Positions 1 to 64,000 are shown, numbered from the stretch's first letter. The stretch is 64,000 bases of DNA from Candidatus Altimarinota bacterium (GCA_024709505.1 JANJWP010000003.1:4767-68766); one strand, 5' to 3'. Notes: generated by a model not told the origin, from the letters alone. Numbers and translations are program-made.

Positions 1-55
1 ACCACCGACCTCAGGGGTATGAATCCTGTGCTCTAACCAGCTGAGCTACATTGGC
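1..55 (-). tRNA. tRNA with CAU anticodon (Met, or Ile2 if lysidine-modified). Only the 5' two-thirds is present; the 3' end lies outside the window.
   Basis: The reverse complement reads GCCAATG/TA/GCTC/AGCTGGTTA/GAGC/A/CAGGA/TTCATAC/CCCTG/AGGTC/GGTGG. This gives the acceptor strand, D arm, anticodon arm (one A-C mismatch), a 5-nt variable loop and the start of the T stem. Anticodon CAT corresponds to plus-strand atg at 19-21. Confidence 0.8.
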
Positions 56-164
56 GTGCCGGGGAATTATAAGCGAAAACCCGGACTGTCAAGGCGAAGA
101 CCACGAATTCGGGGGTCTATCTCAGATAGTTGCATTCGTCCCGGACTCCGCTATCATTGCGACC

Positions 165-644
165 ATGGACGCCCAAAACGCTTCTTGCCAAAAATCCAAA
201 ATCCTTCGGCCTACAAACGGCAGGAAGGGCGAGACCCTTGTCGCCGTAGTCGTCGGGGCCGTAATTCTCGCGCTCGCAATCATGGGACTCGCCTCAATCC
301 TTTCCGGAAACTCGACGCTCGAAGCCGAATACGAAAAAAATCTCCGGGCGTTTCTGTTGGAGCGCAATACCGAGACCGTTTTACGCAAAATCCCGGTTCG
401 GGCGGTTAGCGTGGGACAGGAATTCTTTTTGGAAAAAAACGTCGTTGAGAAACGGTTCTCCATCTTGACCGGAGAAGACTATTCGGACTTCCGATTCGTA
501 AATGATCGGGGCGAAATCCAAGATCCAAGCCGGCCCGGAACCTATCGGAGAACTCTTGTGTTGGAGCAATCCCCCGATATGAACGGCTTCCTCGGGCAAT
601 CCGTAAAAATCGAAGTGGACGAAGTTTTACCCGGAAATCCGTAA
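165..644 (+). CDS. Hypothetical membrane-anchored protein with a hydrophobic, pilin-like but non-canonical N-terminus
   Basis: ATG at 165 inside track ORF 51..644; the upstream part of that ORF overlaps the tRNA. GRKGETLVAVVVGAVILALAIMGL resembles a prepilin leader plus helix but lacks Phe+1 and Glu+5. TAA stop at 642-644. Confidence 0.5.
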   Translation: MDAQNASCQKSKILRPTNGRKGETLVAVVVGAVILALAIMGLASILSGNSTLEAEYEKNLRAFLLERNTETVLRKIPVRAVSVGQEFFLEKNVVEKRFSILTGEDYSDFRFVNDRGEIQDPSRPGTYRRTLVLEQSPDMNGFLGQSVKIEVDEVLPGNP

Positions 645-655
645 CCCTTTTTTTT

Positions 656-979
656 ATGAAATTCGAAATCCAACCGAAACGGTTCTTCCTTTGGACCTAC
701 GTCGCTCTCTCAGCCGCGTTCATCCTTCATGACGTCGCGGTCGATTTCCGTGACGGACTCCTGAAAAAGGTCTACGAATCGGGGAAAACCGATACCATCA
801 ACGCCCTTATCGCGAACGTTGACAATGGAAAATGCGAAGCCGTCAACGTGTATTCCGGGGAAAAGAAGGTCGATCTCATAAACGTGGCATGTTTGAGCGG
901 CGTCGGAAATCAGACTTCATCGACATCTCCGGAACCATTGCCGGAACTTCCCGTTTCGCAAACGGGGACTTCCGACTAA
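656..979 (+). CDS. Hypothetical small membrane protein
   Basis: ATG ORF of 107 aa with an N-terminal transmembrane (TM) segment FFLWTYVALSAAFIL. TAA stop at 977-979, overlapping the convergent gene's stop. Confidence 0.5.
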   Translation: MKFEIQPKRFFLWTYVALSAAFILHDVAVDFRDGLLKKVYESGKTDTINALIANVDNGKCEAVNVYSGEKKVDLINVACLSGVGNQTSSTSPEPLPELPVSQTGTSD

Positions 980-1773
980 TCGCGAATGCAGACGTAGGTA
1001 TACGAAGCGCTCGCGTCGGACGCGTTGCATATCCCCCGCCCGGAAACGTAGGACGAATATCCGGTCGGGCAGTTTTGTCCGCCGGTTTTCGGATTGTTCA
1101 ACGCGGGGCAGTTCGTACTCGGGGTCGTGAACGTTCCTCCGAAAATTTCTCCCCATTCCGAGAGGCAATTCCCGTTCAGGCACGTTTCGATCGCGTTCAC
1201 CGCTCCGCTCACGCTGAGCCGAAAGCTTCCAGGAACCGTTCCAATTCCGACGTTTCCTCCATCCGGCGCGGCGGCGATGCTCGGATTGGCATACGAAGAA
1301 CCGACGTAATAATACTGCATCGAGTCTCCGGATCCGAGAAATCCGAATCCCCCAAGACTGGACCCCGAGTGCCCCTCGGCCAAATATCCGAACGTCCATC
1401 CGCTTGCGTCCCCTTGGGTTACGATCGATCCAGAACCCCCTCATATGCGGATGGGCCGCGAGTATCCCGCATCGAAAACCGAAGCTCCGGAAACCGACAA
1501 CGCCGCCGAAGACGTAAGCGCGCCGATTCCCACGCTGCCTCAGGAGAATGAAAACGTCGAAACGCGCGCGTCTAAATCAACGAGGCTATCGATGACCTTG
1601 TTCCAGAGTGTGGCGGTAAGATTTTCGGTTCCTCACGCCCTCGGATAGGCGTAGTCGGAGTCGGAAAAAGACTGGAACGCGCCATATCCCGCCGAAACGG
1701 CGAAAAGCACCGAAGCGAAAACGAACGCCGAGAAGGCCGAACGCCGGGCGGAAGTCTTAAATTTGGAAGCCAT
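976..1773 (-). CDS. Secreted Gly/Ser-rich protein, 265 aa, with 3 sense UGA codons
   Basis: Track ORFs 976..1383 and 1633..1839 are in one frame and are joined through TGA at 1441, 1540 and 1633. ATG at 1773. N-terminus MASKFKTSARRSAFSAFVFASVLFAVSAG is signal-like. TAG stop at 976-978. Confidence 0.7.
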
Positions 1774-1790
1774 AAAAAGAAGGTGACGGG

Positions 1791-3053
1791 CTATTCCGGA
1801 ACGATGCAGGCTCACTCTATCGGTCAGCCCCACGTCCACTCGCAGGCGGGCGGATTGGGAAGACCGGGTTTCGGAACCGAAAAATCAAGGCTTTTCGAAC
1901 GGTAACTTCCAGCGGGATCGACGATGACGTCCACGCCGTGGAACCGAATCGTTTCCGGACGCGAGTCGTCAATCGCGGCGACGTAGGCCAAAGTTCCGGT
2001 GGCAGTTTCGACACCAAGGGAATACTTCAGGTGCGTCCTTCCTTCCGAAGCCCCTTCCGGATACGAGAAGAATACGGCGAAAGAGCGGTTTTGAAAATCG
2101 AACGGCTTAGCTCCGTCGCCGGACGCCCTGCTCCCGGAAAGCGAGAGATCGTTTTGAAGGTATCCGGTCCCCGAAGCGATGCCCGCACGCTCCTCGGAGG
2201 CAATGGCAACGAGTTGTCCGGCTTCGGCAAGCGCTCCGGTGTCGAATTCGACGACCCGCACCGAAAAAGTCCCGTCGGCGGATATCCGGAGATACCCTTC
2301 GGAAACCTCCCCCAAACGAATGAACGGAGGATCGGCGTTATGGGGGTTTTTTCCGATGGTCGCAAGGGTTTTCGGGGAATTCCAAAAGGCGTTCTGCCAC
2401 CCCGCTCAAAAACGAACCATGCCTACGACGCCCGTCCTGGCGCTGGCATCGTCGTCGAAATAGCCGGAAGGATAGGCGATCGAACCGGTCGATCACGTTC
2501 GAAAATCGTCGGAATCGAGATTGCTATCGAATTCGGAAAAATCGGGGGGCAACCCAAAACTAACGAACGTGGCGTCCGGATCGGAAAAAGTTCCGGAGAG
2601 AGTTTGGGCGCTCCGCGAGGGATTCATGTCGAGCGAATTCGAGTATGATCCGGTGGAAAACGTGGAAAAATCCTCGGAATATTCGAGTACGAACGGAATG
2701 CCCGAAGAAGGGGTCGCTACGCAGGCGAGATTTCCGCTCAAAACCGCCGCTTCGGCGGGAACCGCTTCAATCGACGAGCCTTCGACGGTTCCGCTGAAAA
2801 CGACGTTTTCCGGGCACTTCCGGGCCGGCGAAAATCCTCACCCGCTCGAATTCGCCGCAATCGACCAAGCGAACGCGGCATCGGCCTTGGCCGAAAGGTT
2901 CTTCGACATTTTGGAGTCGTAGGTCTGAAACCGGAGGTTTTCAAAAAGGATTTCCGACTTTGAGAGATACAGGTATCAAAGCCCCATCGCCAAAACGGTG
3001 AGGAATATGGCATAAGCGAGGACGTTCGCGTCCCGGTTCCGGAAATCGGCCAT
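1791..3053 (-). CDS. Membrane-anchored extracellular protein, 420 aa, 6 sense UGA; downstream of a pilin gene
   Basis: Track ORFs 1824..2315 and 2493..2741 plus the intervening stretches share one frame. In-frame TGA at 1812, 1824, 2406, 2493, 2838 and 2976. ATG at 3051-3053, then TM VLAYAIFLTVLAMGLGYLYL. TAG stop at 1791-1793. Confidence 0.65.
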
Positions 3054-3058
3054 GGAAT

Positions 3059-3661
3059 TTAAAATACGACGTTGACGGATAGGGGAAATTCGGGGATTTC
3101 GAATTCGGGCCTCCCTATCCATTCATCCCTATGGGAAGAATAAAAAGACAGTTGGATATCGGCCAAACTTCCCGAATTGTATTCTTCGGCCGAAAGCGAA
3201 GCCATCGAAATGCCTTCGAACGCCGATTCCGGATAAAGGGGGACCGAAAAGGCGGTTTGAGGTTCGAAAAGCACCGCCCGAACCTGCGCGGAAGTAAGTT
3301 CCTGTCCGATGAGAAACCGTTTCCTATAGGTTCCATCGGACACCGAAACCAACCGGTATTGCGAAGGCGCGTCCCCCTCCTCTGCCACGCCCAAAAGGAT
3401 TCAGGCGGTCTTTCCGGAATTGGTGAACACGGCGTAGTCGAAAGATCAGGAACCGAAAACGCGTACCGATGGAAATACCGAAGAAACCGTTGCGAGCTTG
3501 GAGAGCGCATCGGTAAGGGAAACATGGGTTTGGCTCCTCGTTTTAGCCAAAGAAAGCGCTTCGACGGCGCGTGAGGCCAAGCCAATCGTCCCTCCGAGCA
3601 ACGTCGCGGATATGGCGATTGCCACGACGATTTCGGAGAGCGTATAGCCCCTTGTTTCCAT
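3059..3661 (-). CDS. Type IV pilin-like / pseudopilin protein, 200 aa
   Basis: The N-terminus METRG|YTLSEIVVAIAISATLLGG matches the prepilin cleavage/methylation motif G|(F/Y)TLxE followed by a hydrophobic helix. Track ORFs 3059..3394 and 3446..3661 join through TGA at 3401 and 3446. TAA stop at 3059-3061. Confidence 0.8.
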
Positions 3662-3802
3662 GAAACGCGACGATTAGGTTGGTCTTTGCCCGAAGATGGT
3701 ATCGGAACTGCGGCGGTTTTCAAGAAACCATGGGTGGAAATGCCTTGCGAAAAACCGTAGGTACCGCATACTGTGGAAGATTTTTTCCTTTTCCACTCGA
3801 AA

Positions 3803-4585
3803 ATGCCGGGCGTAAAATTTTCCAAATCCGCCTTTTCCCTCATGGAAATCGTCGTGTCGGTGGCGATTTTGGGAATCCTTTCGCTCGTGGGAATCCTTTC
3901 GTATTCGGAATCCTTTTTTTCCAGCAAGGACGCGGTTCGGATTTCGGATCTCGAACGAATTCAGGCAGCCCTCCGGAACGAAAAGCAAAAGGGCGGAGCC
4001 TATCCGAAACCCGGACGTTCCTTCGCGCTCGTGGCCTCGGGAGCCTCCAATCCCGTCGCCCATCAGGGAATCTTCGATTCGAAAGCTTGCGGCGACAGTC
4101 TTTCGGGCGTTCCGACCGATCCGGTCACGAAACTCCATTATCCGTATTCGGTTCGAACGGGTCAGCAAACGTACCAGGTAGCCGCCATACAGGAAGAATC
4201 GGAGACGCGGGCCGTCGTTCTTGGGGATTACCTGCCCGCCGCCCCAACGGTTCTCCCTTCCCTCCTTGTGGCCGTTAACGCCGAACCGGGAACCTGCGTC
4301 GAAATTCGCGACGGAATTTCGGGCGGATGCGGGAACGGTTCGGAAAATCGGAAAAAATTCGTTTTGAACGGAAGTCGATCGAACCTCCCTTACGATGGAG
4401 ACGGACAGCCGTTCTCGGGTGCCACGAGCTTTGAAGAGGCCTTTTCCTGATCGGGAGTTTCCACTCCGGGAAACCCACGGCATGGGGATTGCGGAGAAAT
4501 CCGGGAATCGGGCGATTACGTCGGAAGCGGCGAATACCGCATCGTGGACGAATGGGGAACCAAACAAACGGCCATTTGCGAATAG
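3803..4585 (+). CDS. Type IV pilin-like protein, 260 aa
   Basis: MPGVKFSKSA|FSLMEIVVSVAILGILSLVGIL is a prepilin-type leader with Glu+5. ATG at 3803 inside track ORF 3773..4450. Reading through TGA at 4448 gives 44 more codons to TAG at 4583-4585. It is divergent from the minus-strand pilin operon. Confidence 0.75.
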
Positions 4586-4609
4586 CTTCCGCGAGGACGA
4601 AGGAATTAT

Positions 4610-4637
4610 TTGACCGGAACCCCTTTTCCCCTACAAT
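4610..4637 (+). promoter_or_regulatory. Candidate sigma70-type promoter for fusA
   Basis: TTGACC (4610-4615), 16-nt spacer, TACAAT (4632-4637), about 50 nt upstream of the fusA ATG. Confidence 0.45.
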
Positions 4638-4687
4638 CTCCCCGTTCATCGTAACGCCTTCTTTTTTTAGTCCCATTTTCTCTTCGT

Positions 4688-6826
4688 ATGGCCATCTCCA
4701 CGGACCTGAAGAACATCCGTAACTTCGGTATCGCCGCGCACATCGACGCCGGTAAGACCACCACTTCCGAACGCATCCTTTTTTATTCCGGAAAATCCCA
4801 CAAAATCGGTGAAGTCCACGACGGTGGCGCCACCATGGACTGGATGGAACAGGAAAAAGAACGCGGAATCACCATCACCGCGGCCGCTACCACCACCGAA
4901 TGGAAGGGCAAGCAATTGAACCTCATCGACACCCCAGGGCACGTTGACTTCACCATCGAAGTAGAACGCTCGATGCGCGTCCTTGACGGGGCGGTTGCCG
5001 TTTTCGACGCTTCGCAAGGCGTCGAACCCCAGTCGGAAACCGTTTGGAAACAGGCCGACAAATACGTCGTTCCTCGCATCGCCTTCGCGAACAAAATGGA
5101 TAAGACCGGCGCGTCGTTCAAGATGACCCTCGAATCCATCAAAACCCGCCTCGCAGGAAATAAGGTCGTGGCGATCCAGCTCCCGATTGGCGAAGAAGGT
5201 GATTTCTCGGGAATCATCGACCTCGTAAAAATGAAGGCCTACAAGTTCGAAGGCAAGATGGGCGAGCAGGTCATCGAATTCGACATTCCGGAATCCTATA
5301 AGGCCGAAGCGGAATCTTTCCGCGAGCAGGTCATCGAAAAAGCGGCGGAACAGACCGAAGAACTCATGAACGCCTATCTCGAAAACGGCACCCTCTCGAT
5401 CGAAGAAATCAAGCAAGGACTCCGCATCGGCGTCATCTCCAATTCCGTTTACCCCCTCATGTGCGGATCGTCGCTCATGAACAAGGGCGTGCAGCTCGTT
5501 CTCGACGCGGTCGTGGACTACCTCCCCTCGCCGATCGACGTTGACGGCGGAACCATCTCCGGAACCGACGTTGACGACGTGGAAAAGAAGATCACTTTCA
5601 AGCAAGATCCGAAGGAGCCGCTTTCCGCGCTCGCCTTCAAGATCGCGACCGACCCGTTCGTCGGACGCATCACCTTCGTTCGCGTTTATTCCGGAACGCT
5701 CAAATCCGGTTCCTACGTCCTCAATCCGATTTCGGGCCAAAAGGAACGCATTGGGCGCCTCCTTCAAATGCACGCCAACCAGCGTCAGGAAATCGACGAA
5801 ATCCCGGCCGGCAACATCGGTGCCGTCATTGGCCTTAAGGACACGAAGACCGGAGACACTCTCTGCGACGTCGAAAAACCAATCGTTCTCGAGCGCATGG
5901 AATTCCCGGAACCGGTCATCTCCATCGCGGTCGAACCGAAGACCAAAGCCGACCAGGAAAAAATGGGCATGGCCTTGAACAAGCTCGCCGAAGAAGATCC
6001 GTCCTTCCGCGTTACCTCCAATGCCGAAACCGGACAAACGATCATCTGGGGAATGGGAGAACTCCACCTCGAAATCATCGTTGACCGCATGAAGCGCGAA
6101 TTCAAGGTCGAATCCAACGTCGGAGCCCCGCAGGTCGCCTACCGCGAAACCATCACCATGCCGGTTGCCGATCAGGATACCAAGCACTCCAAGCAGACGG
6201 GTGGTCGTGGTCAATACGGCCACGTCGTCATCTCCTTCGAACCGATTCCGGCCGAAGAGCGCAAGGCGAACCCGGAATTCAAGGAAGAAAACGTTTTCGT
6301 CAACAAAATCGTTGGCGGCGTCGTTCCGAAGGAATACATCCCGGGCATCGAAAAGGGCCTCCGCGCCGCTTGGTCTCGCGGAATGATTGCCGGCTATCCG
6401 GTCGTAGACGTTCGTGCCACCCTCACCTTCGGTAGCTACCATGACGTAGACTCCAACGAACTCTCCTTCAAGCTCGCCGCTTCCAAGTGTTTCCGCGAAG
6501 CTGCCAAGAAGGCGAAGCCGATCCTCCTCGAACCGGTCATGCTCGTCGAAGTCAACACTCCGGAAGAATACATGGGTGAAGTTCTCGGCAACCTCAACTC
6601 CAAGCGCGGTCAGATCACCGAAATGACCGAACGCGGAATGGCCAAGATCGTTCGCGCTTACGTACCGCTTTCGGAAATGTTCGGCTACTCCACCGACCTC
6701 CGTTCCTCTTCCCAGGGACGCGCGACCTACACCATGGAGTTCTCGCACTACGATCCGGTTCCGTCCAACATCACGGAAAAAATCCGCGCTGAACGCGGCG
6801 TGAAATTCGAAGAAGACGAAGAATAG
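4688..6826 (+). CDS. fusA: Translation elongation factor G
   Basis: 712 aa, with [36 protein letters not shown] and DTPGHVDF GTPase motifs and full EF-G domains. TAG stop. No internal UGA. Confidence 0.97.
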
Positions 6827-6842
6827 TCGAAGTTCCAACCAT

Positions 6843-6876
6843 AAAACCCCGTCCGATTTTTTCCGGACGGGGTTTT
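6843..6876. terminator. Intrinsic terminator between fusA and the convergent gene
   Basis: 13-bp stem AAAACCCCGTCCG / CGGACGGGGTTTT with an 8-nt loop and flanking A/T runs, so it is usable in both directions. Confidence 0.8.
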
Positions 6877-6908
6877 ATAAAGAAAATTCCAAAGGAAGCG
6901 GAATATGG

Positions 6909-7313
6909 TTACGCCATCATCGCGAGAGCCGAAGCCAATTGGGCATCTTTGGATGATTTCTTTGAAATCCCCGAAAAGGTTTCCCGGGGAATTTCGTATT
7001 CCCGGGAGAGTGCGTCGTAATCGCGCGCTTCAATAAGCGCTTTCGCCAATACCGTGAGCCGCCGGCGCTTGCCGAAAAACTTCTGCAACGCCGAAAACCC
7101 TTCCGAGTCCAAGTGGTGAACGATTCCATCAATAACGTACGAATGCGTTGGGGCGGAGGTTTTTCCTCTCATGTCGATTCCGTCATTGAAAACGCCGTCT
7201 ATCGTTCGATAATACCCCCTTCTCGCCCTTTCGGAAACCTTTCGGGCAGCCGGGTCTTTTTCAAGGGGAATCCGGATCGAAATCCCTCCTTCTATATGGG
7301 TGACGTATTCCAT
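6909..7313 (-). CDS. Hypothetical protein, 134 aa
   Basis: ATG-to-TAA ORF with protein-like composition. No family recognised. Confidence 0.55.
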   Translation of the reverse strand: MEYVTHIEGGISIRIPLEKDPAARKVSERARRGYYRTIDGVFNDGIDMRGKTSAPTHSYVIDGIVHHLDSEGFSALQKFFGKRRRLTVLAKALIEARDYDALSREYEIPRETFSGISKKSSKDAQLASALAMMA

Positions 7314-7371
7314 GGTAAAAAGCGGTTCGGGGAAATGATATCCAATTCGGGCGACAATGGAAGCGGTGAAC

Positions 7372-7408
7372 TGGAAAATGAAAAGCGCCCCCGTTTCAGG
7401 GGCGCTTT
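7372..7408 (-). terminator. Intrinsic terminator downstream of CDS 7441..7830
   Basis: On the minus strand: AAAGCGCCCC-TGAAACG-GGGGCGCTTT followed by TCATTTTCC. It starts about 32 nt after the TGA at 7441-7443. Confidence 0.7.
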
Positions 7409-7440
7409 AGGCGGAGCGGGATTTCGTCGTCACCGAGGAA

Positions 7441-7830
7441 TCAGGAATTCCCGGTGAGAAGGTTGCCCGCCACGTTGCGGTTGAGCGTGAGACGGAAGCG
7501 GGTATGCCCCTCGCCCACGACCGTGAGCGTGAGAAGTCCGGAGTCGATGGCGTACCGAACGAAATCGCGCCAGACCGGAAACGTGCGCTCGCTCGGACGG
7601 ACCGCTTCAAGCGAATCGGGATCAGTGTCGGGAAAGTCGCGGATTTCGAATTTCGCATCATCCGAAACCAGATCGCTGACCTTGGAAGGCTTCTCCACCC
7701 CCTCGTGGGAAACCACGAGGAGCAGGTATTTGCGGTCGGAGAGAAGGGCGTTGACGGCCCCAAGGGCGACGCTGCGCAAATCGGCAAGCTGGGACTCGGT
7801 CAGGTTTTTTCGGACCAGGCTTTCGCTCAT
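7441..7830 (-). CDS. Hypothetical protein, 129 aa; apparent stop is UGA
   Basis: ATG at 7828-7830 preceded by AAAGGAA. The ORF ends at TGA 7441-7443. Under strict table 25 the next in-frame stop is TAG at about 6748, across two terminators and another gene (see findings). Confidence 0.6.
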   Translation of the reverse strand: MSESLVRKNLTESQLADLRSVALGAVNALLSDRKYLLLVVSHEGVEKPSKVSDLVSDDAKFEIRDFPDTDPDSLEAVRPSERTFPVWRDFVRYAIDSGLLTLTVVGEGHTRFRLTLNRNVAGNLLTGNS

Positions 7831-7947
7831 GGCAATTCCTTTCGGTTTTGGTTTTGGACTGCGAATTTATATGGAAAAAACATTATTGGTCAAGATGTTC
7901 CGCAAAAGGCCATTCGGAATTTGGGGCGGCACGAGTAGCATGGTGCC

Positions 7948-8538
7948 ATGAACCCCGAATACGTGCGGTCGGAGGGATATCCCCTTTTCTACCAAAAACC
8001 CTATCATTGCGCCATGGCCTGCCTGCAAATGGCGGTATTCCGACGTACCGGCAGGCTTTTTGACCAAGAATGGCTCGGAGCGCGCTTCGGAGTGTCCGTT
8101 CCCTCATCGGAAGCATCGACGTTCCGATATGCCCTGAATTTCCTTCTTCCCGACAGCTTTTTACGAGAAGGGATATCAACCGTCGATTCCACCCAGGCGA
8201 TGAATCGGTTTTTCGACGAATTCAACCTTCCGCTGGAGGCGCGGGCCATACGCCCGTGCGATTCCGAATTCGACCGGCTCGAAGAAAGAGTTTTCGAATG
8301 GATCAACGGTGGGGCGGACGTTTGGACCGAATTCGTCGTTGGCGAAAAAGGCTCGGCGAACGCCTATTCCCACGATTGCCTGGTCGAAAAAATCGACCTT
8401 CGTTCGAAAAGCGTTTCACTGCTCGATCCGGATCCCCGTGGCGAAAACCATAAAAAAATCTCTGTCGAAGAATGGAAAAACCGAATGTCCGGAGAATACG
8501 GAAGACCGACGGGGATCGTCTTGCTTTTTCCAAAATAG
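7948..8538 (+). CDS. Putative papain-like cysteine peptidase (C39-like fold)
   Basis: 196 aa. The spacing of Q..YHCAMACLQMAV (Gln/Cys) and a later YSHDCLVEKID (His/Asp) resembles C39-like peptidases. TAG stop. Function inferred from motifs only. Confidence 0.55.
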   Translation: MNPEYVRSEGYPLFYQKPYHCAMACLQMAVFRRTGRLFDQEWLGARFGVSVPSSEASTFRYALNFLLPDSFLREGISTVDSTQAMNRFFDEFNLPLEARAIRPCDSEFDRLEERVFEWINGGADVWTEFVVGEKGSANAYSHDCLVEKIDLRSKSVSLLDPDPRGENHKKISVEEWKNRMSGEYGRPTGIVLLFPK

Positions 8539-8619
8539 TCACTAAAAACAATGGTGAACGATTCATGTCGCATGCATCGGTTCATTTTTGAAAAACCAAA
8601 ATAAGGGAAGGAGTTCGTC

Positions 8620-10323
8620 ATGAAACGGATTTGGAACGATATCTCGCTCCGCACGAAATTCATGCTGCTGGCCGGCATGCTCATCGTCATCATCATCGGA
8701 CAGGGGACGGTCGGCGGGTTCGCCGTGAAATCCTACTTCGAAAAAACCGAAGCCGGATACGAACAGGGTACCGTGCCAATCCGCATCATCGGTCAAATAC
8801 TTGAGCGGATGTCCGATAACCGCGCGCAAGTGTTCGGCGCCCTCCAACACAACCCGGCACGGGAAGAATCCCGATTTCATGACCATCCGGTTTCCGAGCA
8901 CGTCAGAAGCATCGAGAAAAACGTCGAGCGGATAAACGAGCTCATCGAAGAATACAAAAAGCATCCGGTTTTCCCGGAAGAAGCGGCGCTCCTGAAAGAG
9001 TTCGAAGAAAAGCGTTCGGCATACGCCATGAAGATTTTGCGCGCAAAATCGAACCTGAACGAAGAGCTCTGGATGGAAACGGCCGCACTGCTTCGCGAAA
9101 TCAACCAAAACTACGAAGCCGCCCGGCAGGCCGGGAACGCTCTCTCCAAATTTTTGGAAGGGCGGGCGGAAAAAAGCGTCATCGCCAACCGCGAAGACTA
9201 CGAATTGCGAGTGCTCATGACGATCGTCGGAGTTCTCGGATCGGCCGTTTTCGGAACGGGCATCAGTCTCATCACGATCGTTTCGTTCCGTTCGCGAATC
9301 GGAAAACTCACCGAGATGGTCGCGAACGTCGAGCGATCCAAAGACCTCACCCTTCCGGTGTCGATCAATGGACGGGACGAAATCGCGGGAATCGCGAAGA
9401 GCTTCGAGAGCCTCGTTGCCGCGGTTCGGGAAAGCGTTGGCGAAATAAAGCGCGAAGCGTCGGAAGTAGCCCAAGGGACCGAAGGAATCCGGTCGGCGAC
9501 GAAGGAAATTCAATCTTCCAACGGCTCGCTCTCCGATTCCGTCGCCCAAAGCGCCGCCACGAGCGAAGAACTCTCGGTCAGTATCGCCGAGGTCGGGGCG
9601 GGCGCCCACGCCGTGAGCGAACTCGTCGGCAACGTCACGAGAAAACTCGTCTCGGAAAGTGCTGCCGAAGTACGAAAAGCCGTCGAGGAACTGGGAAACG
9701 CTTCGCATGCGGTACACCGTTCTGACGCTGAAGTGGAAGAACTGTTCCGTGCTTCCGAAAAAATCGGCCGACTGGCCGATTCGATTGGAAATATCGCGCA
9801 ACAAACCAATCTTCTCGCTCTGAATGCCGCCATCGAAGCGGCGCGGGCGGGCGAGGCCGGGCGGGGATTCTCCGTCGTTGCCGACGAAGTCCGGAAGCTT
9901 TCGGAACACACTTCGCAAGCGACGAAAGAATCCATTGCCGCCATTGCCGACATCCAACACCGGATGGGCGCGCTCCGGGAAGTCATGAAAGAGAGCGTCT
10001 CGCAAATAGAATCGGGCGAGACAATCGGAAAAACGGCGGTAAAAACGCTGGCGGAAGCAGAAAAAAGCAGCGGACAGGCGGCTGAACAAGTCGCCGAGAT
10101 GTCGGCGGCAGTAAACGAGCAGGTTCGGGCCGTCGAAGGACTCTCAAATCAGCTCGAACGCATTGCGGCGGCTTCGGAAGAAGCCAGTTCACAGGCGCGC
10201 CTTTCCTCCGAACTGACCGATCGAGTCCATCATGCCACCGCTTCCTTGCGGAATGCGGTAGACAGATTCAAATCGTGACGGACAAAAGCCGACCTCCGGG
10301 ATTTTCCCGGAGGTTTTTTTTAA
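8620..10323 (+). CDS. Methyl-accepting chemotaxis protein
   Basis: SD AAGGAG 7 nt before the ATG. N-terminal TM, a second TM plus HAMP-like region, and the highly conserved signalling hairpin [36 protein letters not shown]. The standard ORF ends at TGA 10276-10278. Table 25 adds 14 codons to TAA 10321-10323, running through the terminator. Confidence 0.9.
10293..10321. terminator. Intrinsic terminator shared by MCP (+) and proB (-)
   Basis: CCTCCGGG-ATTTTC-CCGGAGG followed by an 8-T run and then an A run. Confidence 0.75.
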
Positions 10324-10335
10324 AAAAAGGGCGGG

Positions 10336-11157
10336 CTATGCCATAATCGAGGTTCCTCCCCTTCGGGACGAAACGTCTTCGACGTGTTCGAGCAAGGTCG
10401 AATCAACCCCGTTGAAAATATGTGCCCGTATTCCGTCATTGGCGGCGTCTCGCGCGACGGTCAATTTCGAAGCCATTCCGCCCGTTCCGGATTTCGATTT
10501 TCCGCTTCCGCACATCCGGGCGATATCCTCATCCGAAAGCCTTGCCGCATGGAGCGTGGAAATACGCGAATCGGGGCGGTCGGCATGCCGGTATACCCCA
10601 TCGGTATTCGTAACGATGGCCAAATGTTCGGCGTTTACCATCCGGGCGATCAGGAGGGCGTTTCGATCGTTATCCGCTCATTTTCCAAGCGCGACGATTT
10701 CTTCGGGAGTGGCGAAGTCATTTTCGTTGAGAATGGGAAGCGCTCCGAAATTCCAAAGCCCCTCCAAGCCCGACATGAGTCCGTTCGAATGCGAAGAATC
10801 GGATTCGATCTGCGCGTGCGTCACGAGTCCTTGCCCTACTAAAACCGGCGGATTGCACGAAGCGAAAAGCGCTTCCCAATTGGACATGAGGCGGTGTTGT
10901 CCTATCGAAGCGAGCGCTCGGCGGTCCTCCAGCGTAAGTTCCCGGTCTTTCGGAAGGTTTTTCGCCTTTCTCCCCTGGGCGACGGCGCCAGAAGAAACGA
11001 GGACGACCCTGCGACGGACGTGCGTAATGAGGTGCGATATTTCAAAGGCCAAACGGGAAAGTTTTTCGCGAGCCCGAGGCGAGTCGAAGTCGGCGGATTC
11101 GGAACCGACTTTCACGACGATGGGAGCGGCGGCGTGTCGGGAGCGTTGGGCGTTCAT
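10336..11157 (-). CDS. proB: Glutamate 5-kinase (short form without PUA domain)
   Basis: Track ORFs 10336..10641 and 10678..11157 are in one frame, joined at TGA 10678. Motifs VVKVGS, VLVSSGAV, NEND, and [UGA=G]ADNDRNALLIA matching the conserved GDND(T)LSA. TAG stop. Confidence 0.88.
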
Positions 11158-11222
11158 GCGGAAGGACTGAGAGGAAAATTGTGTGCGGAGGCGGATTCCG
11201 TTCGGAACGCCGGGAAGATGCC

Positions 11223-12806
11223 TTACTCCTCCTGCGTTTTTGGCCGCATGAGCGGGAAAAGCACGACGTCGCGGAGATTGTTTTGTTCCGTAAGAAGCGC
11301 GATGATCCGATCAACTCCCATGCCCCAGCCGGAAATCGGCGGCATGCCGTATTCCATGGCCCGGACGAATTCAGCATCTCCGGTCATTGCCTCCTCGTCA
11401 CCCTCTGAGAGGGCCTTCTCTCCAGCAGCGAAACGCTCCGCCTGGTCGATGGGATCGACGAGTTCACTGTACGAATTGACGAGTTCCCACCCATTCACGA
11501 CGAGCTGAAAGGCGTCCGCATGGTGGGGACGCTCGTCATTGCGTCGGGCGAACGGCTTGAGTTGAATGGGATAATTGTAGAGGAACGTGGGATTGACGAG
11601 CTTGGGGCGCGACATCTTCTTGTAGAGGTAGTCTATGAGCGTGGTGAGCCCCATCTTGTCGGCACCTTCGATGGCAATGCCCTTCGCCGCGATGTCGGCA
11701 CGGAGTTTCTCCACGTCGTCATACGCTGAAACGTCGATACCGGTATCGCGTTTTACGAGTTCGATATAATCTTCGCGCTTCCACGGAGTGGTAAAATCGA
11801 CGTCAACGAGTTCGTTCTGCTTGTTCCGGATCTTGCGCTTGCGTTCGAGTTTCAGTTCGTCGAAGAGATAATCGAACATCTTTTCGGTAAAGGCCATGTT
11901 ATCGCGAAAGGTCCAATACGAGCAATTGTGTTCGAGGTGGAGGTGCTCGGGAAGGTGCGAAGGATCCTGGCCTTCGTTGCGGAACGCTTTGCCAAGTTCG
12001 AAAATCTTCTCCATGCCCGCGATATTCAGAAGCTTGAGCGGGATTTCGTGCGATATTCGCAAAAACACGTCGATGTCGAGGGCTTCCTGATGGGTGACAT
12101 AGGGTTTCGCGGCAGCTCCGGTGGCCGCGTTCGTAAGAACTTGTCCTTCGATTTCGACAAATCCCTCCTTCCAATAAAATTCGCGGAGCTTGCGGACGAA
12201 ATCGCTTCGGAAACGAAAACGCTTCATGACCGCATCATCGGAAATGAGGTCGAGATAGCGTTGGCGGTATTTGGCTTCCTCGTCGGCAAGGCCGTGGAAT
12301 TTTTCTGGGAGCGGGCGGAACGCCTTGCCAAGGAATTCAACTTCGGTGGCAAAAACGGTTACCTCCCCCTTATGGGTGCGGAACGTCTCCCCGCGAACGC
12401 CGATAAAATCGCCCAAATCCACGAGCTTCTCCACGAATTTGAAAGCCGTGACGACATCTTCGAAAGGGCCGACGGAATCACGGATTTCGCCTCCGACGCG
12501 AATCTTGCAATTATCGCGGGAAAACATGACCTGCACACGACCGGTATCGTCTTGCAAATGGGCGAACGCGATCTTTCCGAAAGAACGGAAAAGCACGACG
12601 CGACCAGCAAGGGAAACGTCGGTTCCGGAAGATGCCATTACTTCTTCCGCAGTGCGGAATTCCTTTCCTTCAGCATCCGCAAGAACGCGTTCGGCCGAAT
12701 GGGTTTTTAAAAACGTTTCCGGATACGCGGGAACGCCAAGGGAACGGATACGGCTTAAACGGGCGAGACGAACGCTAAATTCGTCATTCGCGACAGGAAT
12801 GGTCAT
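11223..12806 (-). CDS. lysS: Lysine--tRNA ligase, class II
   Basis: 527 aa with an OB-fold N-domain and class II motifs (FRNEG..., ELVNSYSELVDP, EYGMPPISGWGMGVDRIIALL). TAA stop. Confidence 0.93.
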   Translation of the reverse strand: MTIPVANDEFSVRLARLSRIRSLGVPAYPETFLKTHSAERVLADAEGKEFRTAEEVMASSGTDVSLAGRVVLFRSFGKIAFAHLQDDTGRVQVMFSRDNCKIRVGGEIRDSVGPFEDVVTAFKFVEKLVDLGDFIGVRGETFRTHKGEVTVFATEVEFLGKAFRPLPEKFHGLADEEAKYRQRYLDLISDDAVMKRFRFRSDFVRKLREFYWKEGFVEIEGQVLTNAATGAAAKPYVTHQEALDIDVFLRISHEIPLKLLNIAGMEKIFELGKAFRNEGQDPSHLPEHLHLEHNCSYWTFRDNMAFTEKMFDYLFDELKLERKRKIRNKQNELVDVDFTTPWKREDYIELVKRDTGIDVSAYDDVEKLRADIAAKGIAIEGADKMGLTTLIDYLYKKMSRPKLVNPTFLYNYPIQLKPFARRNDERPHHADAFQLVVNGWELVNSYSELVDPIDQAERFAAGEKALSEGDEEAMTGDAEFVRAMEYGMPPISGWGMGVDRIIALLTEQNNLRDVVLFPLMRPKTQEE

Positions 12807-12871
12807 TTTGGCTTATTAATGGGACGAATTGGGTTTATGGTAGTAAAAAATCGAGGCTTGTCAAAAAAAGG

Positions 12872-12899
12872 TTGCGCAACGCTTTCGCAGGCGTAGAAT
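12872..12899 (+). promoter_or_regulatory. Candidate promoter for the HD-domain gene
   Basis: TTGCGC, 16-nt spacer, TAGAAT (12894-12899). Confidence 0.4.
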
Positions 12900-12941
12900 A
12901 CGGTATCTTATCCGATATTACCGCTCGCGAGGGCCAACGCA

Positions 12942-13532
12942 ATGACGGACAGGGAAATGCTCGCGAAAGCCCGGGGACTTGCGATTTCGCTCGTCGAAAA
13001 AGTCGATCACTACCAGTACCACAACGTGGGACATACCTTCGACGTTTATTCCCGAACTTCCTACCTGGCGGACATGGAAGGGGTTTCCGAAGAAGAAAAA
13101 ACCGACCTGCTCATTTCGGCGTTGTTCCATGACGTGGGTTTTTCGGTAACGTATCCGCAAAACGAAGGCATCGGCGCCGACATCGCCGAAAGTTTCCTTC
13201 GGGAAAACGGGCATCCTGAGGAGCGCGTCGCCCGGGTTCGCAGAATCATTTTGGCCACCGTCCTTTTTTCAAAAACGGGCGACCTGCTCGAAAAAATTAT
13301 TCAGGACGCCGATCTCGATAATCTGGGAAGAAAAGATTGCCTCCTCCGGACCGACGCCTACCGGAGGGAGCTCCAAACGCATTCCCCCACCCCGTTCGAC
13401 GAAGCGAAATTCCTCGATTTCACGCAGTATTTGCTCGGAGGGGCATTCACGTTCCAAACGGAAACCGGGAGGCGTGAACGGGAGGAAGGGAGACAGAAAA
13501 ATTTGGAGGCCTTCGTCGCAAGGTACCGATAA
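12942..13532 (+). CDS. HD-domain metal-dependent phosphohydrolase
   Basis: 196 aa. H..GH (HNVGHTFDV), HD (ALFHDVGF) and DADLDNLG motifs. TAA stop. Confidence 0.75.
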   Translation: MTDREMLAKARGLAISLVEKVDHYQYHNVGHTFDVYSRTSYLADMEGVSEEEKTDLLISALFHDVGFSVTYPQNEGIGADIAESFLRENGHPEERVARVRRIILATVLFSKTGDLLEKIIQDADLDNLGRKDCLLRTDAYRRELQTHSPTPFDEAKFLDFTQYLLGGAFTFQTETGRREREEGRQKNLEAFVARYR

Positions 13533-13535
13533 TGA

Positions 13536-13561
13536 AAATCCGGGGTATCCCGGATTTTTTT
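13536..13561 (+). terminator. Intrinsic terminator after the HD-domain gene
   Basis: AAATCCGGG-GTAT-CCCGGATTT followed by a T run, immediately after the stop codon. Confidence 0.75.
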
Positions 13562-13626
13562 CGAACCCGAATTTTCGCGAGGGGAAAAACGGGTATACTC
13601 TTGGGGAATCTCCAATCCGAAAACGC

Positions 13627-15621
13627 ATGCGAAAACTCTTCCGGTTCCTTCTTTTCACGACGCTCCCCCTCGCGATTCCGGCTTCCGTTCAGGCCGGAGG
13701 TTTCGTCTATCCATTCGACCAGATTTCGGCGACTTCGTGCAAATGGAATCCTTGGTCAAGCCTTAACGACGACTGCAAGATCGATTTGCCTCGAATTTCG
13801 GGGGCGAACTATTCGCAGTACGAAAAAAACCAGCTCTACCGACGGGTATACACCGTGCTTTGGGGGGCGACCTACGACTACGGTTGGGACGTCGGACTCG
13901 GCAGCCATCTGGGAGTGGATATCGCGACCTCCGCGGGAACGCCGGTTCGGTCGATTGGGGACGGAAACGTCGTATATGCGGGATGGTCGAACGGATGGGG
14001 AAACGTCGTGACGATAAAACACGTCCTCTCGGATAAGGCCGTCATCTATTCGAATTACGCGCACCTTTCCAAAATTCTCGCGAAAAACGGGGAAGTCGTG
14101 CTCGCGGGCCAAAACGTCGGGGAAGTTGGAAATACCGGGAATTCCTATGGGAACCACCTCCATTTTCAAATTGACGTGACCAATCAGGCACATCCGTACT
14201 ATTACGTTACTTGCGGAAAGGGTCTTGATCCCCTCTCGGTCGTGAACAAGGGGCTTTGTCAGGACTTCCTCAAACTCAACACCATCGATCCGATCGCGTT
14301 CCTCGAGAGCGGGAAGGTCGCGATTCCGGGCGAGGCGACTAAGGCCGTCATCGAAGCGGTAAAAAACCGTCCGGTTGAAAAAGTGGACCGTTCCAAGATG
14401 AAGACCCGTGCGGAAATCCAACAGGAAGAAATCCAAGAATTTCTCAAATCGAACAACATTTCCATAAATCTTTCCGATAAGGGAACCAATGTCATGGCCG
14501 GAAGCTCGATATGGTCTTCGGTAACGTCCGGGAACGTTCAGGGAAAGGCAACGCGGGGCAATTTTCCGGAAGCTGGACTCGATCTCGTTTATGACGCTTC
14601 GGCGCTTTCGGTATTTCCCGAAAAAATCGTCGCGCTCGAGGGCGGAAAACGCGAATTCCGAGTTACGGCCAAAAAGACCGGGGCTTTTGAAATCGCCTTT
14701 AAGATGGGACAAACGGTCATTGCCAAAAGAACGATCGTCGTCCTTTCCAAAACCGACGCGGAAAAACCCGCGACCGCCGAAATCCGCGCCCCGAACGACA
14801 TCGTTCTTGGAGAATCCAAAAACGTGCTCGTCATCATGAAGAGCAAATACGGGACCCCCCTTCTCGACTCAAAGTTCGAAGGACGCTACGTTCTCCGGGT
14901 ACTCAAGGGCAAAGCCAAATTCTGCAACGCCTCGAAAAACGAAGTGCAAAACTGCCGGACGGAAAAACTCTCCGACGAACTCGAATTCACCTACGAAGAT
15001 ACCTACCGATGAGCCCTCCAAGCACAAATTCGGGCATTCGCTTACGCTCCGATATCGCTTCAACTGGTTCGAATCGATCTTCCGAACCGGCCTTCGGTCA
15101 CGAGATTGAACCGCGACATCAGCGTAACCGCGCCGAAAGGACTCGACAATACCTACGCCTACTATGCCGAAAACGTCGCAGCGCTGCAAAAGGGATGGTT
15201 TCCGACAAAGGACGGGTACCTGCTCCAAAACCGCGAACTCGTCGGAAGCGGAGCAAAAGAACTCATCCGACGCTATCTCGGGTACCGGTGGCTCAAAGCC
15301 GGAAATGACTTCGCCAAAAAGAAATCCGTCGGGGCCGACATCGTGCGGTTCGAACGGGATTTCGGAAAAACCGACGATTTCGCTCGAATCACCCGCGGAC
15401 AATTGGCCGGACTCGTGTTCGAATATAAAAGGGAGCCCATTTCCACGTCAGGCGGAACGCCATTCGTTGACGAGGGAGGCGCTTGGCGCGACGTCATTGC
15501 CACGCTCAGGATTCGTTACAGCTTTCAATGGAAGGACCAGTTCGGCGCGAGATATTTCCAACCGGACAAAACCGTTACGGTAGGAGAAGCGCTCTACTTA
15601 ATGGAAAAAATCGGAGAATAA
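13627..15621 (+). CDS. Secreted M23/LytM-family metallopeptidase with a long C-terminal extension, 664 aa
   Basis: ATG at 13627 gives the signal peptide MRKLFRFLLFTTLPLAIPASVQA. M23 motifs HLGVDIA, GNTGNSYGNHLHFQI. Track ORFs 13474..15012 and 15106..15621 are in frame through TGA 15010. TAA stop. Confidence 0.85.
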
Positions 15622-15650
15622 GCGCGTTTGGGGAGTTCGTGCAAAATAAA

Positions 15651-15678
15651 AAAACGGCTCCCGCTTGGAAGCCGTTTT
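15651..15678. terminator. Intrinsic terminator between the M23 gene (+) and pyrE (-)
   Basis: AAAACGGCTCC-CGCTT-GGAAGCCGTTTT (one bulge) flanked by A and T runs. Confidence 0.75.
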
Positions 15679-15702
15679 AAAACGTCGTCTCGAAAAAGAA
15701 AT

Positions 15703-16491
15703 TCAGGAACCCTTGGAATAATCGGCGCCGTAGAGGCGGCGGTAATCCTTCATCGCCTCGATGATTTCGCCGACCGGATCTTCAAGGGACGGGCCCTCGG
15801 GAACCGATTCGAGCCGCGCGAGCAAATCGTCGAAGGTTGCGATGGCATGGACCGGAATCCCGTATTTGGCGCGAGCCTCCTGAACGGCTGAAAAATCGCC
15901 TTCCTTGCCTTTTTCCATGCGGTCGAAGGCAACCACGACCCCGTGGGGAATCCCTCCGGACGCGCGGATGATTTCGATGGCTTCGCCCACGGCCGTTCCG
16001 GCCGTGATGACGTCGTCAACGATGAGCACCCGCTTTTCCGCAAGCTTCGCCCCAACGATGTTTCCGCCTTCGCCGTGGTCCTTGGCTTCCTTTCGGTTGA
16101 AGGCCCACGGCTTGTCGCGACCGAACTTGCGAAACAGCCCGGCGGCGGCATGGGTCGCCAAGGGAATTCCCTTGTAGGCGGGGCCGAAAATGACGTCGAA
16201 GTCGCCGTGGGTTTCGAAATAGCCGCCGAAGCCGAAAGTCGAGTGCGCGGCGGCGGAACGCTCGTCGGGATAGAGGGAAGCGATTTTTTCGGCGTAGAGC
16301 AATCCAAGCTCCCCGGATTCGGAGCCGGTGCAAAAACTGCCGAAGTTGGCGAAATACGGCGAGACCCTTCCGGATTTCAGCGTGAATTCGCCGAACTTGA
16401 GGACGCCCTTGGCCAACATGAAGTCGAGCAGGCGGACGGCGACGGATTGGGGAAGCTCTTGCGGAAAATCCGCACAAACATCCATGACCAT
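15703..16491 (-). CDS. pyrE: Orotate phosphoribosyltransferase; apparent stop is UGA
   Basis: ATG at 16489-16491 preceded by AGGAAA. PRPP-binding loop VLIVDDVITAGTA. C-terminus ...YRRLYGADYSKGS is typical of the family, followed by TGA 15703-15705. Table 25 would add 34 codons through the terminator to TAA 15598-15600. Confidence 0.9.
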   Translation of the reverse strand: MVMDVCADFPQELPQSVAVRLLDFMLAKGVLKFGEFTLKSGRVSPYFANFGSFCTGSESGELGLLYAEKIASLYPDERSAAAHSTFGFGGYFETHGDFDVIFGPAYKGIPLATHAAAGLFRKFGRDKPWAFNRKEAKDHGEGGNIVGAKLAEKRVLIVDDVITAGTAVGEAIEIIRASGGIPHGVVVAFDRMEKGKEGDFSAVQEARAKYGIPVHAIATFDDLLARLESVPEGPSLEDPVGEIIEAMKDYRRLYGADYSKGS

Positions 16492-16511
16492 GACTGTTTC
16501 CTTTCTCCGCT

Positions 16512-17366
16512 TCAAGCGGAACGGGCGTTGCGATAATTGGAACGGTGGAGATTGATTTCGTCGCGGGTCTTCCCCGCTGCGGCCGCCACGTCCTTGGCGT
16601 AGATGATGCCCCGCGAAGAGTTGATCATCATGCCGAAGCCGTCGGAATCCTGTCCGGCCTTGACGGTCGCTTCGACGTCGCCGCCCTGGGCCCCGATTCC
16701 GGGAACTAAGATCGGCATGTCGCCGACGAGTTCGCGAACGCGGGCAAGCTCCGAAGGACGGGTCGCGCCAACCACGAGGGCCATGCGATTCCCCCCATGA
16801 CGAGCGTTGAGTTCGGCCATCCTGCAAGCGACCTGCTCATAGAGCTTGAGGCCGTTATTCAAGACGAGGTCCTGAAAGTCGCCCCCACCGGGATTGCTCG
16901 TGCGGCAAAGCACGATGACGCCCTTGTCCTCGTATTCGAGGAAAGGTTCGAGCGTATCGAGTCCCATGTAGGGATTGACGGTCACCGCGTCGGCGCCGAA
17001 TCGGACGAAGGCCTCTTCGGCGTATTTCTCGGCGGTATTGCCGATATCGCCGCGTTTGGCGTCGAGAATCACGGGCGTTTTATAGTCGCGCTGGATGCGG
17101 GAGATGAGCATCTGCAGTTCTTCTTCCTTTTCGTAGCGGGAAAAGAAGGCCGCGTTCGGTTTGAAGACCGAAGCGTGCCTGGCCGTAGCCGAAACGGCGT
17201 CGAGGCAAAAGTCGGCAATGACGTCACGAATGGCCGGATTGGCGAATTCGCTGCCGCGAGCCTTGGCAATGGAAGCGTAATCGGGATCGAGTCCGACGCA
17301 GAGAAGCGAATTTTTACGTTCCTGCGAGGCGCGGAGTTTCTCAAAAAATGAACGGGGTTTCGTCAT
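16512..17366 (-). CDS. pyrF: Orotidine 5'-phosphate decarboxylase (type 2); apparent stop is UGA
   Basis: 284 aa with LCVGLDP, ILDAKRGDIGNT and VGATRP motifs. Ends at TGA 16512-16514, 20 nt before the out-of-frame pyrE ATG. Confidence 0.9.
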   Translation of the reverse strand: MTKPRSFFEKLRASQERKNSLLCVGLDPDYASIAKARGSEFANPAIRDVIADFCLDAVSATARHASVFKPNAAFFSRYEKEEELQMLISRIQRDYKTPVILDAKRGDIGNTAEKYAEEAFVRFGADAVTVNPYMGLDTLEPFLEYEDKGVIVLCRTSNPGGGDFQDLVLNNGLKLYEQVACRMAELNARHGGNRMALVVGATRPSELARVRELVGDMPILVPGIGAQGGDVEATVKAGQDSDGFGMMINSSRGIIYAKDVAAAAGKTRDEINLHRSNYRNARSA

Positions 17367-17499
17367 GGTCGGCGTTCCTTTCTTTTTCGGACGATGTGAA
17401 TGAACGTTCGAACGGAACCCGAATTTTTCCGGGTCCGAAACGAATCATTGACGATAGTACGTTTTTTATGGATAAGTCAATCGCAATCGGCTGTTCCAC

Positions 17500-19464
17500 C
17501 TACCACTTCTCCGATTCGCGCAATTCGTCGCGGAGCTCGGAAATTTTATCGCGGAGCTCGGCGGCGAGTTCGAAGTCGAGGTTCGACGCGGCGACGTCCA
17601 TTTCGAGTTCCAGGCGCTTCAAGACTGCCCGCGGATCACCGGAATAATCGGTTTTTCCTATTTTTTTGCCCTTGAGTCCGATTTCCTTGATGCTCGAAAC
17701 GATAGTTGTCGGCGTTATGCCATGAGTCTCGTTATACGCTTCCTGCACGGCTCGGCGGCGTTCGGTTTCGCCGATGGCCTTTTCCATCGCGGCGGAAATC
17801 TTTTTCGCGTGGGAATACATGACGACCCTTCCGTTAGAATTGCGGGCGGCACGACCGATAATCTGTAAAAGCGAGGAAACCGAGCGGAGAAACCCCACTT
17901 TCTCGGCATCGAGAATGCCGATGAACGAAACTTCGGGCAAGTCGAGCCCTTCGCGAAGGAGGTTCACCCCCACGATGGCTTCGATTTTTCCGGTTCGCAG
18001 GTCACGGAGGATTTCGAGACGTTCGATGGTTTCGATTTCGGAATGGAGATAGCGGACCTTTACGCCATTTCCCGCGAGGTATTCCGCCAATTCCTCCGAC
18101 GATTTCTTCGTCAGCGTCGTAATGAGAGCGCGCTCGCCTCTTGCACGGACCTCTTTCAGATTCCGCATGATCGAATCGGCCATGAATTCCATGCCTTCGA
18201 TCTCGATCTTGGGATCGAGGAGTCCCGTAGGACGGATGATTTGTTCGGCCACGACCGACGAACGCGAAAGTTCGTACTCGGCAGGAGTTGCCGAAACGCA
18301 GACGGTCTGGGCGATCTTTTTCTCGAATTCCTCGAATTTGAGCGGTCGGTTCTCCATCGCGGAAGGAAGCCGAAATCCGAAATCGACGAGATTTTCCTTT
18401 CTCGACCGGTCGCCCGCGTACATTCCTCCGATTTGCGGAATGGTAATGTGCGATTCGTCAACGAAGGTCAAGAAGTCTTCCGGAAAAAAGTCCAAAAGGG
18501 TCGAGGGGGTTTCTCAAAATCCCCTGCGGGAAAGGTACATCGAATAGTTTTCTATTCCGTTAACGTATCCGACCTCGGTGAGCATCTCGATATCGTATTC
18601 GGTTTTCATTTTGAGCCGTTCGGCTTCGACCAAACGGCCGTTCTCACGGAAAAACCGAAGCCGTTCTTCGAGTTCGGCGCGGATTTTCGGAACGATTTCC
18701 GCTACCAGCTCGGGCGAGGTAACGAAATGCTTAGCCGGAAACACCGTAACCGTTTCAACCGCCTCCAAAACGCGGTTGGTAACGGCTTCTTTCCGGACGA
18801 TATTTTCGAGTTCGCCGTCAAAAAACGACAGCGACCAAAACGTTTCCGACGAGGCCGGAAAGATTTCGAGCTGATCTCCCATGACGCGAAACGATCCGGG
18901 GAGGAAATCGGCCGTCGCGCGACGGAATTGGAGCGCCACGAGAGAATCGAGAATCGATTCGACGCGGTAATTTTCGCCGACCGAAAAACGGATCCGTCCC
19001 GAGCCGTAATCCTCCTTCTCGCCGATGCCGTAAATGCACGAAACCGACGCGACGATAATGACGTCTCGCCGGGAAAGGAGGCTTTCGGTGGCCGCATGGC
19101 GGAGACGGTCGATCTCTTCGTTGATGGTCGCTTCTTTTTCGATGTATTGGCCCGTTTTGACCACGAATGCCTCCGGCTGGTAATAATCGTAGTAGGAAAC
19201 GAAATAATGAACGGCATTGTCGGGGAAGAATTCTTTGAATTCCTGGGCCAACTGGGCGGCGAGGGTCTTATTGTGCGCGATGACGAGCGTTGGGCGCTGC
19301 AACCGCGAAATCACGTTCGCCATCGTAAAGGTCTTTCCCGACCCCGTAACACCAAGGAGGGTCTGACAGCGGTTGCCCACGGAAATGGATGCGCAAAGGT
19401 CGTCGATGGCCTTCGGCTGGTCTCCCGTAGGGAAATATTTGGAAGCGAGGCGGAAGGGGTACAT
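17500..19464 (-). CDS. uvrB: Excinuclease ABC subunit B
   Basis: Track ORFs 17500..18495 and 18514..19641 (from ATG 19464) are in frame through TGA 18514. Motifs GVTGSGKT, YSMYLSRRGF[UGA=G]ETPSTLLDFFP, VDESH, and a C-terminal UVR domain. TAG stop. Confidence 0.95.
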
Positions 19465-19625
19465 GGAAAAAGGCAATGGAATCGAACCGGAAGTATACCA
19501 AAAAAATCCCGAGCGGCAACGAATGAACCGTGGAAAACGGGAAAAACCAAAAAAACTTGCGGACCGTCCGCGAGATGCGGTACAATAGTCCGTCGTAACG
19601 AAGCGTTCCTTATCCTTTTGCGAAT

Positions 19626-20351
19626 ATGGAAACCGCGACATTTGGGAAACGGGACTTCCTACGCCCGACCCTCGTGCTCATCGAAGAGCACAAAGAAGAC
19701 ATACTTCGGGAATGGCTTGAAAACGGCCAAACCGAACGGGTGACTTCGGCGACGGGCGAAACCGCCGAAGAAATCGGAAGGGATTTCCTTTCCGCCGTCA
19801 TATCCGACATTGGCACGGTTGCTGGAGAAAAATTCCGCATGGTCGGCGCCGACGTTCTCGCCAAATGTTTTCACGATCTCAAACGTTCGGCCGTATTGGT
19901 GCTCGAGGGAATAGGAAGCCTTCGAAGCATTCACCGCGCCTTCGATGAAGGATTGGTCGCCATACTCTCGGCCCATGCGACCGCAACCGAAAACCTCACG
20001 AAAGAATACCGCCGTGCGGTCGATGCCTCGGCGTTGGTTTCGACCACCGACCCGATGGGAGTGATTACCCACGTGAACGAACGGTTCTGCGAAGCTTCGG
20101 GATATTCCCGGGAAGAGCTCATCGGCAAACCCCACAGCATCGTTCGGCATCCGGATGTCCCTTCGTCGATTTTTGCTGAAATGTGGTCCGTCATAAAATC
20201 CAAAAACGTGTGGCGGGGGATTTTGAAAAATCGTAGGAAAGACGGCAGTTCCTACCGCGTGAGCACGACGATTTCCCCCATATTGGGCTTGAACGGCGAA
20301 ATTCGCGAATACGTTTCGATCCGGTGGGAAATCCCCGAAAGCGGAAATTAG
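19626..20351 (+). CDS. PAS-domain sensor protein
   Basis: 241 aa. The C-terminal half (ITHVNERFCEASGYSREELIGKPHSIVRHPD...WRGILKNRRKDGSSY) is a typical PAS fold. TAG stop. Confidence 0.8.
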   Translation: METATFGKRDFLRPTLVLIEEHKEDILREWLENGQTERVTSATGETAEEIGRDFLSAVISDIGTVAGEKFRMVGADVLAKCFHDLKRSAVLVLEGIGSLRSIHRAFDEGLVAILSAHATATENLTKEYRRAVDASALVSTTDPMGVITHVNERFCEASGYSREELIGKPHSIVRHPDVPSSIFAEMWSVIKSKNVWRGILKNRRKDGSSYRVSTTISPILGLNGEIREYVSIRWEIPESGN

Positions 20352-21163
20352 AAAGAGACCCGGCTCGCGATAACCCTCCAGTTTTCCAGGGAAATTCTTT
20401 CGGGACGTTCATCCAAGCGGATCGCAAGCTCCCCGAAAAGCGTTTCTATCGTGTCTTTCGGGACTCCGAGACCGGAAGACAGATTGGACGCAGCCTTCTT
20501 GCGTGGAGAAGAAAATCCCGCCCGGACGACCTGCAGAAGGCGCTTGTCAAAATTCGGGTCGGACAAGGGCGCGACCGAAAACCGCAGCGCCGCACTGTCA
20601 ACCTTTGGGGCCGGACGGAAACATCAAGCCGGAACTCTCGCGACGAGTTCGATATCTTGGCACGCGTTTTTACAAAAAAGGGAGAGTCCCGATTCTTTCC
20701 CCTCTTTCGCGAGAATCCGTTCGGAAACTTCCTTTTGCATGAGAATGACCATGAATTCGGGACGAACGGGCAGTCCGTAGAAAAAACGGTCGAAAATCGG
20801 CGAAGTGATATAATAGGGAATGTTCGCGATGATCCGGTAACGCTCGAATTCGGGAACGTATTTGAGCACGTCAGACTCCAAAATGCGGAATGCCGTTCCT
20901 TCCGGAACGTGCAAATCCCCCTTGGAAAGACGGTCTTTCAGAATGCGCACCATGTCCGGGTCGAGCTCCACGAGCGTAAGCGATTTTGGTCGCATCGAAA
21001 GGAGCCGCTCGGTCAAGGCCCCGTATCCCGGACCGATTTCGACGACGTCTTGCCCTTCGACATCAATCGCCCGAGCAATGGACGAAAGCGCCGCGTCATC
21101 AACGAGGAAATTCTGTCCGAACGCCTTTTTCGCCCGGATGGCATAGTCGGATACGACGCTCAT
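20348..21163 (-). CDS. rsmA: 16S rRNA (adenine1518/1519-N6)-dimethyltransferase
   Basis: Track ORFs 20348..20566 and 20624..21163 are in frame through TGA 20624. Motifs FGQNFL, VEIGPGYGALT, IIANIPYYITSPI, VPA[UGA=G]CFRPAPKVDSA. TAA stop. Confidence 0.9.
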
Positions 21164-21164
21164 A

Positions 21165-21893
21165 CTAGTTTACAATGGGGGTTTTTTCGTTGAATTTACT
21201 CTTGATTCTCGACAATTCGCCGATGTACACCATCCACTTCATGAGAAAATTCCGGTATACGTCCTTCAGTTGGTCGATAAAGTCTTTCTTGTCGCTCTTA
21301 TAGCTGTCGGCAACGTTTTGGGCAGCAAATATCCGTGCCGCCGACTTGTAGGCCGAAAGTTTTCTCGTAACGAGCGAATCGCAACTTTCCCGGTTTCCGG
21401 AAAAAATCGCCGTAGATCCGTCGGCGCTCACCGCCCCCAAGGAAGCGACGGCCTGCCCCAAAACGCTCGATGAATCACCGAGGTCGGCGCAGGTTTGGGA
21501 ATATTTTTTATGGAAAACCGCGTCTTCGCTCGTCGAATCAAACCAATTGGCGATGTCGATGTCCATGGCGACGAAATCCTTTCCCGTCCGAGCCTGCATT
21601 TCCTTGAGTTTGGCTTCGGCTTCTTTATCGGTCTTTCAAAATTCGAGGTCCAAAATGACCCGGTAGGCGACGTCTTGATCCCCTAAAACCGGTTCGGGAC
21701 AAACGTAGTCCGTAATGCTTTTGGCTCCGGCTCCTCCGGGCCTCCGAGCCTCCAGACAACGGCAAATTTCCGCGGAATACGCCCCTTTTGCGGGACACGT
21801 CCACGAATCTTCAGCGGAAACGGAAGGTCCGAAAAACACCCCGAATCCCCAGAGCGGAAGGAAGAACACGCATGCGATACTCCGCTTGGCCAT
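21165..21893 (-). CDS. Secreted hypothetical protein, 242 aa
   Basis: Track ORFs 21165..21599 and 21636..21893 are in frame through TGA 21636. Signal peptide MAKRSIACVFFLPLWGFGVFFGPSVSA. TAG stop 1 nt before the rsmA ATG. Confidence 0.65.
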
Positions 21894-21897
21894 GGAT

Positions 21898-22170
21898 TTA
21901 CCGTTTACGGAAGAATGAGGCGATCCTCGAAAAAAACGAAGGCCTTTCTTTTGGGACCCCGAACACGAGCATTTTGAGGATTTCGGAAAAAGAAACCTTC
22001 CCTTCCCGAATTTTCGCCAGGTCGATACGCTCCGGAGCCTTTGTTTTTTCTTCGTCCCTGGAAATCCCGTAAATCGACGCCACGATGCCTCATAAAATCA
22101 TGCCGGTTACGACGGCATCGACTTTCCGGATGGAACGGTGGGCGATCTTTTTGGGGATTTTGGGTTCCAC
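21898..22170 (-). CDS. Small single-pass membrane protein (about 90 aa); start uncertain
   Basis: Track ORF 21898..22083 extends upstream through TGA 22090 to GTG 22168-22170, just after the hsp20 stop. TM AVVTGMIL[G]GIVASIYGI. TAA stop. Confidence 0.45.
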
Positions 22171-22172
22171 GG

Positions 22173-22601
22173 CTACGATTCGAGCTTATTGATTTTTACC
22201 GATTTCGACGGGAACTGAAGTTTGGGAATTTCGATGACGAGAAGGTTGTTCTCCATCGTGGCACGAATCTTGTTGAATTGAAGGTTTTCCGGCAGAACGA
22301 CCGAACGGGAAAACGGTCCGAAGAAACATTCTTCCACCAAAACCCTCCCCGCTTCGGCATAAAAATCGGGGCGGAGACGTTCGCCGGCAATGGTAAGGAC
22401 GTTTCGGGAAACCGAGACGTCAACCGCATCAATGGCCATGCCCGCGAGCGGCGCGACGATAACAATCGCTCCGTCCTGATCAAGCACGTCGAGGGCGACT
22501 TGTCCGACGTCCTCTTCCACGCCCTCGCCTTCGTGGTCGTGGTGAACGTCGATTTCCCCGGAATCCTGATCGTGATGGCCGATGTTGAAAAGTTTGAACA
22601 T
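22173..22601 (-). CDS. Small heat-shock protein (Hsp20/alpha-crystallin family)
   Basis: ATG at 22601 (MFKLFNIG...). Alpha-crystallin core APLAGMAIDAVDVSVSRNVLTIAGER...GPFSRSVVLPENL...NNLLVIEIPK. TAG stop. Confidence 0.85.
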   Translation of the reverse strand: MFKLFNIGHHDQDSGEIDVHHDHEGEGVEEDVGQVALDVLDQDGAIVIVAPLAGMAIDAVDVSVSRNVLTIAGERLRPDFYAEAGRVLVEECFFGPFSRSVVLPENLQFNKIRATMENNLLVIEIPKLQFPSKSVKINKLES

Positions 22602-22764
22602 AGGGATTGCGCGTGAAAAAACCGAGAAGAATGGTATGCGTTCTGCCGCGTTTTGCAAATTTTTCAGCGGTATGGTAGACTGGGAAAAACCGCTTCAAAT
22701 TCAAAAAAACCGAACCTTGAACCTCCAAGCGCCAGAGAATCACGAATCGACTGCCGAAACGCGA

Positions 22765-23973
22765 ATGCCCATCATGGAAAAGGTCTCGGGGATTTTTTCG
22801 AAACCGGCGTTCGTAAAAAAATCGGGGTTTCGCTTCCCCTCGATAAAAAACGGGGATTCCGGAAAAATACGGCTTTCCCGTAAAGAGAAGATATTCTTCC
22901 TCGACGCGTTCGGTTCGCTCGTAAACGCGGGGATTCCCATTATCCGGTCGCTCCAAATCATCTACTTCCAATCGCAAAACCCCCGTCTCCAAAAGATCGC
23001 GCTCTTTTTAAAAAGAGAGATCGAGGCGGGCGGAAACATCGCGAAAACGGCGTCGGCCATTCCGGAGGTATTTTCGTCTTTCGACGTGGCCATGTTCGAA
23101 ATGGGAGAGGCGACGGGAAAAATCTGAGGAGCGCTCGAAATCGTCACGGAACGCGAAGAGAAGGGATTGGAACTGTCACGGAAAGTTCGTCAAGCCCTCA
23201 TATATCCGGCAGCCATCGCCGTCATCGCGACGGGGATGATCGCGGTCATCATGACCTACGTCGTACCGAAAATCGAAGGCATTTACCGTGAGGCGAACGC
23301 CAATCTCCCAGCCCTCACGACCGCCGTCATCGCGACGAGCCGTTTCCTGCGGGATTACGGCACGGGAGTGCTCGTCGTTTTGTTTTTGGCGGGCACGGGC
23401 TTTCTCGTGGCTCTAAAAAACCCCCTCGTTCGGATGCGTTTCGACGAGGCGGTATTGCGCGTTCCGGTTTTCGGGGGAATCATGCGGAAGAAAATCCTCG
23501 TTTCCTACTGCGAATTCCTCTCCTCGCTCCTTTCAAGCGGCATCGTCATAAACCGGGCGTTGGCAATCGTACGGAACGGGCTCGGAAATCGGTACTACGA
23601 AGCAATGCTCGATTCCATGCTCGAAGACGTAAAAACCGGGCGTCCACTTTCTTCGAGCATGGGGGGCGAATATACGGAACGCAAAATCCGTGGAGAGGCC
23701 ATGGGAGCCGAAGAGGAGCGGGCGTTCAAGAAGAAGATCGAATGTTTTCCCATCGAACTTTCCACCGCGGTAAAAGTCGGCGAACAAACGGGGACGCTCG
23801 CCGGAATGCTCGGAAAATCGGCCAAACGCTACGGACGCGAGATTGACGCGCTCGTAAAAAACCTCTCCAGCATGCTCGAACCCGTCGTCATCGTGGGGGT
23901 CGGAGGCATCGTCGGCACGATCGTGCTCGCCATCATGCTCCCGTTTTTCAACATGGCGAACGTCGTTCGATAG
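22765..23973 (+). CDS. pilC: Type II secretion / type IV pilus platform protein (GspF/PilC family)
   Basis: Track ORFs 22582..23127 (from ATG 22765) and 23167..23973 are in frame through TGA 23125. Two GspF repeats (FEMGEATGKI[G]GAL..., VKVGEQTGTLAGML) and 3 TM segments. TAG stop. Confidence 0.88.
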
Positions 23974-24000
23974 GGCGACGGAGCGGGCGAATTTCAGGAA

Positions 24001-25083
24001 TTATTCCCCCTTCCCTGCCGCCTGTTCCAAAAGTTGCGTCTGATCGGCAATCGAAAGCGCTTCGACGATATGGCCAAGTTTCCCCATCATCACGACGGGA
24101 ATGTTCGAAAAATTTTCTCCGATCCGGTGGTCGGTAATGCGGTCCTGCGGAAAATTGTAGGTGCGGATTTTTTCAGCCCGTTCGCCCGTTCCAACCTGCG
24201 AAAGACGATTGGCGCCGAGTTCGTTCGCCCGTTTCTCTTCTTCGATGGCATAGAGGCGGGCCCGAAGGATTTCGAGGGCTTTGGTCTTATTTTGGAGTTG
24301 GGAACGTTCGTCCTGGCATTCCACCGCGAGTCCCGAAGGTTTGTGGAAAACCCGAATGGCCGAAGATGTCTTGTTGACCTTTTGACCTCCGGCTCAGGAA
24401 GCTCGACAGGCCGTGATTTCAATGTCGTCGTCACGGATTTCCACGTCGAGGGCTTCAGCCTCGGGGAGCACGGCCACGGTCACGGTGGAAGTATGGACGC
24501 GCCCCTTCGCCTCGGTTTCGGGAATGCGCTGGACGCGATGGGTTCCGCCTTCGTATTTGAACTTCGAATACGCTCCGGAACCGGAAATTTTCATGATGAT
24601 TTCCTTCAGCCCCCCGACCTCGCTCGCGTTTTCGTCGAGAATTTCGAGGCCAAAACCTTGTTCGCGGGCGAAGTTCATGTAGGCGTTCGCGAGTTCGCGG
24701 GCGAAAAGCGCGGCTTCGTCGCCTCCCGCTCCTGCCCGGACTTCCAAAATGATGTTTTTGTCATCGTTCGGATCCTTGGGAAGGAGTTCGATCTTCAATT
24801 CTTCTTCGAGAACCGGAATCTTTTCTTCGGATTCGGAGAGCTGCTCCTTGGCCATCATGATCATCTCAGGATCTTTTTCGGTTGCGAGAATTTGTTTCGC
24901 CTCCTCTAAGTTGGCCCAAACGGTTCTGTATTGTCCATAGAGTTCAACCGTGCGTTCGAGGGATTTTTTTCGCCGCATGACCTTCTTGAGGCGTCCGGGA
25001 TCGCTAAAAATGGAGGCGTCAGTGGAAAGTTCGTTTTCGATCGAGCGGTACTCGTCAACGATGGCGTCAAGATTGAATTTCAT
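24001..25083 (-). CDS. prfA: Peptide chain release factor 1
   Basis: ATG at 25083. RF1-type tripeptide region [16 protein letters not shown] (PxT, not SPF). GGQ loop RAS[UGA=G][12 protein letters not shown], with the UGA at 24394-24396. TAA stop. Confidence 0.93.
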
Positions 25084-25225
25084 ATCAGAAAATGGCTTTG
25101 TATCGACTTCTAATAGGCCTTGGAACGTGGCGGATTGTACGCGAAAGGATGCTTTAGTCCAATTGTTTGACTTTCGAAGGTTTTTTATTAACCTCTCGAA
25201 CGCTCTCCGAAAAGGAAGCGTCCGC

Positions 25226-25312
25226 GCCCCGATGGCGGAATTGGTAGACGCGAGGGACTCAAAATCCCTTTTCGGCAACGGAGTGCGGGTTCGATTCCCG
25301 CTTGGGGCACCA
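25226..25312 (+). tRNA. tRNA-Leu (anticodon CAA), CCA encoded
   Basis: GCCCCGA/TG/GCG/GAATTGGTAGA/CGC/G/AGGGA/CTCAAAA/TCCCT/long variable arm TTTCGGCAACGGAGT/GCGGG/TTCGATT/CCCGC/TTGGGGC/A/CCA. 87 nt. Confidence 0.92.
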
Positions 25313-25345
25313 TGAAGGAAGATTCGGGTTGACCAGCCCAAGCCC

Positions 25346-25436
25346 GGAGAGGTGGCAGAGTGGTCGAATGCGCCAGACTCGAAATCTGGTATACCGGTCT
25401 CCGGTATCGGGGGTTCGAATCCCCCCTTCTCCGCCA
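25346..25436 (+). tRNA. tRNA-Ser (anticodon CGA), CCA encoded
   Basis: GGAGAGG...CCAGA/CTCGAAA/TCTGG/long variable arm/GGGGG/TTCGAAT/CCCCC/CTTCTCC/G/CCA. 91 nt. Confidence 0.92.
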
Positions 25437-25447
25437 GTAAAAATAAA

Positions 25448-25479
25448 CCGTCCGTCCGCAAGGGTGGGCGGGTTTTTTT
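25448..25479 (+). terminator. Intrinsic terminator after the tRNA pair
   Basis: GC-rich hairpin CCGTCCGTCCGC-AAGG-GTGGGCGGG followed by TTTTTTT. Confidence 0.7.
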
Positions 25480-25780
25480 GCCATCGACGACAGGAATTCG
25501 AACGAAGGCCGCATTCGACGACGAATCGTCAAGTGGAAATGGCCGTCCTGCCTTGAAAACGGGGCGGCTTTTGCTATCCTTGAAGGGCATTTTCCCCTTG
25601 CGTGCATCTGGTCCAGATTTTTTCTCTACAATCACACGCTCCTTGGGTTCGAGCGGAGAGGGACGGAAGCGTTCCGATCCCCGTCGGCCAACACGTGCAG
25701 AAGGCTCCGGCTTTCGAATCGAATACTGCAAAAAAGGGACACAAAAGAGGATCACAACGATCGGGACAATGTTCGAATTT

Positions 25781-25808
25781 CCCCCTTCCCCACCGGAAGG
25801 GGGTTTTT
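25781..25808 (+). terminator. Terminator-like hairpin closing an unannotated ~300-nt stretch
   Basis: CCCCCTT-CCCCACCGG-AAGGGGG followed by TTTTT. Confidence 0.5.
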
Positions 25809-25844
25809 CGTTACCGAAGACCTCCGCTCCGGAGGGTCTGGGAT

Positions 25845-25873
25845 TTGTCAAATGCCGGAAAAAATGGTATTAT
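25845..25873 (+). promoter_or_regulatory. Candidate promoter for the 1574-aa ORF
   Basis: TTGTCA (25845-25850), 17-nt spacer, TATTAT (25868-25873), 30 nt upstream of ATG 25903. Confidence 0.5.
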
Positions 25874-25902
25874 CGGGCGGAAAACGTCCTTTTTCTCAAA
25901 AT

Positions 25903-28900
25903 ATGACCCCAAAGCGACCCAGCGAAAATGCGGAAGCCCAGCAAATCGGCGAAGGACAATCCTGATTGCTCGACGCCGCGGTCCGCGACTTCGTAGAAAC
26001 CCGATTCAACGATGACGGGCAAAGTTTTTACGAGCGCTTCAACGCGAACATCCCGCTCTTGGGCGATTTCGTCGCTTTTCTCAAAACCAAGCCCGGATAC
26101 AAGCACATCCTCCTTGCCATCGGCGAAATCGGAAAGAAGGGCGGCGACGCGCTGTACCAAGTGCTCAAAACCCCCAAAGGCTCGGGGAATTTAAAGGGGA
26201 ATTTCCTGGTTCTTCGCGAAAGCGTCGAAAAAAACGATAACTCGCTTTTCGCCTCGGAAATCCGCCGGGTCGCTTTCAGTTTGGAAAATCTTCGAAAGGA
26301 AGCTTCGGAACGCTTCGCTTTGGAATACGACTTCTCTTCCTTGCCGAACGCACGGGAAAAATCCGGGGATTTGGAGCGACGGATGGGGCGAATGAGCGTC
26401 CGGGAACTCTCAGAACTCGTGGCCTCTCCCGTGGCACGGTTCGAACTTCTCGAAGGAGTGCTGCGAAAAAATCCGGAATTCTACCGAAAAGATTGGCAAG
26501 CCTACCTCGACGCCCTCCAGTCCGAGACCGGATTGAGCGAAAAAGACCGGGCAAGACTTACGAAACACCTCGAAAACGCCGACTGGATTTCCAACGTCGA
26601 AAACGCGAAAAACGCCTTTAGAACGGGGAACGTGAGCCAAGACGAAATCCGGACGATCATCGGACTCATCGCCTCCCCCAAGGCAAAGCGCGCGCTTTTG
26701 CGAGCGGTCATGCCGAAAATTTCACTCGGCGAGCTCGTGCGGATGAAGATCATCGGAAAGTCCGAAGCCGAAAGCCACGTCGAAAACTTCGTGCGGGATT
26801 CTTGGGAAAAACGAAGCTCCGAGGTATCCGCTTCTTTGATTCGGGATGCCGAAATGCGGGCGGCGGATTCCAAAGAAGAAAACGCCGCGGCCGCGCGCGA
26901 CCGGATATTGAAGGACATCGTCCGATCCCTCGATCCGAACGCCGTGTTCGTCCAAACGGGCGAACTCTCCGACGAAGCGGTGGACGTCGCGCTCAAAAAA
27001 TCGAACGTCGCCGCGCTTTTGGAAGAAAAGGTCGCTGCGGGCATGGAAGAACTAAAAAACGCCCTCGACCCCGAAAAATCGCTTGAAGCCGACCGCAACG
27101 GTTCTTTCGCCGTCGCCTTCGCGAACAAGATCGTTTCGGAATTCTCGGGACACGAAAACGAAACGAAAAACATCGCCGGAGTCGGGATTTTCATGGACAG
27201 CGCGAAAAATCCGTCCGGTGGAGAAGCCATTCTCGAGGGAACTTTGCAAGAAACGCCAGGGAGTCAAGCGGCGAAAATCCGGGTAAAAATCCTCGAATGG
27301 AAAGAACGCTCAAACCCGGGAGAGCGAAAGATGCGCGTAGCGTTTCTCGACGAATACGGAGCCATGGCACGGGAAGACGAGCTCTCCTACGAAGAATTTT
27401 ACCGCTTGGTTCACCGTCTGGAAAACCGGGCGTTCTACGACGGCGAATCGATGGGGCGGAAAATTCGCATCGAAGACGCCGGAACCAAACGGAAGGTCGC
27501 CGAAATGGAAACCGCCGCAAGCGATGAGGAGCGCGAGGAAATCGCGGCCCAAATATCCGCTCCGGAAATCCGAGATTTGAGCGAACTCATCGAAATGTTC
27601 GACGATCTCGACCCGAACGGAACGTCCCATGGATTCAAAGCCGGAATGTCGGTCATTTTTTCCAAACCGGAATCCAAGGAATACAACGTGGTAACCGTCG
27701 AGTCCGTGGACGAAGGAGCGAAAACCCTCACCGTCGTCGATACCCAAAGCGAAAACAACCGACGGTCAACCGTATCGTTTTCGCAATTCTATTCGTTCGC
27801 GAGACTCTTTGGAGCGGCTCGTTCCGCGGGCATCAACTCGGCAAGAAAATTCCTCGATGCCATGAACGCCTCCCTCATGAAGGGGTATTTCGAAGACCTT
27901 TCGGTCGAAGACGGCGAAGGCGGAATGAAAAATTTCGTCCCGAAAAACAAACGCGGGCAAAACGGCTACGAGGGCGTAAGGGTCCTCTATAAGCCGGACG
28001 GAAAAGCCATTCAAATCGGGGCGATGGAAGAAGGGCGCGTCGAAATCCGCATGCTCGAATCGTTCGATCCCGGAAACCAGAAGGAGGGCGTAAAGCCGAA
28101 GGGCGAATTTTCGGGCCCGTTCCAGTGGTACGGATACGAAACCCTCTACATGCTGACAAGGAAACACGGCCTCGGCCCCTACGAAGGCGTCGCCGAAGAA
28201 ATCCAGATCAAAGAGCCCGAATTCGAATCGAAGGGCACGTTGAAGAAATTTCTCAACCGTCCGAGTTTCCACGACTTCCTCCACGGACTTTGAGAGATTC
28301 CGAAATTCATAAAAAAGAAGCTCGAACATTCAAGCCACCACCACGCCGCGCACGTCACCCTCGCGATTGCCGAAAAAATTCCGGGATTCCCTTCGGATTG
28401 GCTCGTAGACCTGCAAATGGAAATCCACAACGAGGACAAGGCGACGCTCGGAAAGGAGGTTGACCGACTCAATTCGTTTTCTTCGCCCAAGCGGCACGAA
28501 CAGGCATTGCGTTACTTGAAAAACGCCGGGTCGCACGACTACGAAATCATCGCCGCCGCGCTTTCGCTTTTGGAAAAACACGGGAACCTCTATCCGGGGG
28601 TTTTGGCGAAATACGAAAAAGATTGGCTCTTTTACGCCCGCATGCCGGGAACGATGGAAGAAAAGAAAAAATTCCTTCAATCCAAACGCTTTGAGCCGGA
28701 CGGAAAGGAACGCGAAGTGAAGGAACCGGAAATCATCATGCTCTGGCTCCAAGAGCTTTCGAAGCGTTCGCACCACCCCATCAGCCCGTACTACTGGCTC
28801 GAAGTGAAGAAGCGCTGGTACGCCGGAGCGACCGGAGAATACGAAATGGGCGGAAAGGAGGCGAAAACTAAGGAGTCCCTCCTCGAGCGGGCCAATTATG

Positions 28901-30627
28901 CGATAGGCAAATTCAAAGGAAAGGAATACGCCCACGGGGTCGGTGCCATGGAAGAAATCTGGAACAAACCCAACGGACTCTGAATGGGCGTCGCGGAGCG
29001 CATGCGGGTTCCGTTCGTTTTGGCGATGAGTAACGTCCGAAAACACCTCCATTCGGATCTCGCGCAGAAATTCACGGAAATGTTCGATGACGGGCATACC
29101 TATCCGCCGCTTTTGTTCATTCAGCAAGCCGATCGGCAAGACATTTTCCGAAAGGTGATCAAACACCTCTCGAATCAGTGAGGAGCCGAAATGTCGGCGG
29201 CTTTCTCGAAAATCGAGAAGCTCATGTTCGAGCCTTCGGTATCGCTCAAAGAAAAATCCAACGACGAGCTCCTCATTCTCGAATTGGACGCGTTTTGGAA
29301 GAAATACGGCGACAAGCTCTCGAAAAAACTTCTCGTTTCGGTCGAGGATCCGCAAATCCTTCTCGAAAAAGAGAATTATCCGGAATTCGCCGAATACCTC
29401 GAAATCGTCGGGGGCGGCTGCGGAAATACGAAGTTCGACGGGACCGAAATCAACTGTGGAACCTACGAAGTCGGTTCGGCCAACTGGTCGCTTGCAGCAC
29501 CGGGAACCTTCGTGAGGCAGTTCAAGGTCCAAGCTGGCCATGGCGCGCTCAATTCCGAATTGGAACAATACCTTTTCGGCACGTTCAAACAGAGTCTCAA
29601 CAAGATTCGCGAAACCAAGTACGACGATGATGCGAACCGTGACCGCGAAATTAAGAAACGGCTTTTTCGCGAGTACCACCTGAACTTCGAACAGTACATC
29701 CATACGCGCCTCGGCTCCGATAAATTGGCCGAAGACCCCAACCGTCGGGGTTCGCCGAAATTCGCGAACGAGCCGTACATGCGCCAACTTACGGACGAAT
29801 TCGGATTTACCGCGAAAATTCCGGACGAAGCGGTGTTCGAAGGAACCAAATACGAAGCTTGGCTCGAATCGGACTTCAACCGTTTCCTATCGATAAAATC
29901 CGCGAAAAAATTCGGGAACGAAGTCGCTACGAACGTTGACGGAATCATCGACCGAAACCTTTTCGACGATGACGACGATGAGGAGGGTGGCGACGGTGAG
30001 GAGGGTGGATGAACCGATAACCGTCCGGAATCCGTTTCCGAACTGGAAGCGGCGGAGACAAACCGCGTGGCGGAAAATCCGGAAGCGCGGGAGACATCAG
30101 GAAGTTCGAACGGAGGCGGAAGTTCGAATCATCTTCCGGAAGAGGAAGAAAGCATTCAAGCCGAAAACGAAGGACCGAGGGAAACCTTTAGAAACCACTA
30201 CTCGCCCATCGTTGACCGAATTGTCGCTCGATTTGGAAAATTGCCCTCCGAGTATGCCAAAGGACGGTCGAAAGACATGAAAAAGGCATTGAAAAAGGCT
30301 GGGGTTTCCATTCCGACCGACATTGCCAACACGGAATGGGCGCTCTCAAAAATCGTCGAGCGGTTCTTGGAGCTCGAGCTTTCGGATTTTTTCGGAGCGG
30401 AAGTCGGAGAAGGATTCGTAGGAAGCGAATATCTCCGCTACGATGACGTCCATGCCAGAATTGGTTCGGAGATTCTTGCGGCGTTTCGCCGCGGGGAAAC
30501 CGTGAATTTCGATCACGTATGAAACGACGCTTCGAGAATCTACCTCCACCTCCTTTTGCGTGACGGAATGACCTGGAAACCCGAAGATCTTCGAAACATA
30601 GGAAAGATTTTCTTGGATGCCGCCTAG
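25903..30627 (+). CDS. Giant hypothetical protein, 1574 aa, 6 sense UGA
   Basis: Track ORFs 25966..28293, 28417..28983, 28984..29181, 29191..30012 and 30067..30522 all share one frame, with no TAA/TAG between them. TGA at 25963, 28291, 28981, 29179, 30010 and 30520. First true stop is TAG 30625-30627. Start ATG 25903 was chosen because earlier ATGs lie inside the promoter. No family recognised; there is an acidic DDDDDEEGGDGEEGG tract. Confidence 0.7.
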
Positions 30628-30662
30628 AAAACGATCCGAACTCAAAGGTCTTTTAACATAAG

Positions 30663-30689
30663 AATCCGCCTTACTCCGGGCGGATTTTT
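30663..30689 (+). terminator. Intrinsic terminator after the giant ORF
   Basis: AATCCGCC-TTACTCCG-GGCGGATT followed by TTT. The loop contains the TAA stop of the convergent DUF167 gene. Confidence 0.6.
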
Positions 30690-30937
30690 ATGAGCTTGAA
30701 GGAATCCCCCGCACCGCTTACGATTTCGAACCGATCTTTTCGGAAACCCGTGACCTCGGAAAGATGGGAAATGATTTCGGCGTTCGCTTTGCCTTTTTCG
30801 GGAACTGCGGACACGCGGATTTTCCACGTTCCGTCATCCATCCGGGAAAATATTTCGGTTTTCGGCTGCTTTGGAACGGCCTTGAATCGGACGTACCGCG
30901 GAAGATCGGAAAGCTCTGACAAGAAGGAATCGTTCAT
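30671..30937 (-). CDS. DUF167 (YggU/UPF0235) family protein
   Basis: 88 aa. The pattern ...KIRVSAVPEKGKANAEIISHLSEVTGFRKDRFEIVSGAGDSFKLIKI is typical of DUF167. TAA stop. Confidence 0.7.
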   Translation of the reverse strand: MNDSFLSELSDLPRYVRFKAVPKQPKTEIFSRMDDGTWKIRVSAVPEKGKANAEIISHLSEVTGFRKDRFEIVSGAGDSFKLIKIRPE

Positions 30938-31034
30938 TTGGGAATCGGCATTTTACCCGTATACTGAAAGCCATTCTATCCGGAATTCCGCAAAAGCCGA
31001 AAGGCGGACGGAACGTTTTCAACCAAAAGATCCC

Positions 31035-32162
31035 ATGAAGATAGGAATCGACTGCCGAATGTACGGATCCCGTTTCACCGGAATTGGGATTTATGTGGAA
31101 CGGCTCGTGGAATACCTGGCCAAGCACGACCACGAAAACGAATACGTCCTCTTTCTCTCGAAGTCCGGAATGTCCGATTGCGAAGTGAGCCTCCCGAATT
31201 TCAAAAAGGTCGAAACGAATGCCCGCCACTATTCGTTTGCCGAGCAAGTCGTATTTCCCCTTCAGATCGCTCGAGAAAAGCTCGACCTGATGCACTTCAC
31301 CCATTTCAACGCGCCCCTCGCCTACCGGGGAAAATCGGTCGTCACCATTCATGATCTCACCCTCTCGTTTTATCCGGGACGGAAAATGACGAGCAGTTTC
31401 CACCGGTTCGGTTATTCGACGACCATCGGGTCCATAGCCAAGCGGGCGGAGAAAATCTTTTCGGTCAGCGAACACACCAAAAAGGATCTCGTCGAAATTC
31501 TCGACGTCGATGAAAACAAGATCGTCACCATTCATAACGGAGTAAGCGCCGAACGGTTTTCCGCCGACATTCCGGCGGAAACGGTTGAAAAAACCAAACG
31601 GGGGCTTGGCATTGAAGGAAGGTACCTTCTTTATACCGGAGTTTTTCGCGAACATAAAAATCTCGTCCGGCTCGTGGAAGCTTTCGGACAAATTGCGGAA
31701 AAATATCCGGACGTTGATCTCGTCCTTGCGGGAAAAGAAGATCCCGGATACCGCGACGTAAGGGATGCCATCGTCCGGCTTTCGCTCTCGGGAAGGGTTC
31801 GCTTGCCGGGATTCATAGACAACCGCGAAATCGTTGCGCTCTACAAAGGAGCTGAGGCTTACGTGTTTCCTTCGCTCTACGAAGGATTCTGACTCCCGGT
31901 ATTGGAAGCGATGGCGGCGGGAGTCAGCGTCCTCTGCTCGAAGGGATCGAGCCTTTCGGAGGTCGCCGGAGAAGGGAACGCGCTTTTTTTCGATCCGCTT
32001 CGGGTAGACGACATGGCACGAGCGCTCGACGAATTCCTGAAAAATCCCGAAAAAAAGGCCACGCTCGTGGAACGCGGCAGAAAGTGGGTCAAACGGTTTT
32101 CTTGGGATTCGATGGGAGCCTCGATTCTTGAGGAATACCAGAAACTCGATACGAAGAATTAA
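31035..32162 (+). CDS. Glycosyltransferase family 4 (GT-B, RfaB-like)
   Basis: ATG at 31035 inside track ORF 30690..31892, in frame with 31902..32162 through TGA 31890. Signature FPSLYEGF[UGA=G]LPVLEAMAAGVSVL. TAA stop. Confidence 0.88.
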
Positions 32163-32839
32163 TACTGCTCAAAAAATACGCGCTCCTTGGGGATTTCAAG
32201 TTCCGCGAGTTTTTCCCGAGCGCTTTTTACCATGGCCGGAGATCCGCAAAGATAGAATTCTTCAAACTGCGACGCGGTTTCGGGGGTGAGAAAATCGGTA
32301 ACGTACCCCTTCCTAAATCCGGGAGATTCGCTTCGGCTGAGATATTCTTGAACGACGAATTCAGAAAAGCGAGCTCCAATCGTTCGGACTTCGTCCTGAT
32401 AGAAAACGTCGTCCGGACTTCGAACCCCGAATACGAAGCCCATTTTCGCCGAATATCCGAGCCGAGCAGACTGAAGGAGCTGATAATAGAGTGGAGCAAA
32501 TCCCGTTCCGGTTCCGATGAAGCATTTGGAGACATCCGTTTCACGAAGGATGAAGTGCCCCATCGGTCCCATGCCCGGAACCGACATTCCGGGTTCGAGA
32601 CCGCAAAGAATTGGACTTCCTGCGCCTCATTCGACCCGTTTGACGATAAAAGCGAAGGCTCCCGACTCGGTTCGATAGGCGATGCTGTAGGCCCGTTTTA
32701 TTCCGGGAGCCAGATCAAATATGACGTATTCCCCCGCCCTCGAATCGAGCGGGGACGAAGGATCGAAAACCAGTTCGTACACGTCATGGGTAAGAGGGCG
32801 CTTGATCGCGAGCGTGAAATGGGATTTTACGACTGGCAT
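32159..32839 (-). CDS. Ferredoxin-reductase-like FAD/NAD(P)-binding oxidoreductase
   Basis: Track ORFs 32159..32587 and 32627..32839 are in frame through TGA 32627. Motifs RAYSIA (RxYS FAD motif), KRVE[UGA=G]GAGS, GTGTGFAPL, LCGSPAMV. TAA stop. Confidence 0.8.
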
Positions 32840-32923
32840 GGATTGCGATAAAAAGTCGCGTAAAACGAGCGACGCGCAATAGTATCGAAATGCCCAAAAA
32901 AAGAAAGCGGGGGAGTTTTTGCG

Positions 32924-33235
32924 CTATGCAGCGCGACGGAATTCCTCGTCATTGGCGGCGGTCAAAAGTTCTTCGCGTTTGGTCGTAAGCGCGTCGATTA
33001 TGCCAGCGTACTCGGCAACTTCCGCTTCGGTAACTCCCGATCGGAACCAGCGCAAAACGTTCCCAGTACGCAAAAGGGCGCGAATGCCGACTTCGTTCGC
33101 CTCGATGTCATCGAATTTTACGATGTTTCCCGTTGCCGCATGGGTGCGGTCAAGCACGTTTGAAAGCGCTTCGGAAACGAAGGGCGTTTCCGAAATTTTC
33201 GTTTCGGCGGGAATTTGAAGTTCGGCTTCGTTCAT
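32924..33235 (-). CDS. Hypothetical protein, 103 aa
   Basis: ATG-to-TAG ORF with protein-like composition. No family recognised. Confidence 0.55.
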   Translation of the reverse strand: MNEAELQIPAETKISETPFVSEALSNVLDRTHAATGNIVKFDDIEANEVGIRALLRTGNVLRWFRSGVTEAEVAEYAGIIDALTTKREELLTAANDEEFRRAA

Positions 33236-33322
33236 GCTCCATGAATTTTACGCTTCCATTATACGAAAAATCCTATTAATGGCAAGAATCCGAGTTTCCG
33301 TTGATGAAAAAAGCAAATTGCG

Positions 33323-33347
33323 AAGTCCCCGAACGCATCGGGGACTT
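33323..33347. terminator. Hairpin downstream of recA (possible terminator)
   Basis: AAGTCCCCGA-ACGCA-TCGGGGACTT. There is a T run directly after it on the plus strand; on the minus strand the T run is about 10 nt away. Confidence 0.5.
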
Positions 33348-33403
33348 TTTGTGCACACAAGGCGCGGACGGGGGGGTTTCGTACGGATGGTGGATTCGCC
33401 TGG

Positions 33404-34396
33404 CTACGCTTCGAGGGTTTTTCGAATTTCGGCTTCGATCTGATTGCGAAGTTCACGGTTTTCGTCAAGAAAAGCTTTCGCGTTTTCGCGTCCTTGTCCC
33501 AACTTGGTTTCGCCATAAGAATAGAACGCTCCGGACTTCTTAATGGTTCCGGTTTCCGCTCCCAAATCAACCACTTCGCCCGAACGGGATATCCCTTCGT
33601 TGAACAGGATGTCGATTTCCACTTCTCGAAAAGGAGGTGCAACCTTGTTTTTCACGACTTTGACGCGAGCGCGTGTCCCGGTCGCTTCACGGTCGTCGCC
33701 GGAACCGGATTCGATCTTTTCCTTTCGGCGGATGTCGAGACGCTGGGAAGCGTAAAACTTCAACGCGTTTCCTCCGGTAGTCGTTTCGGGATTTCCGAAC
33801 ATCACCCCGATTTTCATGCGGATTTGATTGATGAAAATGACGGTGCACGACGTTTTGGAGATGACCCCCGTGATCTTTCGGAGGGCCTGGCTCATGAGGC
33901 GGGCTTGAAGTCCCATGAACGAATCGCCCATGTTTCCTTCGATTTCGGCCTTGGGAACGAGGGCCGCGACCGAGTCCACGACAATGAGATCCACCGCGCC
34001 GGATCGAACGAGGGCATCGACGATTTCGAGCGCCTGTTCTCCGTGGTCGGGTTGGGAAATGATGAGCGAATCAACGTCTACGCCGATTTTTTTGGCGTAT
34101 GCGGGATCAAATGCGTGCTCGGCGTCGATGAACGCGCATGTTCCTCCGCTCTTTTGCATTTCGGCGATGGCGTGGAGAGTGAGGGTCGTTTTTCCGGAAG
34201 ATTCAGGACCATAGATTTCCACAATGCGCCCCTTGGCATATCCGCCGCCAAGCGCTTGGTCAAGGGCAACGGATCCCGAAGAGGTCGTTTCGACCTTGAT
34301 GGCCTCGTGGTCGCCCATCCGCATGATGGAACCGGCTCAAAACTGCTTCTCAATCATTGCGAGAGCCGAAGCCAACGCTTCTTTTTTATTATCCAT
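33404..34396 (-). CDS. recA: Recombinase A
   Basis: ATG at 34394-34396. [19 protein letters not shown][UGA=G]AGSIMRMGD..., Walker [10 protein letters not shown], loops L1 and L2. UGA at 34337-34339. TAG stop. Confidence 0.96.
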
Positions 34397-34460
34397 GTTG
34401 AAGGTCGGAAAAGAGTAACTGGCCTAAATATATATACCCGTATGTAAATTGCAAATTTAA

Positions 34461-34477
34461 ATATGGAAATTCCATAT
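34461..34477. promoter_or_regulatory. Perfect palindrome upstream of recA (candidate operator)
   Basis: ATATGGAA-A-TTCCATAT, 65-80 nt upstream of the recA ATG in an AT-rich spacer. Confidence 0.3.
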
Positions 34478-34507
34478 GAAAAAATTTGCTCGGTCCGAAG
34501 AGGAAAG

Positions 34508-34738
34508 CTATCGGTGCTGCTTGGAATAAAATTCCTGAATGCCAGCGGAAGTTCCGATGCTGATTTCATGACCCTTGCAGATGGGGCATTCGTAGCGGTA
34601 TTTTACCGGATGAAGGCGGACCGCTTCGACGGTTTTTCCGCAAACGCGGCAATAAAATACGACGTCACCGCGTTCGGGATCGAAATTCTCCCGCTTCTTA
34701 CCAAACGAGGGGACGTTGACGAGATCGTTGTATGACAT
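34508..34738 (-). CDS. Small zinc-ribbon protein
   Basis: 76 aa with CRVC...CPIC spacing (two CxxC pairs). ATG start, TAG stop. Confidence 0.6.
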   Translation of the reverse strand: MSYNDLVNVPSFGKKRENFDPERGDVVFYCRVCGKTVEAVRLHPVKYRYECPICKGHEISIGTSAGIQEFYSKQHR

Positions 34739-34818
34739 GGGAGAGAAAGGAAATCCTGCGCGCTCAGTATAGGGCGGAAACTTGGGAAAAAGAAAGAAAA
34801 AACCAAGAAAACGAAGTT

Positions 34819-35913
34819 CTACTCGAACAATTTTCCAAGAATGCCCTTCGAATGCTCTCCGCCGTCTTTCTCCTGGGCAAGAGCCTCATACAGCTCGCGT
34901 TCTTTCGAAGAAAGTTTTTCGGGTATCCGAACCCGAAACGTAACGATGAGGTCGCCCTTTCCGCCGTTCGGAAGTTTCGGCGCCCCTTCCGAACGGAAGC
35001 GCACCGCTTTTCCGTGCTGGGATCCGGCCTTTACTTCGATTTCGCGCGCTCACGCGACCGGAATGTCAATCTTCCGAACCGTCCCAAGAACCATCTCGAC
35101 CGGATCAAGGTCGAGGAAATAATGAAGGTCCGCGCCGTCACGCTCGAGTCCGCGATCCGATTCGGGAACCGCGAAATGTAGGTAAAGATCGCCGTTCCCG
35201 TCAATTCCTTCGTGCCCTTCCCCACGGATTTTGACCGTCATGGAATCCTCTATTCCCGCCGGAACGTCCACCCTCCTTTCGGTCTTGAAAACCACGTAGC
35301 GCTCGCCCCGGCATTTCGGGCACGGATGTTCGACGATTTTTCCCTTTCCCCGGCATTTCGGGCACGCGACTGCTTGCTCTACGACCCCGAACACCGTTTG
35401 CATGCGCTTTCGAACCCTTCCGGTTCCCGCGCAGTCGGGGCAAACTTTCGGTTCGCGGCCTTTTTCCGAACCGCTTCCCGCGCAGTCGGGGCAAACGTGA
35501 CGGCGTTCGTAAGAAATTTCTTCGCTTCCGCCCTTGACGGCTTTCTCGAAGCTCGTTTTCACCCGAACTTCGATATCGTCGCCGACTTCCCTTCTCCGCT
35601 GAGATCCGCCGGATTGGAACCCTCCTCAGAAAAAGGATTCGAAGATGTCGGAAAAATCGAAATCCGCTGAAAAACCGCCCCCGGAAAAACCGGTTCATTC
35701 CGGTTGTCCGGTTCGATCATAAGCGGCCTTCTTTTGCGGATCGGAGAGGGTTGCGTAGGCTTCGTTCACCTTTTTGAATTCCGCTTCTTTCTCCTTGTCG
35801 CCGCGATGCCGGTCAGGATGGAGCTCCATCGCCTTTTTCCGGTACGCCTTTTTAATTTCCTCGGCCGAAGCCCCGCGGGAAATTCCGAGCAAATCGTAAA
35901 ATTCGAAAGCCAT
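34819..35913 (-). CDS. dnaJ: Molecular chaperone DnaJ
   Basis: J domain [31 protein letters not shown], a G/F region, 4 CxxCxGxG zinc repeats and a C-terminal domain. Three track ORFs are in one frame, joined at TGA 35695, 35626 and 35050. TAG stop. Confidence 0.94.
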
Positions 35914-36206
35914 GCGCAAACGTAAGGAATACCGAGTACGGCGGAACTCCGTCTCATAAGAGGGCGAGCCGCCGATGTGTTTGAGCGATTCTATTCGGAA
36001 ACTGGAACGAGGCAAGGTCTCGGAAGAACGTTTGACAAGGCGGACCGAATTCGTATAACTCGCACATGGATACGAAAACGGTTCAGGCCCTTTCGGACGT
36101 CGGGGCACCATGAAGGAATCCGCGGGTCGCCGAAAACGCCCCCGCGGTTTTCGAACACCGACCCGACATTCCCGCCATACAGGAACGGTTCAAGCAGGTC
36201 GAGGGA

Positions 36207-37526
36207 ATGGTGGCCGCGCTCGTGAATCTCGTGGGACCCCGCTGCGACGAAATCGTGAGCAATGCGCGCGAAAAACCGGAAGACGTTTCCAACGGCACCG
36301 AAAAGGTTCTCCTCGAAACCCGTCGGCTCGCCACGGAAATGCTTGACAATCTCCGGGAGATGGAGCGGATACTGGGGCTTCCCGAAAATTTCGTCTCCGC
36401 GCTCGAAAGAACCCGGAGAAGCGTTTCGGAAAGCATGCGCGGAAGCTCTCCGGAACTCGTTCGTTTCCGCATCATTTCGGAAACGCTCGAACTTTTGCGC
36501 CACCATCTCGGAATGGACTACGCAGGAATTTGGCTTCTAAAAAACGGCCGGGGCGTTTCGCTCCACGAATCCGGAAAACTGCATCCGGATTCTGATTTGA
36601 ACGTTATCGAAGCGCAGGTTCAGGATGCCATCGGAAAGACCGGGGGGGGAAAATTCGCCTACCTCGACCCTTCCGATTCGGAAGATGGCGGAGTCGATGC
36701 GGTTTTCGTGTTCCGCAACATCGAGGGGGATCCCATCGGGTATTTGCTTCTCGACGATTACGAAACCGCCCACGACATCGACACGGCAACCATATCCAAA
36801 GTCGCCGAGACGTACTACGTCCATCTCCATGCGGTCATTCACGAAGAAGAAGCCGCACTCGCACAAAAAGAGCTTTTTGACATCCGGCGGGAGCTCGACC
36901 GGATGCGCGATGAGCTCGAAAGCTCGCGCTTCGACCTCCTTACCGGACTCCTCATCCGCCGGTACGGTACCGAAAAAATTTCCAACCGAATGGAGCAGGT
37001 GATGCATTCGAGGGACGGTGACGGAATCGGTACGCTTTGCATTTTCGACATCGACCGGTTCAAAACCGTGAACGATACGTACGGACACTCGAAGGGGGAC
37101 GAAGTTTTGCATAGGGTCGGAGAAATCCTTGCAAAGGGTTACCGTTCCGATACCGTTTCGGTAACCCCGAGAAAGCTCGACGTCATGTGCCGCTGGTGAG
37201 GCGAAGAGTTCGTTGCCTATCTCGATCAGACCGACGAAGCTGGGGCCGTGATTTTTGCCGAGCGGATATCCAAGGCCGTGCAGGACTTGGAATTCGAGGA
37301 TGTCGAGGGGGTTGATCGGTTCAGGGTCAGCGTGACGATGGGAATCGTCGGATTCACGACGGAAAGCCTGCGGAAACTCCCCTCTGGAACCGACGTTCTC
37401 GAGCACTGCCTTTCACGGGCGGACGGCGCTTTGTACGAAGGGAAGGAAACCGGTCGGAACCGCATCGTCGTATGCAAGGACGGCGGACAATACGAAATCT
37501 TCGAAACGGGAACCCCGAGGAATTAG
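36207..37526 (+). CDS. Diguanylate cyclase (GGDEF domain) with an N-terminal sensory region
   Basis: Track ORFs 36207..37199 and 37248..37526 are in frame through TGA 37197. Active site CRW[UGA=G]GEEF = GGEEF; DIDRFKTVNDTYGH. TAG stop. An in-frame ATG at 36066 (through TGA 36111) is an alternative start. Confidence 0.85.
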
Positions 37527-37855
37527 TCGGAAAAGTTCCGAGGGGAAAGCCGAAAAAAATCCGCCTGCGCAACGGTTCAATCGACCATCTCAATTCCGTC
37601 AGCCCGGAGGCGGCGGATTTTTTCGTGGATGCCGAGATTGTACCCGGAGATCTTTCCGCTCGATGAAACCACCTTGTAACAAGGGAAAATGTCTTGTTCC
37701 GGATTGCTCGAAAGCATCGAGGCCACGCCGCGCGGATAACTGCCGAGAACTCGAGCAAGTTCGCCGTAGGATACGACTTTTCCTTGGGGAATTTCCAAGA
37801 GAAGTTGAAAAAGCCGACGCTTGCGGGTATCTTGGTGGAAAACCGTTTTGCTCAT
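37523..37855 (-). CDS. MGMT/Ogt-family DNA-binding domain protein (PCYKV variant of PCHRV)
   Basis: ATG at 37855. LLLEIPQGKVVSYGELARVLG...FPCYKVVSSSGKISGY. The standard ORF ends at TGA 37577. Table 25 adds 17 codons to TAA 37523-37525, which overlaps the convergent GGDEF TAG by the same 4-nt pattern seen elsewhere. Confidence 0.7.
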
Positions 37856-38615
37856 GCCGACATCGTATCGAAATTCCCCCAAAAATCGAACCGGCCCCCT
37901 TCTTGCCGAACGCGTGCGGGGAATCGAACGTCCGTTCAAAAGCGTTTCGGAAAACCGTTTCCTTGAAATTTTCAACGAAATCGTCGGCTCCAAAAATGCG
38001 CCGTCCCCTGGGGAATCCGCACTTATCGAACGCGCTCGGAAATATGCGAAATTTCTCCGTCACCTTCCAGGAATACGGAGAGTCTGGGTTTGCAATTCCC
38101 TCTCCATGAACGCGGCCGATGCCGACTCTGACATCGATCTTTTTATCGAAACCGCTCCCGGAGGCCTTTGGACCTGAAGGATCTTCGCCACGGCATTTTT
38201 TAGCCTACTCGGAGTCCGGCGACATGGCGATAAAGTTGCAAAACGGTTTTGCCTTTCGTTTTTCGCGGTCGAAAACGCGGATTTAGAAAAGATTGCCCTC
38301 GAAAACGACGCCTATCTCTACGAATGGGCAAGAAGGCTTATTCCAGTGGACGGATTGGACGACGTTCCGAGAGGACGCGGCATTGAAAATTTCCACGGAT
38401 CCGAGGGGGCCTGATGGATTCCCACGACGTTTTTCCTCCGCATGGCCGAACGGGGATGCAAGTTCCTCTTTGAAAAAAAGACGCTCGACGAATACGAGCG
38501 CCTTGGAAGGCCTTGGGGAATCGTTATTTCCGACGAATTTCTCAAGTTCCATCCCGAAGACCGGAGAAGGGAGATTCGCGATGCGGTGGAACGGAAACTT
38601 ACGCTTCCTTTTTAG
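37854..38615 (+). CDS. Nucleotidyltransferase-domain protein; start uncertain
   Basis: One frame through TGA 38175 and 38412 to TAG 38613-38615. ...VWVCNSLSMNAADADSDIDLFIETAPG resembles the GS..x..D.D NTase motif. ATG 37854 overlaps the divergent gene's start. Confidence 0.55.
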
Positions 38616-41253
38616 AAATGACCGGGATTTCGAAGAATCCAACGTGTTTGGCGACGTCATCGATAACCGAACCGACCGCGCCTTGGATGCGTTTGGCTTC
38701 GGCTTCGGTCTTCGCGAGAATATTGTATGAGCCCGGTTCGTAGGAAGTCTCGGCTTCGGAAGCTCCGACCGATCGCATCCGTTCGGAAATGGCAGCATCC
38801 AAAACCGCCTTTTTTCCTTCGGGAGTCTGGGCATCGAACTTCGTCCAACCCTTGGGGGTCATTTTTCCGGTTTCGGGATCAACGAGTCCTTCCTTCAATG
38901 CCGTTTCATAGGGATTTCCATCGCTCGAAGCGTAGAGCGCAAGCGCTGCCGCAAGAGAAAAAGCCAATCCGGCAAATTTCGCTTTCCCAGGAAGGCGGAG
39001 TCCTTCGGCTCATGCCTTCGCGAGGGCTTCGCCCAATTTCGGCGCGATACGTCCGACGACGCGTGCGCCGCGAACTCCGGCGGCGACGGTTTCGGAAGCC
39101 TGTTTGATAGTCGTGATACCGGTGGCGAATTGAAACGCCGAACGGGGATTTTTTAACATGTAGACCCCCGAAGCGGTAAGGAGCGTCGCGCCGAGAAGCC
39201 CCTTTTCGACGTTTTCAACGCCGTCTTTGGATATCTTCACCTCGCCAAGGAGCACGTATCCCGCAAAGGGCATCGACACCGCCGCGCCGATCATTTTTCC
39301 CCATTCGAGAAGGCTTCGGTGTTTTTCGGGATCGCGGGTCAGGTCGTAGGTTCCCATGCCGAGGCCGATGAGCGGCATTCCGTTGAAAAAGTGCTTCAAT
39401 CCTTCGGCGCCAAGCTTCGAAAGCGCGGGGGCCATTTGGCGCATGGTCTGTTCGTCGCGGACCATGAGCATCGTGGTATCCTGAACCCGCGAAATGGTCG
39501 CGTATTTGGAAATGTCCTTCATGGCGGCGACCCACTTGAGCGCCGATGCCTCGCGGGCGGCCAAGCGGGTTTGCACATCGAGGACTCCACGAAGTTTTTC
39601 GACGTGTTCGACGATTCTTCCGGAAGCGGTTCCACCAATCTTGTTCGCCCAGTTTTTTAGGGCTTCCATTTGAGAAAGAACCGGCGCCGAAGTCATTTGC
39701 CGACGGAGGAATTCGCGGTATCCGGCTTCGGTCTTTATGGAATCGAATTCTTTGAGCGCCTCGGAAGACAAAAGACCCCTTACCTGCGGGTTCGCCTTGA
39801 GCGATCCGGGGATTTTCGCTTCGTCTTCGAGCGCCTGAAGGAGGACGTAGTTATTTCGGACCGTCGCGGTAAGACGTTCGATTTCGAGGAGCTTCGGAGA
39901 ATATTTCGGTTCGACCCGAAGGGCGTTTTCGAGGGCTTCGAAGTGTTTTACGATGGGGGCGTAATTCCCGGTCGCATGGCCGACGAGCACGTCCTTCCCC
40001 ATTTTAAGACTGTCAACGGTCGTCTTCGTCGCGAATCCGATGCCCGCACTCAAAAGCGAACCGGCCATGCCTCCGGCAACCGAAGCGAAAACGCTTGCGG
40101 GCTTATAGAGGAAATAGAGCATCGAGGCCCGTTTTTCGGGATCGTCCTTATATTGGTCGGCGATCTTTTGAAGGTCCTCGAAACCGAAATACGAAGGTTC
40201 GATTCCAAGCGAGCCAAGCGTGAGGGCGAAATGGCGCCCAGCGGTATCCGCCGATTCGTCAACGACCGCGACCGCAAGCTTATGAAGCGGGATGACTCCG
40301 GCCAAAGCAAGCTTGAGAACGATGATGGAATTCGAGAAAACGTATTTTTCGATGATGCCGTTGGCTTCCGCGGCGGAAACCTTTTCGCCCTTCGCGAATT
40401 TCTCGGCGATTTCGGCGATGGCCTCTCCGGGAAACTGATGAGATTCCATGGCCTCGATAAACGCTTTCCGGCGTCATTCGGTCAATTCGTATCCGTGGAA
40501 GAATTTTTCTTCGACGTAACGCTTGGTTTGGGCAATGGCTTCGGAGCGGGCTTTTTCCCGGTCGATTCCCGAGAGGTGGTCAACGGTTTGTTCCATGGCC
40601 GACTTCGCCTTTTGCGCGGTGCTTTCCGCGGCACGTTTTGCGGCATCGAGCTTTTCCTTATCGGCCTTGGGAACGAGCCCTCGCGCAAGTCCGGCGAAAA
40701 ACCGCATGATGGCGGCGATGATGGTACCAAAGAACGGGAGCTGTTCTTCGATTTCATTCGCCATCTGTTCGACGTTCGAGACGATCATGGCGGCCTTGCT
40801 CGCGAATTCGGCCTTTTGGGCCATTTGCGAAACGGCCTTTTGGGCGTCGCCGGAACGGATTGCCCGAGCCACTTCCGATCCGGAAATTTTTTCCGCAGCT
40901 TGGGCAGCGGCATCACCCGCCTTTTCGCGAATCGCGGAAGCGCCGGCCTTGGTTTTCTCAAAAGCGGTTCCCATTCCCCGTTCGACTTCGCGAAGGCGGG
41001 CGTTCTGCTCCGGAGACATCCGGGATTTCAGGTCGGCGACGACGTCGGTCGTGGCATCGACGGCTTCTTCCTTGCGTTTGGAGAGTTCGCGGCGCAATTC
41101 GTCGGCGAGACGCGAAAAATCTCGGCGCTCCTTTTCGTCGCGCGCCACGACGATGCGCTCTTCGAGGCGCTTGAGAAGCGATTCTGGCGAAACCGCTTCG
41201 CGCGGGACTTCGACGGCGCGTGCTTCGATGGATTCGTTGCCGGTTTTGGACAT
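38599..41253 (-). CDS. Large hypothetical protein, 884 aa if read through 2 UGA
   Basis: Track ORFs 38599..38967, 39010..40449 and 40474..41253 share one frame, with TGA at 39010 and 40474. The N-terminal third is coiled-coil-like and the middle has several TM-like segments. TAA stop 38599-38601. It could be two genes if UGA 40474 terminates, since an ATG follows 8 codons later. Confidence 0.65.
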
Positions 41254-41281
41254 GGGCGTTTTTAGGGTTCTATTCCTTCCG

Positions 41282-41310
41282 ATTTTACCCTATCTTCGTT
41301 TTCCAATCAA
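41282..41310 (-). promoter_or_regulatory. Promoter with embedded AAGATAGGGTAA motif
   Basis: Minus strand: TTGATT, 17-nt spacer (ggaaaacgAAGATAGGG), TAAAAT, 28 nt before ATG 41253. Confidence 0.55.
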
Positions 41311-41334
41311 AAAAACGACCCAAAAACGGGCCGT
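41308..41334 (-). terminator. Intrinsic terminator after the 1197-aa ORF
   Basis: Minus strand: ACGGCCC-GTTTTT-GGGTCGT followed by TTTTTTT. Confidence 0.65.
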
Positions 41335-41365
41335 TTTTCATGAGAATTTTTAAAACCGAAATTGC

Positions 41366-44300
41366 TTAGGACTCTTTTTTCGCCCCATCGGAACCTTCGT
41401 AATTGGCAAGAAGCGAATACACGATGGCTCGACCGACGGAAACGTAGCGGAAAACGAGGGCTTGCGCGACGGCTTCGACCGCGTCCTTTTTGTTCATTTC
41501 CTTGAAGCGGTCGAACCCTTCGCCTTCGACGATTCCCCAAGCGGGAACGACGAGTTGGGTGGCTCCGCCTCAAATTGCCGACCATTTCCACGAAGCGCCC
41601 TGTTCGCCGAAGAGGACCCTGGGGATCCAATGCCGACCGCCTCCGTGTCCGGCGTGGGCATCGCCATGCGCGTCATGGCCGCGTCCGGCGAGTTTTTCCT
41701 CAAAGGAACGGACGGCCTTCACCCACGCGCGTTCGCCGAATTTCGCGATGAACGACTGGCGTTCGGTCGGCGTGGACAGGTGTTCCGGATTTTTAGATAC
41801 GCGATTGAACATGCCTTCGGCACGGGCGAAGAACTTGCTTCAAAACACCATCTCGGCAGCCCGTGCGGAAACATTTTCCGGTACGGTCTCGGGGGTGACC
41901 TTTTGCCAGCCGTTTCCGGCACGTTTCTCAAACGCGACGGCGCCGTTTTCGAACGTCATGCGGAATTCGCTTCCGGAAATCTCGGCCTTATCGAGAGAAC
42001 GAAGTCGTCCCGAAAGCCGGTCGGAGGCGAATTTCGAAAGGAATTCGAACCGGGATCCGGGAGAAGCGAGACGCTCGGAAAGCCCCTTCGCAACTGCCGC
42101 GGGAGAATCGAAGACGACCGTTACGTTTTCGGTTTTGAGCGAATATCCGGTCGGAGTTTTCGCAATGACCGTCTCACCCATGACGAACTGGTCTCCGGGT
42201 TTCTTCAGTCTGGAAGCTACCGAATAGGCGAAACGTTCGAAATTTTCATCGGAAACGGTACGCACAACCTCCGAAGCCGCGGGCGGAGTAGCCGTGCGCG
42301 GGGCGTTTTCTGCCGATGCGGAACGGGGTTGCGCGGACGGACGCGCGGAAGTAACGGAACCGATTGGGCGAACCGAAGCCGAAAGTTCGGCGATTCGAGC
42401 ATCATAACTGGCGATCACATCCCTCGGAGCGCCGGAAGAAGCGGCCTGAGAGCGTTCGCGGATAGCGCGGTTCAATTCTTGACGAACTTCCGTGGCCGTA
42501 AACGCGAGCGGTTCCGAAACGACGCTCGGAGCGCCGGTTTCCGGATCGCGGACGGCGCGGAAACGGAATTTTTCCGCCCCCACCATGGCTCCGCGGAAAG
42601 CGGCAGCCATAAGGACGGCTTGAAGCGCTTCTTCAGCCGTCCACTTTTCGCCCTGCCAGCTCGAAATTCCATAGGAAACCCCGAGCGCGGCGGTTGAATC
42701 AGCGCCGATAACGGCAGCGAGAACCGCCTTTTGTTCGGAGAGCCTCTTCGTGACGTCGATGGCAATTCCGGCCTTGCGGAGAACTTCTCCCGCAATCGAA
42801 AACGCACCTCAAAACGCCATTGCCTGAGCGAGACTTTCCCAAGAGTACGCCGAAGTCGGAGTCCATTCGTTGCGTGCCGTGGCAATCACGGAGCGAATTC
42901 CGCCATGTCCAGCCTCGAAACCCGCTCAACCTCAGACGGTACCGGCAGCCAAGCGGACCGACGCCATCTCCCGCGCACGGTTCCCCAAGCGGGCGGCGGC
43001 CAAACCATGCACCGCGACGGCACCCCATCCGGCGGTTACCGCGCCGACGCCGATGGCGGCGGCTTCGATGGCGATGTCCTTCCAAAGTTCGTTACGGACG
43101 TAACGCTTCGTTTTATCGGAAAGATCGAATGCCCCGACCCCCTCGATATCGGCAAAGGTTTCGAGTTCGAAATTCCCAGTCCGAAGGGCTGGATTCGCGG
43201 CAATATGGGCAGAAAGGCCGCTGGCCGAAACGAATTCAGCGAGTTTCGCTTTCCGGCCCGCCAATTTCATCGAAGCGATTTCTTCTTGGGTCAACGGTTT
43301 TCCGTCGGGCTTGCGAATCGCGTCGTAGGCTTTTTTCGCCTCTTTTGATTCGTAGGCTTTCTCGAGTTCTTCGTTCGCTTCCCGAAGATCTTCGACAAAG
43401 GCGGCGAGGGATTTTTCGGTTGGGAACGCCCGGGCAAGAAAACCGAGGATTCCTACCTGCCCTTTGGAATTCATGACGGTTTTGGCGACTTCGGCGGCGG
43501 ATTTCGTTCGGAGTTCGGTATCGACGAATGCGGTGACGAATTCGAAAACCGACTTCTGGCTTACGTCGAGGCGTTCGAGTTCGCGGGTCGCGAGCTTGCG
43601 CGAGAGGGATTCGGCGGCTCCGTCGAATCCGGCATTGCGGCGGTTCGGCCAAAACGATCCGCGAACGTATTCGTAGACCTTCTTCCGGCGGTCGGCATCG
43701 TTGTCGGCGGCCTGGAATACCTCTCGGAATTCTTTTTCGAGTTCGGTGCCGGAAGCGAACGTCGAATGGACGAATTCCACGATTTTCGACTTCGCCTTTC
43801 CGTAATCGGAGACGTCGAGAGCGGAAAGGAACGCTTCGAAATCCGAAACGCGCTTGCTGAAATCCGGGGCGGATTTCCACTTCGCCGCGGCGGCATGGTC
43901 GGCAACCGCCGAAAGGAGAACGAGCGCGTCGTCGGCAAGCGGTTCGAGTTTTCGGGCGCTTTCAGTCAGGGCTTCCGGGGTCTTTTGTGCATTCTTGGAG
44001 CCTTCGAAAGCCGACATCTCAACTCTCTGGCTGTTTTTTCCGATAACCCAAACCTTTCCGCTTTCAAAGCGCATTCCCACGACGGGGGTTCCGTCTTTGA
44101 GTCGGACGGGAGTGCCGTCTTTCATGCGGAAAGCCCCGTCAGAACGGGATTCAGAGCGGAATTTCGGCACCCCGTCAGAACGGGATTCCGGTGCCGGAAG
44201 ACGGAGAATCCTTTCCAGGTGGCCCATGGTCAATTCGCCGAAAAGCCCGTCCGGACGGCCGTCGTTTCGAGAAACGGTGAATTTCGCTTCCGAAGAAATC

Positions 44301-44959
44301 GAGGCGATCTTTTGCTGGAGGATTACGACGTTCACTTCGTCCGGATGGGAAACCACCCCCTCCAAGAGCGAGGAGAGCTCGCGCAGTTCGGAAGCGTTTT
44401 GAACTCCCTTGGCTCCGTCGAAAGTTTCGAGCGCCACAAGCGATCCCCTAACGCGTTCGATTCTCGAAGCGAAAGCCCCGAGGTGCCTGCGGTTGAATTC
44501 GAGGACATCGGGAGACTTTTCAGCGGATTCGGAAGAAGGCTTGCGCGATTTTTCGGAAGCGGATTTTTTCGGAGATTTCCCTTCCGGTTTGGCTGAGGCG
44601 GGGGAAGTTTCCTTTCTCATCCCCTTTTGGGCAGCTGCGGCGTCGGACTGAATTTTCGCGCGTTCGGCCTCCATTTTTTTCCGGTATTCTTCAAAAAGTC
44701 ATTCCCACCGATCACAAAGGGCGAGAATTTCTTTGGAATCGGAATACTCCTTGCGCTGGATCGAAATCCATTCGCGGGCTTTGGAAATTGATTCTTCGGA
44801 AGGACGCCGGAGGGCATTGGGAAAAACCGGTTCCGAAATGGGTGAGCCAGCTTCCGGATAATACGTATCGTTGCTTTTTGAATCGCGAATGGCCCGCTCG
44901 AAATAGTCGATCTGTGTTTCGATGGTGTGCTTATTGGCCGAGGAGAGGAACTCGAACAT
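41366..44959 (-). CDS. Giant hypothetical protein, 1197 aa, 6 sense UGA
   Basis: Track ORFs 41570..41812, 41840..42610, 42932..44674 and 44699..44986 plus connecting stretches share one frame. TGA at 41570, 41840, 42809, 42926, 42932 and 44699. ATG at 44957-44959. TAA stop 41366-41368. Gly/Ala-rich TM-like segments lie near residues 570-700. Confidence 0.7.
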
Positions 44960-44985
44960 ACGAAAAATGTAAGGATATCCCTTCA

Positions 44986-45014
44986 AGGTTACCCTATCTT
45001 TCGTGAACGCGCAA
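44986..45014 (-). promoter_or_regulatory. Promoter with embedded AAGATAGGGTAA motif
   Basis: Minus strand: TTGCGC, 17-nt spacer (gttcacgaAAGATAGGG), TAACCT, 26 nt before ATG 44959. Confidence 0.5.
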
Positions 45015-45033
45015 AAAATCGGACGTAATCCGC

Positions 45034-46446
45034 CTATTCGGAAACCCGTTCCAACCGGACGACCGTTTCGATATGGTGGGTATGGGGAAACATATCCACC
45101 GGAACGACGTCGGCCAACCGGTATTCGCCGGTCTCAAGCATCGTTTGGAGGTCGCGGGCAAGCGTGGCCGGATTGCAGCTGACGTAGAGGATTTCATCCG
45201 CCTTAAATTCAAGGATGGCCTTCGGCGCGGAGGGATGCATTCCATCACGCGGAGGATCGATGACGATGGCGTTCGCCCGTTTTTTTTCGTTCAGGAAGCG
45301 CGTGACGAATTCTTCGGTTTTCCCCGAAAAGAATTCCACGTTCGTCACGCCGTTTCGAGCGGCGTTCCGGGCTCCATCGGCACTCGCTTCAGGAACGAGT
45401 TCCACCGAATGCACCGAGTCGAACCGACCGGAAAGAAGGATTCCGATGGTTCCGGTTCCGGCATAAAGATCAAGGAGCGTTCCGCCCTTCGACCGCATGA
45501 GCGAAAGAACGGTTTCGTAGAGTTTTTCGGCACCGAGGGAATTGGTTTGGAAAAAGCTTTTCGGATGGATTTCGAATTCGAATCCGAGAAGCGTTTCGAC
45601 GATGGTGTCGGAACCGTGGAGTTTTACGGCCTGCCCGGTGACGATGTCGGCCTTTCCTACGTTCTGAAGCAGATAGACCGATTCAATTTCCGGAAATTCC
45701 GGAACCAAAAACTGGCGGACGAAAACGAGAAGTTCGCCTTCTTCTTTCCGGGAATACGCCGGAAAATCGGTATTCGCCGAAAAAACGAGCATCGTCGCGC
45801 CGGTTTTTTTCGACTTCCGGACGACGAAATGCCGCCAAAACCCTTCCTGAGTCTTCGGGTCGTAGGTCGGAAGTCCCGAATCTTTCGAATAATCGCGCAC
45901 GGCGCGGAATATCGCGTTGATCCGTTCGTCGGCCAATACGCAGTAATCGCAATCGACGATGCGGTCGAATTCGCCCTGCTTATGGAAGCCGAAACGGAAT
46001 TCGTCATGAACCCCTTCCTTAGCGGAAATGTACTTCCCCCAAGAAAATTCGACCTTGTTGCGGTATCCGAGCGTTTCGGGGGAAGCGACGATCGGATGGA
46101 ACGTCGCGGAGGCGGTTCGGTCACGAAGGACGCGGAGCGCGTCTTTTACTTGATCTTCCTTGATTTCCAACTGCTTTTCGTAGGCGATGGGGAGCCATTT
46201 GCAACCTCCGTAAACCTGAAAGTGTGGAGGAAGTTCCTCTTCGAAGGGGGACTTCGAAACGACGTTCAAAATCTGGGCTTCGAGATAGTTTTTTTTGGAC
46301 TTAAGAACGCGGAGATTCACCGTTTGTCCGGGAATCGCTCCGCCGGAAACCATGATTTTCCGACCGTCTTCGTGTTCGGCGAGACCCTTGCCACCAAATA
46401 CGAGCTTATCAATGCGGACGTTTTGCAAAACGGTATCTTTTTTCAT
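45034..46446 (-). CDS. RNA (uracil-5-)-methyltransferase, TrmA/RumA family, with TRAM domain
   Basis: ATG at 46446. TRAM-like N-terminus. SAM motifs LLDLYAGTGTIGILLS, IVIDPPRDG, YVSCNPATLARDL. TAG stop. Confidence 0.88.
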   Translation of the reverse strand: MKKDTVLQNVRIDKLVFGGKGLAEHEDGRKIMVSGGAIPGQTVNLRVLKSKKNYLEAQILNVVSKSPFEEELPPHFQVYGGCKWLPIAYEKQLEIKEDQVKDALRVLRDRTASATFHPIVASPETLGYRNKVEFSWGKYISAKEGVHDEFRFGFHKQGEFDRIVDCDYCVLADERINAIFRAVRDYSKDSGLPTYDPKTQEGFWRHFVVRKSKKTGATMLVFSANTDFPAYSRKEEGELLVFVRQFLVPEFPEIESVYLLQNVGKADIVTGQAVKLHGSDTIVETLLGFEFEIHPKSFFQTNSLGAEKLYETVLSLMRSKGGTLLDLYAGTGTIGILLSGRFDSVHSVELVPEASADGARNAARNGVTNVEFFSGKTEEFVTRFLNEKKRANAIVIDPPRDGMHPSAPKAILEFKADEILYVSCNPATLARDLQTMLETGEYRLADVVPVDMFPHTHHIETVVRLERVSE

Positions 46447-46535
46447 GGAAAGGGGAAAGGGAAGAACGGTGTCTAAAAACGGAAAAACCGGTCGGAATTC
46501 GACCGATTTCCCGTTTCGAATCGTCGGCATGGCAC

Positions 46536-47078
46536 CTACAATTCGATGGCGGAGCTCGTGAGTTCGTATTCGCCGCCCTCGGAAACGAAGGAAGTTTCGA
46601 CGAGGGAAATCTGGGTTTTTCCAGAGCCGATTTTGGAATATGCGAGCATCGCGAGTTCGGTTCCTGCGGGAAGGTCTTTCGCCGATGCGAAACGAACATT
46701 TACGAGCATCATGCCCTCGACGTTCGAAATCTTTACGATTTCGGCATCCTTTTGGACGGTAAACACGTCGTTGATTTTCAGTGCTTCGGCATCCGAAACG
46801 AAGGTTGCGCGAACCTCTTTCACGCCTTTGGCTGGACGTGCGAGGGAAAGCTTGAGCAAATCGGAACCGCTTCCCGAAGATAAAAGCGACAAATCCGCCC
46901 GAACCTCGGGAGCGTTTCCTCCGCCGGCAAATTCTATGGCCGAGGTCTGTATTCGGGTTCCCGCATCGGTACCGAACAGGAAGGCGTTCACCGAAACGGC
47001 GAAAACAAAGGCCGAGGCGATGATGGCGACGTTTTTCTTATGGGTGCTTTTCCGATAGGCCTCGAAGAAGTCTTTCAT
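46536..47078 (-). CDS. Hypothetical membrane-anchored protein, 180 aa
   Basis: ATG start, N-terminal TM VAIIASAFVFAVSVNAFLF, TAG stop. Confidence 0.6.
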   Translation of the reverse strand: MKDFFEAYRKSTHKKNVAIIASAFVFAVSVNAFLFGTDAGTRIQTSAIEFAGGGNAPEVRADLSLLSSGSGSDLLKLSLARPAKGVKEVRATFVSDAEALKINDVFTVQKDAEIVKISNVEGMMLVNVRFASAKDLPAGTELAMLAYSKIGSGKTQISLVETSFVSEGGEYELTSSAIEL

Positions 47079-47171
47079 GGAAGGGTGGTAAAATTGACGG
47101 CTCCATCTTACTCGTGTTTTAAGACAATGTCAAACCTTGGCCGCGCCAAAGGCAAACGTCGCGAAGCGGAA

Positions 47172-47543
47172 CTACAAAGCCGTTTTTCCTGCCGTCGAAA
47201 GAATCTGGAACATGACGTATCCGACGAAAGAAGCGTAAGCGGCAGCGTATCCGACATGCCACCAAAACAACGTCCAGGAACGGGCTTCGGGCTTTTGGAA
47301 AAAGAAATTCCGCACGGCCTCGCCAACGAGCGCGATGGCCGCCACAAGCCCGGAGTATCCTCAGGAGTACGCGGTAATCGCCGAAAGGAGCGGCGTTATA
47401 AACGCAATGTCCGATCGAGGGCTCGCCGCCACCATGGAGACCGCGATGGCGAAGGTCGCAAAATTGAAAACGCAGACGGTCTTGCTTAGGTTCCATTCTT
47501 TCGAAAAATCCTTCCAGATTCGGACGGGGGAAAGGGGCTCCAT
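47172..47543 (-). CDS. Small integral membrane protein, 123 aa
   Basis: Track ORF 47361..47543 continues through TGA 47361 to TAG 47172-47174. Three or four hydrophobic segments. Confidence 0.55.
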
Positions 47544-47713
47544 GTTTTCGTGGGAGAAAAAATACTTTCGGGCATTGTATCGACGTTTAAAAAAAACGCT
47601 CGCTAATTTTACCTTCGCACCGGGAGTTTTTCCGGTTATGGGGTTTCAAAAATTTGCGATACCGGAGGGAGGAAGTATAGTTTCCTAAATTTTAGCCCCT
47701 TCTCCTTCCGACC

Positions 47714-48799
47714 ATGGCCATGAAAAAAACGCTCGTCGTCGTTTTCGCCGCTATCGCCCTTCCGGCAACCTCGTTTGCCGCACTTGAAACCGGCGCCCTT
47801 CGGGTGGACATCAACGATGCCATTCAGCGTCTCGTCGCCAAATACGAAGCGCGCATCGCGGAGCTCGAAACGGAAAACGCCGAACTGAAAAAGAAGCTCT
47901 CGGGCCTTGCTCCGGGAACCGTCATGTCCGTCGAGACCGCCACGGGAACTTCGTCGGTCACCCAAATCTCGAAGCCTGTCGCGAACGCGGCCACGGGTGC
48001 GACGAACCTTCCGGCTTCGGTCATGGCAAATACCGGAAACGCCAGTTTCGACGCGATCATACGATCGATGAACGCATCCTTTCCTTCGATCTTAAAAGAA
48101 AACGGGCTCCCGGAGGCGGCGCAGCTCGGCCTCTTTGAGTTCGTCGAAGGAAAAAACGCGTTCTTCATTTCGATTGACGATGGAAAAAATCCCGTCGGAG
48201 TAAGCGCTTTCAAAACGAAAATCCTCTATTCTTACGACGCTTCGCTCAAAACGACCGTTACCGGAAAATTCGACCTCAACTACGACGTCCAGCGCTACGT
48301 AACCACTTTTGGAACCAATCCCTATGCCGGAACCGTGCGCATCCGCGTAAAAAATCCCGCGTATACGGGAAAACTTCTCGAAGAAACCGCCTCCGCATCG
48401 GCCGGAACGGCATCCTCCACGGCAAGCGCGGCAAATTCCGCCACTTCCCCGGCTTCGTCAAGCACCGCCACGACGCAAATCGTAAGCGTGGACGTTACCG
48501 CCAAGGACGTCCGGGCCGCCTACGACAAAAACAAGCTCGCGGAAGCCATCAAGCTCGCGAACGCCTACCTTGCGAAGAATCCGGCGGACGTTGAAATCCT
48601 TACCGTTCGATACCGGAGCCTCTACATTACCGGAAAATACGCCGATTCGCTCAAGGACATCGCCACCATCGAGTCGGTACAGGGAACGAAATTCGACTGC
48701 ACCATTGCCAAGGATGCGTCGTTCATCGCGAAATCGGCCAAGGATACCGCAGCGGCGACCAAGTACGCGACCTACGTGACGAACTGCAACAAGCGCTAA
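47714..48799 (+). CDS. Secreted hypothetical protein, 361 aa
   Basis: Signal peptide MAMKKTLVVVFAAIALPATSFA, a coiled-coil segment, an Ala/Ser/Thr linker and a TPR-like C-terminus. TAA stop. Confidence 0.7.
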   Translation: MAMKKTLVVVFAAIALPATSFAALETGALRVDINDAIQRLVAKYEARIAELETENAELKKKLSGLAPGTVMSVETATGTSSVTQISKPVANAATGATNLPASVMANTGNASFDAIIRSMNASFPSILKENGLPEAAQLGLFEFVEGKNAFFISIDDGKNPVGVSAFKTKILYSYDASLKTTVTGKFDLNYDVQRYVTTFGTNPYAGTVRIRVKNPAYTGKLLEETASASAGTASSTASAANSATSPASSSTATTQIVSVDVTAKDVRAAYDKNKLAEAIKLANAYLAKNPADVEILTVRYRSLYITGKYADSLKDIATIESVQGTKFDCTIAKDASFIAKSAKDTAAATKYATYVTNCNKR

Positions 48800-49821
48800 G
48801 CGAAATCGGAGCGGATTTTTTCCACGGCAGGAAGGAGCGCCGCGAGTTTTTTGCGCGAATCTTCGGGAACCATGCCGCTTGCGGACGCTTTTTTCAGTCC
48901 TTCCGATAATTCCTGAATCTGACTTGAAATTCTTGCGGCAGAGGCCGCGTCAAGGGACGAACGGTTTTCCGCAAGAACTTTGAGATCCCCGGAATTGGCA
49001 CGCAAATATCCCTCGATTTTTCCGCTCGCGGTATTCGCGGCGCCCGCAATGTCAAAAAAGGAAGCGTTCTTTTTAATGTCATGGAGTTCGCGCTTCAATT
49101 TGTCGCCGTTGGCGATTACTTTTCGCGATTTCGCGTCAACGTCATTGTCCGTGCCTTCCGAAAGGGTTGGGATTTTCGAAGGCGCCGCTTCTTGGGCGGC
49201 GTCGGACTTTTCGGCCTCAGACGCTTGTACTCTCGTAAGGGCCCGCTTCATTTCGTTCAACGGAACGCCTACGCTGCCATCGGGATTTCGAACCGCAAAC
49301 TTTCCGAATTCGTCGGAACGGGCGTCAATGCCAAGTTTTTGAAGGATTTCCGGAGAGTTTGGAACGTTGACGGTGGATGCCGAAACGTCAATACCCGCCT
49401 TTTCCATTTCGGAAATCGAATGGATTATCGAACGCGCGGTTTTACCGCGTTCCAGGCCGGAAGGAAGTTCGGCAACCTTGCGACAATTGTCGGTAATTTT
49501 CAAAAGGCTCTCGGAACTCGGCTCCGAACTCGATTCCTTCGAACGCGCGGCGCGGGCTTCGACCGACATTCCCAGCTTCTGCGCAAGCGATCGGAAAATT
49601 CCGCCTTCCCGCGCGGCGCGTTCGAGAAAATCAGCGGCCTTCCCGGCTAAAAGGTTTCCGAGTTTTTCATAAAATTCGGGGGAATTCAGGGCGGTCCGCA
49701 ATTTTTCGGCATTCTCACGGACGTTTTTCGCCACCGATTCGAGCGCGCGTTCAGGAGAACGAATGGCGGCCTCGACCGAACCGAGTTCCGGTTTTTCCAT
49801 AAACGGATTTGTTAAAGGCAT
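48796..49821 (-). CDS. Hypothetical protein, 341 aa
   Basis: ATG-to-TAG ORF on the same strand as groEL and downstream of it. No family recognised. Confidence 0.6.
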   Translation of the reverse strand: MPLTNPFMEKPELGSVEAAIRSPERALESVAKNVRENAEKLRTALNSPEFYEKLGNLLAGKAADFLERAAREGGIFRSLAQKLGMSVEARAARSKESSSEPSSESLLKITDNCRKVAELPSGLERGKTARSIIHSISEMEKAGIDVSASTVNVPNSPEILQKLGIDARSDEFGKFAVRNPDGSVGVPLNEMKRALTRVQASEAEKSDAAQEAAPSKIPTLSEGTDNDVDAKSRKVIANGDKLKRELHDIKKNASFFDIAGAANTASGKIEGYLRANSGDLKVLAENRSSLDAASAARISSQIQELSEGLKKASASGMVPEDSRKKLAALLPAVEKIRSDFA

Positions 49822-50105
49822 TGAAGGGAACGTTCTAACGTTTCGTTTGCGACGGAGGATTCCTTTTCCGCTTCTGACATCTCCCGAACCTGCAGCTCCT
49901 TGAGCATGCCGATCCGGGAAACGAGGCGGTCGTAGCGGCCGGAATCGGACACTTTTTCGATTTCGTCTTCAAAGAGCGCAAGGAGCCCGTCGATTTCGGA
50001 TTCGTCGAACTGCGAACTCCCCACGTAGGCATGGAGTTCTTGGGCGGCATCAAAAATACCGAACAATTCTTCGAGAATCGAAAGAAGCAGGCGTTTTTTA
50101 TCCAT
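49812..50105 (-). CDS. Hypothetical acidic protein, 97 aa
   Basis: ATG-to-TAA ORF overlapping the next gene's start by 10 nt. Confidence 0.55.
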   Translation of the reverse strand: MDKKRLLLSILEELFGIFDAAQELHAYVGSSQFDESEIDGLLALFEDEIEKVSDSGRYDRLVSRIGMLKELQVREMSEAEKESSVANETLERSLQCL

Positions 50106-50246
50106 AATTGGAAAGTTTTTTTTATTTCACCATGCTTGTTCGAATTTCGCAAATTCCGGGAATGGAACGCACGGTGAAATCTCAGGAATACGAAAAAATC
50201 CCCCCGACTCCTTACGGATCGAGGGGATTTTGATTCCGGAAATTCG

Positions 50247-51890
50247 TTAGTACATCCCCATTCCGCCACCCATTCCTCCGTGGTCGTGAGCGGGAGCGGA
50301 TTCTTCCTTCTTCGGAGCTTCCACGATGAGGGCTTCGGTCGTAAGGAACATTCCGGCGATGGAAATGGCGTTTTCGAGCGCGGAACGCGAAACCTTCTTC
50401 GGATCGATGATTCCGGCTTTGACCATGTCGGTAAATTCGTCTTTTGCGGCGTCGTACCCGTAGTCGGCATCGCCGCTTCGAAGGATGTCGGCAACGATGA
50501 CGGCGCCTTCTTTTCCGGCGTTTTCAGCAATCTGCCGAACCGGATACGAGAGCGCCCGAGCGACGATGTGGGCGCCGATTTCCTGGTCGCGATTGTCGAA
50601 TTTGGCGCCTTCGAGGGCTTTTGCGGCTTTGAGAAGCGCGACTCCGCCTCCGGCGACGACGCCTTCGTCAACGGCCGCCTTGGTGGCATTGAGGGCGTCT
50701 TCGATGCGGAGCTTCTTTTCTTTCATCTCGACCTCGCTTGCGGCGCCGACTTTGACGACGGCGATACCACCGGCAAGTTTGGCGAGACGCTCAAGGAGCT
50801 TTTCCTTATCGTAGTCGGACTTGGTCGCTTCGACCTGGGCCTTGATTTCCCGAACGCGAGCATCGATGCGGCTCTTGTCGCCAGCACCGCCCGAAACGAT
50901 GGTGTCGGATTTGGTCGCGACGACGCTCTTGGCCCGACCGAGATGTTCGATGGAGGCGTTTTCGAGTTTGTAGCCGAGTTCTTCGGTGATGACGGTCGCA
51001 CCGGTAAGCACCGCGATGTCCTTGAGCATTTCTTTCTTGCGGTCGCCGAAACCCGGAGCCTTGACCGCGAGAACGTTCAGCACGCCCTTGAGCTTGTTCA
51101 AAATAATGCCCGCGAGCGCGTCGCCGTCAACGTCGTCGGCGATAATGACGAGCTCGCGCTTGCCGGTGGAGGCCAGCTGTTCAAGCACCGGAAGGATGTC
51201 CTTCAGCGAGGAAATCTTTTTGTCGGTGACGAGGATGTGCGCGTCGGAAACGCGGCCTTCCATTTTTTCGCCGTCGGTCACCATGTAGGGCGAAACGTAG
51301 CCCGAATCGAACTTCATGCCTTCGGTAACTTCGACTTCGAGGCCGAAGGTCTGACCTTCTTCAACGGTGATGACGCCGTCTTTTCCGACCTTGTCCATCG
51401 CGTCGGAGATGATGGCGCCGACTTCGGCGTCCTGGGCCGAAATGGTGGCTACCTGGGCGATTTCGTCTTTGGAGTTAATCGCTTTGGCGTTTTTCGCGAG
51501 TTCGGCGGCGACGATTTCGCCAGCCTTCTTCATGCCGTTTTTCAGTTCGATGGCATTGATGCCCGAGCGGATTTCACGGAGCCCTTCTTTCGCCATGGCG
51601 TACGTGAGGAGCGTGGCGGTGGTGGTTCCGTCTCCGGCGGCGTCGTTGGTGCGCGAAGCGGCTTCCTTCACGAGCTCGGCGCCCATGTTCTCGATCTTGT
51701 CTTCGAGTTCGATTTCTTTGGCGATGGTTACGCCGTCGTTGGTGACTTGCGGAGCGCCGTACCCCCGAGAGAATACGACGTTTCGGCCCTTGGGACCGAT
51801 GGTGGCAGTAACGGTTTTGGCGACCTTTTCCATTCCCGAGAACATCTGGAAACGGGCTTCGTCGCCGAAATGGATGCGTTTAGCGGACAT
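50247..51890 (-). CDS. groL: Chaperonin GroEL
   Basis: 547 aa. AKRIHFGDEAR..., GDGTTTATLL, and a C-terminal GGMGGGMGMY tail. TAA stop. No internal UGA. Confidence 0.97.
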   Translation of the reverse strand: MSAKRIHFGDEARFQMFSGMEKVAKTVTATIGPKGRNVVFSRGYGAPQVTNDGVTIAKEIELEDKIENMGAELVKEAASRTNDAAGDGTTTATLLTYAMAKEGLREIRSGINAIELKNGMKKAGEIVAAELAKNAKAINSKDEIAQVATISAQDAEVGAIISDAMDKVGKDGVITVEEGQTFGLEVEVTEGMKFDSGYVSPYMVTDGEKMEGRVSDAHILVTDKKISSLKDILPVLEQLASTGKRELVIIADDVDGDALAGIILNKLKGVLNVLAVKAPGFGDRKKEMLKDIAVLTGATVITEELGYKLENASIEHLGRAKSVVATKSDTIVSGGAGDKSRIDARVREIKAQVEATKSDYDKEKLLERLAKLAGGIAVVKVGAASEVEMKEKKLRIEDALNATKAAVDEGVVAGGGVALLKAAKALEGAKFDNRDQEIGAHIVARALSYPVRQIAENAGKEGAVIVADILRSGDADYGYDAAKDEFTDMVKAGIIDPKKVSRSALENAISIAGMFLTTEALIVEAPKKEESAPAHDHGGMGGGMGMY

Positions 51891-51923
51891 GACAAAAATG
51901 CGTTAGGAATATTTTGAAGCGCC

Positions 51924-52127
51924 CTATTCGAGCGCGAAGGGAATTTCTTTAACCTCGTAGGTCCGGTTGGAGAGGCTCTGGTTTTTTAAAACCGGGGAGG
52001 CGCTCGCCGTGAGTTCGGTGGTCGTCACGAGGTAAAACCCTCCGTTATACCGGATCGAAACGACGTGCTCGGGATTGAGGTATACGGTTTGTCCGGTAGT
52101 CAGGACGAAGGGAAAGAAATCCGCCAT
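51924..52127 (-). CDS. Small hypothetical ORF (67 aa) between groES and groEL
   Basis: ATG 52125-52127 lies 11 nt after the groES stop. TAG stop at 51924-51926, 33 nt before the groEL ATG. No SD and no family recognised. Confidence 0.4.
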   Translation of the reverse strand: MADFFPFVLTTGQTVYLNPEHVVSIRYNGGFYLVTTTELTASASPVLKNQSLSNRTYEVKEIPFALE

Positions 52128-52138
52128 GGGAAAAATGT

Positions 52139-52429
52139 TTAGGAAATCTTCGCGAGGACGTATTCGAACGCGACGATCTTGTATTTTACGCCATCAACCT
52201 CGACTTCGTCGCCGGAATATTGGCCGGAGAGAACCTTGTCGCCCGGCTTGAGGTCGATGGTAACGGTTTTTCCGTCTTTATCGAGTTTTCCGGGTCCGAC
52301 CGCCACAACTTCGTAGACATTGGGGCGCTCCTTGTTGGCGGACTGGGGAAGGAGGATTCCGCCTTTGGTAACGTTTTCGGGTTCGACCCCTTTGAGGAGG
52401 ACCCGGTCGGAAAGAGGCTGGATCTGCAT
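52139..52429 (-). CDS. groS: Co-chaperonin GroES
   Basis: ATG at 52429. MQIQPLSDRVLLKGVEPENVTKGGILLP...YEVVAVGPG... 96 aa. TAA stop. Confidence 0.93.
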   Translation of the reverse strand: MQIQPLSDRVLLKGVEPENVTKGGILLPQSANKERPNVYEVVAVGPGKLDKDGKTVTIDLKPGDKVLSGQYSGDEVEVDGVKYKIVAFEYVLAKIS

Positions 52430-52472
52430 AAAGGAATGGTGGAAAAGATAAAATGCCAATCGTCGAACCGAT

Positions 52473-52499
52473 TTAGCAAGCGAATTATATACGTGCTAA
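52473..52499 (-). promoter_or_regulatory. CIRCE-like inverted repeat (HrcA operator candidate)
   Basis: Minus strand: TTAGCACGT-ATATAATTC-GCTTGCTAA. It has the same 9-9-9 geometry and TTAGCA/TGCTAA ends as canonical TTAGCACTC-N9-GAGTGCTAA. Confidence 0.6.
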
Positions 52500-52511
52500 T
52501 TTTGGAGTCAA
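52484..52511 (-). promoter_or_regulatory. Consensus promoter of the groES operon
   Basis: Minus strand: TTGACT (52506-52511), 16-nt spacer, TATAAT (52484-52489). The -10 sits inside the CIRCE spacer. Confidence 0.6.
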
Positions 52512-52543
52512 AAACTTTTTCATGAAATATTTTAGGAAAAAGT

Positions 52544-52571
52544 TTGACAAACGATTTTCGATAGATATAAA
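52544..52571 (+). promoter_or_regulatory. Consensus promoter driving the small-ORF locus
   Basis: TTGACA (52544-52549), 16-nt spacer, TATAAA (52566-52571), divergent from the groES promoter. Confidence 0.5.
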
Positions 52572-52650
52572 AATATCCGTTCCTGGGATTCGCGCCGAAA
52601 GGTAGCGGATTCTGGAACTTCCTGATCAAACAAATAGGAGGGCTTTACCC

Positions 52651-52749
52651 ATGAAATGTCAGCAATCGCCGCCCGGCTTCGCCGACCAACGCTTCGACGA
52701 CGCCTTCGCCATCACCGCCATCGCTGCCCAGGCCAGCGGCGCCACGTAA
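52651..52749 (+). CDS. Candidate small ORF A (32 aa)
   Basis: AGGAGG (52636-52641) 9 nt before the ATG. MKCQQSPPGFADQRFDDAFAITAIAAQASGAT, TAA stop. Coding status unproven. Confidence 0.3.
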   Translation: MKCQQSPPGFADQRFDDAFAITAIAAQASGAT

Positions 52750-52809
52750 CGGCCGCCGCAGCAGTCCGCAAGAGCCAAAAGACGAACGCCAAAAAGCACG
52801 GAGGTACGC

Positions 52810-52881
52810 ATGCAGCACTTCCGCACCCGGCCACGACGAACGCCCTGGCTGACAAGCCTCGGGGCGGGCGCAAATCCTTAG
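52810..52881 (+). CDS. Candidate small ORF B (23 aa)
   Basis: GGAGG (52800-52804) 5 nt before the ATG. MQHFRTRPRRTPWLTSLGAGANP, TAG stop. Coding status unproven. Confidence 0.2.
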   Translation: MQHFRTRPRRTPWLTSLGAGANP

Positions 52882-52901
52882 GGATGGCCTCCTAGGGTAA
52901 G

Positions 52902-52935
52902 GACCCCTCACGACGCGAGTCGCCGGGGTCTTTTT
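52902..52935 (+). terminator. Strong intrinsic terminator
   Basis: GACCCC..CGAC-GCGA-GTCG..GGGGTC compound hairpin followed by TTTTT. Confidence 0.75.
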
Positions 52936-52938
52936 CTT

Positions 52939-52966
52939 TTGACGATCGTTATTGGTTCGGTATAAA
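52939..52966 (+). promoter_or_regulatory. Consensus promoter for small ORF C
   Basis: TTGACG (52939-52944), 16-nt spacer, TATAAA (52961-52966). Confidence 0.5.
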
Positions 52967-53048
52967 TTTTCCGCCCGTCAAAGCGCCTCCAAAACGCCAA
53001 AAAGACGCGCGGGAACTTTTTTCAAAAACCAAGACGAAAGGAGCATCC

Positions 53049-53135
53049 ATGAAACGCGATCCCAGTTGGGCTCATGCCGCCAAGGTTCCCGTCCAGGGAA
53101 TCGGTCCGGCCATTCCGGACGGCGACGGCTGATAG
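53049..53135 (+). CDS. Candidate small ORF C (27-28 aa)
   Basis: AAGGAG (53038-53043) 5 nt before the ATG. MKRDPSWAHAAKVPVQGIGPAIPDGDG, then TGA TAG in tandem (53130-53135). Confidence 0.3.
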
Positions 53136-53211
53136 CAACTGAACCCGTAAGTACGCTCTCTAAAAATTCGGCAAAACTGCCTGACCGCAGCTGCCGGACT
53201 CGTCCGGCGCC

Positions 53212-53260
53212 AATCCCCAACCCCGCTTCCAAAAGCGCCAGTTGGGGATTTTCCTTTTTT
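53212..53260 (+). terminator. Strong intrinsic terminator
   Basis: AATCCCCAAC...GCTT-CCAA-AAGC...GTTGGGGATT followed by TTCCTTTTTT. Confidence 0.7.
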
Positions 53261-53279
53261 GCGACAACGGGGTTTCCGT

Positions 53280-53307
53280 TTGCCAAACCCCCCGTTTTTC
53301 CTATAAT
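53280..53307 (+). promoter_or_regulatory. Consensus promoter for secD, overlapped by a second hairpin (53267-53299)
   Basis: TTGCCA (53280-53285), 16-nt spacer, TATAAT (53302-53307). The ACGGGGTTT/AAACCCCCCGT hairpin plus T run covers the -35 and the spacer. Confidence 0.5.
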
Positions 53308-53323
53308 CCGGCCAACTTCGCGG

Positions 53324-55093
53324 ATGTCTGAAATCCGCGAAAACCATTACCGTCTCCTTATGTCCAAAGAAGCACCGAAAAGCCTTGGAGCCCGACTCGC
53401 CGTAATTGGAGCGATCACCTTCGCGTCCTTCGCTTACGCCTTCCCGTGGCAATCCCACGGAATCGACATGCCGTTCGAAACCGGCGATTACAAGCTCGGA
53501 CTCGACCTTCACGGCGGCGTCGAACTCGACTACAAGATCGATCTGGAAGAGGCAAAGAAAAAGGGGGGCGAATACAACGAAAAGAACATCGTCGAAGGAT
53601 TGAAATCCATCGTTGAAAAACGCGTCAATTCGCTTGGAACTGCCGAACCAACCATTCAAACGGCCTCTTACGGCAACGAATCCCATATCATCGTCCAAAT
53701 TCCAACCCAGGATTTTGGGGGAGATTTGAGCGAAGAAGAACGGAAGGCTAAAAACGCCGAATACATTTCGAAGGCGAAGGACACCATCGGAAAAGTCGTC
53801 CGGCTCGAATTCAAGGAAATGAAGTCGTCGATTACCGACGCCGACCGCACCGAGCGCAAAGCCTTGGCCGAGGCGGCGGCAAAAGAGGCTCTGGAAGCCA
53901 AAGATTTCTCAGTCGTCGGAAAGAAATACCGCGACAACTACGAAAACGTCGAATATCAAACCGGTTCCGGAACGCTCGAACAACTTCCCCGGGAATTCGT
54001 TTTCGAAGGAATCGGGGCGGTATCCGGCGCTCAAACCACCGAAGCTTTCGCGTCGCAGAAATCGGGAGGACTCACCATGGACGAAGGCGGAAAGATCGTT
54101 CCGCTTGAAGGAAACAAGGGGTTTTCGGTCGTTCGGATACGGAACGCCGTCGGCACCGGAAGCGGAAAAACCTACGAATACGAAGGGATTTTCGTAGACG
54201 AAAGGCCGTCGGTATGGACGCTTGCCAAAACGCTCGATGGACGGGCTCTTGACGAGCGGTATCTCATCCGGGCATCCGTCAGCTTCAATCAGGGATTCCA
54301 ACCCCAAGTCGAACTCCTCTTCAACGACGAAGGCGCGAAGATTTTCGGCGAACTTACCAAGCGGCTCGTCGGACAACAGCTCGCCATTTTCGTCGGAGGA
54401 CAGCTTCTTACCGATCCGGTCGTACAGACTACCATTTCCGATGGAAAGGCCGTTATCACCGGAAACTACACCCCCGAAAGCGCCAAACAGCTCGCCACCG
54501 ACATCAATACGGGCATCGTTCCGGCTCCCATCTACCTTACGAGCGAACGGGCCATCGACGCTAAAATGGGGAGCGATTCGCTCTCAGTCATCGTAAATGC
54601 CGGACTCATCGGACTCATCGCCATCGTGGCCTTCCTCGTTTGGGCATACCGCGTTTCCGGCCTTCTTGCGGGTATTGCGCTCGTCATTTACGCAATCCTT
54701 CTCCTTGCCATCGTCAAGTTCTTCGGAATCGTGCTGACCCTCGCTTCCATCGCGGGAATCATTCTCTCCATCGGCCTCGCCATCGACGCGAACGTCCTCA
54801 TCTTCGAACGCACCAAAGAAGCGCTTCGGGAAGGTTCCGACCTTAAGCGCGCGGTCGTTTCGGGCTTTGAAAAATCATGGAGCGCGATTTGGGATTCGCA
54901 TATCACCTCCCTTACTTCGGCGGTCATTCTCTATATTTTCGGCATTTCGCTCATCAAGGGATTCGGACTCATGCTCGGAATCGGCATCGTGCTTTCGCTC
55001 TTTACTGCCATGTGGGTTTCGCGCATTCTCATCCTCCACGTGAGCGAATCGTTCGAGGGACGCGAATCGAAATTCGTAGGACTGAAGAAATAG
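53324..55093 (+). CDS. secD: Protein-export membrane protein SecD
   Basis: ATG at 53324 (alternative 53360) inside track ORF 52952..55093. N-terminal TM, a large periplasmic domain (LGLDLHGGVEL...) and 5 C-terminal TM segments with SIGLAIDANVLIFER. TAG stop. No UGA. Confidence 0.9.
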   Translation: MSEIRENHYRLLMSKEAPKSLGARLAVIGAITFASFAYAFPWQSHGIDMPFETGDYKLGLDLHGGVELDYKIDLEEAKKKGGEYNEKNIVEGLKSIVEKRVNSLGTAEPTIQTASYGNESHIIVQIPTQDFGGDLSEEERKAKNAEYISKAKDTIGKVVRLEFKEMKSSITDADRTERKALAEAAAKEALEAKDFSVVGKKYRDNYENVEYQTGSGTLEQLPREFVFEGIGAVSGAQTTEAFASQKSGGLTMDEGGKIVPLEGNKGFSVVRIRNAVGTGSGKTYEYEGIFVDERPSVWTLAKTLDGRALDERYLIRASVSFNQGFQPQVELLFNDEGAKIFGELTKRLVGQQLAIFVGGQLLTDPVVQTTISDGKAVITGNYTPESAKQLATDINTGIVPAPIYLTSERAIDAKMGSDSLSVIVNAGLIGLIAIVAFLVWAYRVSGLLAGIALVIYAILLLAIVKFFGIVLTLASIAGIILSIGLAIDANVLIFERTKEALREGSDLKRAVVSGFEKSWSAIWDSHITSLTSAVILYIFGISLIKGFGLMLGIGIVLSLFTAMWVSRILILHVSESFEGRESKFVGLKK

Positions 55094-55120
55094 TCGGACG
55101 ATTTTCTTTCCCCCGAGGCC

Positions 55121-55834
55121 ATGATAGGGTTTTTCGATTCCGGAATCGGAGGACTTACCGTTCTCGCCGAGTTCCGGAAACGCTTTCCGGATTTTGATTA
55201 CGCCTATTTCGGTGATCGGGCCAACTGCCCATACGGCGATCGCGAGGATGAAGAAATCGTCGATTTGACCGAACGCGGAGTCGAGAGGCTTTTTCGCGAG
55301 GGCGCCGAAATCGTCATCCTCGCGTGCAATACGGCCACCGTCCATGCGATACGCTACCTGCAACAAGTCCGGTTTCCCGAAAAAAAGATTTTGGGCGTCA
55401 CCATTCCGGGCGCCGAAAAAATCGTCGAATCGGGATACCGCCACGTCGGAGTGCTCGCGACCGAATGAACCGTGCGGATTCGGGCATATAAAGAACGGGT
55501 CCATATTTTGGACGATTCGGTTTCGGTACACGAAATCGCGGTTCCCGAACTCGTCCCCCTGATCGAACGGGGCATCGTCGGTGGCGAAGAAGTGCGCGAA
55601 ATCCTCGCGGCGAAGACGTCGCAATTCCAAAACATCGAGGCGCTCGTGCTCGGATGCACCCATTATCCCCTCGTTCGAAAAGAAATCGAATCCTTGCTTC
55701 CGGGAATCGAAATCGTCGATCCGGGCGAAGAAGCCGCAAAAAAATTCGCTTCTTACCTAGAGCGACACCCCGAAGTAGAAGCGAAGATCTCAAGAGGCGG
55801 AACCCTTCGGATAAACTATTCCGAACCCACCTAA
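55121..55834 (+). CDS. murI: Glutamate racemase
   Basis: Track ORFs 55121..55468 and 55472..55834 are in frame through TGA 55466. Motifs FFDSGIGGLTV, ILACNTA, VLATE[UGA=G]T, LGCTHYP. TAA stop. Confidence 0.92.
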
Positions 55835-57573
55835 ACGCCCCAGTCCTTGTGATGGTATTCGCGAACCTTGTCGTCAACGTCGGCACGGTCGTACATCCGT
55901 AACAGGTAGTCGAAATCGACGAGGGCGGGAGTTGGGTAATTTCGTCCGTACAGGACGTAGTATTCCGGAGAAAACGCGTCGAGCGTCGAAAACCGGACGC
56001 CTCCGTTCGACGTCGCCATGGGAAGAAGGAATCCGTGCCCGTCAGTCCAATGGGAGTCGATGAACGTTTCTTTTGGGGTTTTTTGCGGTACCGCGGTCGG
56101 TTTCCGAATCGATTTCGGGGTTTTCGGAGGAAAAAACAACCTCGACAATATCGCCTTTTCGGACATTCCGGTCGCCGGAGCCAAAAACAGCCGGATGAAA
56201 AATTTGAGGTTCTTGATATCGAATCCCTTCATTTTTCGGGCCGAAGCCGTCAAAAGCTTTTTAAAGTCGTAATATTCGCCCGTTCGGAAGCCTCCCTCCA
56301 TTCCGCCAACGTACTGGAATTGCAGTTCGATGATTCCGGTCGTCCGAGAGCCGCCCGACTTTCCTCCGCGCATCGCGACCCTTCCGGTCAAATCGCCATT
56401 GGCAATGTCCTCGTCGGTCGAAGCCTTGAGATGGGAAATTTCGGCCACGTGGACTCCGCGGGCCTTCAAATCCTCCAAATCAACCAGATCGCCCTTTTGG
56501 TCGTATTCGCCCTTTTCGAACACGCGATGGGCAAAAAAGTCTATTGCGTTCGCCAGATGGGCCTTATGGGGATTCTCGGTCTCAAACCGGAGTCCGAGCA
56601 AATCCTTCAGCGAATCGACGCTGGTATACTTGCGGTTGAACGCCATCTTCAAAAGGATTTTGAAGAAATTCTTTTCGCGCATGTGGAGCGTGCCCTGAAA
56701 GAATTTTTCGGCGTTTTTTGCTTGGGGTGGAACGTAGGAGCTGAGGAATTTCCCTTCGCCGAGGTCTTTGAGCGTCACTCCGGGTTGCGAGCGGATTTTT
56801 TCAAGCACGAGGGCCGCTTCCTGGTCGAGTTTTTTATAGCGGTCGTTAGATAGAACGTCATGAACGTCGTCCATCGCCCGGATGACGGCGCATTCGATGA
56901 CCATCCCGTATCCGTTTTTTCGATTGCCCGGCTTCAGCGAATCGACGTGCGCGACGAATTCTTCGACCGAAGTAAATTTTCGGTTTAACTGGGTTTCTTT
57001 GGGAGTGATGCCGAGAAGGTCGAGAAAGTCGAGCGCGAGGCGGTAGGTTTTATTGATGGTTTCGACCGCTTCCCTTGAAGGAATCGGAGCCCCCCTTTCG
57101 TTCGTCAAAAGCGAATTGACGACCTTTCGGATTTCTTCGGTCGTCATGCTTTCGCTCGAAAGGAGATCCATTTCGGTCAATTCCGAAAACAACCGCGACT
57201 CTCCGTGCACGGCCTCATAGGAAGAAAAATCGTGGACCCCGCGATTGCGCAATGCCTGCGCGACATCGATTTTCATGCCCTGAGCGACTAGGTCGGCCAC
57301 CGATTTCCCGCCGGTCGTATCAACGAGCGCCGCGGCAACGCGTTCGCGGGTTTTTTCCGAGACGGTCGAAAGAAATGCCTGTGAAAGCCTCGCGAGCGTG
57401 AAGTGGTCCTTTTTCTCGTCATGAAGATGCTTTCCCGAAAAATGCCGCACCGGAACCTGCGGATAAGGACCGCCGATCAAAAAGGATTCGTCCCAATTCT
57501 TAGGGGATTTCGCGACGTTTTTTTGATGCGGAACAGGAGAAAGCGCGGGGACGTGGACTTTTTTTTGGGACAT
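55831..57573 (-). CDS. Large hypothetical protein (580 aa) with a possible RelA/SpoT-like nucleotidyltransferase core
   Basis: Intact ATG-to-TAG ORF. SLKDLLGLRFETEN and TGIIELQFQY resemble the D.xG.R and ExQIRT strands of alarmone-synthetase-type NTases. Motif-level inference only. Confidence 0.6.
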   Translation of the reverse strand: MSQKKVHVPALSPVPHQKNVAKSPKNWDESFLIGGPYPQVPVRHFSGKHLHDEKKDHFTLARLSQAFLSTVSEKTRERVAAALVDTTGGKSVADLVAQGMKIDVAQALRNRGVHDFSSYEAVHGESRLFSELTEMDLLSSESMTTEEIRKVVNSLLTNERGAPIPSREAVETINKTYRLALDFLDLLGITPKETQLNRKFTSVEEFVAHVDSLKPGNRKNGYGMVIECAVIRAMDDVHDVLSNDRYKKLDQEAALVLEKIRSQPGVTLKDLGEGKFLSSYVPPQAKNAEKFFQGTLHMREKNFFKILLKMAFNRKYTSVDSLKDLLGLRFETENPHKAHLANAIDFFAHRVFEKGEYDQKGDLVDLEDLKARGVHVAEISHLKASTDEDIANGDLTGRVAMRGGKSGGSRTTGIIELQFQYVGGMEGGFRTGEYYDFKKLLTASARKMKGFDIKNLKFFIRLFLAPATGMSEKAILSRLFFPPKTPKSIRKPTAVPQKTPKETFIDSHWTDGHGFLLPMATSNGGVRFSTLDAFSPEYYVLYGRNYPTPALVDFDYLLRMYDRADVDDKVREYHHKDWGV

Positions 57574-57623
57574 GGGACTTGGGAAACCGGAACGAACGGA
57601 TATAGTACGGAGAGAACCTCGCT

Positions 57624-57651
57624 ATTTTACCCTATCTTTCCAAAAAGTGAA
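57624..57651 (-). promoter_or_regulatory. Promoter with embedded AAGATAGGGTAA motif
   Basis: Minus strand: TTCACT, 16-nt spacer (ttttggaAAGATAGGG), TAAAAT, about 50 nt before ATG 57573. Confidence 0.5.
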
Positions 57652-59014
57652 GGAACCGCTCCCCTTTCTTTTTTATGGCCGGGCAAAAGTCGGGGATGCC
57701 GTCGTGGCGCTCGGACGTTCCCTCGGGCTCGAAATCGTCCAAAAGGACGATTCGGATTCGGACTTCCGGCCCGAGGACTACGCGGCAATCATTCCGACTC
57801 CGGGAGTGCCGCCGAACAATCGGGCCCATTCGGGAAACAACGTTCTCTCGGAACTCGATTTCGCCTACCGCTACCTTCCTAAAGGATTCAAAATCGTTTC
57901 GGTTACGGGAACGGACGGAAAATCGACGACGGCATGGATGCTGTTCGAGCTCTTTCGCCGCGAATATGGCCATGACCGGGTATTTCTCTCGGGAAATTTC
58001 GAAATCCCCTTTTCGGAAACGGTTCGTCGAATTCGGGAAAAAGGGCTCGTCCGGGGGATCGTGGTCATCGAATGTTCGAGCTTCATGCTCCATGACGTCG
58101 GCTCGAAACATTCGCTCTCAATGCTGAAAAAGCTTCCCGAAGGGGAACGCGAAGACGGATTCAAAAGCGATCATTCGATATTCACCAACATCGAGTCGGA
58201 CCACCTCAATTGGCACGCGAACCTGAAAGAATACCTCGACGACAAATTGAATCTCGTCCGCTTGACAACGGGAACCGCGGCGGTAAACGTCCAGATTTCC
58301 GAAAGGGCGGGGAGCTGGAACCTTCCCTTCGAACTCCTTCCGCAGATGCGGTTTTTCGGAGCGCTTAAAAACGGAGCGCCCCCCATCGGACCGAACGGAA
58401 CGACGGTGCGCGATTGGACCGACGGCGCCGACGTCGCGATAACGGGAAGGCGGAGGTACCACATGGCGGAAACCCGATTCGGCGGACTCCATAATGCCCT
58501 CAACGTCCTTTCGGTCGGGGTAATCGCGAACGCGATGGGGGTTTGTTCGAAGCGAACCCGGAAATATCTCGCGGAAATCGGCGGACTTCCCCACCGCCTC
58601 GAATTCGTAGTCGAAAAGCGGAACGTCCGCTACGTTGACGATTCCAAATCAACGTCGTGCCAAAGCCTGAAGGCCGCACTCTCGGCATTCAAACCGAAAT
58701 CGGTCCGACTCATTGCCGGAGGTTCCGACAAAGGCGATCCGTTCGAGGGGCTCTCCGATCCGCTCGGACAAAAAGTCACGTTCGCCGCACTCATCGGGGC
58801 GACGGCCCCGATGCTCGGCCGGATATGCGAAGCCGCCGGAGTTCCCTGTCGGATATGCGCCGACATGGACGAAGCAGTAAAAGCCGCTTCGGAAGGAGCC
58901 AAACCCGGAGATATCGTGCTTCTTTCGCCCGGATGCGCGAGCTTTGGGCTCTTCCGGGATTATTTGGACCGGGCGAACAAATTCCGAGAGGCGGTAGAAA
59001 AACTGCCGGACTAA
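57647..59014 (+). CDS. murD: UDP-N-acetylmuramoylalanine--D-glutamate ligase
   Basis: Motifs VSVTGTDGKSTT, ESDHLNWH, GLPHRLEFV, VDDSKSTS. TAA stop. GTG 57647 was preferred as the start. The track ATG 57572 would add 25 non-MurD-like residues and overlap the divergent start. Confidence 0.88.
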   Translation: MKEPLPFLFYGRAKVGDAVVALGRSLGLEIVQKDDSDSDFRPEDYAAIIPTPGVPPNNRAHSGNNVLSELDFAYRYLPKGFKIVSVTGTDGKSTTAWMLFELFRREYGHDRVFLSGNFEIPFSETVRRIREKGLVRGIVVIECSSFMLHDVGSKHSLSMLKKLPEGEREDGFKSDHSIFTNIESDHLNWHANLKEYLDDKLNLVRLTTGTAAVNVQISERAGSWNLPFELLPQMRFFGALKNGAPPIGPNGTTVRDWTDGADVAITGRRRYHMAETRFGGLHNALNVLSVGVIANAMGVCSKRTRKYLAEIGGLPHRLEFVVEKRNVRYVDDSKSTSCQSLKAALSAFKPKSVRLIAGGSDKGDPFEGLSDPLGQKVTFAALIGATAPMLGRICEAAGVPCRICADMDEAVKAASEGAKPGDIVLLSPGCASFGLFRDYLDRANKFREAVEKLPD

Positions 59015-59024
59015 CGAAACCGCA

Positions 59025-59054
59025 AACCCCTCCGGAAATCCCGGAGGGGTTTTT
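59025..59054. terminator. Intrinsic terminator between murD (+) and the NlpC/P60 gene (-)
   Basis: AACCCCTCCGG-AAATC-CCGGAGGGGTT followed by a T run. Confidence 0.8.
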
Positions 59055-59071
59055 CAGGGCGGAAGGCCCCG

Positions 59072-60682
59072 CTACGCCGCGCGGCGGACTTGGGGCGAGC
59101 CTTCGTTGAGGGCAAGCGCGAGAGTGCCGATCTTTTGGTCGAGAACCGATGCCACCTTGTTGAGTTTGACCACGGTTTCAAACGCTCCCGGAACCGATTT
59201 TGCCGCTTGCTCCTTATATCGGGCGATATTTTCGGAAACGAGCTTGCGTTCGCCGTGAAGTTTGATGAGTTCGAGCTTGGAAGCCGTTACCGAGAACGAC
59301 GGATCATTCGAGGCTTCAGCCTGCGCGCGATAGTAGTCGATTTGCTCGGAAATACTTCGTTTCGAAAGGCTTTCGCGGACGGATTGGGCCGTTTTGGCAT
59401 CGGCAATGCGCGAAGTGAGATCGATGACCTTGGCGCTCACGCGGGACTCGACTTTTTGAACCGGGGTTTGCGCGGAATCGCTTTGAACGAAAACCGCGCT
59501 CCGGACGTTTTCGGATTTGAAGGAATCGGCGGACGGGGATTCTTGAACCGCTTGCAAAACCGGGGCCGGAAAATCGATGACGGTTGCTTCAGCAAGACGC
59601 GCCGGAGCGTTTGCGGTCTTCGGGGCGGATTCCGTCACAACCGAGACCTCGGGGGTAGCGGCCCGTGCGTAGACCGGCAACGGATCGGCAACCGGAGCCC
59701 CGACGAACGGAAGCGAACCCGCCGAAAGCCCCGCGAGGCTCATGTGGAACTTGCGCTTGGCAACGGATTTTTTGGAAGCCGAGGCGTCGATGATTTCGAC
59801 GTACCCCTTTTGATCAGGGGCTGAAAGCGCGATGGCGACATGGGTGACATGCCCGCTTTTGTTATGCCAAAAGAGCAAATCGCCCTTTTTCACTTCGCCG
59901 AGCTTTTTTTTGGAGGCCATCGAATGAAATCCTGCGGCGGTCGTGTCAAACGACTTGGAAACGACTCCGGCGGTTTTGAGGCTTTCAACGACCAACTGAG
60001 AGCAATCCATGGTCTTTTTTCCGTTCCCGCCGAGTTGATACGGTTTTCCAAGATGGATTTCGGCGTTCGAAACGAAGTCCGAAACGCTCAATTTTGGCAA
60101 GGCGGATTGTGCAGCGGGCTTCAAAGAAGCCATCTTCGTCGGGGCGGGCTTCGCATCCGAAGCCTTTAACGAAGGTGGCTTTGAAGCAGAACGGGGGGAC
60201 AGATCCATTCCGCCCATCGAGCGGACTGCGGCGGCGACCGTGGCGGCGTCTTTGGAATCATGGGCAATCAGATAGCGCCGTCCGAAACGGAGTTTGGTAG
60301 CATCGGAAAGGCGGTTGCCTTCTTCGTCGATCAAAAGCCGCCAATCATCGGTTCCGAAGGCCTTCATGGCAAAATCCTTCGCGCCGATGCCTTTTTGAAC
60401 GACGGCCTTCCATTCGCGGTCACGGAGTTCGGACGAAGCCGGAACGATCGGTTTCGTGGGAACGGGATTGTTTGGGGCCGAAGGCGCTTTGAGCGAAACC
60501 GAATCGGAAGGAAATTCCGGAGGCGAAGAGGGTGCGGCTACCGAAATTCCAACTCCGGCAGAAAGCCCGAGAATTCCGGCCGCACGGCGGGCGAAAAGGG
60601 CGATCTTCGTAAAAACGTCGGGACGCTTGGGGATGGATGCGGCGCGGGAAACCCCGCGCGAAAGACCTGCGGAAGATTGCAT
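59072..60682 (-). CDS. Secreted NlpC/P60-family cell-wall hydrolase with long flanking regions
   Basis: ATG at 60682. NlpC/P60 core HLGKPYQLGGNGKKTMDCSQLV...GDLLFWHNKSGHVTHVAI. TAG stop. Confidence 0.85.
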   Translation of the reverse strand: MQSSAGLSRGVSRAASIPKRPDVFTKIALFARRAAGILGLSAGVGISVAAPSSPPEFPSDSVSLKAPSAPNNPVPTKPIVPASSELRDREWKAVVQKGIGAKDFAMKAFGTDDWRLLIDEEGNRLSDATKLRFGRRYLIAHDSKDAATVAAAVRSMGGMDLSPRSASKPPSLKASDAKPAPTKMASLKPAAQSALPKLSVSDFVSNAEIHLGKPYQLGGNGKKTMDCSQLVVESLKTAGVVSKSFDTTAAGFHSMASKKKLGEVKKGDLLFWHNKSGHVTHVAIALSAPDQKGYVEIIDASASKKSVAKRKFHMSLAGLSAGSLPFVGAPVADPLPVYARAATPEVSVVTESAPKTANAPARLAEATVIDFPAPVLQAVQESPSADSFKSENVRSAVFVQSDSAQTPVQKVESRVSAKVIDLTSRIADAKTAQSVRESLSKRSISEQIDYYRAQAEASNDPSFSVTASKLELIKLHGERKLVSENIARYKEQAAKSVPGAFETVVKLNKVASVLDQKIGTLALALNEGSPQVRRAA

Positions 60683-60857
60683 CGTATCGTCGTTAAGAGG
60701 CAAGTTCGGCGTATTGGAACGGGGGAAACCCTTTTGGTCTTTGATTTTGAACTCATGGATATTAAAACCTTTCTATAAATTGTCAACTGTTCATCGAAAA
60801 AGAAATGGGGGCAAAGCGGAAACGTGGGTGGGGATAAGAAATCTTCGGTCGGAAAAG

Positions 60858-60885
60858 TTGCGATAGGACGGATGCGGAATATGAT
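60858..60885 (+). promoter_or_regulatory. Candidate promoter for murC, predicting a near-leaderless mRNA
   Basis: TTGCGA (60858-60863), 16-nt spacer, TATGAT (60880-60885). The murC ATG starts 6 nt after the -10. Confidence 0.4.
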
Positions 60886-60891
60886 TGCAGC

Positions 60892-62277
60892 ATGCAAAAT
60901 TCGAACGGAACCCCTTCCCATCTCCACGTAGTGGGCATCTGAGGCATCGGCGTTTCAGCCGTAGCCCGCTATTACCGACAATCCGGATGGACCGTTTCCG
61001 GTTCCGATGGATCGGAATCAGCCATCACCCGAGCCCTCCGCGCCGAAGGAATTCCCGTATCCATCGGACACGACGAATCAAACGTTCCCCAAAACCTCTC
61101 GCTTCTCGTCTATTCGGAAGCCGTCGTCACGAAGCCCGATCTTCCCAAAGAAGAGCAGGTGCTCTCCAATCCGGAAATCCGGAAATCGCACGAAATGGGT
61201 GTCCGACGGCTTTCCTATCCCGAAGCGCTCGCCGAACTCTTTAACGGCAAATGCGGGATCGCCGTATCCGGAAGCCATGGAAAATCGACTACGACGGCCA
61301 TGATCGGAACGGCGTTGGTCGAGTCGGGATTCGGGGGTTCGACGGTCGTTGGAACGCAAGTGCCCCAATTCGGCGGAAAAAACGGGCACTTCGAACCGAA
61401 AAGCCCCGTCTTCGTCATCGAAGCATGCGAATACCGGAGATCGTTTTTACGCTACGAACCCGAAATCGCCGTCATTACCAATATCGATCTCGACCATCTC
61501 GACTATTACCGCGACTTAGAAGATTACCTTCAGGCGTTCGAAGCCTTTCTTTCCAGAACCCGGAGAGCGGCGATATTTTCGGCCGATTGCGAAAATTCCC
61601 GGAAGGTCGCGTCATCGGATGGCGCGTCGCACTTGGAAAAATATTTCGTCGATAAGGACGGCTTCGTCGGACCGGACGGAACGCGCACGCCGTTGCCGCA
61701 AATGAAACTCGCCGTTCCGGGCGAACACTTGGCGCAAGACGCCCGGCTAGCCTACGTCGCGCTCCTGCTTGCGGGGGTTCCCGAGGCCGACATCGCTCCG
61801 GCGCTCGAAAAATACCGCGGCTCGTGGCGGAGGAGCGAAGTCATCGGAACGACGGAAAACGGCAATCTGCTCGTCTCCGACTACGGGCACCATCCTTCCG
61901 AAATTCGTCCGACGCTTGAAGCGTTCAGGGACAGATATCCGGACAAGACGCTCTTCGTCACGTTCCAGCCGCACCAACACTCGCGAACCCGCGAACTCCT
62001 CACGGAGTTCGCGTCGGCATTCGATGCCGCGGACGAGCTTCTCGTTCCCGACATCTATTTTTCGCGCGATAAAAAGGAAGACGTCGAATGGATGACCGTA
62101 AAACGGCTTCTCGACACCCTGAAAACCCGCTATCCGAACGTTCGGGGAGGACGGGGACTCGATGCCGCGGCCGAAGAAATCGAAGCCTTCGACCGGAAAA
62201 ATCCGGGAAAAGCGGTCTTCGTGCTCCTTGGGGCGGGAAATATCGATGACCTGCGGTACCGACTCGTAAAAACCTAG
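60892..62277 (+). CDS. murC: UDP-N-acetylmuramate--L-alanine ligase
   Basis: ATG 60892 gives MQNSNGTPSHLHVVGI[UGA=G]GIGVSAVARYYRQSGWTVSGSD, in frame with track ORF 61159..62277 (GSHGKSTTTAM, DLDHLDYY). UGA at 60940-60942. TAG stop. Confidence 0.92.
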
Positions 62278-62295
62278 AAATTTTTCGATTCTTCC

Positions 62296-62871
62296 ATGCT
62301 CTCAAAAATCGGGGAAATCCTCAAAAGAGTGGAGGAGCTAAAAATCCAGCTCCAATCAGAATACGTAGCGCTCATGGAGCGCTACGACTACGCCATTGAA
62401 AACCGGAAGATCGTTTTTTCCGAAAAAGCCAAAAAAATCCAAAGGGGCGCTCGCGAAGGAGCGTTCCATTATCTGCTTTCCTCGGAAATCCGGCACGTCC
62501 TCTCGATTCCGTTCATCTACGCGATGGTCGTTCCGGCAATCGTGCTCGACGTTTTTCTGACCATGTTCCAGTATACGGCCTTTCCCCTTTATGGGATCGA
62601 ACGGGTCAAAAGAAGCGATCATATCCTTTTTGACCGAAAATACCTCGGATACCTCAACTGGATACAAAAACTCAATTGCCTCTATTGTTCTTACGTCAAC
62701 GGGCTTTTTTCTTACGCGACCGAAATCGGAGGGCGGACCGAAAAATACTGGTGTCCCATCAAATACGCGCGACGACTCGAACAGACCCATCGCCACTATC
62801 CGGAATTCGCCGATTTTTGAGATGCCGAAGGATTCACCGAACTATACGCCTCCAAAGGAAAAACGAAATAA
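62296..62871 (+). CDS. Hypothetical membrane protein, 191 aa
   Basis: Track ORF 62296..62820 continues through TGA 62818 (…YPEFADF[G]DAEGF…) for 16 codons to TAA 62869-62871. Two TM segments and a Cys-rich LNCLYCSY...WCPIKYA region. Confidence 0.6.
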
Positions 62872-62950
62872 TCCGATTTGTTAAAATCGATCTTTGGGAT
62901 ATCTTCGCGCGGACGGCATGTGCCGTCGCTACGCCATGGGAGGCACTCGA

Positions 62951-63427
62951 ATGAAAACGAGCGTGTTTTTCCACCGGGCCGGCCCGCTTGAAGCCGGACT
63001 CCACCATGCGTCCATCGAAAGGCTGTTCGCGGATGTCCGCCCGCTTCCGAACGGAAACGGCCACGCGTCCATCCTGGCGGTTGACGCATTCGGCCAACTC
63101 GTCGGGGCTTCGGAGATGTCATTTTCGAAAGGGAGTGCGCACGTGCGTTTCGCCGCGTGTCCGCTCTACCAAGATTCCGACGTCGAAGAATCGCTTTTGG
63201 CCCGTTCGATGCTCGCGGCCCGAAATCTGGGTGCCGCGAAAATCGCCTTCGATCTCCAAAAGGAAGACGAGTCCCGGGCGCTCTTGGCCCGGAGTAACGG
63301 AATGAGCATCAATCGCTCAGGGGAAACGTGGGTGGCGGAAGCCTACCTGCCCTATGCCGACCCGTGCAGTTTTGCCATCGAATGCGCGCTGTCATGGTTC
63401 GTCCCCGTTCCGGCAGAATGTCGGTGA
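62951..63427 (+). CDS. Putative GNAT-family acetyltransferase; apparent stop is UGA
   Basis: GGGAGG 7 nt before ATG 62951. 158 aa with a GNAT-like core (ILAVDAFGQLVGAS...EESLLARSMLAARNLGAAKI). Ends at TGA 63425-63427, followed by a terminator. Confidence 0.6.
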   Translation: MKTSVFFHRAGPLEAGLHHASIERLFADVRPLPNGNGHASILAVDAFGQLVGASEMSFSKGSAHVRFAACPLYQDSDVEESLLARSMLAARNLGAAKIAFDLQKEDESRALLARSNGMSINRSGETWVAEAYLPYADPCSFAIECALSWFVPVPAECR

Positions 63428-63447
63428 CGGAACGAAGCGTCAAAATC

Positions 63448-63473
63448 CGCCCCCTTCATGAGGGCGTTTTTTT
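63448..63473 (+). terminator. Intrinsic terminator after the GNAT-like gene
   Basis: CGCCC(C)-loop-GAGGGCG hairpin followed by TTTTTTT, starting about 20 nt after the TGA. Confidence 0.65.
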
Positions 63474-63497
63474 ATTCCCGAAGCGCTAAACGCATTA

Positions 63498-63525
63498 TTG
63501 ACAATGTAGGAAAAGTTGATACTAT
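63498..63525 (+). promoter_or_regulatory. Consensus promoter for the lipoprotein gene
   Basis: TTGACA (63498-63503), 16-nt spacer, TACTAT (63520-63525). AAGGAGG follows at 63551-63557. Confidence 0.55.
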
Positions 63526-63562
63526 CAATCCGTCTCAACCGCTTTTAGAAAAGGAGGAAGCC

Positions 63563-63802
63563 ATGGGACGCCTATCCCTAACCGCGTTGGTATTAGCCGT
63601 GGTACTCGGCGGTTGCGCGAACGTGGAACCGAAAAATTCGTCGGGATACGACGGCGAACGCACGGGACCCCTTACCAACTATTCGACCTACCCGGCACCG
63701 ACCAAACCGCCCTATCGCGACACCTACGTCGTCCAAACCAAGGGCAAGGGCGCCAAAGTCGTCGTGGACGAACGTTACGAGCCGAGGCCCGCGAAGCGGT
63801 AA
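63563..63802 (+). CDS. Small lipoprotein, 79 aa
   Basis: AAGGAGG 5 nt before ATG 63563. MGRLSLTALVLAVVLGG|C has a lipobox (L-G-G-C). TAA stop. Confidence 0.75.
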   Translation: MGRLSLTALVLAVVLGGCANVEPKNSSGYDGERTGPLTNYSTYPAPTKPPYRDTYVVQTKGKGAKVVVDERYEPRPAKR

Positions 63803-63832
63803 CCTCTCTCGGAAAGCGTCCCTTTCCAACGC

Positions 63833-63859
63833 AAAACCCCCTCATCCGAGGGGGTTTTT
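63833..63859. terminator. Intrinsic terminator
   Basis: AAAACCCCCTC-ATCC-GAGGGGGTTTT plus extra T residues. Confidence 0.8.
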
Positions 63860-63891
63860 TCGAATATCCGTTCGGACGGACGTCCTCCCTG

Positions 63892-64000
63892 ATTAAGCTT
63901 CTTTGTTCGGCGCGGCTTTCGACGCGGTTACGGCCGCACGCTCGACTTCGGCACCCTTGCGGACATAGTTGAAGAACACGTTGCGGAATCCATTTCCGGC
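63892..64000 (-). CDS. C-terminal end of an unidentified CDS running off the window
   Basis: The minus-strand frame reads ...GNGFRNVFFNYVRKGAEVERAAVTASKAAPNKEA and then TAA at 63892-63894. Too short to name. Confidence 0.4.

What the first reader, a model, noticed from the sequence alone, without database searches (positions are those of the whole stretch)
63425..63565. UGA followed by terminator, consensus promoter, SD and a new start, all in the same frame as the upstream gene
After ...VPVPAECR-TGA (63425-63427) come four elements. There is a GC hairpin plus a 7-T run (63448-63473), then TTGACA-N16-TACTAT (63498-63525), then AAGGAGG, then ATG 63563 of a lipobox protein. No TAA/TAG occurs in the upstream frame across this spacer, and the lipoprotein gene is in the same frame. 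Table-25 gene callers would therefore fuse an acetyltransferase-like protein to a lipoprotein precursor through about 45 codons of regulatory DNA.
Basis: seen in the sequence. Interest (0 to 1): 0.7.

Follow-up and report, generated by a model that had tools for sequence, protein, structure and literature searches.

The report
Gene ending in reassigned UGA codon
In a bacterium that reads UGA as glycine, one small gene (and at least four others nearby) still has UGA exactly where its stop codon belongs, so either these proteins get junk tails or UGA can still stop translation there, and annotation software will wrongly fuse neighbouring genes.

Summary
TGA 63425-63427 is followed by a modest hairpin plus T7, a near-consensus extended -10 promoter, AAGGAGG and the ATG of a lipobox protein. 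The frame stays open and is the same as the downstream gene.

The genome does read UGA as Gly. Examples are the MurC motif GI-UGA-GIG, many TGA/GGN swaps with relatives, and an in-frame UGA in RF1.

The two ORFs are separate genes:
- A relative (L005, dS 0.38) has TAA at the homologous codon.
- The spacer there carries three 1-nt indels and shows no codon periodicity.
- No fused homologue exists among 5.8 billion proteins.

The upstream ORF is a real gene (dN/dS 0.13). It is an orphan, and "acetyltransferase-like" is unsupported.

The case is not isolated. Five of 49 genes in the window end at TGA at their natural C-terminus: this ORF, an MCP, PyrE, PyrF and an MGMT-like protein. None of the five has an internal TGA. 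Native genes with orthologues use only TAA/TAG. The PyrF and PyrE TGA ends persist across six lineages each.

My preferred reading is that these are un-ameliorated stops of foreign or accessory genes and are now read through. The rival is that UGA keeps a stop function here, an intermediate or dual code. Whether prfB is present could not be checked.

The parts
62951..63424 (+). ORF-B coding region (158 aa, MKTSV...PAECR). Orphan protein of unknown family with no internal TGA.
   Evidence: GGGAGG lies 7 nt upstream of the ATG. Against L005 the substitutions by codon position are 11/8/33 and dN/dS is 0.13. No Pfam or NCBIfam hit. Only its own cluster in 5.8 billion proteins.
63425..63427 (+). 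TGA at the position of ORF-B's stop codon
   Evidence: The homologous codon is TAA in L005. It is TGA in the independent assemblies L001-L004. Elsewhere in this genome TGA is Gly.
63448..63473 (+). Intrinsic-terminator-like hairpin (5-6 pairs) plus T7, preceded by an A-tract
   Evidence: Conserved in L005, where a 1-nt deletion shortens the T-run.
63498..63525 (+). Sigma-70-type promoter TTGACA-N16-(TGa)TACTAT for the lipoprotein gene
   Evidence: 10 of 12 matches, TG present. The -35 is identical in L005.
63551..63557 (+). Shine-Dalgarno AAGGAGG, 5 nt before the ATG
   Evidence: Conserved in L005.
63563..63802 (+). Lipoprotein precursor gene (79 aa, lipobox LGGC with Cys18, stop TAA)
   Evidence: The L005 orthologue keeps the lipobox and ends in TAG one codon later.
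63837..63860 (+). Terminator after the lipoprotein gene
10276..10321 (+). Same class: the MCP gene (8620-10278) ends ...DRFKS-TGA, followed by a strong terminator at 10293-10321. The first TAA lies at the end of the T-run.
   Evidence: The fold is -21.3 kcal/mol, z = -4.06. The 552-aa orthologues in L006-L008 end RFRT-TAA.
15648..15705 (-). Same class: PyrE (16491-15703) ends ...YGADYSKGS-TGA (15705-15703), followed by a strong terminator at 15674-15648.
   Evidence: The E. coli PyrE alignment ends here. Fold z = -3.72. The end is TGA in W, L019, L006, L007, L021 and L020, and TAG in L016 and L017.
16505..16521 (-). Same class: the PyrF stop TGA (16514-16512) sits in the triloop of hairpin UUCCGCU-UGA-AGCGGAG, which overlaps the pyrE Shine-Dalgarno. 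The pyrE ATG follows 20 nt later in another frame.
   Evidence: TGA is present in six lineages. Read-through would add 192-437 codons.
37577..37579 (-). Same class: the MGMT-like (DNA_binding_1) gene 37855-37577 ends at TGA, 4 codons after the end of the Pfam domain.
   Evidence: profile positions 4-81 of 81 match residues 13-88.

Best explanation
ORF-B and the lipoprotein gene are two independent genes, and codon 63425-63427 is where ORF-B's stop codon belongs.

The organism is a Patescibacteria-group bacterium that decodes UGA as glycine. All described members of that code group lack RF2. The TGA here is therefore most likely a stop that no longer works. It could be the original TGA of a gene that arrived from a standard-code donor and was never changed to TAA/TAG. 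Alternatively it could be a TAA-to-TGA transition fixed in this lineage.

The inferred consequence is as follows:
1. The ribosome inserts Gly and runs on.
2. On transcripts that end at the terminator, it adds about 16 residues (GRNEASKSAPFMRAFF), reaches the 3' end and needs ribosome rescue.
3. On transcripts that read through the terminator, it continues in frame to the lipoprotein's TAA.

Neither the tail nor the fusion is a selected product.

The locus belongs to a class of at least five accessory genes in the window whose natural C-terminus is followed by TGA: ORF-B, MCP, PyrE, PyrF and an MGMT-like protein.

Shown here: the genes are separate, this is the stop position, UGA is Gly elsewhere, and the class exists. 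Inferred: read-through, its products, and the foreign origin of ORF-B itself.
For: **UGA = Gly.**
- MurC reads VVGI-TGA-GIGVS.
- Eight window TGAs align with GGN or TGA in relatives, with the protein conserved downstream. Dozens more do so within the relatives.
- ORF-A has GGA at 62647-62649 where L005 has TGA.
- prfA itself carries an in-frame TGA at the Gly before GGQ.

**Separate genes.**
- L005 has TAA at the homologous codon, and the spacer has three 1-nt indels (net +1).
- Spacer substitutions fall 8/4/3 by read-through frame, against 11/8/33 inside ORF-B, where dN/dS is 0.13.
- The -35, the SD and the hairpin are conserved.
- There is no fused homologue.

**UGA is not a normal stop here.**
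- All 44 other genes end in TAA/TAG.
- So do their orthologues in two or three other lineages.

**Foreign or accessory character of the class.**
- The five genes have 0 internal TGA in 1348 codons, against 3.2 expected.
- Outside its small clade, PyrE's nearest named homologues are Gammaproteobacteria at 50-54% identity.
- pyrFE and the MCP are absent from the syntenic site in lineage L009.
- The ORF-A/ORF-B/lipoprotein module sits in a different context in L005.

**Amelioration is visible.**
- L021 gained a TAA in PyrF, and the old TGA became AAG.
- L016 and L017 gained a TAG in PyrE, and the old TGA became TTA.
- The MCP and ORF-B have TAA in other lineages.

**Literature.**
- prfB was not found in any BD1-5 genome (PMC6851277).
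- Standard-code phages of these hosts keep TGA stops (PMC10746230).
Against: - Read-through looks costly. PyrF would gain 192-437 junk codons running out of frame across pyrE.
- The PyrE, MCP and ORF-B transcripts would probably end before any in-frame TAA/TAG.
- Even so, TGA is kept at the PyrF end in six lineages and at the PyrE end in six, down to 59% protein identity. It was lost only where a TAA/TAG had arisen just upstream.
- There is no enrichment of back-up stops. The distances to the next TAA/TAG are 8-437 codons.
- ORF-B, PyrE and PyrF are under purifying selection.
- These points fit a codon that still stops translation at least partly.
- Absence of RF2 and presence of tRNA-Gly(UCA) were not verified for this genome.
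- No outgroup is available to polarise TAA against TGA in ORF-B.
Confidence: 0.58

Rival explanations
1. UGA has two meanings in this lineage. It is glycine inside genes, but it still terminates translation, fully or leakily, at these gene ends. This could be because RF2 is retained (an intermediate stage of reassignment, as proposed for Ca. Providencia siddallii PSAC with UGA = Trp). It could also be because UGA decoding is slow enough for another release route to act. On this reading ORF-B ends normally at ...AECR.
For: - TGA is retained at the PyrF and PyrE ends across six lineages each, while the residues before it and the sequence after it change. It is lost only after a TAA/TAG arose upstream.
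- L007 has a tandem TGA-TGA after PyrE.
- Terminators sit 14-28 nt after the TGA, which matches the spacing after TAA/TAG stops.
- TGA and TAA interchange at orthologous stop positions in ORF-B and the MCP.
- There are no back-up stops.
- UGA is rare (2.9% of Gly codons) and is absent from highly expressed genes such as EF-G, GroEL and LysRS. This fits costly or ambiguous decoding.
- There is a precedent in PMC10540940.
Against: - None of 44 native genes in the window, and none of their orthologues, uses TGA as a stop. That would be unexpected if TGA were an adequate stop in a 54% GC genome.
- Essential genes depend on reading UGA as Gly. These include prfA, uvrB, murC and a 1574-aa protein with six UGAs.
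- No sequence context separates terminal from internal UGAs.
- No RF2 was seen in 64 kb or in the fetched loci.
- Described relatives lack prfB (PMC6851277).
Confidence: 0.27
2. The table-25 ORF is real. ORF-B and the lipoprotein are made as one 283-aa fusion protein through the 45-codon linker.
For: - The frame is open and shared.
- The TGA is fixed in several independent assemblies.
Against: - The relative has TAA and a frame-shifted spacer.
- The linker carries a terminator, a promoter and an SD, and it evolves without codon periodicity.
- The lipobox signal peptide would be internal to the fusion.
- There is no fused homologue.
- The frame coincidence has P of about 0.05.
Confidence: 0.03
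3. ORF-B is a gene being lost in this lineage. A recent TAA-to-TGA stop-loss inactivated it, and the gene is now decaying neutrally.
For: - A single transition separates TGA from the TAA of L005.
- ORF-B is an orphan accessory gene.
- The within-lineage variants seen are M56I and I120V.
Against: - There are no frameshifts or further defects in five assemblies.
- dN/dS of 0.13 over the whole divergence cannot date a relaxation.
- The same TGA-end pattern occurs in clearly maintained genes, PyrF and PyrE.
Confidence: 0.1
4. Artefact: a sequencing or assembly error at 63426, or ORF-B is not a gene.
For: None beyond prior possibility.
Against: - The TGA is identical in the Logan contigs L001-L004, assembled from four different sequencing runs. 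The exact ORF-B protein is also on record from an NCBI contig of 76,031 bases.
- There is strong third-position bias and dN/dS is 0.13.
Confidence: 0.01

Closest known systems
Genetic code 25 (UGA = Gly) of Absconditabacteria / BD1-5 'Gracilibacteria' (GTDB class JAEDAM01)
   Same: In-frame UGA at conserved Gly positions. TAA/TAG stops in native genes. RF1 is present. Relatives are labelled Patescibacteria.
   Different: GC is 54%, and UGA makes up only 2.9% of Gly codons. Five of 49 genes have UGA at the natural stop position. The papers I read do not mention this for code-25 chromosomes (PMC6851277, PMC8629427).
Ca. Providencia siddallii PSAC: intermediate UGA-to-Trp reassignment with retained UGA stops (PMC10540940)
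   Same: Sense UGAs occur in part of the genes, alongside a handful of genes that would gain long 3' extensions unless UGA still stops. A translation-termination factor gene itself carries an in-frame UGA (prfB there, prfA here).
   Different: The amino acid there is Trp, read by tRNA-Trp(CCA), with prfB retained. Here it is Gly, prfB status is unknown, and 45% of genes carry UGA against 20% there. The TGA-ended genes here look accessory or foreign rather than core.
Code-11-compatible phages of code-25 hosts (PMC10746230)
   Same: Genes without in-frame TGA that keep TGA as a stop while living in a UGA = Gly host.
   Different: In those phages the TGA stops are followed closely by other stop codons. 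Here the next TAA/TAG is 124 codons away for ORF-B and 305 for PyrF. These are also chromosomal genes inherited vertically across lineages.
Stop-loss / non-stop mRNAs handled by ribosome rescue (tmRNA-SmpB, ArfB)
   Same: The predicted fate of ribosomes that read UGA as Gly and reach the terminated 3' end.
   Different: This is purely inferred. No tmRNA or ArfB gene is in the window. Tagging for degradation would conflict with the purifying selection seen on these genes.
Position-dependent stop/sense codons of ciliates and Blastocrithidia
   Same: The same triplet is sense inside genes and appears at true gene ends.
   Different: Those systems are eukaryotic and depend on eRF1 and the poly(A) context. 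No bacterial equivalent is known, and nothing here demonstrates one.

Membership tests
Genetic code 25 (UGA = Gly) | In-frame UGA at positions where homologues have Gly, with the protein continuing downstream | tested here: met
Genetic code 25 (UGA = Gly) | tRNA-Gly with anticodon UCA | tested here: inconclusive
   Only tRNA-Leu(CAA) and tRNA-Ser(CGA) occur in the window, and none in 10 loci. The whole genome is needed.
Genetic code 25 (UGA = Gly) | Loss of RF2 (prfB), RF1 retained | not testable with these tools
   RF1 was found (prfA equivalog at 465 bits). No second GGQ factor is in the window or loci.
Genetic code 25 (UGA = Gly) | Genes end only in TAA/TAG | tested here: not met
   44 of 49 genes do. 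Five have TGA at the natural end.
Intermediate-stage UGA reassignment with retained UGA stops (PSAC type) | Coexistence of sense UGAs with genes that need UGA as a stop to avoid long 3' extensions | tested here: met
   The extensions would be 124 codons (ORF-B) and 305 codons (PyrF).
Intermediate-stage UGA reassignment with retained UGA stops (PSAC type) | prfB still present | not testable with these tools
   See above
   No Pfam or NCBIfam hit at E <= 10 or 0.01. The AF2 model has pLDDT 47.5, so the fold cannot be judged.
Intrinsic terminator | GC-rich stem-loop directly followed by a U-tract | tested here: met
   The element is weak. 3' ends were not mapped.
Sigma-70 promoter | -35 and -10 hexamers at 16-18 nt spacing | tested here: met
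   (10 of 12 matches plus TG). The transcription start was not mapped.
Bacterial lipoprotein precursor | Short basic n-region, hydrophobic h-region and lipobox L-[ASTG]-[GA]-C | tested here: met
   The sequence is MGRLSLTALVLAVVLGGC, conserved in L005. Lgt and Lsp were not looked for.
Selenocysteine recoding | UGA followed by a SECIS hairpin, with Sec or Cys at that position in homologues | tested here: not met
   The homologue has TAA. The hairpin carries a T-run and lies 20 nt downstream.
Code-11-compatible foreign genes with back-up stops | A TGA stop followed closely by TAA/TAG | tested here: not met
   The next TAA/TAG is 124 codons away for ORF-B. For the other four genes the distances are 14, 17, 34 and 305 codons.

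The most novel reading that the evidence does not exclude
In this high-GC UGA = Gly lineage, UGA is a dual-meaning codon. It is read as glycine inside genes but still acts as a functional, selectively maintained terminator at the ends of a subset of genes. That would be a living ambiguous-intermediate or context-dependent state of a code thought to be fully reassigned. It would be the first such case for code 25 and the second for bacteria.
Probability: 0.25. Interest if true: 0.85.

Novelty: new variant of a known kind. Interest (0 to 1): 0.6.

Why it matters
**Practical.** Table-25 gene calling will silently create chimeric or over-long proteins. Here these are ORF-B fused to the lipoprotein, PyrF with 305 extra codons, PyrE with 34 and the MCP with 14. 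Table-11 calling instead truncates native genes at their in-frame TGAs. Neither table annotates such genomes correctly.

**Conceptual.**
- If the terminal UGAs are read through, they show how foreign standard-code genes are domesticated in a recoded host. They also show how much C-terminal junk or non-stop translation such cells tolerate.
- If the terminal UGAs still terminate, the lineage is a natural test bed for the ambiguous-intermediate model of codon reassignment. The targets are clear: prfB status, and the C-termini of PyrF, PyrE and ORF-B.

Tried and rejected
- **Scans for ORF-B relatives.** The search for related loci on genome contigs and metagenome contigs found nothing. No outgroup is therefore available to polarise TAA against TGA.
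- **Structure prediction of ORF-B.** The model was too poor for a fold search.
- **Codon-score scan for more terminal TGAs**. It also flagged 712(-), 7398(-), 7443(-), 22614(+), 34733(+), 30348(-) and 54586(-).
  - By reading the translations only, 34733(+) and 22614(+) look like frames antisense to real genes. One resembles a zinc-ribbon protein and the other an Hsp20-like protein. No profile search was run on them.
  - The frames at 712, 7398 and 7443 read as junk.
  - 30348 and 54586 lie opposite called plus-strand genes and were not inspected further.
  - None of these was counted.
- **All-frame TGA comparison**. It was swamped by non-coding frames. A third-position filter helped but still let antisense frames through, so only GGN/TGA-aligned cases were used.
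- **MGMT-like hairpin.** It is not a convincing terminator, so only the Pfam domain end is used for that gene.
- **Context signal separating internal from terminal UGAs.** None is evident.
- **Ideas considered and dropped.** These were a SECIS or selenocysteine site, a prfB-like frameshift site, a sequencing error and a genuine fusion (see the rival explanations and the membership test).
- **RF2 search.** This was limited to a GGQ-motif grep of the window and the loci. It missed the GGQK of RF1 at first.

Full report
**1. What is at the locus**

The upstream ORF ends ...VPVPAECR and is followed by TGA at 63425-63427. Four elements follow:
- An A-tract, a short GC hairpin and T7 at 63448-63473.
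- TTGACA-N16-TACTAT at 63498-63525, with TG at 63517-63518.
- AAGGAGG at 63551-63557.
- The ATG at 63563 of a 79-aa protein that begins MGRLSLTALVLAVVLGGC, which has a lipobox.

The upstream frame has no TAA/TAG across the 135-nt spacer, and the downstream ATG is in that frame. With only TAA/TAG as stops, the ORF therefore runs 62885-63802.

The hairpin is modest. The 49-nt stretch folds at -10.5 kcal/mol, z = -0.32 against shuffles. An open 45-codon spacer has P of about 0.16-0.17, and sharing the frame multiplies this by 1/3. The frame coincidence alone is unremarkable.

**2. The genome reads UGA as glycine**

- MurC (60892-62277) has VVGI-TGA-GIGVS in its nucleotide-binding motif.
- Eight window TGAs align with GGN or TGA in relatives at 70-96% local protein identity, and the protein remains conserved downstream. 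The genes include UvrB, an amino-acid kinase, an M23 peptidase and an Asp/Glu racemase-like gene. Dozens more cases occur within the relatives.
- ORF-A (62296-62871) has GGA at 62647-62649 where relative L005 has TGA. Both keep a TGA 17 codons before the TAA, with synonymous changes after it.
- The release factor in the window (24001-25083, minus strand) is RF1. It matches the prfA equivalog at 465 bits against a cutoff of 400. It carries an in-frame TGA at the Gly of RAS-G-AGGQ.
- In 49 confident genes there are 44 internal TGAs. That is 2.4 per 1000 codons, or 2.9% of Gly codons.
- Cluster mates of the window's EF-G, LysRS and GroEL are named "Patescibacteria group bacterium".
- Published code-25 genomes reach 53% GC (PMC8629427).

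**3. ORF-B is a real gene but not a recognisable acetyltransferase**

- Relative L005 is a Logan contig with 85.5% nucleotide identity over 1.7 kb.
- Against L005, ORF-B shows substitutions of 11/8/33 by codon position. There are 32 synonymous and 12 non-synonymous codon differences. dS is 0.38 and dN/dS is 0.13.
- ORF-B has no Pfam or NCBIfam match even at permissive thresholds.
- It has no homologue outside its own 90% cluster among 5.8 billion proteins.
- The AlphaFold model is unusable, with pLDDT 47.5.

**4. The two ORFs are separate genes**

- In L005 the codon homologous to the window's TGA is TAA (CGG-TAA-T-CGG against CGG-TGA-CGG).
- The spacer differs by three single-base indels, net +1, so the lipoprotein gene is out of frame there.
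- Spacer substitutions fall 8/4/3 by position in the read-through frame.
- The spacer is more conserved than synonymous sites (15 substitutions in 135 nt, about 0.11, against dS 0.38). The -35 and the SD are identical and the hairpin is preserved.
- The TGA is not an error. It is present in four independent assemblies, L001-L004.
- A search with the fused sequence found no fused protein.

**5. The locus is one of a class**

Crossing a terminator scan with the table-25 ORFs showed strong terminators lying inside ORFs just after an in-frame TGA. With homology-based gene ends, five genes have TGA at the natural C-terminus:
- **ORF-B.**
- **An MCP (8620-10278).** It ends ...DRFKS-TGA. A hairpin with z = -4.06 starts 14 nt later, and the first TAA lies at the end of the T-run. 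The 552-aa orthologues in L006-L008 end RFRT-TAA.
- **PyrE (16491-15703).** It ends ...YGADYSKGS-TGA. The alignment with E. coli PyrE ends here. A terminator with z = -3.72 follows.
- **PyrF (17366-16512).** It ends ...NARSA-TGA. The TGA sits in the triloop of a hairpin that covers the pyrE SD. The pyrE ATG lies 20 nt later in another frame.
- **An MGMT-like protein (37855-37577).** Its Pfam domain is complete 4 codons before the TGA.

The five genes contain no internal TGA in 1348 codons, against 3.2 expected. The other 44 genes end in TAG (24) or TAA (20). For 31 of them with orthologues, the relatives also use TAA/TAG.

**6. Evolution of the terminal TGAs**

*PyrF.*
- It ends in TGA in six lineages: W, L019, L016, L017, L006 and L007.
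- The spacer to pyrE is 20 or 21 nt, so the frame relation varies. Read-through would add 192-437 codons.
- In four of the five sequence variants the base before the TGA pairs with the base after it (U:A in two, C:G in two). L016 breaks the pair.
- In L021 a TAA lies five codons upstream, and the old TGA has become AAG.

*PyrE.*
- It ends in TGA in W, L019, L006, L021 and L020 (59% identity), and in a tandem TGA-TGA in L007.
- It is always followed by a terminator. The next TAA/TAG lies 8-166 codons away.
- In L016 and L017 a 24-nt duplication created a TAG, and the old TGA is now TTA.

*Overall.* TGA was lost only where a legitimate stop had appeared. The 3' region as a whole is rather conserved, and the lineages are not independent, so I do not treat this as proof of selection on the TGA.

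*Origin.* Outside its small Patescibacteria clade, PyrE's nearest named homologues are Gammaproteobacteria at 50-54% identity. pyrFE and the MCP are missing from the syntenic site in lineage L009. The ORF-A/ORF-B/lipoprotein module has different neighbours in L005. The class therefore looks accessory or foreign.

**7. Mechanism**

Two readings survive.

(a) *Pure code 25.* The terminal TGAs are non-functional stops. They are either inherited from standard-code donors or created by TAA-to-TGA transitions, and they are read as Gly.
- For ORF-B this gives a 16-residue tail up to the terminated 3' end, followed by ribosome rescue. On read-through transcripts it gives the in-frame fusion.
- In favour: native genes never use TGA stops, essential genes rely on UGA = Gly, amelioration events are visible, and prfB is absent from all described BD1-5 genomes (PMC6851277).

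(b) *UGA still stops translation at these ends.*
- In favour: read-through looks costly for conserved genes, the TGA persists, there are no back-up stops, and the terminator spacing is normal.
- There is a bacterial precedent. Ca. Providencia siddallii PSAC carries sense UGAs, retains prfB with an in-frame UGA, and has at least nine genes that still need a UGA stop (PMC10540940).

I put (a) at about 0.58 and (b) at about 0.27. The window holds RF1 but no RF2 and no tRNA-Gly(UCA), and the rest of the genome could not be read.

**8. Comparison and novelty**

- Standard-code phages of code-25 hosts are reported to keep TGA stops that are backed by nearby stops (PMC10746230). Here the genes are chromosomal, vertically inherited and mostly lack back-ups.
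- In the papers I read and in four full-text searches, I found no report of natural-end UGAs in code-25 bacterial chromosomes. My literature check was limited.
- I class this as a new variant of a known kind.

Noticed in passing
window 24001-25083 (-), TGA at 24396-24394: The RF1 gene (prfA equivalog) has an in-frame UGA at the Gly just before the GGQ motif (RAS-UGA-AGGQK), so making RF1 depends on UGA = Gly decoding. Its codon-recognition tripeptide reads PET and its catalytic motif reads GGQK. From memory the usual forms are PxT with A or V, and GGQH.
   Followed up: partly
window 16505-16521 (-); L006, L007, L016, L017, L019: The pyrF-pyrE junction forms a hairpin, UUCCGCU-UGA-AGCGGAG, with the UGA as the triloop and the 3' arm overlapping the pyrE Shine-Dalgarno. 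U:A changes to C:G across lineages. It looks like a translational-coupling device.
   Followed up: partly
window 15703-17366 (-): PyrE is of gammaproteobacterial type. The best named hits are Thiotrichales at 50-54% identity. It carries an insertion of about 45 residues relative to them. pyrFE is absent from the same site in lineage L009/L012. This suggests horizontal acquisition of pyrimidine-synthesis genes by a Patescibacteria lineage.
   Followed up: partly
window 62647-62649 versus L005 1292-1294: There is a GGA (Gly) to TGA difference between close relatives inside ORF-A. This is a clean example of ongoing Gly/UGA codon turnover.
   Followed up: yes
window 4688-6826, 11223-12806, 50247-51890, 53324-55093: EF-G, LysRS, GroEL and SecD have no UGA at all. 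For EF-G, LysRS and GroEL the same holds in most relatives, since cluster members are mostly full length under table-11 calls. SecD is different: it is split by an in-frame TGA in relative L013. This suggests UGA is a disfavoured, perhaps slowly decoded, codon in highly expressed genes.
   Followed up: partly
window 21638-21636 (-): One in-frame TGA aligns with AAA (Lys), not Gly, in two relatives (...LDLEF-UGA-KTDKEAE against ...LDLEFKKTDKEAE). In the same gene a TGA in L006 aligns with Pro codons.
   Followed up: no
window 25903-30627 (+): A 1574-aa protein with six in-frame UGAs. No Pfam hit was found for the 775-aa stretch tested, and its function is unknown.
   Followed up: no
window 8620-10278 (+): A full-length methyl-accepting chemotaxis protein (4HB_MCP, HAMP and MCPsignal domains) in a Patescibacteria genome. 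It is present in lineages W and L006 and absent from the same site in L009.
   Followed up: no
L005 1-9081: In the relative, the ORF-A/ORF-B/lipoprotein module is flanked by a GNAT acetyltransferase gene upstream. A DpnI-like gene and a YgjP/SprT-like gene lie downstream. In the window the upstream neighbour is murC. The 1.7-kb module therefore moves between contexts.
   Followed up: partly
window 7314-7940: The stretch between the 134-aa gene and the 196-aa gene has long open frames on both strands but no convincing gene. Two TGAs flagged there (7398, 7443, minus strand) lie in junk-like translations.
   Followed up: no
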